Assembly: GCA_964276515.1 (NCBI GenBank)
Contig: OZ193909.1
Span: 18,600,001-18,664,000, forward strand
Direction: 5' to 3'
Length of the DNA stretch: 64,000 nucleotides
DNA from: Gordius albopunctatus
Lineage: Eukaryota
In this document: positions 1 to 64,000 of the stretch, piece by piece
Layout of the letters: each line of letters starts with the position of its first letter
Position numbering within the stretch: position 1 is the stretch's first letter
Notes under the pieces: model-generated
Told to the model about the DNA's origin: nothing
The model's database searches: none
The model's input: the letters and a program-made list of their open reading frames with translations, nothing else
Position numbers and translations under genes: made by a program

Positions 1-691
1 TTTTTTACTAGCTTGAAGTCAACATGATAACATGATAATTCGTAAATTATTAATACTTTAATCACATTTAATTTATAAATTTATAATTTTATTGGCGTTA
101 CCTTTAAAATTTATTCCATTATAAAACTTTAAATTAAAAATATTTTCACATTTAATCAATTTTTTGTTTTGTTATTTCTCCAATTTTTGAGATATTTTGG
201 CTCAGAATCAAAAATTAAGTTTTAATTCTTCCTAATTTTATTAATTTATTAAATATGAACACTTGGTCTTGGTTATAGTTGTTCATACGAAATTTGTTCA
301 AACAAGGGCTCAAATTAATCATTATAATCATCTTAAAAAACGTTCGAAAGCTAATTGTTTCAAAAAATTTAATTTCAACCAAGTGCTTCTAATCGTTATT
401 TTATGGTAAAAAATTCATATAATTTCAACTTCAACCTAAAACATGGCAGCTACCCTCCTCTAAATCCCAAAAATTTGTTAAAATTTATTAAAATTATGGC
501 TCATATTTCATGAAAATGATCCTTTTGCCCCTCCCTAAATCAGTATTGTCCCCCTCTAATCCCAATACTGCCTATGCCCATGACATGAGACATAATATTT
601 ATATTGAAAATCACAAAACAAACCTCATCAATTTCTGGCTTTTGATTATAAGATTATATTTATGATTTTCCTTAAATTAGCTTTTATTTAA

Positions 692-1296
692 CCCTCGAGA
701 GCACTCCTGAAAATCCCGAACGCGAGAGCATTCGTGGGGTATATTTGACCCCATTTTTTAACTTCTTATAACTTTTTAAGCATTTTTTTTAACCTTTCAA
801 ATTTTAAACATGTGTTTATAAAGGTCTTAAGATTGATGGTATAAATTTTGATATGAATCTAATCAACATTACAAAACTTATTAACGATTTTCTTGACCCC
901 CATTTTTATTTTGACTATTTTAGAGTTTTACCTCTTGACATCATATACCTTAAAATAAATCAAAATAAACGTGATTTTTTATTAAAAGAATGTTCAAAAT
1001 GTATTAAAAACACAAATTGTAAAAGATATCATCAAATAAAAAAAATACATTTTTTCCAACAGAAAAAAACTTACGTGAGAGCTTTCGTGGGGTACACAGG
1101 ACCCCTGTGGCCAAAAAGATGCTATATTTTAAAAAGTAGTGGGCCAAAAGTTATGAAACTTTCCTAAAACTTAGTTCTTGGTAAAATATTAGGCTACTGA
1201 AAAGGCCAGATCAATTCGCTTTTAAATGCGTTTTATATTTAAGTTTATAACTATCGTGGGGTCCGTGGGACCCCACGAATGCTCTCGAGTCGAGGG
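692..1296. mobile_element. piggyBac-type non-autonomous element (MITE)
   Basis: TTAA at 688-691 and 1297-1300 flanks CCCTCGA...TCGAGGG termini. Subterminal inverted repeats gagagcattcgtggggt (~724-740) and accccacgaatgctctc (~1270-1286). Confidence 0.8.
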
Positions 1297-3104
1297 TTAA
1301 ACCAAGTGGATAATTCCAAGTATAATGGTAAAAATAAAAATGAAAAATTTTCGGATTTTGTGAAATTTTTACATTTTACTTTAAGTTTGATCGTTTTAAT
1401 TGCAAATTCGTCGTTAATTCAAAAGTCTACATAATTATAAGTTATCTCATTAATCGAGAAAACTTAATTACTTTATTATCTAGCTAGACATGGTAGCATC
1501 AATATAAACTCTTAATTGTAATTATACACGGCATAAATCTGATAACAAAATTGGAATTTAAAGAATATTATAAATAAACCTTAATTTTATATTACTAAAA
1601 CGGCAAATAAATCTTTCATGTTGCCTTTTAAAAACATAAAATCAGCAGTCTTAAACGGTCTAACTAAACTAACTATTATAAAGAGGGAGATTTAGATTGT
1701 TTTAAGACAATTTTTTTAACACTATGATGGGATTTATTTTTAAACGAATAATTTAATTAAAGAGCAATGTCAAATTAATCATTATTTAACACGACAAACC
1801 CGGATCTGACCCAATCGATTTCGGGTATAATTGTAAAATGCTTTCGGGCCGGTTTGAGTTCAAGTTGAAAATTTTAAGATGCTTTCAGGCCGGGTCGGGT
1901 TCGTATGGGAAAGTTTTAAACATTTTCTAGTCAGGTTGTAGGTTAAAAAAAGTGACTTTGCAGGTCTATAAGGACTTGTCTCGGATTAATATTCAAATCG
2001 CGCAAATTCATCTTTGTCTAAATATCCGATTCAATTTCATCGGTCAAACTGGGTCGTAGGGATTAATATTTTTGTTTTTGATAGTTAAAAACGTTTTTTT
2101 TGTTTATTTTAAATCTTGAAATTAAATCCAAACGTTGCTGATACCTAAATATAATATTTAAAACATACAACATTAAAGCCTGTGAAAAATTTTGCATCTT
2201 ACAAAATCGCTTTGTTATGTTATGCGTCTCAAATGTAAATCTGTTGTCATTTCGAAGTCAAGACACGACTATGTTACAACCCGTACCACGATTATCGCTC
2301 GGCAGCAAAATCCGATATTAAGATCTTTATTTAAATAGTTAAAATATGTAAAGCGAATTTTTTATAATTGCCTAAGGATTTTTATAAAATTCAATGACTA
2401 AAATACTATTGTATATTTTATAATTTGATTTAGTTGAAGTCTATTTCATTTCGATTCCAAAAATAAAATTTTCTTATAAATTAAATATTTTAGGGTACAA
2501 TATCAAATTATGCTTATATTTGAATTGGTTAAGAAATCCATAAATTTATTTAAAATCAGCCACGGTTTATATCTCTCAAAACCGAATAAAAACACTAATA
2601 TGGGAAAGCTTGTTTAAAAATCAAGAAGAAAATTATTTTTCTAAATTAATTGCTACCTTACGAATTATCCAGGGTCAAATTATATAGGCAATATAGAGAA
2701 AAATTATTAATAATTGTGATAATTATGCTATCATCTATATAAATATTATGTAAGTTTTAGGATATCTAGAAATTGTAGCAATATTTTATCAAAATATATA
2801 ATTGTATATATCAAGATTTTTGTATTTAAAAACATAAATCTTAGATATACCTTTTAATATTTAAACTAAAATAACTTTAAAACACTTGTTATAATGCGAT
2901 AATTTCTGTAATATTATAAATTTTCTTGCAGTTTAATTTTGATACTTATAAAATTAGCAGAATGTCATTTATAATGGTAAATTCTCGTACACCAAGATAT
3001 TATTGTTTAAAAATAAAAAAAGACTATATCGCTATCGCCTGGCCAACTTTTTTTATATTAACTCAATGTCTTATTTGTGGGCCTAGCCCGACCTGAATCA
3101 TTAT

Positions 3105-3255
3105 CCTTCTTCCCCTTTATCAAGAATTTGGTGCCACAGTCATGGGGTTTGTAAAGTTTTGTTTGAAGCTATCATGATTTTAGAGTTGGCTTTTACAACC
3201 TGTTACCGACCTGACGCCAACCCTTCACTTTTTGCACACGACCTTGGGACCGTCG
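3105..3255 (-). mobile_element. RTE LINE 3' end fragment
   Basis: Reverse complement resembles the RTE tail at 17180-17230 and 20515-20570 (acaaacccca..tgtgg..c.aaat..tgataaag..gaagaag). Confidence 0.45.
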
Positions 3256-4504
3256 GATTATTTACAGCTAAATTTATAGGACTATTATAGATATAAAATA
3301 AGTCATGGGTACCATTTTATCTCGAAGAGGTTGACAGTACTTGCTAATACTATTGCTAATTATTAATTTTTTACAATAAATATATGTTTTATATGGCATT
3401 TACTTTGTTTACAACTAGTGGTTGCATATCAAATCTTGGGGCAGTAAGAGGGTAGGGTGTTGGGATGGGCAGCTGTCCTCACCTTAAATTTCAAACACCA
3501 GTGACTCAATAATATAAGAAAGATATAAAAATTTTCGAAAAAATTATTAATTTGCTCCAATAAACATTATTTTGCTTGCCTTCACCTTATTCAGATCTCA
3601 AAATGCCCATGTATTTAATAGCGCACAATCTGAGCTCTACATTAGTATTATTAATAAAGGCTAACCATTGTATCATAGTGATTACCCCTTAATCAACTTA
3701 TATGTGTGTTTATATAGCAATACCGAAATATATTTTAAAGAGGTATAAATATAAGATACGATATCGAAATTGAGATACAAACATATATACTAAGTGTCGC
3801 TCCTAGAAATGATATAGTATTCGTGTTCCCATTAGAATGTCTTGTAGTTATAATATATTCTAGTGCCATTAAAAATCTTAAACTAACATATTAAAAGAGT
3901 AAATCGAATTTTGATTATATATATATATCTTTAAAGACTGAAAATATTATTAAGAAATATCAAATTTAGTAAGTAATTGAATATGTTATAGGTGGTGGTC
4001 TTCAAACCTATCAATAAGCGTTACCAAATAATAAAAGTATAAAATGCAGTATTTAGTAGAAACATGGCTGTAGAATACTTAGTTAGATATGTTTTTATAA
4101 TCTATTTCCTTCTCAAGAGCGTAAAATTAATTGAACGTTTTAAAGTATTTTTAAGCATATAAATCTTTTATATAATTAGAATAATATTTAGAAGCCATTA
4201 AATTATCAATAGTATAAACTATAAAGCCCACGTCTCAATGTAAAAAAATTTTTTTTACAGACAAAATTTTACGTTATGGCCAATAGTTTTAATAGGTAGT
4301 AATGTAAAATGAGAATTAGATATTTGGAAGAGGGTTAAATTTTAAATATCGGTAAACTATTGATTTTGCTAAGTGTGATACCCGAGCCTATATTAATATT
4401 ATAAGTATAATAACTATCCATTAATTTATATATAAAATAAGATGCTTAACTTAATCTTTATCTAGGATCAATACCCGTTAATACTTAAACGTTTACGATA
4501 TATT

Positions 4505-4673
4505 TATGGATGTAGCCGGGGGGGCAGGGAGGGACGGCTGCCCCCATCTAAATCCATAAATTCTTTAAAATTTTACCTAATTATGGCTAAAATTTCAAAA
4601 AATAGAATAGTCATGTTGCTCCTCCCTAAATCATATTTGCCCCCCTCAAGTTCCGTTCCTTGCTACGCCCATG
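4505..4673. mobile_element. MITE family A (CATGGGCGTAGCC termini), probable hAT-derived
   Basis: tatggatgtagcc...gctacgcccatg ends. Internal ggcagggagggacggctgccccc..taaatcc..ttgcccccctc is shared with copies at ~442-582, 34703-34858, 37694-37848, 53651-53815 and partial copies (~37385-37475, ~42160-42270, ~54120-54290). Confidence 0.7.
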
Positions 4674-4744
4674 TATATTAAAATATATTTTGTTTGGAAT
4701 TTTGCTTATTTATCAAAATCTGTATAATTAGTTGTTTATTTAAG

Positions 4745-5700
4745 GATCATTCTGGGATTTAATATGTTCTGTCTTCTTTTTTATCAAGTATTTAACCAAC
4801 TGTGTGTTCTTTAAATCCTAACAACAGGGTGCCTGTTATGATTAATTATCCTATGTAGCCGCTCCCATTAATTGATTTTCATGCCATAATATTTCTATTC
4901 ATTCTTTTTTCACTTCTTTAAATACTCTCCTCATTGTTTCCTCGTATAGTACTCTATCATCGACATATAGCACACACCAAGAACATGGCTCTTTTTCGTG
5001 CCTTAGTGCAGGTTTTGATAAAATCCAGTTAATAGCCAAAAGATATTAGTCTCCCTACTGTCATCTTAAAGCAATTTAAGGCTTCACAAACTATACAAAG
5101 GTAATATGAATATATGAGTATACCCTCAACATCTTTGAAATAACCAAACTTTTTAAACTTTCTACTTTTATAATTCACAATATTCTCCTCCCACTTTTAT
5201 AATTTGAGTATCGCCAAGTAGTAAATTTAGGCTTTTGTAAACCTTCTCCCCTTTCATTTTCTAGGCCATCTTCATGCCCTTTTTTATTTTAGTCTTATTT
5301 GTGGCATTATTTTCTCATGTGGCTGTTGAAACTGCCCCTATAATTCTTTGCCTAATGTAGTATTCCTTTTATCCTCTAAATACATTGAACCATTTCCATA
5401 CACCCAATTAGCCAATATATGCACACACCACGTTAGAAGGCTTCCCATCTTTGAGATTCAGGCCTATTAATCAGTCTATAATCTGAATATGATTTGACTT
5501 CTATTTGGCCTTTGAACAATTTTGTTAAAGACCCTGCTTCTATATTGTCCGTTCCACCTTGTCACTTGTAGGCAGGCTTTTTTGTATCTTTTTTTTATAG
5601 TTGCTATGCAACTTCTACGCCGACTTTATATGTCCTCTCCCCTCCTAATAACAAATATTGTGTGCCGTGCAATAGCATCTTCTTAATATTTTTCTTACAA
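4745..5700 (-). mobile_element. degraded RTE-like LINE fragment (RT region)
   Basis: Minus strand near 4955-4985 reads WCVLYVDD, matching the (P)WCMLYADD RT motif of the RTE copy at ~13095. Many stops and frameshifts. Confidence 0.5.
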
Positions 5701-6549
5701 AAATATACACTCCCATGCCAATAAGATAGGCAGATATTAAAAATCAGAATTCTTTAGATTTCTCTGAATAAAAGTTGACAAGAAATAAAGCGAGAAGAGC
5801 TAGGGCGCCCTTCTCAAATGAGCCGTGTTAAGCGCCCGTGTCATTCGAAAATTCATTAAGGGTTACTACATTTTACGCAGACGAACATAGTTAACGAAAC
5901 AAGTTTGCCAAAGACAAGATTGAGAGTGGGCTGTTGAAACGGTGATAGCGAAATGCAAAGGGTTGCTAACTCATCATCAAACGACGTTTTTTAGCGGGCA
6001 CATAAGAAATAAGTTGAAAAGGATCAAATAAATTAAAAATAGATGAGTAGAAAAATGTGACAATCATATTTGCTTCACATCTGCAAGATAAATTAAGAAC
6101 CATAAGGTTTAAACTTTGTATAGAAGAATAAATTCAGGATGCACACATCTGTAAAATTAAAATTTGTGGGAAGAATTTAACGAAACTTTTGGTATAATAC
6201 CAAAAACGAGATAATTACAAATTGAAAAGATATGAATGTATACATCTGCAAAACACGAGTCGAGCGGCATCATAGTGGAATTGGACAGGGATCGAGATAC
6301 GAGGAAGGCTATATTTAAGATATCTGCGGCATTTAATTGGTCCATTAGAAATAGTTTAGCAAAAAAGAATTTTAATCCCCTAATAATGTAAATAAATGAA
6401 AATCGGTCTTTCCATATCGAGTCTCTAAATTTAAAGGAATCAATAAATATACCTAACTCTAAGGTTATACCAGGTGACGCCTTTGCAGCCTAACCATAGA
6501 CTAATAATACAATAGACTAGCGAATAGCTGAATTTTCATCAAATTTATC

Positions 6550-7637
6550 TAGTGCTGTAAACATTTGTAAAAAAAATCGAACGCTTTCGCGTTCAACGTT
6601 CATTGACAAAAATCGAACGCGTTCACGTTCACGTTCGTCTAAAAAGAAAAGGAACGCGTTCACGTTCGTTCAAAATTTTATGATACATTTTTTTAAAGTT
6701 TAATTTAATATAAATAAATGTCTTATATTTTTTAATACAATAAATAGCCATGATAAAAAATAATAGTTTTATTTCAACAATATAATTATAAATCAATATA
6801 ATCTATTTTCTTATTTATTTTTAATAATAATTGTTTTTAAAAATTGTCTTCTGATAAGCAGGAACGCTTGGCAGTTAATACAGCATTAGCTATACTAAAA
6901 ACCTGCTCCACAGGGGCAGATGAGGGGATTGGAGTATTATACTTAATAAACAAAATTTTAAAGGAGGAAATTTATTAAAAACTTTTAATGTTTGGTCCCT
7001 CGCTTCAAAAAATTGCGACAAGATATCATCCTCCAATGCGCCCTCTACTTCCTCGCCAAAAAATGATATCTCGGAATTGACAGCTCTTTCATTATCAATT
7101 CTAGGGGTTTCAATCCCTTTTTTCAATAACACTAAAAGTTTATTCTTTATAGATTCATTTTAATTATTGAATTTGATCTTTTATATGAAACGAGTGAAAA
7201 ATATTTTTCATATTTTGGCCATGGCAATTTCAATTCATCTACTGATTTTGAATATTCAGAATCTGAAGATGACGACGATATAATATTATGATTGTCCATA
7301 TTAACCTATAAATTAAACTATAATTAATAATATCAAACTAATTAACCTTAATCTTATCTTCTTTTGCACGTTATAGTATGTTAAAAGTATTTCGGAATTG
7401 GTAATAGGAAACAGGAAAAACAGCTGATTAAAAAATATATTACTTTTTTGTTAAAAATTCGGATTGACATTAATTTTCAAATAAATAAAAACAAAAAAGG
7501 GTTTTTAAAATTGAACGAACGTTAAATTCGAACGCGTTCATCAAAAAAGGAACGCGTTCACGTTCAAAGTTCACCAAAAAATAAAATAACGCCGTTCATG
7601 AACGCGTTCAATTTGAACGCGTTCACTTACAGCACTA
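6550..7637 (-). mobile_element. non-autonomous hAT DNA transposon with transposase C-terminal remnant
   Basis: 11-bp TIR tagtgctgtaa/ttacagcacta, perfect 8-bp TSD aatttatc (6542-6549, 7638-7645), subterminal gaacgcgttc repeats. Minus strand near 6880-6945 reads KYNTPIPSSAPVEQVFSIA (hAT dimerisation motif). Confidence 0.9.
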
Positions 7638-8185
7638 AATTTATCAATTAATTTAGAACGCATTTTATGTGAGGACTTCTATTTTTTGAAACTTAAATAT
7701 AATGTAGCATAGATGGCGCTAATGTTAACTTTAGCCATAATGTATTGTGTCCTCAAATATGGAACGTTTTACATAATTGTACTAATTATAAGGTAGTCTT
7801 AAATTTAATTCACTTAACATAAGTTTTTTCCCCTTGTTAAAGGCTTTTCTAATGTGATATTAGCTTTAGATAATTTTTTTAAAATATAATAATCACTGCG
7901 ATCTACCACCTCACTTAATGTGGAATTCCAATGCCGGCTAAAGTTTTGCCGTTAAATAAATAATGACCTTGAAATTATTTTTCTCGCCCTAATTCTAGGC
8001 CAAAAACCGTAGTTATTTTTACGCCCGACTTCATCCTGGCCCGACATCTTTTCTTTTCAACTGGTTTTTGATACACTCATTTAAAAAAGAATGTCACCTC
8101 TTCCATCCTACCCATTTTCCTCCTTTTGTTACATTTAAAAATTGTACCGCTTTAAAAACCGAGTTATTTAGGGAGGAATCGGAAT

Positions 8186-8610
8186 TAGAGATTAGCACGG
8201 GCAGGCCGGGCCCCCAGGCGGGTAGTGATGGGCTTTGAAAAAAAATTATTACTGGGCTCGGGCGGGCCAAAAAAGTTTAACAAGGGCCCGGTCGGGCCTA
8301 ACAAGTTTCATAACGGGGTCGGCCGGGCCTAAAATTCCTTAAACGATCCCAGAATTTATTTTATAATTGGGATAGAATTTTTTTACATTCTTTAAATACG
8401 ATTACGTAATATTCAAAACAAAAAGTATTGACGACAAAATATAATTAAATGGCCTTAATCCCAAGATTAAAATGGAAATGGTGTTTATATTTATTTAATC
8501 AATGCACAATTTGGAAACATTCTTACCTAACACATTTATTCATTTTGCATTTCTTGCTTTATTAATTATAACCAATCGAATTATAATTTTATTTCCTAGT
8601 ATATGACTAC
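8186..8610. mobile_element. truncated hAT-like MITE, same family as 46336-47321
   Basis: Begins tagagattagcacgggcaggc, with gggcgggccaaaaaa and later atggccttaat and atatgactacact blocks also present in the 46336 copy. Confidence 0.55.
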
Positions 8611-8829
8611 ACTAATAGGAGTAGCTAGGGAGAGCCACTTCCCCCCCTCCCTCCCGCCTCCTAAATGAAATTTTTATTAATACAAATAGCCCTAAAAATA
8701 GAAAAATCATGTCCCCTCCCCCTAATTCAACGTAACTCTAATTAATATAGACATTTATTATCAAATTTACACTGAAATTTAAATTATCTTACAAGTTTAA
8801 TGTGTACTAAGATTTATTAAAACGTTAAC

Positions 8830-10650
8830 GGATGTAATTGGTTGATCCCTGTATGAATATCTTTATTTAACGATATTGTGACCTTTTGCCTGATAAAAAA
8901 TTAATCTTTAATATCTAACGAGGCGTTATAGATCGCTTTTCCAACCAGTTTCAAGAGAGCGAGAGCTTCAATGCCTAAGTTTCCGATTGTGATTGCTACT
9001 ACTAAAATGAATATTAGGTCCGTGAGGCTGTTCTCTGCACTGACTATAGCCAAATATGTCGACCGTGGTAAGTCCCGAGTGAGATTCAGCCCATGGGGCC
9101 ATGAAATAATGAGTGTGACGGCATCTGGTCATTTCCAGTCGGTTTTAAGGCCGACGGGCTCGAAGGTGTTTGGATAGTCAGCCTTCCTAAAGTACTGGCC
9201 GATGAATTTTGATTTTGTGGATCGCCGTGGGCCTGGGGTTGAGGCCTTGGCTGTATTTGTAATGAAGGAAACGATGTCCATTGGGTTGGACATAGAGGTG
9301 GGCGCGGGCCTAATTTTTTATTCACGGCCCGCCCACTCACGGTGGTATTAAAAAAATTCACGCCCACTCACGAAAGGCAATATTTTGATTCACGCACGTC
9401 ACGCCCGAAAATTCACGGTGTTTTTAAATTTTTCAAAATTGGTAATGGTAACCTATAATTATACACTTTGTTGAATTTATTCTATTTATTTCTATAATTC
9501 CATAACAAAAAATAATTACAATTTATAAATCGAAATTTTTATTTAAAAAAAGAATAATATCCAAGTTTTTTGATTTTAATTGAGTACGCCTTTCCTCCAA
9601 CAAGCGATTGGCTACAGAGAACTATCTTTCACTAGATGCCGAACTTGCAGGGGCCGATAAAATTTTACTCGCTAATTTTTTCAAAAAAGGAAACGAATTT
9701 TTATGCTTCCAAAACTTCAAAATACTATCATTATTATTTGTCTTTTGAGCGATGAATCTTTTAAGTTCATCCTCGCAGCTTTCTTCAATAGATGGTGAGG
9801 GTTCATCAGTATCATCTAGAAATTCTCTAAATGTTTCATTTAGAATATTAGGTTTCTTGTGAGTGTAGGACGAATCATGACAGCTATTCATATCATATTT
9901 TATGACATTTAGCATTTTTATGGTAGTTTTATATATATCAACTTGCCGAAAACAATCTCGCCAAATTTAATGTCCCACAGAATAATAAATAATATATATA
10001 TATTTTAAAATTATAAATCTGCAAATTTATATTAATAAAAAACAATTTTAAAAATTAAAATCTCCGTGATTTATGGAAATTTGTGTTCACGCCTCCGTGA
10101 TTTATGGAAAATTTTGGAAAGGCCCGTCACGCCAGTCACGCCTACTAATTTAAAATTTCTTCACATTCACGCCGTAATTTCACGGCCCGCGCCCACCTCT
10201 AGTTGGACAGGCTGTTTGCAGAGATCGCATGCGAATGGAAATACGATGTCACAGCCGAGCCGGAGGCCTATGGCAATGCGCTCTTCCCAAGATATATGGA
10301 CTCCCAAACTCCTGCTCGGTTGTGTTTCGAGCCATTCGTAATCGCTCTTGAGAAGTGTTGAGGGATTATTTGAGGTATCCCTGCTGTATATTTTAAATTT
10401 CAGATGGTTGAATTGAAGCCCTGTTAAATCTGAAAAGGATTCGATAATCGGCGTTATTGAAATTAAATATTGTTGAAAGGCTGAATCTTTATACACATAA
10501 ACTCTTAGGACTGGGATACAATAATCGAATAGTGAGGCAAACGTGTATATCAAACGCATATATAAGTTACAACCAATTAAAGATAATTTGATCGACAACA
10601 CGCAGGTAAATAACGTATCCCCGGAGGCACATCGCACTCCTAATACCTCT
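8830..10650 (-). mobile_element. degraded CRE-like (restriction-like endonuclease) non-LTR retrotransposon 3' part, split by a hAT insertion
   Basis: Minus strand reads IAIGLRLGCDIVFPFACDLCKQPVQ and, across the insertion, PNGHRFLH (CCHC knuckle region), then EPVGL...PDAVTL..W (PD-(D/E) endonuclease region). Similar to 18015-18385 and 60290-61170. Confidence 0.7.
9293..10201 (-). mobile_element. internally deleted hAT DNA transposon
   Basis: Perfect 18-bp TIR tagaggtgggcgcgggcc, perfect 8-bp TSD gttggaca (9285-9292, 10202-10209). ORF 9622-9915 has ILKFWK..FPFLKKLASKILSAPASSASSER (hAT dimerisation domain). Confidence 0.95.
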
Positions 10651-11419
10651 CTACAAATATTAATATGAGATTAATAGTTGCGTTTGTGTAATCATTCATT
10701 TATTTTTCATTTTACTATCAAATTGAAATTCAAATAGATTATAAATTATTTGCAAGTCAAATTGCAAGTTGTATTTGGACATATAAAATGTTTATTTTAA
10801 AAGTATTCATGAATGGTATACTTTACATTGAGAAAATATGATCCAAAGTTATATAGTGTGTAAATGATACCGCGAAAATTGGCTCTTAAATAGGTCGTGT
10901 ATTATAATTTCAAAATATTATAAAATTTCGGAATTAATATGTAATAGTTGGCGGGCCAAGTAGATTTAACGAGGCCACAATCATATTTAGCGAATTTTTA
11001 ATATCGTCAAGTCTCTCGTTAGACAGTGGATAAAATCATGGTAAATATCTTCGCAGTAAGTCAAAAAATAGCTAAAAATTTGGATTTATAATCAAATCCT
11101 CCTCAGCGGCAAAAATACCGCTCTAATTTGACTTCACACTTTCTTAAGATTATTGGAAAATTAAAAAGCTATCTTAATTCCTTATCTCGACTCTTTTATA
11201 ACATATCTGTAAAAATCGACTGCAACCTCATGATAGTTTCAAACGAAACTTTACAACATAAAGCTAGGGCCTCCTCCACAAACGAAGCGCACTGCATATA
11301 TCGCCCGTGCAATGAAAAATACATTAGGGTATTTACAACTTCGGCGGTTAAGTAAATTAGTTGTGGATAGAATGCGAATAAGGTGCTGGAATTGGCACGT
11401 TGGCGGGAAAGAGCGTTGA

Positions 11420-13394
11420 GGCTGCACAAATGCGAAAAAGAAAAATGGTACACATTGCTTGCCTATAAGAGACGAGGTGGAATGGAATTAAAGATAGGGA
11501 GTTAGGAAAGGGTTAAAAACTCTTCTATAGTAGGTCACCAAATAGTAGAATCAGGTCGGTATTGTTATAAGCAGATCGTTCAAGGATAAGGTGCAGGAAG
11601 TCAAACTTTGTTCGGGCAGGTAAATGTGGATGAGAATTGCAGATCAAGGAGGCCTCCTCGGTTATAAACAACATCATGGATGATATGGGCATGGCTTGAA
11701 GAACACGAAGGAAAAAAATTCTTCAAGTCTCCGAAAATACTAAATGGCAACCGTTAACACATTTTCAAAAGTGTGAAGATCCTATTGTAACTTACAGAAG
11801 AGGTGAGTATTTTATTCGAATCGACTATTTGCTTATAAAAGAATGAAAAGTAATACAGGTAGCGATGAACAATAAACACCATCAGAAAGCATCCACACTG
11901 TTGGGTGCCAGAAAGTTGAAAAGGTTCATAGACAATGATTTGGAGACCCTAACTGTAGAAGCAAACGGCAATTCGCGTTCTTGGACAGACCAAAGGAGGC
12001 AAAGCTATGAATAGGGAACCATAGTGGTGGGATCAATTGGTTAGGGATTTTATCGGAAGAAAGAAAAATTTAGATAAACGTTGGTATAATTACAAAAAAT
12101 TTGAGGATTATCAGGTGTATAGGGAGGCAAAGAAAACGGCAAAAACTGCCATTGCAAGAGCTAAGATTGCCGCGTACACCGAGATGGCAAACAAACTAGA
12201 TCTTAAAGGGCGCGATAGGCTTCTGTACAAATTGGCTAAGATAAGGGAGAAGAGTAGTCGCAATATCGGAGTTCTTAAAATAGTCAAAAAACGAGAAGGT
12301 TCAAACCTTATTTAAACCGATAGAAGTGATAGAAAGGTGGAAAGAATATTTTAAGAAACATATGAATATTGCAAACGACAAAGATTCCCTTGGCGATATT
12401 GAGCCAAACATAAGTATGGTCGAACTCATTCAGGAGGATGAGGTTAGAACACAAATGAACAAATTGCAAAAAGAAAAAGCTAATGGCTCAGATGGAATAT
12501 CTATGGAAGCATTGCTCGGATGCCATTAAGAAGAAGTCACGACCATGCCGAACCTCCTTAACAAGATATTGGTAGAAGAGCGAATTCCTAATCAATGGAA
12601 GGCAAGCACAATTATATCCTTATTTAAAGGCAAATGAGACCCTTAGGACTGTGTCAATTACAGAGGTTTCAAGCTAACTTGCCACTCCTTGAAGCTTATG
12701 GAAAGTATCTTAGTAACAAGGCTGAAAAACGAGGTGGAAATAACGGGTAACCAATTCGGATTTGTGACCGGCAAATCCACAATCGACCCAAACTTCGCAC
12801 TAATATAAATGATGGATAAATATGGTGAAAGGAGAAAAGACCTAAATATGGTCTTTATCGATTTGGACAAAGCTCATGATACCTGTCCCTGGCTATTTAA
12901 TATGGTATCCCTGACTCATATATACGGCTTATAAAAAATATATATGAAAACTCAAACTCCTGCGTTAGGACGACAGTGGGAGACTCTAAACCTTTTCTGG
13001 TTGAAATTGGAATACATCAAAGATCTGCTTTAAGTCCCTTTTTATTTAAAATAATTATAGACACGATAACAATAGACATTCAAAAGTCATCGTCATGGTG
13101 TATGCTCTATGCCGATGATATAGTACTATGCGAGTAAACAAAGGATAAATTATTTGAAGAAGCCGAAAAGTAGCCAAAGCGCTTAGCTGGATATGGTTTA
13201 AAGGTCAGCAATCTAAAAACGGTATACATATAGATAAACATTACAGGCACTCCATCAAAAGTACCCAAATGTAGACAGGTCTACATACAAGTCAATACCC
13301 GGATTCAAAAAGAATTGCTTTAATGAAGAATTATACCTGGTGTAATGTGTGATAAGAAAATGACTGTATGGTTGAAAAGCAAAGCTTAAAAAGA
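11420..13394 (+). mobile_element. RTE-clade LINE relic, 5' part (endonuclease remnant and RT)
   Basis: Frameshifted ORFs 12037-12529 (AKKTAKTAIARAK, LYKLAK, ERWKEYF, KANGSDGI), then NYRG, NQFGFVTGKST, MVFIDLDKA, GIHQ.SALSPFLF, WCMLYADD. Breaks at KSK and resumes at 19773. Confidence 0.85.
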
Positions 13395-14749
13395 TTTAGC
13401 GGATTTTGTGATTAATTAATTTTATTGCGATAATAATGTATATATATATACATAAAACACGTACATTATAAAAGTAAGTGGCGTTAGAACAATAAACATT
13501 CCAATTCCAAGTTTTTTCTCTTAACCGTCTGAGTTTCCTACCAATCATCTTTCGAGATAAATAAACTCTATGTTTATTAACTGCACTACAGATACTTCCC
13601 CTCTAAAAAATATTATAATTAATAGGATGAAAATTTTTGTGAAGTCATTTGGGTGTTTCAAATTTAGTAGTACGCTGTTGAACAGGTAAAATTTTATTTT
13701 CTTCAAATTTTGTTTCGAACCATGCTGGTTTAAGCTTGTCAATTGATATAGTTTTCTCCTTGTAACTTTGTAGTATTTATCTTTCCATTTTAATATTTTA
13801 AAAGGTTCATCGTATAAGGGTTGTTAAGATTTTCTGACCGTGTCATTCCGTACAAAACCATAATCTGACGCTTTTAAATCTTTCTGGATATATTCCTTCT
13901 TAACCTGCCTCCTAGGAGAACAAAATTTAAAATTTGGCATTATCTCCCTAAGGCTTATTACATAACCTGGTTTTGAGAAAAAATTCCTCTGGTAGCCTTA
14001 ACGTCCTCTCACAAACTATCTCCGAAGAACTATCCGATATCAGCTTTGATCGTAGGCCTAATGCTGATAAGAATATAGCGTTTCACTCCATCTTGTCCCG
14101 TCCACCTAAGCCATGATCAAAGCTTTCAATTGCCTATGAAAACGCTCAACTAAATCGTTAGAGCATGGATAGTAGGCTGTAGTCTTTATATGATCGAATC
14201 CTAGTTTAGATGAAAATTCTCGAAATAGACTAGATGTATATTGTGCGCTTCCATTGTTATTACCTTTGGAACATCAATCTTGGCAATCAAATGTTCAATA
14301 AATATTTTAGCCAAATTTTTGGCTGATCTCGTTAATTTGTATTGCGATTGGCCATCTCGTAAAGCGATCGATGACCTTAAGAATATGGGTGTGGTGAGAT
14401 TAAGGTGGTAAAAGACCTACAACATCCAAATGCACGTTACCGAACTTTTCATCAGTGTCGTTAAAAATGCCAGGTGAAGTAATTGTATGTTTGTTCACCT
14501 TAGACCTTTGGATTTGTATATTATATTTTGTCCAATCCCGTATATCCTTATTCATCCTTTGGGTTGCCCGAATCTCAGATGTAAAAGAGAGTGAAAGTAA
14601 TTGAATAAATTCTTTCTCAAGTTTGCTGATATAAGTGGGCGAGGGGAACCTGTCTATATGTCGCAAATATGTCTTCCTAACTAACTTGACTTTTTAGTTT
14701 TACTGGACGTAAAGATTTTATGTTCATCAATAACTCAATATAATTTATG

Positions 14750-14950
14750 CTATAAATGAAACTGGCCGGGAAATGTCCGATATTTTTAAAACGAAAAGAT
14801 ATTTTAGGAATCTGAAAAAGCTATTTTACCCCTGGCCGCCCTGGGCATCTACGGCTAAATTTTCGCGCGAATCGGGCCGGTAGTTTCAGAATTTAGCCCT
14901 TATCCACATACATACACACATATACTTTACTTTATATATATAGATATAGA
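14750..14950 (-). mobile_element. possible Helitron-type non-autonomous element end
   Basis: Minus strand starts atctatatatataaag followed by a gtat/gtgt microsatellite, typical of invertebrate Helitron-like repeats. No clear 3' hairpin located. Confidence 0.4.
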
Positions 14951-15289
14951 TGGCGCTATATTTATTAAACAAACATGCTATTTATTTTAGAATGCTGTTT
15001 TTGATATTTACCCATTCAATATTTTTTATTTACCTTTTTAAGATATTTAATTTAAAATCACGAATATCTATATATTCACTACTTTACAATGGGCAGAAAA
15101 AAGTGTACACATTTTGTGCGTTGATGAGCAGTCTATCTAGTCTATGCCTATAATATTGCTATTAACTTTTATGAAACAAATTTCGATACCAAATTGAGAG
15201 ACTTAATCTAAATGTCGGATCTCTCGTGGTTAGTAACAATCAATTTTTGCCTTAAACGCATAAATTATAGCTTTTTAGTCCGCAAATAT

Positions 15290-17230
15290 TGGATTACATC
15301 AAGGAGCTGCTTTAAGTCTCTTTTTATTTAATATAATTATAGACACGATAACGAGAGACATTCAAAAGCCATCCCCATGGTGTATGATATATGCCGATAA
15401 TATAATACTATGTGAGGAAAAAAACAGAAAATAAGCCGAAAAGTAGCGAAAGCGCTTAGCAAGATATGGTTTAAAGGTCAAAGACCGAAAAACGGTATAC
15501 ATGGAAATGAACGTTACAGGCAGCCCATCTCTGGATAACCATCTAAAGTACCCAAAAGTAGACAGGTTTACATACCTTAGCTCAATGCCACATCATGAGG
15601 GAGGTTGCACAACAGAAATCAATGCTCGGATCCAAAAAGATGGCTTAAATGGCGAAGTAAGGCCTGTGTAATGTGCGACAAGAAAATGCCAATATGGCTG
15701 AAGAGCAAAGTTTACAAATCCATCGTAAGACCAGTGTTACTCTATGGAAGTGAAACATGGGCATTAAACATCATGAAAGTAGAGCTATTACAAGCCACGG
15801 AGATGAGAATGATACGTTGGACCTTGGGGTATACTAAGCTCGACCATAATGATTGTGCAGAATCGTAATTGAATTAATTGTAGCCAACGTTTTTTTAAAG
15901 CGTTAATTGAACATTAAGTGATTTTTCAAATTCACCTTTTTACTTTTATATACAAACTAGACCATGCTCTTACGAACCGCTAACTTTTTTCTTTTCCCTC
16001 TCTTTATATTCCACCTTTAATAAAATATATCCCCACCCAATAACTAGTGACCCCGCATTTCGGGGGAGCCGTTCTTTACCTCTTCCAGAACACTCCCTTC
16101 AGTAACGGCGTCTTGGCTTTCTTTGTTAAAATAATGCAACTCAGATATTGGGCACTGCTTTGTCGATCCGGCATCCAATACAAATATTGTAAAGACACAA
16201 TTGAGCTGCAACAACCAACAACTTCAACTTCTCAAAACCCAACCTCGAGCAATACTTGTCTGACTGCTGTCAGGGAAACAAGCTGCCTACCTACCTGATT
16301 GCTTGCTACTACGACTAAAACCTCGATGTCTACACCTCTACGTAATCAACAACAACATCTGCCGAATGCCCGAATTTTCAACTGCTCTGCACATGAGCCT
16401 AATCACAAAACACGTCTCAACATAACCAACATCTCATGGCCTCTTGCAATAAGCAAAGACTGCACGTTTGCCAAAACTAAACACGTACTACTATCAGCAT
16501 TCTCAACACCGCTGACCGGGTTAATTGATGACCTACTGCGATTCCAATATAGATTCGTCTGCCCGCAGCATGTATCTTATTAATATATTAGATAGGACAC
16601 ACAACCATCACACACACCTCAGCCACCTCACTTACAACCAGGGTAGGGGAAGAACAAACTGGCTGGAAGTGCGTACATCACTTACACCTCCCTTACATCA
16701 AATAATTTTTTTTTAATTTTTGTAAAAACTCAGTTTTACCCAAAGGAGTATTTGTAGAATCGTAATTGAATTAATTGTAGCCAACGATGTTTTAAAGCGT
16801 CAATTGAATATTACCTATTTGTAAAATCGTAATTGAATTAATTGTACACAAATAGCCAAAGGTGTTTTAAATCGTTAATTGAACATTACCTTAAATGATT
16901 ATTCAAATTGTCTTTATTATTTCCCTTTAATAAATATTTCCTCTTCCAATAAATGACTTTCTCGGGACAAAAATCGGTATTCAACCTATGGCGGACATGA
17001 TTGACGAAAATCGACTAGGTTTGTATGAGCATATACTAAGAAGGGAAACGTATGAAATCCAAAAGTACTGGATCTGGAGGTACGGAGAAAAAGGACGAAC
17101 CCGTGTCACGTGAGAGGGGCAAGTAAAACTGATTAGTCAAGACATGGTGCTCACATGGTCAAGATAAAAGAAACTTAATAAAACAAACCCCACGACTGTG
17201 GGACTAAATAACTGATAAAGAAGAAGAGAG
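15290..17230 (+). mobile_element. 5'-truncated RTE LINE, split by a small LTR element
   Basis: RT motifs (QGAALS, PWCMIYAD), ORF 15605-15868 (CDKKMPIWLKSKVYKSIVRPVLLYGSETW..EMRMIRW), continuation at 16952 and GAA-rich tail at ~17180-17230. Confidence 0.85.
15852..16951 (+). mobile_element. small non-autonomous LTR element (TRIM-like)
   Basis: Direct repeats starting tg..agaatcgtaattgaattaattgtagccaacg (~15852-16042, ~16752-16951; the second has an internal duplication). PBS-like tagtgacccc at ~16045. aatga on both flanks, and the host RTE rejoins when the element is removed. Confidence 0.65.
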
Positions 17231-17769
17231 ATCATTTAAATATCATCGGCCTCATATTTTATAAATATAGAAAAGGCGATTATGATTTATTTAGCCGAGT
17301 CCAGCTATCGCCTTTACTGGTTGTCCTGCCTTCTTAAACGTTGTACATAATACGGTTGCACACATTTTTTCTCATTTGCCTGAAAAGTGTTATGGTACCG
17401 ATTCCATGATCTATTGTTAGAAACAGGTGGTTAAAAATAAGTGATGCTTGTCTGGGGTTGACCTATTTTTTCTAATGTTCTATTAAGTGCGGGAAAATCC
17501 CTAGAGTTTTTTGAGATATTCATTAGTTGAAGCTTTTTTGTGTTATGTATGTTAGTGAGAAAATTAGGTTTTTTGCCAAAGTGATGCGGTCTGCTGTTTT
17601 TACCAATTTGTCAAGTTAAGTATCCTCTATAAAAGAAGCTAATATGAGAGTGAATTAATATATTAATTTGTCCTTTTCAAATCTTATGATCATGAACATA
17701 TGTTTCTTATAAGCTCTGCATATACCTTAAAAGTTTTGATGGGGTCCTATCCTCTAGTTCAATCGCCGT

Positions 17770-19223
17770 TAGTGATGCGGAAAAACCGAGAAAAAACTCA
17801 CGAGATTTTGAAAAATATCGTCTCGATCTCGACTCAATTTTTCACCTCGAGACGAGACGAGATTTTATCGGCGAGATCTCGACTTTAATTTTTATTTATT
17901 AAGTCTTCATTTAGCTAATATACAATTTTAAAAAAATTTGTATATAGATCAAAAAATTACAGATCGATTTACGAAACACGACTAAAAAATATTAAAAACG
18001 CGCTATAACTAAACGGATGTCATTGATCCATGTATGACAATCGTGTTGGATTTACCATTTCCATTGCGATCTTTTGCCTGATAAAAAGGTATTCTTTGGG
18101 ATCGTGTGTAATGGAGGTTATATATTTTGAAATTTGTTTTAGGAATTGGCTGCCCTGGGGACCTAAGCTACCGAGGGTCGTGGCTACTACTTGTACGAAA
18201 ATAATATTGCTTAGGTATTTGTATTTATCTTCTTTCTTTCTCTCAGTGGAAGAGATGTTCGGGAGAGGCGTTAGATTTGGCAAATATATCAACTGTAGTG
18301 AAGTCCCAGCAGGCGTTTAGGCCACGAGCCCACGGGATGATCGTTACACCGTCGGGTCTTTTACCATCAGTGGAGCTTAGGCTAATTAAGAATTTTTATT
18401 TTATGAGATTTAAATTTAGGGTATTTAATGCAAATTAATATGATTTTGAATATTTTGATAGTAATTACTTACGTACCTAATTATCCGCTTCGCGCAAATT
18501 TCAAATTTGTAATATAATCTTAATAGACATGTATTTGTTACTTATTTCTATAGCTTATATAATATAAAATTATTTGGACCTATAATGAGTTAGTGCGCAA
18601 CCACAAAAAAGAGCAAGCTGCTCAAACATTTCACGGTATTCAAGGATGAATCAAATAAAATGGAGAAGCGTAAATTGTGCTTTAAAGAAAATTTTATATT
18701 TTAAGTTATATATGTGGAGTTAACGTAAGATCTCAAAACTGTTATGTTCTTCCAACAAAAATGCCTATTTTATTGTATTTACAATGTTCAGATAATTACT
18801 TGTTATTAATAATGATATCTTCAAAAGTTTACTCTCGCATTTTTGTCATTATTTTAACGTTATTATATAAGATCTCAATAAATTCATTATGTTAAAATAT
18901 GATGATATTATTAAACTTTATCCTTTTATTGAGCCTTAGCCAGGAAATGAAAGTTATTGTTTAGCAACTTTATACCTTCGAGGCAAGTAGTATATATAAC
19001 ACCAATAATGCTTCCTACCTTAAGATACTCATCTAGCTTGTGTTTTTGGCTTTAAGATAAAAAATTGGTTCCATTATGACCAATTTTATATTATATAATA
19101 ATTTATAAGAGTCAGAAAACAATATTTTAAAAGTCGAGACGAGACGAGATCGAGATTTTTCTAGGTCGAGACGAGACGAGATTTTAATAATTGCACCCGA
19201 GACGAGACGAGATCGCAACACTA
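17770..19223. mobile_element. hAT-like non-autonomous element with gagacgagac subterminal repeats
   Basis: TIR tagtgatgcg/cgcaacacta, 8-bp TSD atcgccgt/accgccgt (17762-17769, 19224-19231). Interrupts the gag of the surrounding Gypsy element. Confidence 0.85.
18015..18385 (-). mobile_element. CRE-like non-LTR retrotransposon 3' fragment (RLE endonuclease)
   Basis: Minus strand reads DGKRPDGVTIIPWARGLNACWDFTTVD, then ERKKEDKYKYL..IFVQVVATTLGSLGPQG..FIRQKIAM. Confidence 0.8.
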
Positions 19224-19772
19224 ACCGCCGTTAAATACTTCATTAATCTTAATTTGTCTGACTTACTGACCCTCTGAATAAGGACATGGTAGAACTTTTA
19301 GAATGGTTGAGCTAGTGGTTTGTTAATAATCGGTGGCAACGCTTCCAGAATATATTCAGATTTTGATTTTTCGGAGGTAAATTTTTTTTGCTTGGAATTC
19401 ATGCTAAAAAATATTTTCACCTGAATAGCTGTTTCGAGATCCTGTTTATCTGCAAGATTTTCCATTCAAAAACCAAATTATAGATGAATGAATAAAATTT
19501 GGAAATAAATGATTGTCACCTGAGCGGTAACTAATAACATAGGATTGTTCTTTATAAAATTGGGGTCACCAATTTTAAATGATATTGTGATTAGTGGATT
19601 TTATTGCGATAAGAATACATATATAAAAAACGCGTTTATTGTATAAGTGCCGTTAGAACATTAAACATTACAATTCAAGGTAAATCTAAATCTCATCAAG
19701 AGATCCTTTTTATTTTAACCGTCTGCGTTTCCCTAGAGGTAAACAAACTCTAAGTTTATTTGCTCCACTACA

Positions 19773-20145
19773 AATCCATCGTAAGTCCGGTGTTACTCTA
19801 TGGAGGTAAGGCCTGGGTACTAAAAGCCATGAAGTAAAAGTTATTGCAAGCCATTGAGATTGCTAGACCATATGACTAATAACTTTCGCAGGATACAAAA
19901 ATGGGTATTTAACCTATGGCGGATTTGATTAACGAAAATCGGATGAGGTGGTGTTGGCATATTTTAAAATGGGAGACGAATTATTTAAATCAAAAAGTGG
20001 ACATGGGCGTACCGGCCAAGAAACGGGGAGAATGATCTTGTGTCGTGTGTTAAGAGCAAGTGAATAAAATTATGAAAACTAATACGATTAATTACGACAT
20101 GGTACTTACCCGATTAAGATGGAATAAACTCATCAAAATATACTT
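19773..20145 (+). mobile_element. 3' continuation of the RTE LINE beginning at ~11420
   Basis: Resumes with SIVSPVLLYG where the 13394 part breaks. Later ENRMRWCWHILK. Confidence 0.8.
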
Positions 20146-20200
20146 GATAGTGTAGAATAATAAGATTAGAGTACATGTTTTCGAGAATAATATTCCAGCT

Positions 20201-20356
20201 TAGTGTTGTAAAAACGGCTTGGTTTTGAGTTTTTTGTCTGTTTTTTTAGTCGCGTAAATAGACCAAGGGTTTTTTGGTCTACCTTTGCTCTGTATGTGTT
20301 TAGTCGACTAAAACCAGAGGGCGACCAAACAAAACACAGCCGTTTATACAACACCA
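20201..20356. mobile_element. short hAT-like MITE
   Basis: TIR tagtgttgtaaaaacggct / agccgtttatacaacacca, flanks ttccagct/ttcctgct (7/8). Related copy at ~30777-30947. Confidence 0.7.
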
Positions 20357-20710
20357 TTCCTGCTTATACAACAACTCCATCCATTTATAATGTTGAATTT
20401 TTAATTCAAGAAAGAAAAACATAATATAAACTTTTGTAAAATTTAATGAATTATGGAAACTAAAGAGATTCGTCAAGACATGGCTCTAACCAGGTCAAGA
20501 TGGAAGAGACTCATCAAAACAAACCCCACCAATGTGGGACCAAATAACTGATAAAGAAGAAGAAGAAGAATGAATTAGAAGAATTATTAGGAAATTGGTG
20601 TTTGGTATAACTTATGTCTTTCTTAAAAATTAAATGATGATAGAATAAGTAAATGACTACCGTACTATAAGAAACAAAAACGTTTTTCCAAAGCATTAAA
20701 AGCACCATGC

Positions 20711-23272
20711 TGTAGAGAGGTAAAGTGCCTCCAAGGATACGATAGTTACCTGCGTGTTGATGTTATTTACACGCGCGTTGGCAATTAAATTAGCGTTAAT
20801 TGGTTGTAACATATAAAGGCGTTGGATATATACGCCAGCACACTTTTTCGTCATGTTTTTGTATCACACTCCTAATAGTTTACGTTAATAAATATCAGTC
20901 CTTAACAGTGACGAACCCGTGAGAACCTACGGGGAATGATCCAGAAGAGGAGCTTCTGTTGAAACATTTGATTTCGATAATCATTAAAAACGACAAGGAA
21001 TTATTCGGAGGCGGAGATTCTATTGAAACTTTTCTAATTCAATAATCGCGAGAAACGACATGGAGTTATTCAGGTTAGGAGATTCCATTGAAACGTTTCT
21101 AATGCAATTCGAGGTCAACACCAAGGCACAATCAGGGACGTCGTACGATACCCAGAAAACGTGCAGGTTGCAAAGTCCGTTATCGGCGGAGGCGTTTAAG
21201 GTTATCGCGGACGACGCGTACCCGGATAACCCGATCGAATGGTCGTTCGAAGAAGCGACCAGGAGAGCGAAGAAGGTGTTCAAGGGGCAGACCGGCCCTC
21301 TGGCGCAAAGGTTCCGGTTCGGAAATATTAGACAGATGCCCGGGGAAGAACTCATACGATATATCCGAAGGCTAAAAGAGGCGTCAAAGGACTGCGGTTT
21401 TCAGCCCGGAGAATTATCGGCCAGAATTTTCGATCAGCTGATTTTAGGGCCTACGAGCCAATGGTGCAGGCTGCGTTGATGGCCGAAAAGGACCTCAAGC
21501 GTTACAAGGCCGTGGAGATCGCCCTAGGTCGGGAGGCAATCGGTGAGGGCCTGAAGACAATGCACAAGCCAGTTGATGAGGCATTTGCGGTCGACGCGAC
21601 GAGGACGGGCCCGAGTATGATCAGGTTCGGCCATGCGTTAGATATTATGACTATTGATGTATTTGTCAATAACACCGTAATAACTTTGCTTATGGACACG
21701 GGATCCACCGTTACAATCGTACCGGCCAACGGGTAGAAGAAACGCTTACCCGTGCAAGCAAACTCGACACCTGCCGTGTATGCGTTTGGCGGCGAGGGGA
21801 TAAAGATTATCGGGGACGTAACAGCCGAGGTCCGGCTGGTTCCCAACCGAAAGCGCCTGTCGATGCTGGTGGCGGATGTGAAGGGACCGCCGTTACTCGG
21901 GACGAACTGGATTAAAGAGTTCGGAAAGGACGCATGGGAACTAGCCCGATGGAATTCGCGAGCCGTCATGGAGCAATACGTTGTGAATTTTGTCGAGGAG
22001 AAGGTCCCGAAAGAGCCGAGACCTAGCGATCCCGTGAGTATCGGGATGCAAGATAGTCAAATTCATTATTTCGGTGGGGGCCCAATGGGTAGGCTACCCG
22101 GTAGCTGGATTTTTCCACATGTCTTAATGCCGGGCCCAGTTTTCTCCCCCGACCAACAGCAACCCGGTTCGATGGGTCAGTTACCACAACAACCAAACAG
22201 CGTAGCACCGCCGCAAGGGGTTTCTAGGGATCCTGGCTCCTCGTCTCAGCAACAATTTGTAATCCCACTCAACCCCAATAAGCCTCGCTCTAGGAACGCG
22301 AAATCTGACCAAGATCAAGGTCGATCCATGGCTGCCATCAAGGGTAAGGATGACGCAGTCATTGTTGTGGCGAGACGACCAAGCAAGCATGCGTTTCAAG
22401 TTACCGAAGAGGTACTAGAGGATACCGCGAAGGCGTCCATCACACGGAACGTTATACGACAGTACACCGCCAGCGATGGGACTTTACGGCAGCGCTGGGA
22501 GTGGATTAGGGGTACGCACGGTACAACAGTAGTAGTCGGTCCAAGGCTACGCTACAAAAAGTACCTACCTAAGCTGCACGAGTCAAGGGAAGTATCAAGA
22601 GAACCTAGCGTCCCCCAGGGGAGAGATGCAAGAAGGGCGCAAGGGTTTGACGTCGGAGACCCAGTGTGGGTGCTTATGTTCATGGAGCCCGATAAATGGG
22701 TGGAGGGCACCATTATTTCCAAGCGCGGGATGCGCTCGTTTGACGTTAAGGCCCTAGGGAGAAGCCACCATCGACATTTAGAGCAAGTTAGACGAAGGAA
22801 AATATTGGACTGGAGAATCGGCGGACACGAAAATGGTTGCCTGCACCGGGATACACTCGCGAACGGGTCAGGTGATGCGAGCCCTTACCAACGGCGTTTA
22901 GTCAGGGTCCCCTGCCAACGGTTCCGAATGACAGTGCCACTAGAGGAGCAGGGTAACACAGTGTCGCTCCCATGGATCCGGAACTTAACAACGCCCCGCC
23001 TGATGTTAGATACCCACGCCGGGTACGACAGGCCCTAAGCTACCTAAGGCCTTATCTTTGTGAAAAGGGGGGAACTGTAGAGAGGTAAAGTGCCTCCAGG
23101 GATACGATAGTTACCTGCGTGTTGATGTTATTTACACGCGCGTTGGCAATCAAATTAGCGTTAATTGGTTGTAACATATAAAGGCGTTGGATATATACGC
23201 CAGCACACTTTTTCGTCGTGTTTTTGTATCACACTCATAATAGTTTACGTTAATAAATATCAATCCTTAACA
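20711..23272 (+). mobile_element. young non-autonomous Gypsy-type LTR retrotransposon (gag, protease, integrase C-terminus; no RT/RNase H)
   Basis: 197-bp LTRs at 20711-20907 and 23076-23272 (TG...CA, 5 mismatches), 5-bp TSD catgc, PPT aaaaggggggaa at 23063-23074. gag 21060-21479 (QRFRF..RQMPGE..YIRRLKEASKDCGF), protease LMDTGS..PLLGTNW, integrase tail FDVGDPVWV..KWVEGTI..HRHLEQVRRR. Confidence 0.95.
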
Positions 23273-24276
23273 CATGCTAATTAACTTAGCGCAGCCTACA
23301 ACGAGTACGATTTAAAGATCGTTGAGTGCGTTGAGAATAGTTAGAACGTGGCCAATGTCTATAAAGGAATATTGGCTGAATGGAATGGTGAGTATTCACC
23401 GAAAGTTGGTGAAGGTAAAAATACACTTTATTAAGTCTGAGGACATTAAGAAGTTCGCCGAAAATCATAAAAAGTAAGCTTTATTATGTTATAACTTATT
23501 ATTTTTACCATAAAAGGTTTAAATATTTTATAAATGTCTGTATTAATTGATATTGAATTTATTTAAGTTGACGCTTAGCATTTATTGGGACGAAAATATG
23601 TATTCTATACTACGCCCATGAATGGATTTTTTAATAAACCAAGACAAGGAAAAAGCGCTATATGAGTATAGGAAGAATCTCATAACTTAAAAAATTATTA
23701 GGAGGTTTTATACGGGTGGAAAAGCATGAAAAGACCGTCTTTAAACTGATCCTTCCTGTCGGAGCTAGTTAGAAAAGAAAAAAAACGTTTGAGAGTATGG
23801 TTCAAGACATTATGGACAATCATTTTATACCGCAATTTGTGAACAAGCTGCAATTTCGAAATTCCTGGCCGCAAAGTGTCACTAATAAAAGAAATATGCT
23901 TTTGTCTACACCGCCAATTATTCGGTTCAGAAAAATAGCGTAGAAATATGCATTTCAATTTGCTCATTGTGGGTGAATTAAAGGTTCGTAGAAACTTAAT
24001 ATAAAACAGACCAAGTTATTGAGCTTTATCATTCATAACATGGCATTCAAAATTTAAATTAGGCCGATTAAATCAAATAAATGCAGCTGGTTAAAAGAGT
24101 TAGATTATGTTATTCTTGAACTTAATCTTCTCACAATTTTTAAAATTGAAAGCAGGTCATTAGTTAATATTGGTAAAATTAATTTGGAAGTTTTTAAATT
24201 TTAAACACGTGGAAAATGTGATTTGGCAAGAGAAAAAAATTTCGACGAGAATCATTCATATCTTCGCCAATTAAAA

Positions 24277-26104
24277 ATGAGCTTACAGTGGACCCTTGTT
24301 GCTGGGTTTTTATACATCGAAATTGCGCTTGTGACATTATTTCTATTACCTTGGATCAAACCAAGAAGGTAATAATGCTATCTAATTGTTATACTTTTAA
24401 TTAGATGGCAGAAAATATTTAAATCACGACTATTAAAGGCCCTTGAAATTCATTCTCAGCTTTACTTTAGTGGGCTTATTATTATTCTTGTTCTTTTGTT
24501 TTCAGGTAAGGTTATTAGTTAGAAATAGCCTATTTTTACTTTTATATAATATATTGTAATGCAATAATATAAATTAGATGCCATTCGAGAATCTTACAAA
24601 TATCAAGGCACAACATTTCATCTTGATCCAGCTTTGGCCGCAGCTGGTGCTGAAAATCAAATTAGAATGAAATTGTTCCGAGCCCAAAGAAATTTTTACA
24701 TATCAGGATTTGCATTGTTTTTATGGCTGTAATATTTATTAATGTTATTTTTAATAATTAATTATATATATATTTTGTGGAATTTATTTTCTTATTAACT
24801 ATCATATATAATAGTTATAGCTAAAATTTATTTTAACTAAGCTATAATACTTTTTTGAGAAATTATATAGGCACAATAATTGAATAAAAATTTTATCTCA
24901 ACAATTTTTCCATTTTAATCTCCTAAATATTTTATTATTTAATTTATAGTGTTTTGAGAAGATTGATAACGTTAATCACATACCAAGCTTATCTTGAAGC
25001 GACAACAGAATCTTCTATGAAGCAAGCTTTAAGTGCCACTCAAGCTGCAAATAAACTCATGGCACAACAAACAAATTCTGGAAAAGTGATTATGCTTAAA
25101 ATTTACTCATTTACAATATTAATTAATTTATCAAATATTGGGACTATGTTAATTCTAATTTGTAAGTATAACATTCTCAATTATACTTTATTGTACAAAT
25201 ATTTAGAAATTTTGAATAATTAAAGTTAAAATTCATTTTTAATTATTTAATAATTCTCAGCCTTGGCCTAAAAACAGATATTCTGTGAATAGTATTACGT
25301 TTTATAAACTTACAGATTATGGTTGCTTACCTACATTAATACTATAAAAATTTCTACATTTAATGGGTACATTATGAAAAATATCTGTTTACAAAGTTAT
25401 AAAATTTAGCTGAGTCAAACCTTAAATATACTATTATAGGTATGTATGTTTTAAACATATGATGACACATTTGAATATTATTATAGGGTTCTGGAGATGA
25501 TGAAGATCTTATGGAAGATGAGACAAAGGCAGAAATAGAAAGAATTCAAGAAGAATTGGAGAACACCAAAAAAGGTTACAACACTAAAAAATCTACAAAA
25601 TTATATTTAAATGATTATGCTATTTTTTGAACTAAAAAATTTGATTATTTTTACACATTTATACCTATATTATTAAATCCTAATTGAACTAACGATATAT
25701 CTAAGGCCTTAAGTTTTTCCATCAAAATTTTTTAATGCATCTTAGAGCTAAAAAATACGTCGAGAAATTTAGATGCCATGAAGAAGCAGGCCGAATCTGT
25801 TAACATAGAATACGATAGATTAATGGAAGAACACGCAAAACTACAGGTTCAAAAACGCATTACTCCATCATTTTTTTTTATTTATTGTTTTACTATTGCC
25901 TTGGTGATGTTAAAGAAACCTTTATTTTGCGAAATCAATCAATATTAACTAAAATTAAAGGTGTTTTTCTTTGAGTTTTAGCCGTATTTTATTGGTAATT
26001 ATTCGGTTTACTCTACGTTTCCATAAAATTCATAATGTTTTCCAATATATACATTTCTACAGGAACAATGTGAAAGAGGAGCAGATTATAAGAAGAGTGA
26101 ATGA
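24277..26104 (+). CDS. BCAP31: B-cell receptor-associated protein 31/29 family ER membrane protein, 7 exons, 236 aa
   Basis: Exons 24277-24368, 24405-24505, 24578-24728, 24950-25085, 25487-25574, 25746-25846, 26063-26104 (711 nt, all GT-AG, in frame). MSLQWTLVAGFLYIEI..LPW..RWQKIFKSRL..DAIRE..MKLFRAQRNFYISGFALFL..AMKKQAE..EYDRL, ending in the KKSE ER-retrieval signal. Confidence 0.96.
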
Positions 26105-27609
26105 AAGGAAATCTAGAAAGCCCCATCATTTTGCTTTCAATACTATCGTTGTTCTAATATAATTTTGATTGCATTACTATTCTCATTGTCAGCGTTACAG
26201 CTTAATTGTCAAATTAATTTATTATTTAATTGTTAGTTGTCCATAGTTGTTTGGAATCTTTTTTCCTTTCCTTTTTATTGCAGCTTAGAGCAGAAGCCTT
26301 AGCTCCTGAATAACCTTATATTCGTGATATTTAAAGATAGATGAGGGTATAGGTTTATTTTACTTTTTGTTATTTGCTTATGTCAATTAGTTAATTTGTT
26401 AGAAATTTCCATCCACAAACGTATTAATATTACACTCACACATGTTACGTGAATTCCTGCAATAAATTATTTTTTGTTTGAAAAATTAGCGTTGAAAAAG
26501 GAAACTATTTGGAATTAAATCCATTTGAAAATTTTGATTATTTTCTTCCGTTTAACTTGCCTTTCTGCCTCAACTATTTTATCCTCTTACTCAGTCTTTC
26601 CATATCCTTTACTTTTTGATTTATATCATTCGCATCCTTGCCAAGGATATAATCATACCACTTCAGTAGAACCCTGACGGAACGTCCGAAGCCCGGGCCG
26701 GGCTCGGGCTAAAAATTAAAATTAATCTGGCTCGGGTCGAGCCTGATGAGTCAACACGGCCCAAGGCGAATTCTAGCTAAAAGATTTTTTAAACACTCTA
26801 CTAATACTTTTATTGAGTAGGTTATATAGAGGAGACAAAAAGGGGGGCAGAGAGGGGCGATCCAATAAGTAGTGATGTTAATGGTCACGTGTTATTAGAC
26901 CCATGCTAATGAGTATTATTTAACACAAATTTTACCATCATCTATCGTGAGAAGCGCCTCTCTATTATAAGGTTTTTTTACTCTCCTCCTCAGTGGCATA
27001 TCTTATTTAAAAGAACTAATAAATGGTATAGTTGTTGTTGATTGTAGCAATGTAATATGTGCCCAATCTTTTAGTTAAAGTTGACATAATCACTCTCACG
27101 AGTTTAACTAAAACGACAGCACACAGCTTGTTGGCGAGTCTCTATGCCAAAATAATGCACAAGTCGACGGCTGGCATCATATCCACATTTAAAGGCTTCT
27201 AAGGAAAATAATAATAGCATTTATGGTATGGTTATTCTATGCACGCTAAAATATCGTTATTGTACACCCATCGATGCGCTCCATAGCGCGCCCGTAACAA
27301 CAAATCTTAAACCTTTTATAACTCATCAAGACTTCGTAGCTTTCTATCCCCCCATTTTTCTCCATCATTTGATTTAGTGCCAAGTGTGGGGTCCATTGTG
27401 AAATTGTCGGCTACAATTTTAAATTGTTAGCCGATATGATTAGCTCAATCTAAAACCTCGTTCTAGCTGGTGGCAAGTTAACTCGATATGGTAATTGCCA
27501 CACGTCTTAAACCTTTTCTTTATAAAAATATTATAATGACCGCTCTCCATTCATTTCAGTCATATTTCTGCCGATATCTTCTATAAAAATATCATCTTAA
27601 TATGACACC

Positions 27610-28661
27610 CTATCTTGGCATCCTATCCATGTTTCAATCGGTGGTTTACTTTTTGGGTTTAAAGTGGGAAGGAGAAAGTATTGCTACAAAGTACTGCCTA
27701 TGGGGGCAAGCTTCTCCCCTTACGTCCTGCAACAGGTTATGCTAGACCTATGCAGCAAGTCCGTCACAACTTGCCGCTATAATGTGTATTTGGACGATGT
27801 ACTAATATATGGCCCATATTACGATTTGATCAAGAAAAACACACGTAGATTCCAGAGAATGTGTACGTATTGGAATTCGACCATCAACTATGAGAAATCC
27901 ATTGTCACCCCTACACAACATCTATCCTACCTGGGGATCGACATCAACTTAGAAAGACATCAACTCAATATCAATGACAAATTCTTCGAGAAAATCGATT
28001 CGGCAGTTAACATAATGACGTATTTCACCCAGCCCAACACAAAGCCCCATCCACTGGTGACACAAACTACGTCTATATGGCTACCGGCTGGTCAAAATTT
28101 CTTTCCCCCTGGTATAACGTCTTTTTAGGAAATACACCAGTTCCCTTCAACCACCACTGGATGACGATTAAACTGCTAGAATTACGGGAATGCTTGACGT
28201 TTCCCCTCCCAATGCACATCACCCTTTCTCACATAGTAGCGGCCGATGCATCTACTTCCCACCTGGGGATAGCGTTCAGAGGATCCCTGATGTCCATCTC
28301 TAAGAGCGATGCAATGGTAGCCTTCCGATGTCACTCCTTCATACCCACGATAAACCTGCTTGAAATGCTAGCCATTCCGTTGGCACTCCTGAGGGTTGAA
28401 AGCGAATTCCCCAATACAAAACCAAAAATCTGCACTGACTCCAAAACAGCATTTTACATCTTTAAGAAAGGATCGGCTCATGCACCGCACCCGGAGGAAG
28501 CATTCTCTAAAATCTTCCACTACATCGGTGGTGACAGGATGATGACAATCAAGCAAGGATTAGAATGGGTCCCCAGAGATTCCAACCCAGCGGACTTTCC
28601 GTCAAGGACATGGGTACCGGACCTTAACAGATGGCACGAAATTAGGAGCCTCATACTATAA
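27610..28661 (+). mobile_element. 5'-truncated RT-RNase H of a hepadnavirus-like or tyrosine-recombinase-type retroelement (one frameshift)
   Basis: RT: WHPIH..FGFKVG..YCYKVLPMGASFSPYVLQ, VYLDDVLIYG, INYEKS..LSYLGIDIN. RNase H: VAADAS, INLLEMLAI, ICTDSKTA..KKGS, EWVPRDSNPADFPSR. Frame change near 28077-28128. Confidence 0.8.
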
Positions 28662-29039
28662 GCGAAAGTCAGCGGGCCGTCACGACCAGAACGACAACCG
28701 GTTGGCCTGTGGCTTAAAGACCCATGTTCAGCCTAAGAAACGTAGTATAAATGGGACCCCCTAAAATCCCTAATTATCTTGTTTCTCTCTCGCTTACCGT
28801 CTCTGCGCCACCTTTAGTAACACCCCTAAACTTTGGCTTATACGTATATATGTATATATATATTTTCTCCTTTATGCACAACCATATATATATTCTCTTA
28901 TACTCGCGCACAATTAATGTTATCACATGAGGAATATATAAAATAAAGGATAGAGGCGGGAGATATCCCTTCGGGAACTCCCCCCCCCCTATATTTTTCT
29001 CATCACTCTGACTTCCTCCTCTTGAAAGATTTTGACCTT

Positions 29040-29320
29040 GGTTCTTTATCGGCATGGGGATCTTTGTCATTTGCAATATTCATGACTTCTCTTATATTCT
29101 TCCCATCTAACTCTTTTATCCGCTCAAATAAGTTTTGACCCTCATAATTTTAGACTATTTCGCACACGACATCACGAACTTAATTCTTTCCAATTTTGCC
29201 GATATGACATTAACGTCTTTATCTGGTTTGCCAGCCATCTCGAACAGCTCTTCGAAGCTCTCTTTGCCCCCTGTACCTAATAATCCTACTTATATAGGGA
29301 CTATTTTGATGAGCTGTCTA
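29040..29320 (-). mobile_element. RTE LINE fragment
   Basis: Minus strand atgaatattgcaaatgacaaagatcccc closely matches 12362-12390 of the RTE copy. Confidence 0.55.
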
Positions 29321-30554
29321 ACCCATTGATCCTACCGCCATTTTCTAAACAAGCCTCACCTGATCTGTAATAACTTTATCGCCATTGGTTCTTATTCGAC
29401 TTCTCCCATTTCTGATTTAAATTTCAAAAAGTTCTGATTAAAGGTTATAAAAGGGCCACCTTTCCTTTCCTCTTAGATTTAAGATACGTTATATTTATAT
29501 GTATCTGTTTGAGTAGTCTATCCTTTTGTGTAAGTTTATTATATAGTTGTAGGCCCCACCTCATTAATTAGGTTATAGATACCCGACTAAGGGCCCGTCT
29601 TAATATACGATTCGACTTCAAGCGTCATATTTTTGTTTTGTCTAAATATGCGATATACAAATGTCGTGGAATCAACAATTTTAGTTATATTACCATATGA
29701 ATATGCATTAATAAGCGTAATTAAAGGATAAATATTTGTTTTACCAGCAAAAATAGAAAAAATGACGTGACGCTCGTATTAATACGCGGCTATGTTCTAA
29801 CATGCATTTGTAAGACGCACCCTAAGAGTGCAAATAAAAAGTTCATTTTTGATATTTGAATTTACTTTTAGTAAAATCAGCTCAGTTTAAAATCAATATC
29901 TAACACGGCAAAAAATAAATTTTTGGGGTATCCCTGCTTTATAATATTAAACAATTTTATCCTTAAATTCAACATAATACACCGACCAAAGAAAGCTAGC
30001 CGTTTTGAGTAAGCGAGTATTTAAATTTCTGTCGTTATGATATTTTTAAATTTTATTTTAATAAACATTAGAGTAGTCATTAATAAATCTTCCAACAACA
30101 ATCGATGCAAATTGTGATAGTATATTGTTGTTGTTTTTATCTCTTTTCTACTGATCATGTCTGTTTATAATATGGGTTAGCATAATGTTTTGCTCTTATC
30201 ATTTAGCCATAAGTATATACCGTTAAAGAACAGGTAAATTAGGTAAATAGTATGACTTTAATATTAAGAATCAAATTTTTATAATCTAACTTATTAGTCC
30301 TAATTGATAACGATCATCATAAATAGTTTAAGCTTTTTAATAAATCATAAAATACTTTTGTTTTATAAAACTATTTTTTGTAATAATTTCATTAATTAGA
30401 ATACTATTTAGCTAATTACCCTCTAATTTGCGAGATATTTTTAAGTGGCCGCCAATAATCTAAAAATAAGTTAACTTATTTTGTCACTTCAATTTTATTA
30501 AACTTCGATGACAAAATAAGAAGATAGAATGAAATTTGTTGGATATTGACAGAA

Positions 30555-31644
30555 ATGGACCCAGTTTCAATCGGGGTTGCTATTGTAGCAGTTGTAGCAT
30601 CCATCGGCTGGTACAAATCTTATCGAACGAAAAATCAGGTTAGATTTATACCTGAAATATTAGTTATTCAAATAGAAATTGATAAATTGTGCTCCAAAAG
30701 TAAATGTCATGATTCCAATATATAAATTCTTACTATATACTCCTAAACAGATTAGATATGTAAATTATTATTAACTAGTCATGTAAAAACAGCTGGGTTT
30801 AGTAGACCTTTGGGTTTAGGCTACTAAACATAATTTTTCCTTAACAACCTCCAGGCTTAGTCGAAATTTGAGGGCGGAACAGATTCGACAGTTAGGATTA
30901 GTTGGATCAAATGTCGACCAAACAAAACCAGCTGTTTTTACAACACTATACTATTAACTACGCTTTTATAAAAATTAATTTAGAGTTACTCAAATAGTTC
31001 ATATTAAATATACAATCATTTAGAGTTAATTTCAAACTTATAAAAAATTTGCATATAACTGATTTATTGATTTGTCAAATTATTTTAATATTAACAATGC
31101 AAAATCATAAGTTTTGATTTATTTTAATTGCTATGCAATTCATGGGCTCGTTTAATAATTAAATATCGATTTTATCTCAAATAGATGCCTGAATTTACTA
31201 CCCTAAAATATAAAATTCTTTTTTTAATCCGAATTTTAAATTAATCATAAATAATAACTTGAATTGCTTTACAATATGCATTTTTCATATTAATTGCTAT
31301 GCAATTTATGTATTTATATAGTAGCATCAATCTCATTTTACAAATTTCATTATACGATATTTAAACCATTTAAGAAACCTAGCTCAAACATATTAAATAT
31401 AATTTTCAAAATATAGAAACAAGACGGCCTAAAAAAATTGAAGAGCTCGCTAGACGAACACAAAAAATTAGTTGAAGATGCGAAACAAAAAAGTGGTAAT
31501 ATAACGGGTCAAATTGATAGGTTGAAAAAGATTGCTGAAGATGCTGATAAAGATTTGGATAAACTTCGACAAGATTATCAAAAATTAATTAAAGACAACG
31601 AAGAATACAAGAAGAGAGTTGACGCCATTAAAACTGCTCCATAA
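30555..31644 (+). CDS. small single-pass membrane / coiled-coil protein of unknown function, 2 exons, 103 aa
   Basis: Exon 1 30555-30638 (MDPVSIGVAIVAVVASIGWYKSYRTKNQ, donor CAG|GTTAG) splices in phase 0 to exon 2 31417-31644 (acceptor atatag; KQDGLKKLKSSLDEHKK...DAIKTAP*). AATAAA at ~31683. Confidence 0.75.
30777..30947. mobile_element. short MITE in the intron of the orphan gene
   Basis: tagtcatgtaaaaacagctgg ... ccagctgtttttacaacacta inverted ends; related to 20201-20356. Confidence 0.65.
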
Positions 31645-33132
31645 AATATCCCAAAATTTCTTATTTTTACCTTTATCTATGTAATAAAAAGTTATATATA
31701 CGCGTTAAATTTTATGACACGTAAAGTGGTGTCAAAAGAATTGAAATATATATTTTCCAAATTAATTGCTATGCAATTTATGGGCTCGTTTTTTGTTGTC
31801 CGTTCGATATCTGATGTCTGATGGCTACCAAGTTATTTACACCAGCTTCCTGACCTGGAGGTTCGAGTTCAATCCCGGGAGAGGACGAATTTTTTTTAAT
31901 TAAATTAATATTTTGTTCTTGTAAATACCATGGATAATATGACGTTTTGACTGTCCGCTCGCTGCTGACCAATGAAAAAATGACCATTGGCCAAATAAAT
32001 CGAATTTTTTTTTGGGTTTTTGAATTGGGTAACATTGATAATTACCCTATGCCCTCCCCTACAAGGGCCTATGCCTCTACTGATATGGGTCCCTGTGCCC
32101 CTACAAAAGCCTATGCCTCTATTAATGTGGGTTCGAATCCCGGCGAACGTTCTGAATTGCTGGTTCGAATCCCGGAGAGGGCAAAATTTTTATTTTTTTT
32201 AAATCAAATTAATATATTGTTATTGTTAATAATTATTGACAGTGTTCTGGCTACTGACCAATGGAAAAAATGACCATTGACCAAAATGTGATTCTAAATT
32301 TTTTTTCCGTTTTTGAATTGGTTAACATTGATAATTACCCTCTGCCCTCCCCTACAGAAGCCTATGCCTCTACTGATATGGGTCCCTGTGCCCCTACAAA
32401 AGCCTATGCCTCTATTGATGTGGGTTCAAATCCCGGAGAGGGCAGAATTTTTATTTTTAAATTAAATTAAATTGATATATTGTTCTTGTTAATACAATTG
32501 ATAATATGACTTTTTGGCTATCCGCTGGCTGCTGATCAATGGAAAAAATGACAATTGGCCAAATTGTAATTCGAAATATTTTTTTTTGTTTTTTTTAAAT
32601 TAATATATTGTTTTTGTTAATACCATTGATAATATGACTTTTCGGCCGTTTTTTCGTTTTTTTGACTCGTATGTATTTATAGACCGTCTCTTGTTACTGA
32701 CCAATGGAAAAAATGACCATTGGACAAATTGTGATTTGAAATTTTTTTCCGTCTCTTATGTATTTATATCCTTTTTGACCGTGTCCTGGCTACTGACCAA
32801 TGAAAACATATTACAATAATTTTAAAGTTATTGGCCATTAATTATCATATTGTATTTCAACTCTGCGTGTATAAGCTCTAATATATATTTACTCAAAATT
32901 TATTCACATAAAAATTTGAAGGTAATATTTTTAATGCAATTTATTTATTTTTGTTTGATGATATCTTTTACAATTTGTGTTTTTAATACATTTGCAATTT
33001 ATGCATTTACAACTATGTTATATGATTTTAGTCATTTTAACACTCCGCTGGAACGTATAAGAGTTGATATATTATTCTTGCAAATTTTGACATGTTTATA
33101 TTACAAAACAACTAAGTTATAGCTATTTAAAG

Positions 33133-34114
33133 CAGGCGCCCGTAGCCAGGATTTTCTCAAGGGGGGGAAATTTCAAAAAAAAATTTATAGCATTTTTATT
33201 TCAACAACAAAAATATAAACTCAAAAAATATAAAATTTGCATATAAAATAAAAATAAAGTTATTATAAAATAATTTTATATTTTCTTTTACCCATTGATA
33301 AAATATTAAGAACTTCATCGGGAGTAGGTAGGAGCTAACTCCCGATGAATTGTCAATAAAACCAATCCATTTAATCTATTCTTAGACATGGTATTTCTAA
33401 TGTAAGTTTTTAGCCTCTTTAGCGTTGAGAAGCTTCGTTCATTAGTACATGTTGTGATTGGAAGGCAGACTGATAGATATAGAAGAGTCGTTATATTTGG
33501 TAGGGATTTTAATATATTATGTTCGGATAAAGCATTCAAAGGATTCTTTGGACGAGATCCTTCTGAGATCTTAGATAAGGCCATATACCAGATATTGAAT
33601 TCTGCTATGAGATCTTCATTAGTCACTTGGAGATCATTTACATAAAACTCCGATAGAAAATTTATTTTTAATCGCGTTTCTGGTGAAACAATAAAGGAAT
33701 TTTGGGCAAATAAAATTTGGAAATTTTCCAAAACTTGTTTCTTGTCCAGAAAACGTTCATTCAATTGTGTAATTAAATTATTATCACTTAATAGAAACAT
33801 AAAGCATTATAATTAATTATTCTTAGAATAACAAATTACTAGCTGTGGTGTCGGATGATTTGATGGAAAAAAAATCGTGAATTTTCATTTTGCAGGTGAA
33901 CAATTGAAAAAGGAAAAAGACAGAGATGGTTCATAGTATTTTGGTCGAAATTTAATTCAAAAACGGAAAATAATATTTACTTAATTTATAATTAAAAATA
34001 AATTAATAAGTGTTTTACTTAGTCATTTATTGTAACTATAAAATAAAAACTTTGAATCTAAAAAAATTTTTATAATTTTTTTTTTAAATTTTTGCCAAGT
34101 TATTTACGCCACTG
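33133..34114 (-). mobile_element. internally deleted hAT transposon (Tip100/ZMYM1-like C-terminus)
   Basis: Perfect 8-bp TSD atttaaag (33125-33132, 34115-34122), CAG...CTG ends. ORF 33315-33800 has LPITTCTNERSFSTLKRLKTYIRNTMSKNRLNGLVLLTIHRE. Confidence 0.9.
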
Positions 34115-34702
34115 ATTTAAAGTTTGGTGTTTTAAGTAAAGTTTAAAACATAATTTTATCGGCCCTACCTATAAAATCAATATTTTTTTCCACGCACGGG
34201 GTATTATATCCTTGCCTAGAGGGATAGGTGGCAGAGGGGGGGGGGGTTCTGACTCCAGCTTTCAACTTTCTGACTGGAAGGTTCGAGTTCAATCCCCGGA
34301 GAGGGCAAATTTTTTTTAAAATTAAATTAATATTTTGTTCTTGTTAATACCATTGATAATATGACCTTTTGGCAGAGAAATTGAGGGCGCGGGGGTGGGG
34401 GCAATTTGTCTTTTTTTGTTTTTGTTTTGCCAACAATATAGTTGAAGTCGTCAAGTTAATTAAATTATTTCTGATTTTTGGATGAGTCAGGTTTGCCGGG
34501 AATAGGGCAAAAGTAAACATTGAAAATTCTTGATATTGCGATAAAAAAAGTTTAAACTAAACGAATGGCAATGATCCGTATATGGAAGTAGTAATGGATT
34601 GTACTTTGAAATCACGAAAATTAAAAAAACCTTATTTCACCTTATTGGATATTGAAAAGTTCCTGTTTTCCTCCAGAGCATCCGTCCTCAAATAAGTTTA
34701 TA

Positions 34703-34858
34703 CATAGGCGTACCCAAGGGGGGGGGCAGGGAGGGGCGGCTGCCCCTACTATAAATCCAAAAAATTGTTGATAGGCTAAAATTTCAAAAAATACTCATTT
34801 TGAACCTGTTTAAATCATTATTGCCCCCCTCTAATTCCAATGCTGGCTAGGCCCCATA
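34703..34858. mobile_element. MITE family A copy
   Basis: cataggcgtacccaaggg...gctggctaggccccata with the family's internal motifs. Confidence 0.7.
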
Positions 34859-36566
34859 GTTAATATAATATCTTTAACAAAATCAATACTAGAATTTATC
34901 TTTCTATTATATAATATTCCCTAGTATTATTTATTATGTTATTAAATTGATGTTACATTAATTTGAAATTTTGTAAAAACTTGAAATAAAATGTAAATAA
35001 GATCAGGGAACAGGTAACTTCTTAACTATAAAGGAATAAATGACCGCCCGCGTTCGTTACATCAGACAGAATACGAATTAATTGCTATATTAAAAAAAGA
35101 TAGAAGTTGTTAATTATAATTTATTTTAGTTGTAATGTGCAGCCGTGTAGTTATATGGCGATACGATAACATTGTATAGTGAAATTTTTAATTCAAAATT
35201 TTAAAAGGTCATCTGAGCAGGCTTTGTGTCAATTTTTCTGATTAAAAGAAAAATGAAAAGAGTTACATAGTTTTACCGATTAGATCCATATTAAATTTCG
35301 GAAGTAGTTTATTTAATTTAATGTTTGTTTTTTAGAATTTTGTCCTAAATAATTTTCTTTAGTATGTTAGGGATCAAAAATATAAAAGGGACGTAATATG
35401 ATATAATCTTGGTGACTTCTTTCAAGCATACTAGAATCATCTTTAATTTTTTTGGTTAAAAAGTTTATCTTCACGAAACAAAGTTGCATAAATAAGCGAG
35501 TATTTTTAAATTATGCATAATTGCTTATGTGATAACTAAAACGCCTAGTCAAATTTTTAGGCTCAGGGCACGTAAGGTGAAATGAAGGCGCTAGATTTTA
35601 AATTGAAAAGAAATTAATTCATTATCTGAATGAATTATCTTCAATTATACATTTCGATATTAATTAAAACATTGGTCAGCAGCTAGCGGACGGTTAAAAA
35701 GTCATATTATCAATGGTATTAACAGGAACAATCATAAGAGCCAAAAAAAACGAGAAAAAAAATTTCGATTTACACTTTGGCCAATGGTCATTTTTTTACA
35801 TTGGTAACTACCAACAGATGGTTTATAAATCGATTTTAGCCAAAAAAAACGAGGAAAAAAAATTTCGATTCACACTTTGGCCAATGATCATTTTTTCCAT
35901 TGGTCAGCAACCAGCGGACGGCCAAAAAGTCATATTATCAATGGTATTAACAAGAACAATATATTAATTTAAAAAAAAAAATTTGGCCTCTCCGGGTATC
36001 GAACGAGCAATTAAAAGGGATTCGAACCCACATCAGTAGAAGAGAGGCATACACCTTTGCAGGAGGGGGAGGCACAGAGACCCATATCAGTAGAGGCATA
36101 GGCCCTTCTAGGGGAGGGCATAGGGTAATTATCAATGTTAGTCAAAAAAAAATGGAAAAAAAATTTTTGCTTCACACTTTGGCCAATGGTCATTTTTCCA
36201 TTGGTCAGCAGCCAGCGGACGGCCAAAAAGTCATATTATTAATGGTATTAACAGGAACAATATAATAATTTAATTTAAAAAATAAAAAAAATTTTGGCCG
36301 CTCCTGGTATCGAACCCCATATCAGTAGAGACATAATAAGCGTTAAGCGTGTGTAGATGGGTGCGTTACACGTTCGGTGCGTTACTTCGGAAAATGGAAA
36401 GTGAACCCATAAATTGCATAGCAATTAATATGATACATACATAATATCATTAATTTAAAATAAATATCCCGTGTATTTTGTAATGTATGTTTCTTAATTT
36501 TTGACCCGACACTTTAAATTCAACCCGACCCGAAAGTATTTTGAACTTTATCGGGTCGGGTGCGGG

Positions 36567-37139
36567 TAGAGCCCTGTCCCGATTTGGCCCGAGCCCGGCC
36601 CTAATTGAACTAAAGCAAACTAATCTTTTGTAAAATATTATTTAAACAAACTTCACTTGATATTAAATAATTATCTTCACACAGCCTACATTATATAGCT
36701 TCCAAACTTCAACTTTTTCCCCTGTCTATTATAATATAACTGACCTGAATTGCAAATCCTATTCTAGTATTGTATTTAAATATAATCATAGTAGCTGTTA
36801 GAACTTAAGAAATAAGAGAGGTAAATATTTCAAAAATGAACTGTTAAATAAAATGTATTTTTTTAAGTTATATTTTAGTTTTAAAGCTAAATAAATTGTA
36901 AAGAGTGAATTGGTTCTTTAAAATTTATCCTAGTTGATAATTACAAGTAATAAAAATCTACTGCGTTTTATATTTAGAGGATGAAATAATTTTCAAAATA
37001 ACAATTTTTTAAAAGTTTTATTCGAAAGATCGGTTCGGGTTCGGACAAAAAGAAAAAAGTCCTTCGGGATCGGGCCGGCCTCGAATAAAATAAAAATGGA
37101 GAGGCTCTGACAGAAGAAATTTAATTTTGCAGGGCTCTA
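36567..37139. mobile_element. hAT-like MITE nested in another ccgacccg-rich MITE (~36500-37177)
   Basis: TIR tagagccctg/cagggctcta, flanks ggtgcggg/ggtccggg (7/8). Homologous copy in the opposite orientation at 58511-59142. Confidence 0.8.
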
Positions 37140-37693
37140 GGTCCGGGTCGGTTTCGGGGCACCCGTGCAGGTCTCTAATCTAGACATATGCCGAGAAAGA
37201 TTTTGAAATTCAATTAGCCAGAAATTCGAATTACATTTACGAGTAATGGAATCTTCTTACCTTTATATTTGTGCTTACTTTTCTACCATGCGGTGCGGGA
37301 TCATCTAAATTAAAATTTGGCCATTTTTCTTAATCTTTCCCAACGCTAATACATATTCTCACAAATTTAAAAGATATTATATATTCAGAGGGGGGCAATA
37401 ATGATATAGGAGTGGTCAAAGTGATCATTTTTTGAAAATTTAACCATAATTTTAATAAATTTTGGATTTAGAGGGTGTCTACGCTGATATATATATTTTT
37501 TTAAATAGCATATAATAAGCAACTGGACGACTAGCAATGAAGCAATAACAACTTACTCTATTATACCTACCATTCTCGAATGATTTACATATGTTAGGTA
37601 ACAATTCTGTTTTCTTTACCTGCTGCTTTCCTCTACTAAGGTCATAAATCGTATTCGCACCAGTCTTAGTTCCTTCCTTTACACACATTAAAG

Positions 37694-37848
37694 CATGGGC
37701 GTAGCCAAGGGGTGGCACAGGGAGGGGCGACTGTCCCCCCCCCCCCCCTTATATATAAATTCTCAAAAAATTTAATATAAAGCTTGAATTTAAAAAAATA
37801 CTCCATTTGTCTCTCCCTAAAGCATTATTGCCCCCCTTCTAGCCCATG
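37694..37848. mobile_element. MITE family A copy
   Basis: catgggcgtagcc...tagcccatg with near-perfect 8-bp TSD cattaaag/cattaaaa, supporting hAT origin. Confidence 0.75.
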
Positions 37849-39042
37849 CATTAAAAGAAATAAAATATATTATAAACGCTAAATAATATAAAAATTAACT
37901 TCCCAGATTATTCCCAAATTAATCCTATATATGTTATTATAATCGTTATTTTCAGCTAATTTTAATTTGTTTTATCAGAATTTTGCCATAAATTGCATCG
38001 CATGAAGTTGTCTTGTCTCATCTAAATCTAAATAATGTTGCCCTGAGAGCTAAGCTGCCAAGCGTTATTTATTGCAGTCAAGCGACGACTATGAAACTCG
38101 GATGTTAGATATTGCCAACCTCCTTTGTTGATGTAATAAATCAATTGCCTCCATTTTATACATAACTAAACTACTACAAAGTCCTAACGCATTTTCTAAA
38201 TGCCCCGAAATATATGTAATTTGGGAATAATCTTTTAAAGAGTGCTAAATTTACGTATATTTGAAACATTTTTGATTGAACATTCATATAAATATTATTT
38301 TGTTTTGAGATATAACAGGTTTTTAAATATCTTCTTCACGGCCGCCAGGATTTAAATCGCAGAATGGCGGTACTAATTCAGCGAGGGCCAAATTAATAAT
38401 TTTTAAATATTAATTTTTGTTATATGTTAAATATTGTTTCACCTAACGGGGGCAGCAGCTCTACCCTACCTCCCCCTGGCTATGGCCACACACAAGTATA
38501 AAATTTATATTTTAAATATCCACATTTATATAAAATCAAAAAAAAGTTTAAGCGTCTTTTAACTACATTTTAAGCTATATGAATTGCGTTAAATTAATTA
38601 CATATTTATTTCACTACATTTAATTTCAAAGATTTTTGTAAGCCAGGGAGTCGACCAGTTAAAAACAAAAAAAAATTAAAATTCCAAATTCTCTACCCCC
38701 CCCCGCCTCCCCAGTTTTCATTTCTCAATAATTCGCTATGAATTAATTTATCGTGACAAATTTTGAAAAAAAAAAATATTCCCTCGCCTCAATTACATCC
38801 ATCTATCGATCGATAGGGGGCGGCGGCTATGGCTTTAATGTCCGGCCTGCCTACAGTTTTATCTGTCCAAAAAAGGGCTATTATAATTCAAACTCCCCAA
38901 CTAACCCACCCACAAACCCCCCCCCCTCTTTTTATTATTATTTTTTTGCTGCTACTACCGAAGAAAACTTTCGCCGAACCTCCTCTTTGTGGCCTGCAAA
39001 AAAGAGGAATGGAATATAATTTAGGGCTATCGCGAGACTATT

Positions 39043-39168
39043 CCTTTGATGCGTTTTCACTTCCCTTCTATCTCGCTCGCACTCTTTTGAAAGCCAGCCG
39101 CGTGCCTGATTCAAAGGCAACTTCAAAGGACCGCACTACCGACCCACATCAAAGGCGGGTGGCGCGGC
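39043..39168. promoter_or_regulatory. cluster of TCF/LEF HMG sites with Helper-like motifs (candidate Wnt response element)
   Basis: CCTTTGATG 39043-39051, TTCAAAGG 39110-39117, CTTCAAAGG 39121-39129, CATCAAAGG 39147-39155. RCCG/CGGY motifs at 39097 (GCCGC), 39130 (ACCGC), 39138 (ACCG) and 39161-39168. Confidence 0.65.
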
Positions 39169-39199
39169 CCACTTGGTTTATTAAGAAGGCTTGAGGGGG

Positions 39200-40182
39200 G
39201 TGGGATAATCTTTTAGGGTAAGCAGAAAGAGGGAGATAGAGAGAAAATATTTATTATTATTTTTTAGCTACACACATAAATTTTGGCCAGAAAGCTATAT
39301 GATGTAGTCGAGAGGGTTAGAGAAAACGAGTGAGATGTGCGGGCCGGCCTTGTTTACACCATACATACATATATAAATTTAATATGATAGCCGCAATTTA
39401 GCTAGCTTGCTGCCACCAACAAACTGCCCGCGATTTTAAGAGAGCGAGAGCACATACGCCATAGTTTTTTTCCCCTATAAAACAGTTTTCGGGCAAAACA
39501 CCGTATTTACGACTTGCACCCTCGGCGCTCCTCTGTAAAATGCAAAATTATCGGTTCTTCCAAAAGCGCCTTTATATTTCCTATTAAATTTAGTAGGGGA
39601 AGAAGGCTATTATTTATTATTATCTCTGAATAAAAGGAACCGCGCCCGGGCTTCATGCGGGGCCGGAGAAAATTAAGGCAAATGAAATTCGGACTATTTT
39701 TTACAGCGGTTGTTTATAACCTAATTTAGTCGATTAATTTAATATTTATACCCAAAGGAATGTCTTTAATTGGGGTAATTATGACCCCATCCTTCCCACA
39801 TTATGGTTGAAGACCGAAATTCTAAAAGACCACACTTAGTATCATGGTTCCAGCTTGCCCCCCCCTCGCTTCGCTATGAAATATTTATTATTTGATGGAA
39901 AGTGAAATTTTCTCTTTCAATCTCTCGTCCTTTGTATAAAATACGTTACCGCGCGTCAACAAAGACATAAAACACATAAAAAGAAAAGGCTCATTTTTCT
40001 CTTATTCCATTTCAAAAAATATATTTTCCCCTCCGTTTGAATAATTTTACTGCCAGTGGAGCAAAAAAATAATTTATCACCTAGGAAATCAAGTCCAATT
40101 TATAGAGGGAGAGACGTTCAATGAAAAAATGCCCGCGCTGAGCTCCTTAAATTCGTCTTGAAACCGACACTTGACATATTAG
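39200..40182 (+). promoter_or_regulatory. probable promoter and non-coding first exon of the Frizzled-like gene
   Basis: Locally GC-richer and free of recognisable TEs, with GAGA-rich tracts (~39228-39450), TATAAAA at 39476-39482 and ~39935, and a strong donor AG|GTAAAT at 40182/40183. The Frizzled ATG at 42550 directly follows an acceptor-like ttatcag. Confidence 0.4.
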
Positions 40183-42549
40183 GTAAATTTCTTCAAAGTT
40201 TTCATTTTCTCCTTTCATTTTTTATGTGTAATAAAAAGTATACTATTTGAAAATATATATTAAATTGTCCTTTAATTTAATAATATATTATTGTACAACC
40301 GTGAAAAGTAAATAAACATGGGAAAAAAAAATTAAATTTTAATTACACCTGGCGTGTATTATGTAATATTGTGTAATTTTGTTTTAGAGTTGTCCATATT
40401 AACTTAATATGATTAATGACATCGCGAACGCGATACTGCTTGTTAACAAGTTGTGGTTTATCTACACGTTATAAATTAGGATTTATATGCGATTCCTTAA
40501 CATTTTTATTTGCTTAATTAGGTTTTAAGCGTTATTTAAAATGAGTAATTTATTTAAATTCATTAAATCGTATAGGTATTGATAAAATTATGCAAAGTAA
40601 CACTTTCAATTTTGGGATTATATTGAAAATTCTGCGAAAGCCATCAGGCTAAATTATTTCTATATTTCATCATTATGTTTTAATATTATTTGTTGGGAAG
40701 TATACTCAAATTGTTTTTAAAAGGACTCTTATATTTCGCTTTAGTTTAAATAAAATTATTATTAGAAGTTAATATATGACATTCTATCTCTATTAGGAAT
40801 GTTCTCGACCCGAAACTATTCATAGCAGTTTAAAATTCTTGTTAACTACAAAAATTAGCATTTTTAATTATAGCTTTTATGACAGAACGTCGGGGAATAA
40901 TAAAACTAAATCATCCATAATTATTATTATAGATTATATCATTAGAAAACAAATGCAAATTGGGTAGGAAATATTTCATTTTTTTTATTATTTCTTAAAG
41001 CATAACATGGAAATTTGAAAACTACTATACTAACGACAAGCTACATATAAATAATATGTAAAGTATAATTTGAAAATTTTATATAAAATTCTTCATAACT
41101 TATATTCGATTTTAAATAATCCTAAGCTGTTAAAAATCATTGAATTTACGGAATTTAGCACAGGAACCCCAATTTTCTACCATAATTCATCATCATAAAT
41201 TATTCCCATATTAATAATGGCTAGCCATGCGTAAAAAAGAGGCCTACAAATTTTTCATATCGGCATTTTCCTTTGATATATTAGTAATAATAATAATAAC
41301 CGTCGCTAAAATAAAAAAAAATTTGGGCTTGAAATTCCCCTAAAAGCAGCATGAAAGTCAAAAGAGGAATTTGAAATATAGAAATTGTAAAATAGTGTGC
41401 ATGAGAAATAATGTACGGATGGGGTTAAAAAGGCTATAAAACTTTTATTTTCCAAAATCAGGAATTATTTATGGCCTTTACTCCCGTAATATATTTCAAC
41501 TTTAAAGGCTCCCTTAGCTCTAGGCCCAGTGTGTTTAATATGCTTAATGGTTATTGTGCTCATTTTATGACTCCCTTTTTATTGCTTATTTCTACTTTTT
41601 TCGTTTTGTTTCGTTCCCATGTGCAAAGAGAAAGGGACTTTTTAACAATAAAAAAAAGAGTAAATTGCCTCCATAAATCAGTCCACCCACTCCACATAGA
41701 TTTGGGAGAGATTGTGGTTACCCGACTTTGTTGCTAAGCACAAAACGTGCACACGTGTAAATCAAAGGGAAAAAATAACCGGGTTTGAAATTTGCCCCAT
41801 TTAAATTTAATTTAATTATTCCGAAAGACATCTCATAAATTCTTCCTATAGGTCTTATATAAGTAACTGCATTTTTTTTTAAATTTACAAATATGTTAAC
41901 TGATTTAGTCTTAGAAAGCATAATTTATTTGCTTTTCTCTTTTAAATCCCGAAAGATTATTTTAAATTTCATATAAAAATGTACATATTTTGTGCAGGTG
42001 ATTTTTTTAAATTTAGATTATAAAATAGCATGAGATTTTCTAATAAGGAATCGGGGTCAACTATGGAGTTGAGATTCATGAATATAATTTTGTGTTTGCA
42101 ATTTGTAAATATATATTTATTTATTTTATTTTTTATCAACTTACTCAAATATAAAGGGATGGACATAGCCAGCATATTAGAGGGGGCAAAAATGATTTAA
42201 GGAGGAGCCCAATGATAATTTTTGGAAATTTTAACATAGTTTTAATAAATTTAAAAAAATACGCCCACGTATAAAGGCACTAACTAACTATAACAAACTT
42301 TTTCGATTGCATATTATCATGAATTTGATGGAATTGATATTGGACAGGTCTAAATTAAAAATTTCAAATTTTATACAGGTGTCATATTAACGGTCGAATT
42401 AAATATTTAACACCTTACTGCTTAACATAATTTATGTTCAATCCTTATAATATACATAATTTTCATATTTTTTATGATATATTATTACAAAAATAATTTG
42501 TTGTTCAAATTAAACTTTTCTTATTTTCTCCAAAATATAATCTTATCAG

Positions 42550-45500
42550 ATGGACAAATTATTTTCCGAACTCCTTTTGGCCATTTTGTTGTCACAGTGG
42601 CCATGGTTCATCGTATCCCGATGTCAAGATGTTACATCTAATTTAAAAATTGCCCCCAATCTCGACTTAGAATATTCGACGAGGCTCGAAAATAAATCAC
42701 TTGATGACCGACACGTGACCGATCGGCGGCTGGACAGAAAGAAGAGTGTCAAACTTTACGAAAATGTCCAGGATTTATGGATAGCTCAAAATAACTCTTC
42801 CCTCACCGCACTAGTCCCAAAACTCAAGCCAAAACTTTCGAACTCGTCTATAAAGCTAAAAAATTCCCAGGTAAATAAAATTTTTTTATTTCATGTTCTC
42901 TTTTTGGAAAAAATATTAAATACATTTTTTGTCTCACGGCAACGACCACTCTTACAACCTTTGGTCCGTCCAACCTTTGAAAATTATTAAATAACTGGGG
43001 AAACAAATTTCTTTGCTAACCCATGATAATCGCGATTTTTTTTAAAAGAGAGAAAATCTGCGTTATACTATTTTTAAATATGAATCAATAGCAATATCGG
43101 AATGTTTTCCAAATATTTGTTATACTTAACTTTTTTATTTATTTCATTCATCTTTACAAAATATGTAATTTACCTTAATAAATTAAATTAAAACATATAT
43201 AAAGGATTTTATAAAAAAAAATTTAAAAACCTTTAGTGTAATTAAATACAAATTATTACCAATATATAAATAGATTTAAATTTTTCCAAAACTATTTTTA
43301 AATATTTAATATAATTAATTTTTTGTGTTTTTCTTAATTTTGGACAGAAAAAATTAATCGCGAATCACACTTACGCCTGGTTGAAAACTTTGTTTTCCGT
43401 CATGCCGCATCGCTCGAAAAACAAAGCACCGCCTATTGGTCACATGATGACCGATCATCAGGTGACCAGGGGCTTTAGAAAAAAATGGGCAAATGGATCT
43501 AAGGTTTTGGTTACAAAATTTGAAGGTGAAAAGACTTAAAATTTCACAAAAAATTTCGATTTATTTTTTAAAATATGTTTGAAACATTATTTTTTTATAA
43601 AGGATATGTCCATTTTTTTATAACAGTCTTAGCCTATTTACATAATTCAATAAGTAATACAAAAGTTACGAGATTAATTTCTATATTAAAATAAATCAAA
43701 AAATTTTGACCCCTTAAATTAATGAAAATTATATAACTTAATTAAAAAATTTGCAAATAAAATTTTAAAGCGATTCTTTTAACAGATTTAATTTAAGCTT
43801 TGTTAAGAGTTTTTTGCGTAGATAGTTTTAGGATTAGAGGAGGAGAAGCAAATTGTTTATTTAAGATTAACCATAATTTATAATATATCTCATGTCTTTA
43901 ACTATCTCCAACCTAGTCCCATAACACACACAACCTAAGTTACTACTAGCAATTATCTACCCTAACCGTTCAATTCCAATTTCTTACTTTTTATATTTAT
44001 TTACACCGTCTTTGAATGTAATTAATTCTATTTTTCTTACATACATTTGAAGAATCAACGCGCTCGACAAAATTAAAAACGACATCCCCACCAGCACCGC
44101 AACTTATCAAAGTGCAATCTTCACATCCCTTCCATCACAATACTCCTCCGCCCGATCCATTATTCCCACATTTGATTGAAATTCCCGATGATTCAGAATC
44201 CTTCCCCAAACAAGAAAAAGGTCCATTTCCTATTGAATCACCTCATTCGTCCTCCTCTTCGTACTACGAAACCTGGATGATTATCATAGCTAGTGCCTGC
44301 TTTGCCACCACCTTGATAACGCTTTGCACGTACTGGCTCGAACCCGGGCGTTTTAAATACCCTCAAAAACCGATTATTTACTATGCCACCTGTTATTGGA
44401 TCCTCTCGACTGTCTATCTCATACATCACCTACCCACGTCAAAAGTAAATTCCGCCGGCCTCGGCCCGCCCCTTCCTCCAGAGTGTAGAGAATCACGTGG
44501 GGTGACGGCGGCGGATGAATACGCTTGGACTGGCAGGTCGGCGGCCATCTTCGTTTTATACTTATATTTCGAAGTAGCCGCTTCGCTTTGGTGGGTAACG
44601 CTGGCGCTATGCTGGTACCTAAGTGCGGGTCGTAAATGGAGCAGGGAGGCGGTACGTCAGCTGACCACTTGGTATCACGTGGTCTGTTGGACCGCTCCCG
44701 CACTCTTGACCATAGCGGTCTTAGTATCCAATACTAAACCTAATAGCCCCGGGCACCCAAACTTGAAGATTAACCCGGTTCGAGCTTATTTCATACTGAT
44801 CGGACCCCTCATTTTAACGCTGACCTGCGGTTCTCTCCTTGTGTTAGCCGGTCTACTTTCCCTCAAAGCCATTAAAAAAGCTATGAAAAGTTGTCATACC
44901 AGCATTACTAATTTAGAACGACTCACCTTCAGAATATCATTGTTCGGGCTGCTTTATGTTTCTTTCAAACTCGCCCTCCTAGCTTGTTTCGCTTTGAAAG
45001 TACCTCAGCACCATTACTCTAATGCTATCGCGGATCGACAATCTCAATCAATACTCAATTTGGGTATGGGGTCTTCTGGACCCCCCCAACCCCTGGATAA
45101 GATCATAACGTTATTACCACCCTCCCTAGGTCTAATACTTTTTTTCTCCCTATCTTCCGGTATTTTTACCGGTATATGGATTTTCAACGCCAAAACCCTC
45201 GAGGCCTGGTCCAATTTTTTTGCTTTAGCTCGAGTTATGGTCAAAGATTTTCTGTCCCTAGCCCTTAACAAAAAGAATGACAACTTCGTTACTACTGGCA
45301 ATTGTAGCACGATGTACTGCAAGGTTAAAAGTCAAAAATATCAGCCTTGTTCTTGCAGTGGGTGTTGTGTCGAAGGAAATATTGCCCATTCGGCGGGTAT
45401 GTTAACTCCTAGGTTATTGGATAACGAAATCCCATTAATGCCGACGACTAATTCTTTTAGAACTATCCCTGCCCGGTCCTCTTGTCGTCAGCACTCAGTT

Positions 45501-45566
45501 TTTTCACGTCAATCATTCCCCACCCAATCGGTATTACCTAGGGTGCATACGAAATGTTACGGATAA
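42550..45566 (+). CDS. divergent Frizzled-family 7TM receptor lacking the cysteine-rich domain, ~670 aa
   Basis: Predicted exons 42550-42870, 43348-43525, 44053-45566 (2013 nt, GT-AG, in frame; the exon-2 donor was chosen by phase). Signal peptide-like N-terminus and class-F motifs RFKYPQKPII, YFEVAASLWWVTL..WYLSAGRKWSREAV, YHVVCWTAP, LERLTFRISLFGLLY, GIWIFNAKTLEAW. Confidence 0.88.
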
Positions 45567-46335
45567 TAGCATAGCATAGCCCCCTTAGCACTTATGCATA
45601 ATGGTTGTAATCATTCTGGTGACGATCTTCGCGAAGTTTTCAGAAATAGGACAAACACATGAATGAGAAGTTCACTTTTTAGCCTTAATGTAAAATTTTG
45701 TCCGGTGATTTCTACTGATTTACCTCAAAACTTAAACTTAATTTTTCCCTGTTCTTTTTCAATGAAAAAGACCTCGTTTTTCGTAATGTCAATTTTTTGT
45801 TCTAATTGATATTTTAATATATATAACATATATTTAGTTAATTATTTTAACATTTTTGTATAAATTTAATACTATCATCATACGTTTGTGTATCAAACGA
45901 AATAATTGACCATCCAATTTTATATGCTTTATAATATATGAACACTATATTAATTATTACTACTGTAATTATTTATATTTCTATCGTTTAGACCTGTGAT
46001 GATCATTCAATAAATATATGTCTAGTGACTTTTTACAAGTTTGATACATTCATTTTGCAAAATATAATGTTAATTTGACGGTTAAGTAAATCGATTTCTA
46101 CCTAGTTCATTTTGCGGGATCTTTTTTTAATATTGGTTAGAGTAGGAAAAATATTTAATGTTTATCAACGTTCCGTTTAGGTGTATATTTATAAGGATTA
46201 AATATATGTAATGCACTTATAGTATAATCATGGTAATCCAAAAGTGTTTAAAATTTGCAAAATAATCCTTTTCCTCTGGTATAAAAATTTAATTAATGTG
46301 CTAAACTTTTCACCCAAATATTTGATCATCTCTAC

Positions 46336-47321
46336 CAGAGATCTGCACGGGCAGGCTCGGACAGCGCACGGGCCTTAAAGCCGGGCCCGCGAGAGGGTAC
46401 GGACATGCAAAAAAACTTAACAGGCCGGGTTCGGGCGGGCCAAAAAAAGGATTATAACAAGCTTAAACGGGTCTAAAATTCTGATATGAATCCTTGGTAA
46501 TTAAAAAATTATAAGACAAATTATAATAAGATGGCCTTAATTCGTATATGAAGGTGTAAGTGATAATTATTTAATTATTGAACTCATTTAGGGAAGATTC
46601 TTGCATTTAATTTGCTAATATTGATTTTATATAATATATGACTACACTTTTACATTACTTATTAAAATTGCTTCTCTATTAAAAACTAATTAATTAAAGT
46701 TTAAGACATTTTTCAATGCAATTATGCAAATAAAATGATAACTAACTAATATAGGTATTTACAGGTTTATTGCATCTTAATGGACTTTTGGCAATTTCCA
46801 GAAATTAAGATTACACTTAGGAATGACTCTAGACGCAACTCATTTACATAAAGATCTTTAACTCTGAATATTCATTCGAATTTTTGAATGATAACCTTCG
46901 AAAAGTCTTTTCAACCCCAATGCTTTATAAAAAAATCAGGGTTTAATGTTAAAAATGGGATGTTGAACAAATACAACACTCGGGGTCACTAATGTAATAA
47001 AGAAGTTTTTTAAAATAATATCTTAACAGATCAGGGTGTGGCTTATAGTCAACCCTTTAAAATATCCACACACATTCAATTGCTCGAGATATTTTTTTAT
47101 TAAAATATTTGTAAAGTAGCAATAAAGTAGCTTGAATGTTAGATTTATTAGTGCGAGACGGGCCTGAATAGTATGAAAAAAAAATTACAGGCCTGCCCTG
47201 CCGCTCCTGAAAGTTTCCACCGAAGTGCCCACAAAAAAGTAACGGGTGGGCTCGGACTGGCCTTAAATTTGAAACGGGTACGAGAGGCTGACTTCCTAAA
47301 AAGGGCCGTTGCCGATTCCTA
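46336..47321. mobile_element. hAT-like non-autonomous element
   Basis: Perfect 8-bp TSD atctctac (46328-46335, 47322-47329), imperfect TIR cagagatctgcac / gttgccgattccta, GC-rich gggcc subterminal repeats. Confidence 0.75.
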
Positions 47322-50300
47322 ATCTCTACCCTATAAAGCCATTTAAAACAATAAGCCATAACTCTTTTTTCATTTTAAAATACTTTCATCAGTTAAAAAG
47401 AATATATGTGTAAGTTATACAAAACCAAGTAAAAAAATTTTTTAAAAAGGCAAAGATTTACTAGCGTGAAAATAGATATTGATAGTATCAATTGCTATAT
47501 TCTTAAACTCTCCCCTAGGAAAAACTGCTATTGACTTTGATTAAAATTTTTAAGGATCTGCCGGCGTTGCCCAATTTCCAAAGATTCCTCTAATTTTTGC
47601 TTAAACTAAAAAGTGGCACCCTAATCGCTAAATATAATTTCAAATTCCTGGCCGATAGCTGGCCGCTTTACACGGATGATACACACTCACTTTTTTTCTG
47701 TATCTTGTTTTTATAATGTTTATAACTTCAAATAAAGATTATTTTAAAAAAAATTCTATTATAAGACATAAAGAAGAGCTAATTAAACTCCTCTAATAAC
47801 CAAACTAACAATAATGGTATAAACTACCAACAAAATATACTCGATTTTTTACCTCCCCCACTCCCCTACGAAAATCGCATGGCAAATTCTAAACTCTATA
47901 CAAATTATAGACGCACAAACCTGACAACTTAAGAATAAGTTTATTATTTTTATATTTCTCTAAAAGTAGATCGAAAGATTGTATTACAATATATGTATTA
48001 ACCCATCAAATTACACCTCTTAACGGGCTGAAATATTTCATGGGGTATATTGGGCCATATCAAACCCACCAAGATTAGTACATTAAAAATTCTTAATTTA
48101 GCGCACACATTTATCTTTATTAGGGGTTAAATAGATTTTGCTTTTTCATTATTTTTTGATGTGTTCAAAGAGCTACGAAGGGGGTCCACGTTTCCCATCA
48201 TGCAAACTCTAGAAGACTGTTTGGTGGTTGTGGTGTTGTGGGTTCACGACGACACGCATTTTATTATTCGCTTAATTATATGATAATTTATCATAATGGC
48301 TCCTCACAGCTACCTCTCGCGCGGTTCGCTTTGAACTTCGCTACGGCGTAAATGAATCATACAAAAAAGCTATAAGCCGCAAAAGAAATGACAATATTTT
48401 GGGGTTGCTTGGCTGGAAAGAAAAAGAGGACTTAGCGGGGGTAAACAAAAATGAAATAATTATGATAAATTATCTTAATATACCATCTCATCACCCCCCC
48501 TTTCCTTGTCTTGAACTGATTCCAACCCAACATTATCTATCACGAACTAACCCGACGATAGCTAAATAGATTGTTGGAACAAAGTGAGATGGATGGTTTT
48601 TTGTATAGCATGGAACGAGAAATATATTAAGTATATCATAGTAGTAACACTTATGTATTTCATGCCGATAGATAGTTTATTTTTTTAAAGTTATTTATGT
48701 AAATGCAACATAAGTCGTTCTCGTAAGACTATATTTTTAAGAGGAAGTTGGCAGTACATCTATAATCCAAGTTAAAGGATGATTTTGGAAATTTTATTTA
48801 AATGGCGGATAGTTTAATAATAAAAATATTTTTTTAATGTAGATAAGCTTATAATGTTGATGTATCTTTAATTGATTATTTTAATATTTGAAACTTTTGG
48901 TATTTTCAATAGTAATTTAACACCGAAATTTCAATAATATTAGCATTTATAAGAATGCTTTAATGTTTCCCTTAATCTTTTACGTTATGTTTATACCACT
49001 ATCTGCAATGATTTCCAGAAGTCGGATTATAAACAAACAACGAAAGCAGGATTAAAAATAATTTATTAAAAATGGGGATAAAAAGGATTTTGATAAAAAA
49101 TGGCTCTTTTTACTAACTTTAACTCTTACGTGAAAAAATGTAATTAAAATTCATATTTTAATTACATGGTATGGAATTAACTAAAAAACTTTTGGAAGGA
49201 TTAATGCGAAGTTTAGATAGCCAAAGGATTTCTTTATAGCCTTTTTTGACAATTTATTTTAATTAAAATATAAAATTAATAAATTATTGAATCAAAGTAT
49301 TGCCTTATCGCTTTGAAAAATATTCAGCTATTTTCATCGAGAAATTTATGAAAAATCTTATAATTATTTTTGACTTTTACAATAAAATTATCTTTAATGA
49401 TCTGTAAATATTTACCCTATAATTTCGCTCGAGTATTTTAAAATTTAATCAAAAATGTTATTTTTAACACCATATATAAATTTCCATCTTTATAATTAAA
49501 TAAAAATTAATGGAAAATACATTTTATAACTATATATAATTGCTTAGTTCGTAATTTTAAGTTTGATTTGCTTTCGCAAATGTATTTGTTTTTAGACGAG
49601 TCGATGAGATAGAATGTAATTATACGCATTAATTTTCTAATTCTTCTACCTGCCCCGTTAGCAATGAGAGTCAATTAATAATTTATAAGAAGGGAAAAAG
49701 CTTTAAAATTTGTGTTGATGTCAATTGCTGTAAAGCACTCACGAAACTCTATCTTATCTAGTTTTATCCTCTAAAAATATATTTAATTAATTAAATTGCG
49801 AAAAGATAAACTCAATTACAAAATTAAATTTGAGAAATTAATAATATGTGATATTTAATATTTTTTCCTCAATAGCTTTTGTATTTTATACTAGTAAATG
49901 TGGTCTAAATTTTAAATTACAGTGTTTCCCACAAGTTTAATACCATTAAAGATAAAGAGTTAACTTGTTTAAAGAATCAAAAAACTTTTATGCATTTTAG
50001 AGACTGGTTAATTTTATTTTTTGGGGTGAGTTCGCTGGTGCAATCCTGTTTTATAAAGATTTGAATTAAGTATTGGCTATTTTGAGTAAATTTGATATAT
50101 TTGAAAGATATATTTATTAAGAGCTTGGTTGAAGCCTTAACAAAAAATTAATTCCCTATTTTAATACCTTAAATAAAGATTGGCATTGAAAACATTAGTA
50201 TACTATCGATGTATCTATCATTTTTAATAAAAATGTCATTAACTAACTAAACGTTTGAAATTTTACAAATAACTTAATAATTAATAAATGGTTAACAGAT

Positions 50301-52933
50301 AATTTATTAGCCCTTTATGTTTTCATTCCTAAATATTGTTCCAGAAAATTTAAATTTGTTTTACATTTTTATCTTTTATTAGCTTTCAATATTATTATAT
50401 AAATCAGTTTGGCTCAGGTCGAACCCGGACCGGAGTATTAATAATTAATATATGGTTTACACATTCAGCTAATTGTCGTTGCCGAAATGGTATAGGGAAT
50501 ATAAAGGAAGTTCTATAATTTACGAGGAATTATATAATATTGGGGCATGAATGGTGGTGGCAGACTGATTTATAGTTTTAAATCAATGTTTTGAAGAAGT
50601 GTTCTCCAAAATTGATTTTATTATTATTAGATATAAATTTTAACCGTTTAAATTGCTGGTTTCAATTAAGAAAGTTTTAGTTGGTTAAGGGGGAACGGCG
50701 GCAAAATGTCAGTTAAGATTATTGTGTGTCGTTTGCAACCAATTTGAAGCTTATTTACAAACAAATTATTTTATTTTAGTGGGAAGGTCGCCTTGCTCCC
50801 CCCGCCCATACCAGATAGCTCATGTATTGTTTCTATTAGTTGACGTTTATAATTAATTTTTGTTTAGCGGTGTGGTTTTTTTGAAATTATTGCATGAACC
50901 CTAATGGAAACCTTAGATCGTGTTTACATGATATTTTAATAGTAGGCTCCTTTTATTTAAGAAATTGTTTAATAAAAGCTTTAAATTACCCAGTAGCATC
51001 ATAAGCAAGCAATTATATCCCAATATATATTTAAATGAACAAATATAGAGCTTAAAAGTAAATTAAAATTACGCATTTGTAGTATATACATGGATTTGGA
51101 ATGGAATAGACTTATACTTTGCCTAAATCCAACTTTATCTATTTTGTGATTTTAAGACCAAAAAGTATCATTTCTAATCTTACTTAAAGACCTCTTAATT
51201 AAAATTTATTACTATCCACAAAATAATTGTAAGCTTAAAAATCTGTTATAGATTGTTAAGCTTTAAAAGGTTTGTTTAATTGTTATTATTATTATTAGAT
51301 AATAATGTTTTATTATTTATAAAAATTTACGATGGTTTAGTCAGTAGGCAAGAAGGGGCAGCTGCCCCACACAATAGTTAACAGAATTATGGTTATATTA
51401 TAAACATCTTGCTCCCCCTTGAACTACTCAAAAAATTGTACCCCATAGATACCTTCTTTATATAAAATCCTACAAAATTTAGCCTTAAAATTAAGTTAGC
51501 TCAGTATGCGATAAGTAATATAATGGTGATTACCTAAAAACATATGTAACACCACCTTCTAAAAGTGTACAATTCAGATAAATTATTATCTCTTAGGATG
51601 TATAAGATTTTTCTTATACATTATTTATCATACGCCGAAATCTAATATGATCATAACGTATAGTAAGTAGTTAAATGGTTAAAAATTATAACCAGCATAT
51701 AATTTGTAAAACAATTATTTCTATTATGGAACTTTTACAATTGAAATATCACAATTTTTATGTTATCTTAATGTTAATGCCCTCATGCAGATCAAATATC
51801 ACTAATTAGTTCTAAAAAGGAATGCTTAATGCTTAACGAAATAACTGTTATCAAAGTGCATATCTTGCTGACAAATTAATATAAAAACTTCGCTTTTTAT
51901 CTTAATCTCTATATTCAAAATTTATCTTTTATTTACTGATAAATTTTTCATTTTGCATGCATTGTAGACCTTACTTGCTGATGAAGCTAACTTAAAATGA
52001 TAGTAGTAAAGAAACCATTAAATTACTTTACATTATAAAATATAGCATGTGAGCACAAACCTCTTTTCAAATCATTAGTTTGATTTAACTTTAATAACTA
52101 TTTCATTCGTTTTTTAATGATTATTTATGCTTAAATAGTAATCTTCGACTTGTTGTAAACCTTAATTTTTTGAACAAAGCTAAACAGTAAGTTATTTTTT
52201 CCTTATCTTTTCATTGAAATCATAGTGTAAGACTATATCTATGAAATAATAAGTTTAAGGCAGCAACATCAAAGAGATCATGTGACGGGGGGGGGGGCAA
52301 ATAATAATTCAAACCGAATTAAATTCAAATTAAATTTTTCATGGACGATGAGCATTACTTTGGTTAACACGAACAATAACATGTAGGCTCATAAATTAAA
52401 TCTATGTATTATGTGCACAAAAAATTGTGAATTTATTTCCTTACCACTTCACCTATTTTAAAGGCAATGACATTTTTATTTTACATATTTCATCGGACAA
52501 TATTCTAGCCATGTAATTTTCGATCTAGGAGATTCAAAGGAGCTGAGCTTTATAATGGAAATTTCTTTCGAATTCATATAAAAGTTCAACAGGTTTCCTA
52601 AATCTTTGTCTACTTTCTGGGAAAAAGTTTAAATATCGATTTTAGGACTTACGAATAACGAGAGAGCGGATAGGAAATGTCGCTTAAATGTTGTGCGTGC
52701 TGGGTAAAAGAGACAGATTAAAGGAATATCTTTTTGATTTCTTTTGAAATCGTGGATCGAGGTGGTTTTTGTCTTTTGATTAAGCATAAAGAATAAATGA
52801 AAGCCACTTTGTATTTATATGTGTGTGTGTATTTAATTTAATTCTTTCCGTCCTCCTCGACGTGTCATGCGGTCCCATGCATTATTAAAATGAGACTCGT
52901 TGTGAGTTATAGCTAAAACAAGGGCTAATTTAG

Positions 52934-52990
52934 GTGAGACATAGAGACAGAGAGAGAGAGAGAGAAAAGAAAGGAATAGGGAAAGAAACC
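52934..52990. repeat. (GA)n microsatellite / purine tract
   Basis: gagacagagagagagagagagaaaagaaagg. Confidence 0.7.
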
Positions 52991-53650
52991 CAATTGATTT
53001 ATGGTTCCCATTAATAATGGAAAAAGTAATGATAGCATAGAGATTGATAAGGTACCGATTGAGTTATTAGTTGCTTATTGTGAAATCCTTTTTCCTTTTA
53101 CCTTTCCCACTGACAGAATGGAAAATGAGGAAAAACGCCTTTAAGCTTATAGCTAATATAACTGGACAGATTTATTAATCGAATTAAAGACCTTTATTTA
53201 TTACATTATTCCTGTGAGAACATTAGGCCCCTCGTACTAAGTTCCCGATTTAAAATCCAATAAAATTTTTATACCTTTGGGACAAATGCGACATAAATAA
53301 ATTATACAAATAATTTAAACAGGATGTGAGACATGCCTTAAGAATTATAAACAGACTTAACACTATTAAAACAATTATAAAGATTAGAAATCTATATGAA
53401 ATTGATTAAAATGTAAATTCCATTACATGAGATTATCAAAAATCTATTAAAAGTTAATATACAGGAATAGTAATTTAACTATAGTCAGCCGCACCTTTTT
53501 TAAGACATAAATTTTTTTAAATATTTCATCAAAAAATAGTATATATATATATATATAACTGCTAATGTTATCGCTATAATAATTTTTAATTAACTGTTGC
53601 CGAAGTGAAGATGAGTTTTAACCTTTAAATTTTTGGTTGGTGCACAAAAG

Positions 53651-53815
53651 TATGGGCGTAGCCAGGGGGCAGAAAGAGGCGGCTGCCCCCCTCTAAATCC
53701 AAAAATTTGTTGAAATTTATTATAATGATGGCTAAAATTTAAAAAAAATGTTCATTTTGCCCCTACCTAAATTATTATTGTCCCCCCTCTAATTCAAACG
53801 CTGGCTACGCCCATG
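53651..53815. mobile_element. MITE family A, best-preserved copy
   Basis: 14-bp perfect TIR atgggcgtagccag / ctggctacgcccat. Confidence 0.85.
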
Positions 53816-56800
53816 AAAACAGAGTCATCAGACTCATTTCTTAAAAGCATTCTTTTTGAACAAATAAATAACATTCTCTAAAAATATTGTAATTATATAT
53901 ACTTTTATAATAGGTAGTTATTTTTGTCAGCAATCATTTACTATTAATGTCATTGTCACAAGCAAAAAAGAAATCATTTGTATTATATTTTTATTATAAA
54001 TTTGTCAAAGTGTTAATTGTACTTAACAAATAACAGAAGATGTAAAATTTTGCTAAGTTTTGACAGACTTAAAAGAAATTTTTAAATGTATGATTCACAA
54101 ATAATTATATTTTTAATATCGGAGGGCAGGAGCCAAGTCAGGGTAAGGGAGGGAGTGGCGGTTGCCCCCTCTCCAAACCCTAATGTTTCTTAATATTTAA
54201 TGTAATTTGGTTGAATTTCAAAAAAATAATTATTTTAACCTTCACTAAATCATTATTGCCCCCCCCCTCTCCAATTCCAAACTTGGCTAAGTTCATTGTA
54301 AAGGAATCTAATGTTAGCATTACCCATGTTTGTATAACATTGGAATTGTATATACCTTTAGCTCGGTGCGTAAATGATGATTTGTATTCAAAACTAAATA
54401 GGCTTTGAGGAAGATAATCAATTAAGATAACATTTATCGACGACTTACTCAATCGGAAACTTTAAGGGGTGGGAGGGCTTAAAATCCTTAACGCTTATTC
54501 GCCACTGTTTTGCTTTCTAAATATGCCTTATCTTATAACCTATGGTTTTAACTTCAGGTAAACTTATAGCTATGCAGTCATGAAATCTAAGTAAGTAAGA
54601 TACTTAATAAAATATTTAAATTATTTTACTTGTTATCAGATAGACGTTGTGGTTATAATATAACACAAATCCCTAATAAATTTTGTTAATCAAATCAATA
54701 TTGATTGCTAAATATTTATATATTGAATGTATTACATATAAATTATTGAATTATGATTAGGCTCTACTCTGGCTAAACTAAACGTCTGCATTATAAAAAT
54801 TATTTTAAAAAATATATTTGATATATATTCTCAATTTTGTCTATATTACTGACATTTACAAAGGTTATATATTAAAAATTCAATTAATTTATGCCTAATC
54901 AATATTAATATGTCATTGTTTGCGATGTATTATATGAGAAATAAATTATTCATGAAAGTTCTTTTGAATAATTAATTAAGAATATTTTGTTAATAGTAAT
55001 GTCTATGTAAGTTGTTTGAGACAAAACTAATTATTATTAGATAGTATTAAACAACACAGCTATGACAAGTTTCGCTTCTTTGTTATCTAATTATTATTAT
55101 AAATTCTGAGTGCATATATATTTCTGCCAATCTCTGGGGAGTTGATAACTTATTTATTACACGGTTGACATCTATATTTTGTCGAAGAGCAACTTGTAGC
55201 AAGATTTTAATTATACAAACCGTTACATAAATATATGTATTATTAAAACATAGAGTTCATATCTTTAATAAAAAATGCACAAGCCTAGTCTATGGTTTAA
55301 AATAAAACTGTTTATAAAGTCGATACTTGTAAATTAATGTACGCCAAGAGTGTCAGCCAATATTCAAGGCTAAATTAAAGACCCTCTTATTCAACGAAAC
55401 ACAAAGGTGTAAATAACTGTTTGATTACTCAAGTGGTTCGAATTATGGCTAGCACTGTCTGAGGTTGACCGCTGATAAACAAACAACATTGTTTAAAGGA
55501 AGCATACATGGGTTTATACAGGGGTAAGCAGGGTAGCTGGTCACCTTCCTTAAGTTAAATCTTATTTATATTGTAGATGTTTAAGTTTCTACTTTATTAC
55601 TAAATGTATAACCAAAAGATAGAATGATTCTTTATCGCTAAGAATTAGTTTATATACAATTGTATAGAGGTTAATATGATTAACATTGTTAAATCGTAAG
55701 GTTTTAAAATATCTAAACTTCAATGTCTGTTGTGTATTCATATTATAATGAGGGGTGTGAATAGAGTGATATCCAAATCATAAAGGTACCAATATTCTAA
55801 TAAGGTAATACTATAAGATTTTAGTTAAAATGTTTATATGTGCGAAAACAAAGTCACATATATATGCACAAAACAGAATAGACATATTGATCAAATACAA
55901 AGATCTAAATTATTATTGTCTAAATTAGGCCCATTTGACAAAAAATTTAAAGTTGTATCCTACAATTAGAATGCTACGTTGTTGCCTGAGTAAAAAAGAC
56001 GTGGAAAATTTACGTTTGGAGAAAGTTTTTTAATTTCTTAAGGAAAATCATGGCTTGTTTACCGAAGGAATCAGAGCATGAGGCAACAACAGAGATAAAA
56101 ATAGTGGCAACAATAAATAATTTTGATATAAAAAGGATACAATTAAAATTCCATTCTATATATAGAATATTTTGTCAGGGGATTAGAGATATAAGCCACC
56201 AGGGCGCTTCCTTACTTTAAGAGAAGGATCCGATGGCTCAAGGTTTGAAGGCATTTTGTCTTTTTAAAGGCAACTTGAAATAATAAATTAGCTTTGTTGG
56301 TCCAACATAGTTAAATTTATTTACAAGGTGTAGAGAGTGCCTGGAATATTCATATATTAATATGGTAAGACAATTCCGACAACAAAATGCTTTGGTATAA
56401 CTAATTCCCAACCTTAAAACTATGAAAGCTCAATGTGTCAAGCAGCATTCCCAAAAGTTTTCTGGAATAGGCTTCAAGCCTTATGCGACCGGAACCATCA
56501 AAAGAGAGGGACCTAAGCTTCTAATGCTGGCTATCATCGATCGCTGCTCGATAAGGTTATCAACAGATTGTGATACTATACTAGAGACCTAATCCTTTTG
56601 TCTGGAAATTTGAGGTTTAATGGTGCTGGGTGTGACATTCAAATCTCAAAGCGTCATGGCTTGAATAAAATATATAAAATTTGCCCATATGTAATATAAT
56701 TATTATGATAAATATACTAAGTTGTTTCAACCTTTTAAGAACGATATTATGGGTGTTCAGTGCAAAAATTATTTTAAAACTGTAATGTTAGTATAAAACT

Positions 56801-56879
56801 TTATGCCAAATATCCCATCACTATTTAATTAAGTTATAATGGTGTTAAAAATTTTTAATTGTTAAGGACTTTGAAAGAA

Positions 56880-57608
56880 AAGCTCTTGCTAAAAGACGAA
56901 ACGTTTATGGATCGCGAATTCGAATAAAATGGTTTTAAGGGTAGAGGAATGCAAAGAGAGCCGCGAAAAAGGTCGTTGATATAGCGAAGAGCGCTGCCTA
57001 CACCGACATATCAAACGAACTAGATCCTAAGGGGGCGATTAATTGTCAAGATAAGGGAGAAGGAAAGTCGGTTCGGAGTCCTAAATTATCAAAAATGGGA
57101 AGGGTTAAACCTTATTCAAACCGAATGAAGCGTTGGAAATCTGGAAAGAATAAGGAACTGATGAATATTGAAAATAACAAAGTTCCCATCCCGATATCAA
57201 GCCAAAGGTAAGTATGGTCGAAGTCTTTCAGACGGATGAAGTTAAGGAACAAATGAACAAGATGCAAGAAGGAAAAACTAAAGGCCCAGATTGTTCGGAT
57301 GTCGTGAAGGGAGAGTCACCACCACGACGAACTTCCTTAACAATATAGTGTAGAAGAGACAATATCTAATTAATGGAAAGCAAACACGATTACCCATATT
57401 CAAAGGCAAAGGAGAACCTTAGGAGTGTGGCAATTACAGAGTATTGATATAACTTGCCAAGGATCTTAGTAATAAGGCTGAAAAACGGGGTGTAGATATC
57501 GGCTAACCAATTCGAATTAGTAGCCGGCAAATCCACAATCGACCCAATCTTTGCATTAAGACAAATGATGGATAAAGATGAGAAAAAGAGAAGAGACCAA
57601 CATATGGA
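56880..57608 (+). mobile_element. RTE LINE internal fragment
   Basis: Colinear with 12060-12850 (gtatggtcgaa, gaacaaatgaacaa, ccggcaaatccacaatcgaccca). Confidence 0.8.
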
Positions 57609-57903
57609 TAGCAAACGAGACGAGAATTTGAAAAACTGACCCTAGATCGAGATGAAATACGAGAATTTTTCGGCGAGATATTGACTTTTTATTGATCATT
57701 ATATTTTAGTAAAATATTGTCTATTTTAATTTGCATGATTTACATTTAAGGTATTTAATATAAATTAATATGTTTGAAATATATTCGATATTAAAATGAC
57801 ACCTATGTATGATATACTTTTGCAAAAAGTTTAAAATTTGGCAATTACAGTTCATTTACCTCTAAGTATAGATGACTCTCTATGTGAATAATTTTATAAT
57901 ATA

Positions 57904-58112
57904 AAAATTTTTTTCCAATAGCTGTTTGTCACACTAAGGTGGTCAGCTTCTTTAGATATTTGGATAAGGGGTGATGCTCGGCTATCCAGGCCTGACAGCC
58001 GTGGTGACGATGTGATTTTTAATCTTTTTTGAAATAAGTGCCAGAGGCGGGATTGAACCTGCGAGCTCTTGTTTCAAATACTAAACCTCTACCCACTACG
58101 CCACCAGCCCCT
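57904..58112 (-). mobile_element. full-length tRNA-derived SINE
   Basis: Minus strand head ggggctggtggcgtagtgg (A box) ... ggttcaatccc (B box), ~135-nt non-tRNA body, A-rich end, 17-bp TSD aataattttataatata (57887-57903, 58113-58129). Confidence 0.85.
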
Positions 58113-58510
58113 AATAATTTTATAATATATTTATCACATATTTAAATCCTTAGCATTATTAAATGTATCAAAGTTTTAGACTTAGAATAAGGTTTGATCG
58201 AATAATAATTATTGTTAAAGAATATTTGAATTTCACATCATCCTGCATGATGCGTTAATTATAAATTGGTGGTCAATTAGTTTAAATAATTTTATACAAA
58301 GTTAAGCTAAGGTGGCTCGAGATTTTTTCAGCACCCTAGCGTCATTTGTGCCTGCCTAACGATTTTAAAAATATAATTGAGTATTCAATGACACGGTAAT
58401 AGATTAAATCATGAGTTTCCTAGAAATTTTGATGCTTCAACTAATAGTATACCTGCCAAATTTTTAAATCTTAACAAGACATTATGTGAATGAATTGTTT
58501 TTTATATCCA

Positions 58511-59142
58511 TAGAACCCTGCAAAATTAAATTTCTCCTGCCCGGCCTGAGCCCAAAAGACCTTTTTCTTTTTGGCCCGACCCGAGCCCGAGCCGATTTTT
58601 AACTAAAACTTTTGAAAATTTTTTTGAAAATTATTTCACCATCTAAATATAAAATGCATCTGATTGTTATTATTCGTAATTTAAAACTAGGATAAGCTTA
58701 AAATAAAAATACTTTTTTAGTTGTTGCAATTTATTTAGCTACTAATCTAAAACTAAAAATAGTCTTAAAAAATATACCTCATTTAATAGTTCCATAATAA
58801 AAACTTTTTGAAATATTTACTTATCTTATTTCTTAAGTTCTAACTGCTACTATGAATATTTTAAACACTAAATTATGATTTGCAATTCAGGTCAATTATA
58901 TTATAATAACAGGGGTAAAAATTTGAAGTTTGGACTTGTATTATGTACGCTGTGCGAAGATAATTTAATATCGAGTTGAGTTAATTTAAATAATATTTAA
59001 TAAAAGATTAGTTTTTATATCAATTCTAGCCGGGCTCGGGCTTCAAGGCGGGCCGCCTCATTAGGCCCCACACGAGCCCGAGGCCCGGAAATTTTATAAA
59101 ATTTTTTCCTAGGATCGGGCCGGGTGCCCGTGCATGGCTCTA
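58511..59142. mobile_element. hAT-like MITE, inverse copy of 36567-37139
   Basis: tagaaccctgca ... tgcatggctcta ends. The body aligns by eye with the reverse complement of 36567-37139. Confidence 0.8.
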
Positions 59143-60289
59143 CATATGCATTAATTTTCACATTATAAATTGGGGCAGGTGCATTCGAATTTACTATAAA
59201 CAATCTAGTTGTTGCAATTGTGCAATATATATTAAATATACACGGATTTCTACTCTACTAGAAAAATGACTATTCAATCACGTTAGAATTGAAAGGTAAT
59301 AATTTAGAATACAAATTTAATTATAATGATTTTTGTCATAAAATATAATAGGTAGATAATTTAAAGCTTAAACCATATGTTTTTGATCCTATAATAATGC
59401 TACTTTTATTGTTGTTTTTACAACATTTAATATGGGCAACTAGTTATCAATTCTATTAATAATAATATTATCATTAAAAGTAACTCGCACTTTGTGGTTT
59501 CTCACGCTATAGGAAACATGCACTAAACTCTATGGGCTATATTTGATGATAATAATATCAATGTACTAAAACGTTTACCTTAAATATGTTAAGGTCAACT
59601 TTGAGGCTTTAGCAAGGGTTATTAAAGGGTATCAATTTTTCAAAATATATAACTAAGTCAAATATAGGTGAACTTATAAATTTCTAAGTCTATTTATAAT
59701 CGACAGACAGACTGAATTTGATACAAATGTTAAAATTTGCTTAATAAGGTCTTTAATCTAACAATGCTAATCCATTTATTACATGGAAGTTTTAGCTCTA
59801 AAAAAGTAGTACTGGTTTTAAATCAAACATGAAAAATGTCAATAAACACCATCATTAAATTATAAATTAATGCGCAATTATGCTATTTTAAATATTAAAT
59901 AGAAAGCGGTCCCTTCTCACTACACTTCAAAAATATATAATTTTTTTAATTTGCACTTTTCATAGAAAATGTTATCTTAAGGAATTAGTTCATATATTTA
60001 TATTGTCAGTGAGATGTCGTGTCACGCTAAATCTTGAAAAAATTTATGTATTAGGGTTCTTCTAAAATATAAATGTTTGCCATTCGAATTTTTTAACACC
60101 TATTTAATATTTTTGATAATGCAGTGTAAATTTTTATTTCATAAATTTTTTTAAAAGTCGAGACAAGTTGAGAATTCTCGTGGACGAGGCAGAGATTTTT
60201 CTAGACCAAGAAGAGATCGAGCATTATATCTTCCGAGAAGAGATCGAAACACTACTGGCATACCTTATAAAAACGCGAATTGAAATGAA

Positions 60290-61170
60290 GAGTTTTACTC
60301 ATCTGGGCTTTCCAATAGGTGGCTAAATCGCCTTAATAGAGTTTCTGCATAGTTATTATATATCAACCCTAACCTCAAAGATAGAAATTCTCAATACCCT
60401 CCCAAAGCCTCATGTATTTTACATCATCTGTACAAGTTCTAGATGTCTCGTATGGCAACGTCTACCCAGAATTCCCTTCCCTATAACCTCATAACAAAAG
60501 GTTGGGACGCTGGCGCGCTCTGTTGATTACCTCTCATCGCTTTGCGACGCCCGCCAGCGCTTCAACCTTAAATCTTTATTTTTTGACAGATCGGGTCACA
60601 AGTGGCTACAAGCTTATCCTACACTTTCTGGATTGATAATGGAAGATCCTGAGCTTGCATATTTCATCGCCCTTAGGAATTTCATATTCAAACGAATTTT
60701 CCGGCCGCTACTGTTCATAACAAATTAAAATACATAAGACACGAAAAGGTTAATAGCCATATCCAAGCCGCTCATAACAAAGCCAATATTCCGTCCATTT
60801 TGGAGCCGTCAAACCCTTAGTTGGAAGGACAGATGCGACCAGACAACTCTATCCTACTACCCTTTAAATGGGATTTCATTTGCAAGGACATTTTTGCCCC
60901 CTGTAACCAGAACTACAACGTTTTAACCCTTGCTGAAGACCGCAAAACGGTAAAATACCAGACCCTCCAACCCTCTAATATCTTTACCCCTATCGTTAGC
61001 TGGTGCTCTGGGATTTTTGGTCCGGCAGCCTTTAAGCTTTTCAAAGAATCCAAACGTCGCTACCCGCCCTCTAAACACAAATTTTTTACTTAAACAAAAA
61101 ATTGGTATTCTCATAGCGAAGTACAATGACAGCAGGCCACTTTTAATAGATGACACATGCGACGCTTTTA
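60290..61170 (+). mobile_element. degraded CRE-like non-LTR retrotransposon fragment
   Basis: LGFPIGG (RT end), ILEP..EGQMRPD..WDF..DIFAP, AEDRKTVKY, FTPI..GIFGPAA, KQKIGI; parallels 18015-18385. Confidence 0.65.
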
Positions 61171-61929
61171 AATTTTATTTTTTATTTTGTTTTATACCCG
61201 CTCTTATATTTTTCCAATTTTAACACTTCGTTTTTATAATGTTCTTACGTCAAAACAAATAGCAAAAAAAATTATTTGGAATTAACCTCTATTAGTAAAA
61301 AAGTAAAGCTTTTGGTTAATATTTCCTAAACCCAAAGCGCTCTGTAAATGTTAATTCTAACCCTAGCCAACTCACTAAATCTTTTAACCCAAGCCGATCA
61401 GCAATCAGCTAATATCAACTCGCTATATTGACTTTAAATTCATATCCTGCCAATCGCTCATTTATCCGCTTCTTTTTAAATTCTTTTCTCTGACTTCTCC
61501 TCTCCTACAATATTGGGATTATAATATGTACCAATATAACAATTATATATCTATCGGGCGGCATTAAGTTTATTAAAATTACATAATATTGGTAATTATT
61601 ATTGGAAATTGTTGTAAGTACATAAATTTTTAGTAATGGGGTCAGATAAAAACACTCGCTTAGCTTTACAATTAATTTAGGTAAATTTAATAACATATAT
61701 ATTACACAAATTAATAGTGATTTTTATGGCGGTTTAAATGTTGAAAACGATTCAATTTTATTTTTTCTAACAACTTATATGTACGCACAGTAAAGGTATG
61801 GCAATATTTTTATATAAAATAATTCTTAGCTAATTTCCAACGGAAAAAACTTATCGCGACAATATAAACATATTTATTATATTTACAAAACATGTTATTT
61901 CGTCGTTATTTTTGCATGAAATTGCCTTT

Positions 61930-63178
61930 GTAATTAATTGCTGATTACTGTCCGTCTTTGTATGCGAAAATTGGGTATCAATGGTATTAATTTTCGGTGC
62001 TGTGAAACTCTATAGCGGTCCCGGAAAAATTCTGGTGGTACCTCGTTAATGATCGGAAGATTGCGGGTGGATAATAAGAGGCGATGGTAGGTAACGTTAT
62101 GCACGAAAGTTGCAATATGCACTGAGGGGTAATGCTGGTGCATAAAGACAGTGGGGCTAAGCCCGAGGCAAATGTGCCTCTAGAGAGCAGTGCATGACGA
62201 TGATCTGATTATAAAGTTTAGTATTGCATACGCGCATGTTGAACCCAGTTGCGAATTCATTTTCGGGGAATAATGCCCGTAATGACGTGATTGGGGCTAT
62301 GAGCCATATCACCTTTAAGTATTTCTGATAAGGTTAAATTTCCCAAATATTTTTGCTAGTTGCGCATGGCATGATTTATATATTTGGTTGGTAATGGGAA
62401 CGTCGCGCATGATTGGATGAGAGGTAATACCATCGTAGTCAGGTCCAACGTTACCGTTCATAACTCTCGAGTTGCATTTTATGCAGGATACGCCAGTGAC
62501 AAATTTTTTACACTCAGATGATGTCACCAGTACCCGTTTCGACGCCGAAGGCTAATGTATGGTATAGCAACGTCACTGATAATTTATGGTACCCCTGTGA
62601 TCGAGAGGCTAGCAGCTCTTATTATGAAGTGGTCTGCGCGACCTGGCAAAGATGTTTTTGTCTACTCCTAGCTGAAGATAGCTAGGAAAAAGAAAGCAAA
62701 ATACTGTGGTATTGCGTGAATATTCTGAACGCAACAACGCTCAGATATAAGGGATCAAGTCAGCCGCAACTATAGCAAGCTCGAGTCGTGAGAAAATTAC
62801 AGTGGCAATAAACTACAAAAGGACCATTTGAAGCCTGAGCCACATAAGATCGTGGATGACTTGTTAAACAAAAAATACTTTCAAGCCCATTTCCATTTTC
62901 CCAAGAGCTATTAAGAAAAACTACTGCTGGTCAAATACTCAGGTCCGAAGACCGGACCAAGAGAAATCCACACTCGGATCGGAGAAAGTTATCTTGAGGG
63001 TTAAGGTGTCGGGTCCGCACGCGTTTACGCTGTTCCCTTGTCTCTTACGGTATGATAAATCCCCTCACTCAACGCGTATGTTATACTTTCCTCACTATGT
63101 ACAACTGTTATTGTACGTTAATTAATTACTATCGCATTGTTGTGAGCTTGATAACTACACAGAAATCCGATGGCGACA
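61930..63178 (+). mobile_element. heavily degraded Gypsy-type pol remnant with putative 3' LTR
   Basis: SGNNARNDVIGAMSHI (RNase H end-like), SCILC (integrase Zn finger-like), PKAN-MV-QRH across a frameshift (integrase core-like). Purine-rich tract before tgtcg...cgaca at 63007-63178. Confidence 0.45.
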
Positions 63179-64000
63179 CAGATTAAAATATCAAGTAAGC
63201 GAACTTTTTATCCCCATCTATTTGGAGGAAATAATTTAGTTTTAATTTTTACTGATTTTTATTTTGCGCGATTTTTTATAATAAATTATTGTGCCCAGTA
63301 TTTAATTAAATTTTCTCTCGGTAGAAAATTAAAATGCACAGTAAAATAATCAAATGCATAGTAAAATAATTAAAGCTCAGTAGACAATCAATATTCATTA
63401 AAATAATTTTTTTACAGTAATTCGTTTGTTCAGTTATTTATTAAGAAGCTGTTTAATAAATTCTATCATTTTCGCCAAAATATGGATTCAAGCGAAATTT
63501 AAACCCATAACCTTGGTCGTAAAAGCGTACGTAGCGCGTCGATTAATAGTGCTCTTGAGAAATATTTTATTTTTTTGTTAATATATTAATAACAAAAAAC
63601 TTTTTCCCTAAAATTATACTTCCTTTTGGCGCTACTTTCAAATTTAACTTGATTAACTTGAAACCTACATTCTCAGGTTAACAGATTCTTGAACATTATG
63701 AATCTGATAGTGAAGAAGTTGTCAAGGATAAAATACCACATCAATTCAAGAGTAGAAGTACTAATATCATTTGGGAAAAAGTTGGCACATATGAAAAGGC
63801 TGAAGAAGCAAAAATATATGTTCATAATGGCTAGGGGCTATGGTTTAAAATAACACTGAAGAGTGTATAAAAGTTTATTAGAGGTATAATATTGCGACTC
63901 CTATGACTATTTTTAAGGTATATCTTTTAAATGTTTTTCTATACTTATAGAAAACATTACATCACCAAATATCAATATAAAGCTATGGATGCAGAGCTTA

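What the first reader, a model, noticed from the sequence alone, without database searches (positions are those of the whole stretch)
39043..45566. Candidate feedback module: TCF-site cluster upstream of a CRD-less Frizzled
Seen: four CCTTTGAW-type sites in 113 bp with interspersed RCCG motifs lie just upstream of the probable promoter of a Frizzled that has no CRD but keeps KTxxxW. Established: TCF binds CCTTTGAW via its HMG box and RCCG Helper sites via its C-clamp; KTxxxW engages Dishevelled; Drosophila fz3 is a Wingless-induced attenuating receptor, although it has a CRD. Inference: a Wnt-induced receptor that cannot bind Wnt through a CRD but can still recruit Dishevelled would be a cell-autonomous feedback regulator (sink or ligand-independent scaffold). 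I know of no described natural example, but cannot search to confirm.
Basis: partly seen in the sequence, partly recalled or inferred. Interest (0 to 1): 0.85.

Follow-up and report, generated by a model that had tools for sequence, protein, structure and literature searches.

The report
Hairworm Frizzled lacking its Wnt-binding domain
A predicted three-exon gene, likely from a horsehair worm, encodes a Frizzled-derived membrane protein with no Wnt-binding domain (its closest relative, from the hairworm Gordionus, has none either) but with the residues that dock Dishevelled in human Frizzled, and it lies behind a tight cluster of TCF-type DNA sites, so it likely acts as a Wnt-induced brake that would tie up Dishevelled.

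Summary
The observation mostly holds. Four CCTTTGAW sites lie in 113 bp (39043-39155); no shuffle of 300 reached three. The RCCG 'Helper' motifs are at chance level. The nearest protein among 1.84 billion is an 'uncharacterized' Gordionus (hairworm) protein that also lacks the CRD. Both have lost the near-invariant TM3-ECL2 disulfide and most conserved extracellular-loop residues. Both keep all seven FZD4 residues that contact Dishevelled's DEP domain (identical or conservative), KTxxxW and the 6.32/7.55 switch. Both replace the TM6 hinge residues P6.43 (with F, as in Smoothened) and G6.34. They group, with moderate support, with Fz9/10. So CRD loss is real and shared by two divergent lineages. 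Wnt induction, Dishevelled binding and the sign of the feedback are inferred: no RNA, no ortholog DNA. My searches of the paper library found no natural animal CRD-less Frizzled. Best reading: a Wnt-induced, ligand-blind Dishevelled sink (0.35).

The parts
39043..39155 (.). Cluster of four CCTTTGAW (TCF HMG-type) sites: 39043(+), 39110(-), 39122(-), 39148(-); a fifth near-site CTTTTGAA at 39084; single copy
   Evidence: single-copy depth
39097..39168 (.). Four RCCG cores between and beside the sites; degenerate, not enriched
38700..40182 (+). GC/CpG-richer single-copy island, likely promoter plus non-coding first exon(s); donor-like GT at 39218 and 40183; TATA-like words at 39476 and 39935; further CTTTGWW at 39929 and 39956. 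Start site unknown
   Evidence: inferred, no RNA
41270..41768 (.). Two more CCTTTGAT sites (41270 +, 41761 -) in the predicted 5' intron; a further site at 42974 in the next intron
42550..42870 (+). Predicted coding exon 1 (107 aa): ATG right after an AG, hydrophobic residues 4-22 (likely signal peptide), then Cys-free basic S/T-rich stalk; donor CAG|GTAAAT, phase 0
   Evidence: no Pfam or Atlas hit
43348..43525 (+). Predicted coding exon 2, no Cys; phase 0 to 1, the only reading that puts exon 1 in frame with exon 3; 3' end uncertain (a stronger-looking donor at 43462 would shift the frame)
44053..45566 (+). Coding exon 3: Pro-rich Cys-free stalk, seven TM helices (PF01534), helix 8, 114-aa tail, stop
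44628..44933 (+). Intracellular loop 2 (W, E at FZD4 335/338) and TM5-ICL3-TM6 (FZD4 L413, I416, L420, L430, L433 equivalents L, I, M, L, L) and R6.32: DEP-contact residues
44964..44966 (+). F at 6.43 (P in 95 of 102 other Frizzleds, F in 0; F in Smoothened); S at 6.34 nearby
45192..45209 (+). KTxxxW motif (KTLEAW), preceded by W7.55

Best explanation
This is a predicted hairworm gene for a protein likely descended from Frizzled 9/10 that has no cysteine-rich domain and no extracellular disulfide but keeps the DEP-contact residues, and it likely works as a Wnt-induced, ligand-blind brake: TCF/beta-catenin would switch it on through the site cluster, and the protein would bind Dishevelled at the membrane without Wnt being able to bridge it to LRP5/6. 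Shown: the site cluster, the open frames, the absence of a CRD and of the disulfide in two species, the retained contact residues, the P6.43F and G6.34S changes. Inferred: the splicing, that the cluster drives this gene, that Dishevelled is bound, and that the net effect is to draw Dishevelled away from signalling-competent Frizzleds (cell-autonomous negative feedback). My odds: gene and CRD loss real 0.9; TCF-driven about 0.7; attenuating rather than boosting or neutral about 0.55.
For: Cluster beyond chance. No CRD in six frames of the window or in the Gordionus protein, control E 9e-54; Pfam finds PF01534 only. TM3 Cys (101 of 102 other Frizzleds) and ECL2 Cys (102 of 102) both replaced in both hairworm proteins. 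Conserved extracellular-loop columns kept 3 of 17 and 5 of 17 against 18 of 28 and 21 of 28 intracellular (Fisher p 0.005 each; lowest other Frizzled 9 of 17). 7 of 7 FZD4 DEP contacts kept, 6 identical here. Stalks of the two proteins are not detectably alike (p 0.21), which fits an unconstrained spacer. CRD-less FZD7 does not answer Wnt3a. P6.43F lowers Wnt3a reporter output of FZD4 and FZD5, and G6.34, proposed as the back-up hinge, is also replaced. Insect Fz3/Fz4 act as attenuators; fz9/10 expression is usually complementary to anterior fz5/8.
Against: No RNA run, so splicing, start site and induction are untested. Helper sites are at chance level, and in flies HMG-only clusters give little expression in vivo (PMC4154663). 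P6.43F also reduced DVL2 recruitment by FZD5 and FZD6 (not FZD4 or FZD7), which would weaken a sink. CRD-less Drosophila Frizzleds can transduce Wingless (second-hand), and CRD-less FZD7 signals when bridged to LRP6, so the sign could be positive. The intracellular face is itself fast-evolving (18 of 28, among the lowest). Conservation of the cluster in Gordionus could not be checked.
Confidence: 0.35

Rival explanations
1. Ligand-independent polarity or scaffold receptor: it recruits Dishevelled for planar-polarity or other beta-catenin-independent output; the TCF sites only place its expression in the Wnt-high (trunk/posterior) domain and there is no feedback on canonical signalling.
For: Same anatomy. 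Fz/PCP in the fly wing is Wnt-independent. A non-canonical role has been proposed for Nematostella Fz10, though that paper found no clear support.
Against: Recalled, not from a call: the CRD contributes to fly Fz polarity function. P6.43F strongly reduced DVL2 recruitment by the PCP-type FZD6.
Confidence: 0.2
2. Positive feedback: once induced it sustains or boosts canonical signalling, Wnt being held by LRP5/6 (or heparan sulfate on the basic stalk) while this protein supplies the Dishevelled dock.
For: CRD-less Dfz/Dfz2 rescue Wingless signalling fully or partly (second-hand); CRD-less FZD7 is signalling-competent when bridged to LRP6; all DEP contacts and the 6.32/7.55 switch are kept; stalk is basic (K+R 33 vs D+E 20; 20 vs 8 in Gordionus).
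Against: CRD-less FZD7 did not answer Wnt3a; the loops that survive in engineered deletions are eroded here; P6.43F lowers output.
Confidence: 0.17
3. Receptor for a new ligand: a Smoothened-like straight TM6 opens the helical bundle to a lipid or small molecule (own or host-derived), or the remodelled outer face binds a new protein partner.
For: F6.43 shared by both hairworm proteins and by Smoothened; Gordionus has large Cys-bearing insertions in loops 2 and 3.
Against: P6.43F alone did not open the lower pocket in FZD6; the outer faces of the two hairworm proteins share nothing detectable, which a conserved ligand site would not predict.
Confidence: 0.1
4. The two halves are unrelated, or the model is incomplete: the TCF cluster serves another transcript, or a CRD is supplied by an exon outside the window or by a separate secreted gene.
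For: No RNA; exon 2's 3' end is uncertain; the whole genome was not available; a 121-aa ORF without Pfam match overlaps the cluster.
Against: Two other + strand genes lie upstream (BAP31 24.3-26.1 kb, a coiled-coil gene ending 31644), so a further-upstream CRD exon would need nested genes; two Gordionus annotations both start with a hydrophobic N-terminus and have no Cys in 141 aa; the disulfide loss lies inside the single 7TM exon and does not depend on splicing; the nearest other gene end is 7.4 kb from the cluster across repeats.
Confidence: 0.13
5. A decaying pseudogene or assembly artefact.
For: Very long branch (1.55-1.88).
Against: Frames open over 670 codons; contigs of runs X1 and X2 show no indel or stop in the exons they cover; of 8 coding differences 4 are silent and the 4 replacements fall in stalk, loop 3 and tail, none in a helix (small numbers, one study, one run may be the window's source); an intact relative at 40% identity.
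Confidence: 0.03

Closest known systems
Gordionus sp. m RMFG-2023 LOC135922879 (XP_065313456.1, XP_065313457.1; CAK9290220.1), annotated 'uncharacterized'
   Same: No CRD, no Cys before TM1, both disulfide Cys lost, DEP contacts and KTxxxW kept, F6.43 and S6.34; 25 shared rare residues (next best 9 and 7); clade 100/100.
   Different: Only 40% identical over 287 TM columns; shorter stalk (141 vs 241 aa), large insertions in loops 2 and 3, longer tail.
Frizzled 9/10 subfamily (class F GPCRs)
   Same: 7TM fold, KTxxxW, DEP contacts, R6.32/W7.55; best tree position.
   Different: No CRD, no linker cysteines, no TM3-ECL2 disulfide, P6.43 and G6.34 replaced. A derivative by descent, not a canonical Wnt receptor by the family's definition.
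Drosophila Fz3 (decoy receptor)
   Same: Works like it in outcome if the best reading holds: an attenuating Frizzled (PMC10560568 passages). That fz3 is Wingless-induced and belongs to Fz9/10 is recalled, not tested.
   Different: Fz3 competes for the ligand outside the cell; this protein has no ligand domain and would compete for Dishevelled inside.
Engineered CRD-deleted Frizzleds (FZD7, PMC7759383; Dfz/Dfz2, Chen 2004 via PMC2542364)
   Same: 7TM core with Dishevelled dock but no CRD.
   Different: Laboratory constructs keep linker, disulfide and loops; this is natural and has lost those too.
Dictyostelium Fsc (Frizzled/Smoothened-like sans CRD) and CRD-less Fsl
   Same: Natural class-F-like 7TM proteins without a CRD (PMC10445921 passages).
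   Different: Amoebozoan; only FslJ and FslK have KTxxxW; the hairworm protein scores PF01534 2.8e-57 against Dicty_CAR 0.01 and falls among animal subfamilies, so the loss is likely independent (Fsc not included in my trees).
Smoothened
   Same: F at 6.43.
   Different: phmmer E 1e-38 to FZD4 against 6e-13 to SMO; Frizzled-type ICL2, DEP contacts and KTxxxW, which SMO lacks; Foldseek ranks FZDs first.
Wnt-responsive cis-regulatory modules (TCF HMG plus Helper sites)
   Same: HMG consensus matches, clustered.
   Different: Denser in perfect HMG sites than PMC4154663 says natural modules are, and without a full Helper site nearby.

Membership tests
Canonical Frizzled receptor | Frizzled/Smoothened 7TM domain | tested here: met
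   PF01534 E 2.8e-57; seven helices, pTM 0.70; Foldseek top hits FZD7/1/4
Canonical Frizzled receptor | N-terminal signal peptide | tested here: inconclusive
   hydrophobic residues 4-22 after the ATG; no signal-peptide predictor; exon link inferred
Canonical Frizzled receptor | Ten-cysteine CRD (PF01392) | tested here: not met
   0 Cys in residues 26-236; CRD HMM from 61 hits finds nothing in six frames, best E 1.1; none in the Gordionus protein
Canonical Frizzled receptor | Linker cysteines and TM3-ECL2 disulfide | tested here: not met
Canonical Frizzled receptor | KTxxxW after TM7 | tested here: met
   KTLEAW 45192-45209
Canonical Frizzled receptor | DEP-contact residues in ICL2 and TM5-ICL3-TM6; 6.32/7.55 switch | tested here: met
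   7 of 7 kept (6 identical, L420 to M); R6.32 and W7.55 kept
Canonical Frizzled receptor | P6.43 kink in TM6 | tested here: not met
   F in both hairworm proteins; P in 95, F in 0 of 102 others
Canonical Frizzled receptor | Binds Wnt; recruits Dishevelled in cells | not testable with these tools
   needs binding and BRET assays
Fz9/10 lineage (descent) | Groups with Fz9/10 in a TM-domain tree | tested here: inconclusive
   72/81 under LG+G4, 91/92 under C20 mixture, neither starred; AU rejects union with Fz5/8 (p 0.009), Fz1/2/7 (0.009), Fz4 (0.005; that group held a sponge FzB); groups named after a first tree; long branches
Smoothened | F6.43 | tested here: met
Smoothened | Closer to SMO than to FZD; no DEP-contact residues | tested here: not met
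Dictyostelium Fsc | No CRD | tested here: met
Dictyostelium Fsc | Common descent with the Fsc clade | not tested
   no Fsc sequences in the trees; Dicty_CAR E 0.01 only
TCF Wnt-response module | Clustered HMG consensus sites | tested here: met
TCF Wnt-response module | Helper site (GCCGCCR) close to an HMG site | tested here: inconclusive
   only RCCG cores, 2-3 mismatches to the fly consensus, chance level
TCF Wnt-response module | Conserved in relatives; responds to Wnt | not testable with these tools
   no hairworm DNA reachable, no RNA
Fz3-type decoy receptor | Sequesters ligand through a CRD | tested here: not met
   no CRD

The most novel reading that the evidence does not exclude
Hairworms turned their Frizzled 9/10 into a new kind of Wnt-pathway part: a natural ligand-blind Frizzled, stripped of CRD, linker and disulfide and stiffened in TM6, that is switched on directly by TCF and acts from the membrane as a Dishevelled sink - an intracellular decoy built from a receptor, in a phylum reported to make Wnt-family proteins while it manipulates its host.
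Probability: 0.33. Interest if true: 0.85.

Novelty: new variant of a known kind. Interest (0 to 1): 0.7.

Why it matters
Whether the CRD is needed for Frizzled function has been argued from engineered deletions with opposite results. A natural protein kept without it in two divergent hairworm lineages is a ready test of what the 7TM core does alone, and it carries a natural P6.43F, so far studied as a designed mutant. If TCF drives it, it adds a new feedback design (a receptor body used as a Dishevelled trap). The public annotation of the relative is 'uncharacterized', so the case is easy to miss. Even if the mechanism is wrong, the shared CRD loss stands.

Tried and rejected
No whole genome held, so other Frizzled paralogs, Wnts, LRP, Dishevelled, TCF or a separate CRD gene of this species were not examined. 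No RNA holder listed; X1 and X2 behave as DNA (contigs run through introns, no splice joints). Three word-index protein searches missed the family (0, 1 and 1 hits); only the full HMMER scan found the relative. 30 of the 150 hits were looked up by name: one Gordionus cluster, no other hairworm protein, so whether Gordionus has CRD-bearing Frizzleds is unknown. Metagenome scan: 1 locus, an ordinary CRD-bearing Frizzled. ESM Atlas: Frizzled clusters for exon 3, no usable hit for exon 1. First splice models failed (donor 43462 is out of frame with every exon-3 acceptor; an off-by-one was corrected). Alternative frame of exon 2 scores lower (7.2 vs 10.7; weak; the first run had part of its training set out of frame) and has no Cys either. 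Intron inside exon 1: rejected, GC 0.41 against 0.14-0.26 for local introns. TCF cluster as a repeat or transposon piece: rejected, single-copy depth, no self-match. Two other hits with long Cys-poor N-termini are a RhoGDI fusion model and a 5'-cut model that keep linker Cys. Stalk and tail similarity to Gordionus not significant (p 0.21, 0.79). Zero substitutions in 37448-40563 against 16 in 43614-46993 in X2 may be haplotype structure and is not used. No complex prediction: no hairworm Dishevelled sequence was in hand. (bacterial promoter scan on 2 bases) was a mistake and is not used. Earlier-findings look-ups returned nothing.
Full report
Setting. The window is AT-rich animal DNA with many repeats; no whole genome is held. 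Two runs of one study hold the locus as DNA contigs.

The DNA element. Four CCTTTGAW sites lie at 39043(+), 39110(-), 39122(-), 39148(-), 113 bp in all. In 300 block-wise dinucleotide shuffles the best 120-bp cluster was 1 (282 times) or 2 (18 times); 0 of 20,000 local shuffles reached 4 and 1 reached 3. Of 420 permutations of the motif's letters only the TCF motif forms a cluster of 4 in the real sequence. The total of 11 sites is not unusual (18 of 100 shuffles), but 7 lie between 39.0 and 43.0 kb (post hoc). The element is single-copy. The four RCCG words are at chance level (6,270 of 20,000 shuffles) and differ from the fly Helper consensus GCCGCCR (PMC4154663, passages) at 2-3 positions. 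[quoted passage not shown] It sits at the 5' edge of a GC/CpG-richer island (38.7-40.2 kb) with donor-like sites at 39218 and 40183. The nearest other gene end is 7.4 kb upstream, beyond repeats. The start site is unknown.

The gene. All exon-3 acceptors before TM1 are phase 1. Exon 1 (42550-42870; ATG directly after AG; hydrophobic residues 4-22) ends in phase 0, and exon 2 from 43348 to the donor at 43526 supplies the shift, giving 670 aa. Exons are 39-46% GC, introns 21-26%; a small coding model favours the chosen frame for exon 1 (24.8 vs 14.4, 7.6) and weakly for the first part of exon 2, and is neutral on its last 64 bases. Residues 26-236 have no cysteine and are basic and S/T/P-rich with five N-glycan sequons. 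A CRD profile built from 61 hits finds nothing in any frame of the window (best E 1.1; control 9e-54). Contigs of X1 and X2 show no indel or stop in the exons they cover; 8 coding differences, 4 silent, none changing a helix residue.

The relative. A scan of 1.84 billion representatives gave 721 hits; the best (E 3e-47) is P0002, Gordionus CAK9290220.1, clustered with XP_065313456.1/-457.1, 'uncharacterized'. It has a hydrophobic start and no cysteine in the 141 residues before TM1, and Pfam finds PF01534 only. The genome preprint (passages) says its annotation used RNA-seq; I link it to this record by name and did not see the evidence for this gene. For comparisons I aligned the TM region of 104 rows: the window, the Gordionus protein and 102 others, after dropping 2 duplicates and 48 of 153 proteins lacking the anchors or under 270 aa. 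The two share 25 residues rare elsewhere (next best 9 and 7) and form a 100/100 clade (38 and 24 rows), which matters because both are long branches. At 40% identity over 287 columns the loss is likely old. Among 70 other hits with 170 or more residues before ICL1, the fewest cysteines are 3, in a fusion model and a 5'-cut model.

Outside lost, inside kept. The TM3 cysteine (101 of 102 others) and ECL2 cysteine (102 of 102) are replaced in both proteins; this lies within one exon and does not rest on the splice model. Conserved extracellular-loop columns kept: 3 and 5 of 17; intracellular: 18 and 21 of 28 (p 0.005 each); the lowest other Frizzled keeps 9 of 17 (loop alignment is uncertain, above all with the Gordionus insertions). 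The FZD4-DEP structure paper (PMC11369211, passages) names L413, I416, L420, L430, L433, W335, E338 as contacts; the window has L, I, M, L, L, W, E and Gordionus I, L, I, L, L, W, E. R/K6.32, W7.55, the ICL1 R and Y, and KTxxxW are kept. Both carry F at 6.43 (0 of 102 others; P in 95) and S at 6.34 (G in 87). In PMC8225760 (passages) P6.43F straightens TM6, lowers Wnt3a output of FZD4 and FZD5, lowers DVL2 recruitment by FZD5 and FZD6 but not FZD4 or FZD7, and G6.34 is offered as the back-up hinge. The AlphaFold model of exon 3 has seven confident helices, with stalk and tail under pLDDT 50 (it leans on the 50-row alignment); Foldseek ranks FZD7, FZD1, FZD4 above SMO.

Descent. With subfamilies anchored on named members (the other labels by grouping), the pair falls with Fz9/10: 72/81 under LG+G4 and 91/92 under a mixture model; AU tests reject joining Fz5/8, Fz1/2/7 or Fz4 (p 0.009, 0.009, 0.005). 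Groups were named after a first tree and the branches are long, so this is moderate.

Mechanism. Shown: cluster, open frames, shared CRD and disulfide loss, retained DEP contacts, altered TM6 hinge. Inferred: TCF/beta-catenin induces the gene; the protein binds Dishevelled without ligand; Wnt cannot bridge it to LRP5/6 (as for CRD-less FZD7, PMC7759383 passages); so it draws Dishevelled from working receptors. That parallels the attenuating insect Fz3 (PMC10560568 passages) in outcome but not in means. Against: CRD-less fly Frizzleds can transduce Wingless (Chen 2004 and Povelones 2005, seen only as cited in PMC2542364), and P6.43F can weaken Dishevelled binding. I give 0.35 to the sink, 0.2 to a polarity/scaffold role, 0.17 to positive feedback, 0.1 to a new ligand, 0.13 to unrelated halves or an unseen CRD, 0.03 to decay.

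What is known. Natural CRD-less class-F-like receptors exist in Dictyostelium (PMC10445921 passages), mostly without KTxxxW. Searches for an animal case: 0 papers; 1, engineered; 0; 4 listings, not opened; 1, amoebae; 3; two read as passages, engineered constructs; 2 ROR2 listings, not opened. Two hairworm genome preprints have 0 occurrences of 'frizzled' in the main text; their supplements were not seen. PMC4669655, PMC8664421, PMC9720753 and PMC11414264 (passages) gave subfamily and expression background; none of the passages shown mentions a CRD-less receptor. The library lacks most subscription papers, so 'not described' means not in these searches.

Verdict. Not a canonical Frizzled by the family's own definition, but a Frizzled-derived variant, real in two lineages, with a striking but untested TCF cluster. 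New variant of a known kind; interest 0.7.

Noticed in passing
window 24277-26104 (+): Complete BAP31/BAP29 gene, seven exons, 236 aa, ending KKSE; first intron only 36 nt.
   Followed up: partly
window 30557-30639 and 31417-31644 (+): Small gene: N-terminal hydrophobic stretch exon and a 74-aa coiled-coil exon; only generic coiled-coil Pfam rows below cut-off. Nearest gene upstream of the TCF cluster.
   Followed up: partly
window 43462: A second, stronger-looking donor inside exon 2 would give a 145-aa secreted basic peptide with a short out-of-frame tail; possible alternative splice or decay isoform.
   Followed up: partly
window 45343-45369 (+): Cys-rich patch in the cytoplasmic tail (CSCSGCC); possible lipidation site; not matched in Gordionus.
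   Followed up: no
P0152 (Gordionus) loops 2 and 3: Large Cys-bearing insertions (roughly 100 and 170 aa) where the window protein has short loops: the outer face has been rebuilt differently in the two species.
   Followed up: no
window 37448-40563: No substitution in 3.1 kb in either run, against 16 in 3.4 kb downstream in X2; constraint or haplotype structure.
   Followed up: no
window 38829-39194 (+): 121-aa ORF over the TCF cluster, no Pfam match, no clear frame preference; likely chance in GC-rich DNA.
   Followed up: partly
window 20710-23272: Broken gypsy-like retroelement (gag- and protease-like pieces in different frames) with self-matching segments at both ends; not checked that they pair as LTRs.
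   Followed up: no
window 27601-28661 (+): Reverse transcriptase piece overlapping an RNase H-like frame with a weak hepadnavirus polymerase C-terminal Pfam row (E 0.075); by recall this resembles DIRS-type retroelements.
   Followed up: no
window 9622-9966 (-), 33315-33806 (-), 12025-15868: hAT transposase remnants and LINE-type reverse transcriptase pieces.
   Followed up: no
window 47600-48600 and 52600-53200: Non-coding, slightly GC-richer islands in a long gene-poor stretch downstream of the gene, with single CTTTGAW sites nearby (48164, 48329, 52268, 52533); possible distal enhancers.
   Followed up: no
literature: Hairworms are reported to make Wnt-family proteins while manipulating their hosts (Biron 2005, 2006, as cited); any link to this receptor is speculation.
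   Followed up: no
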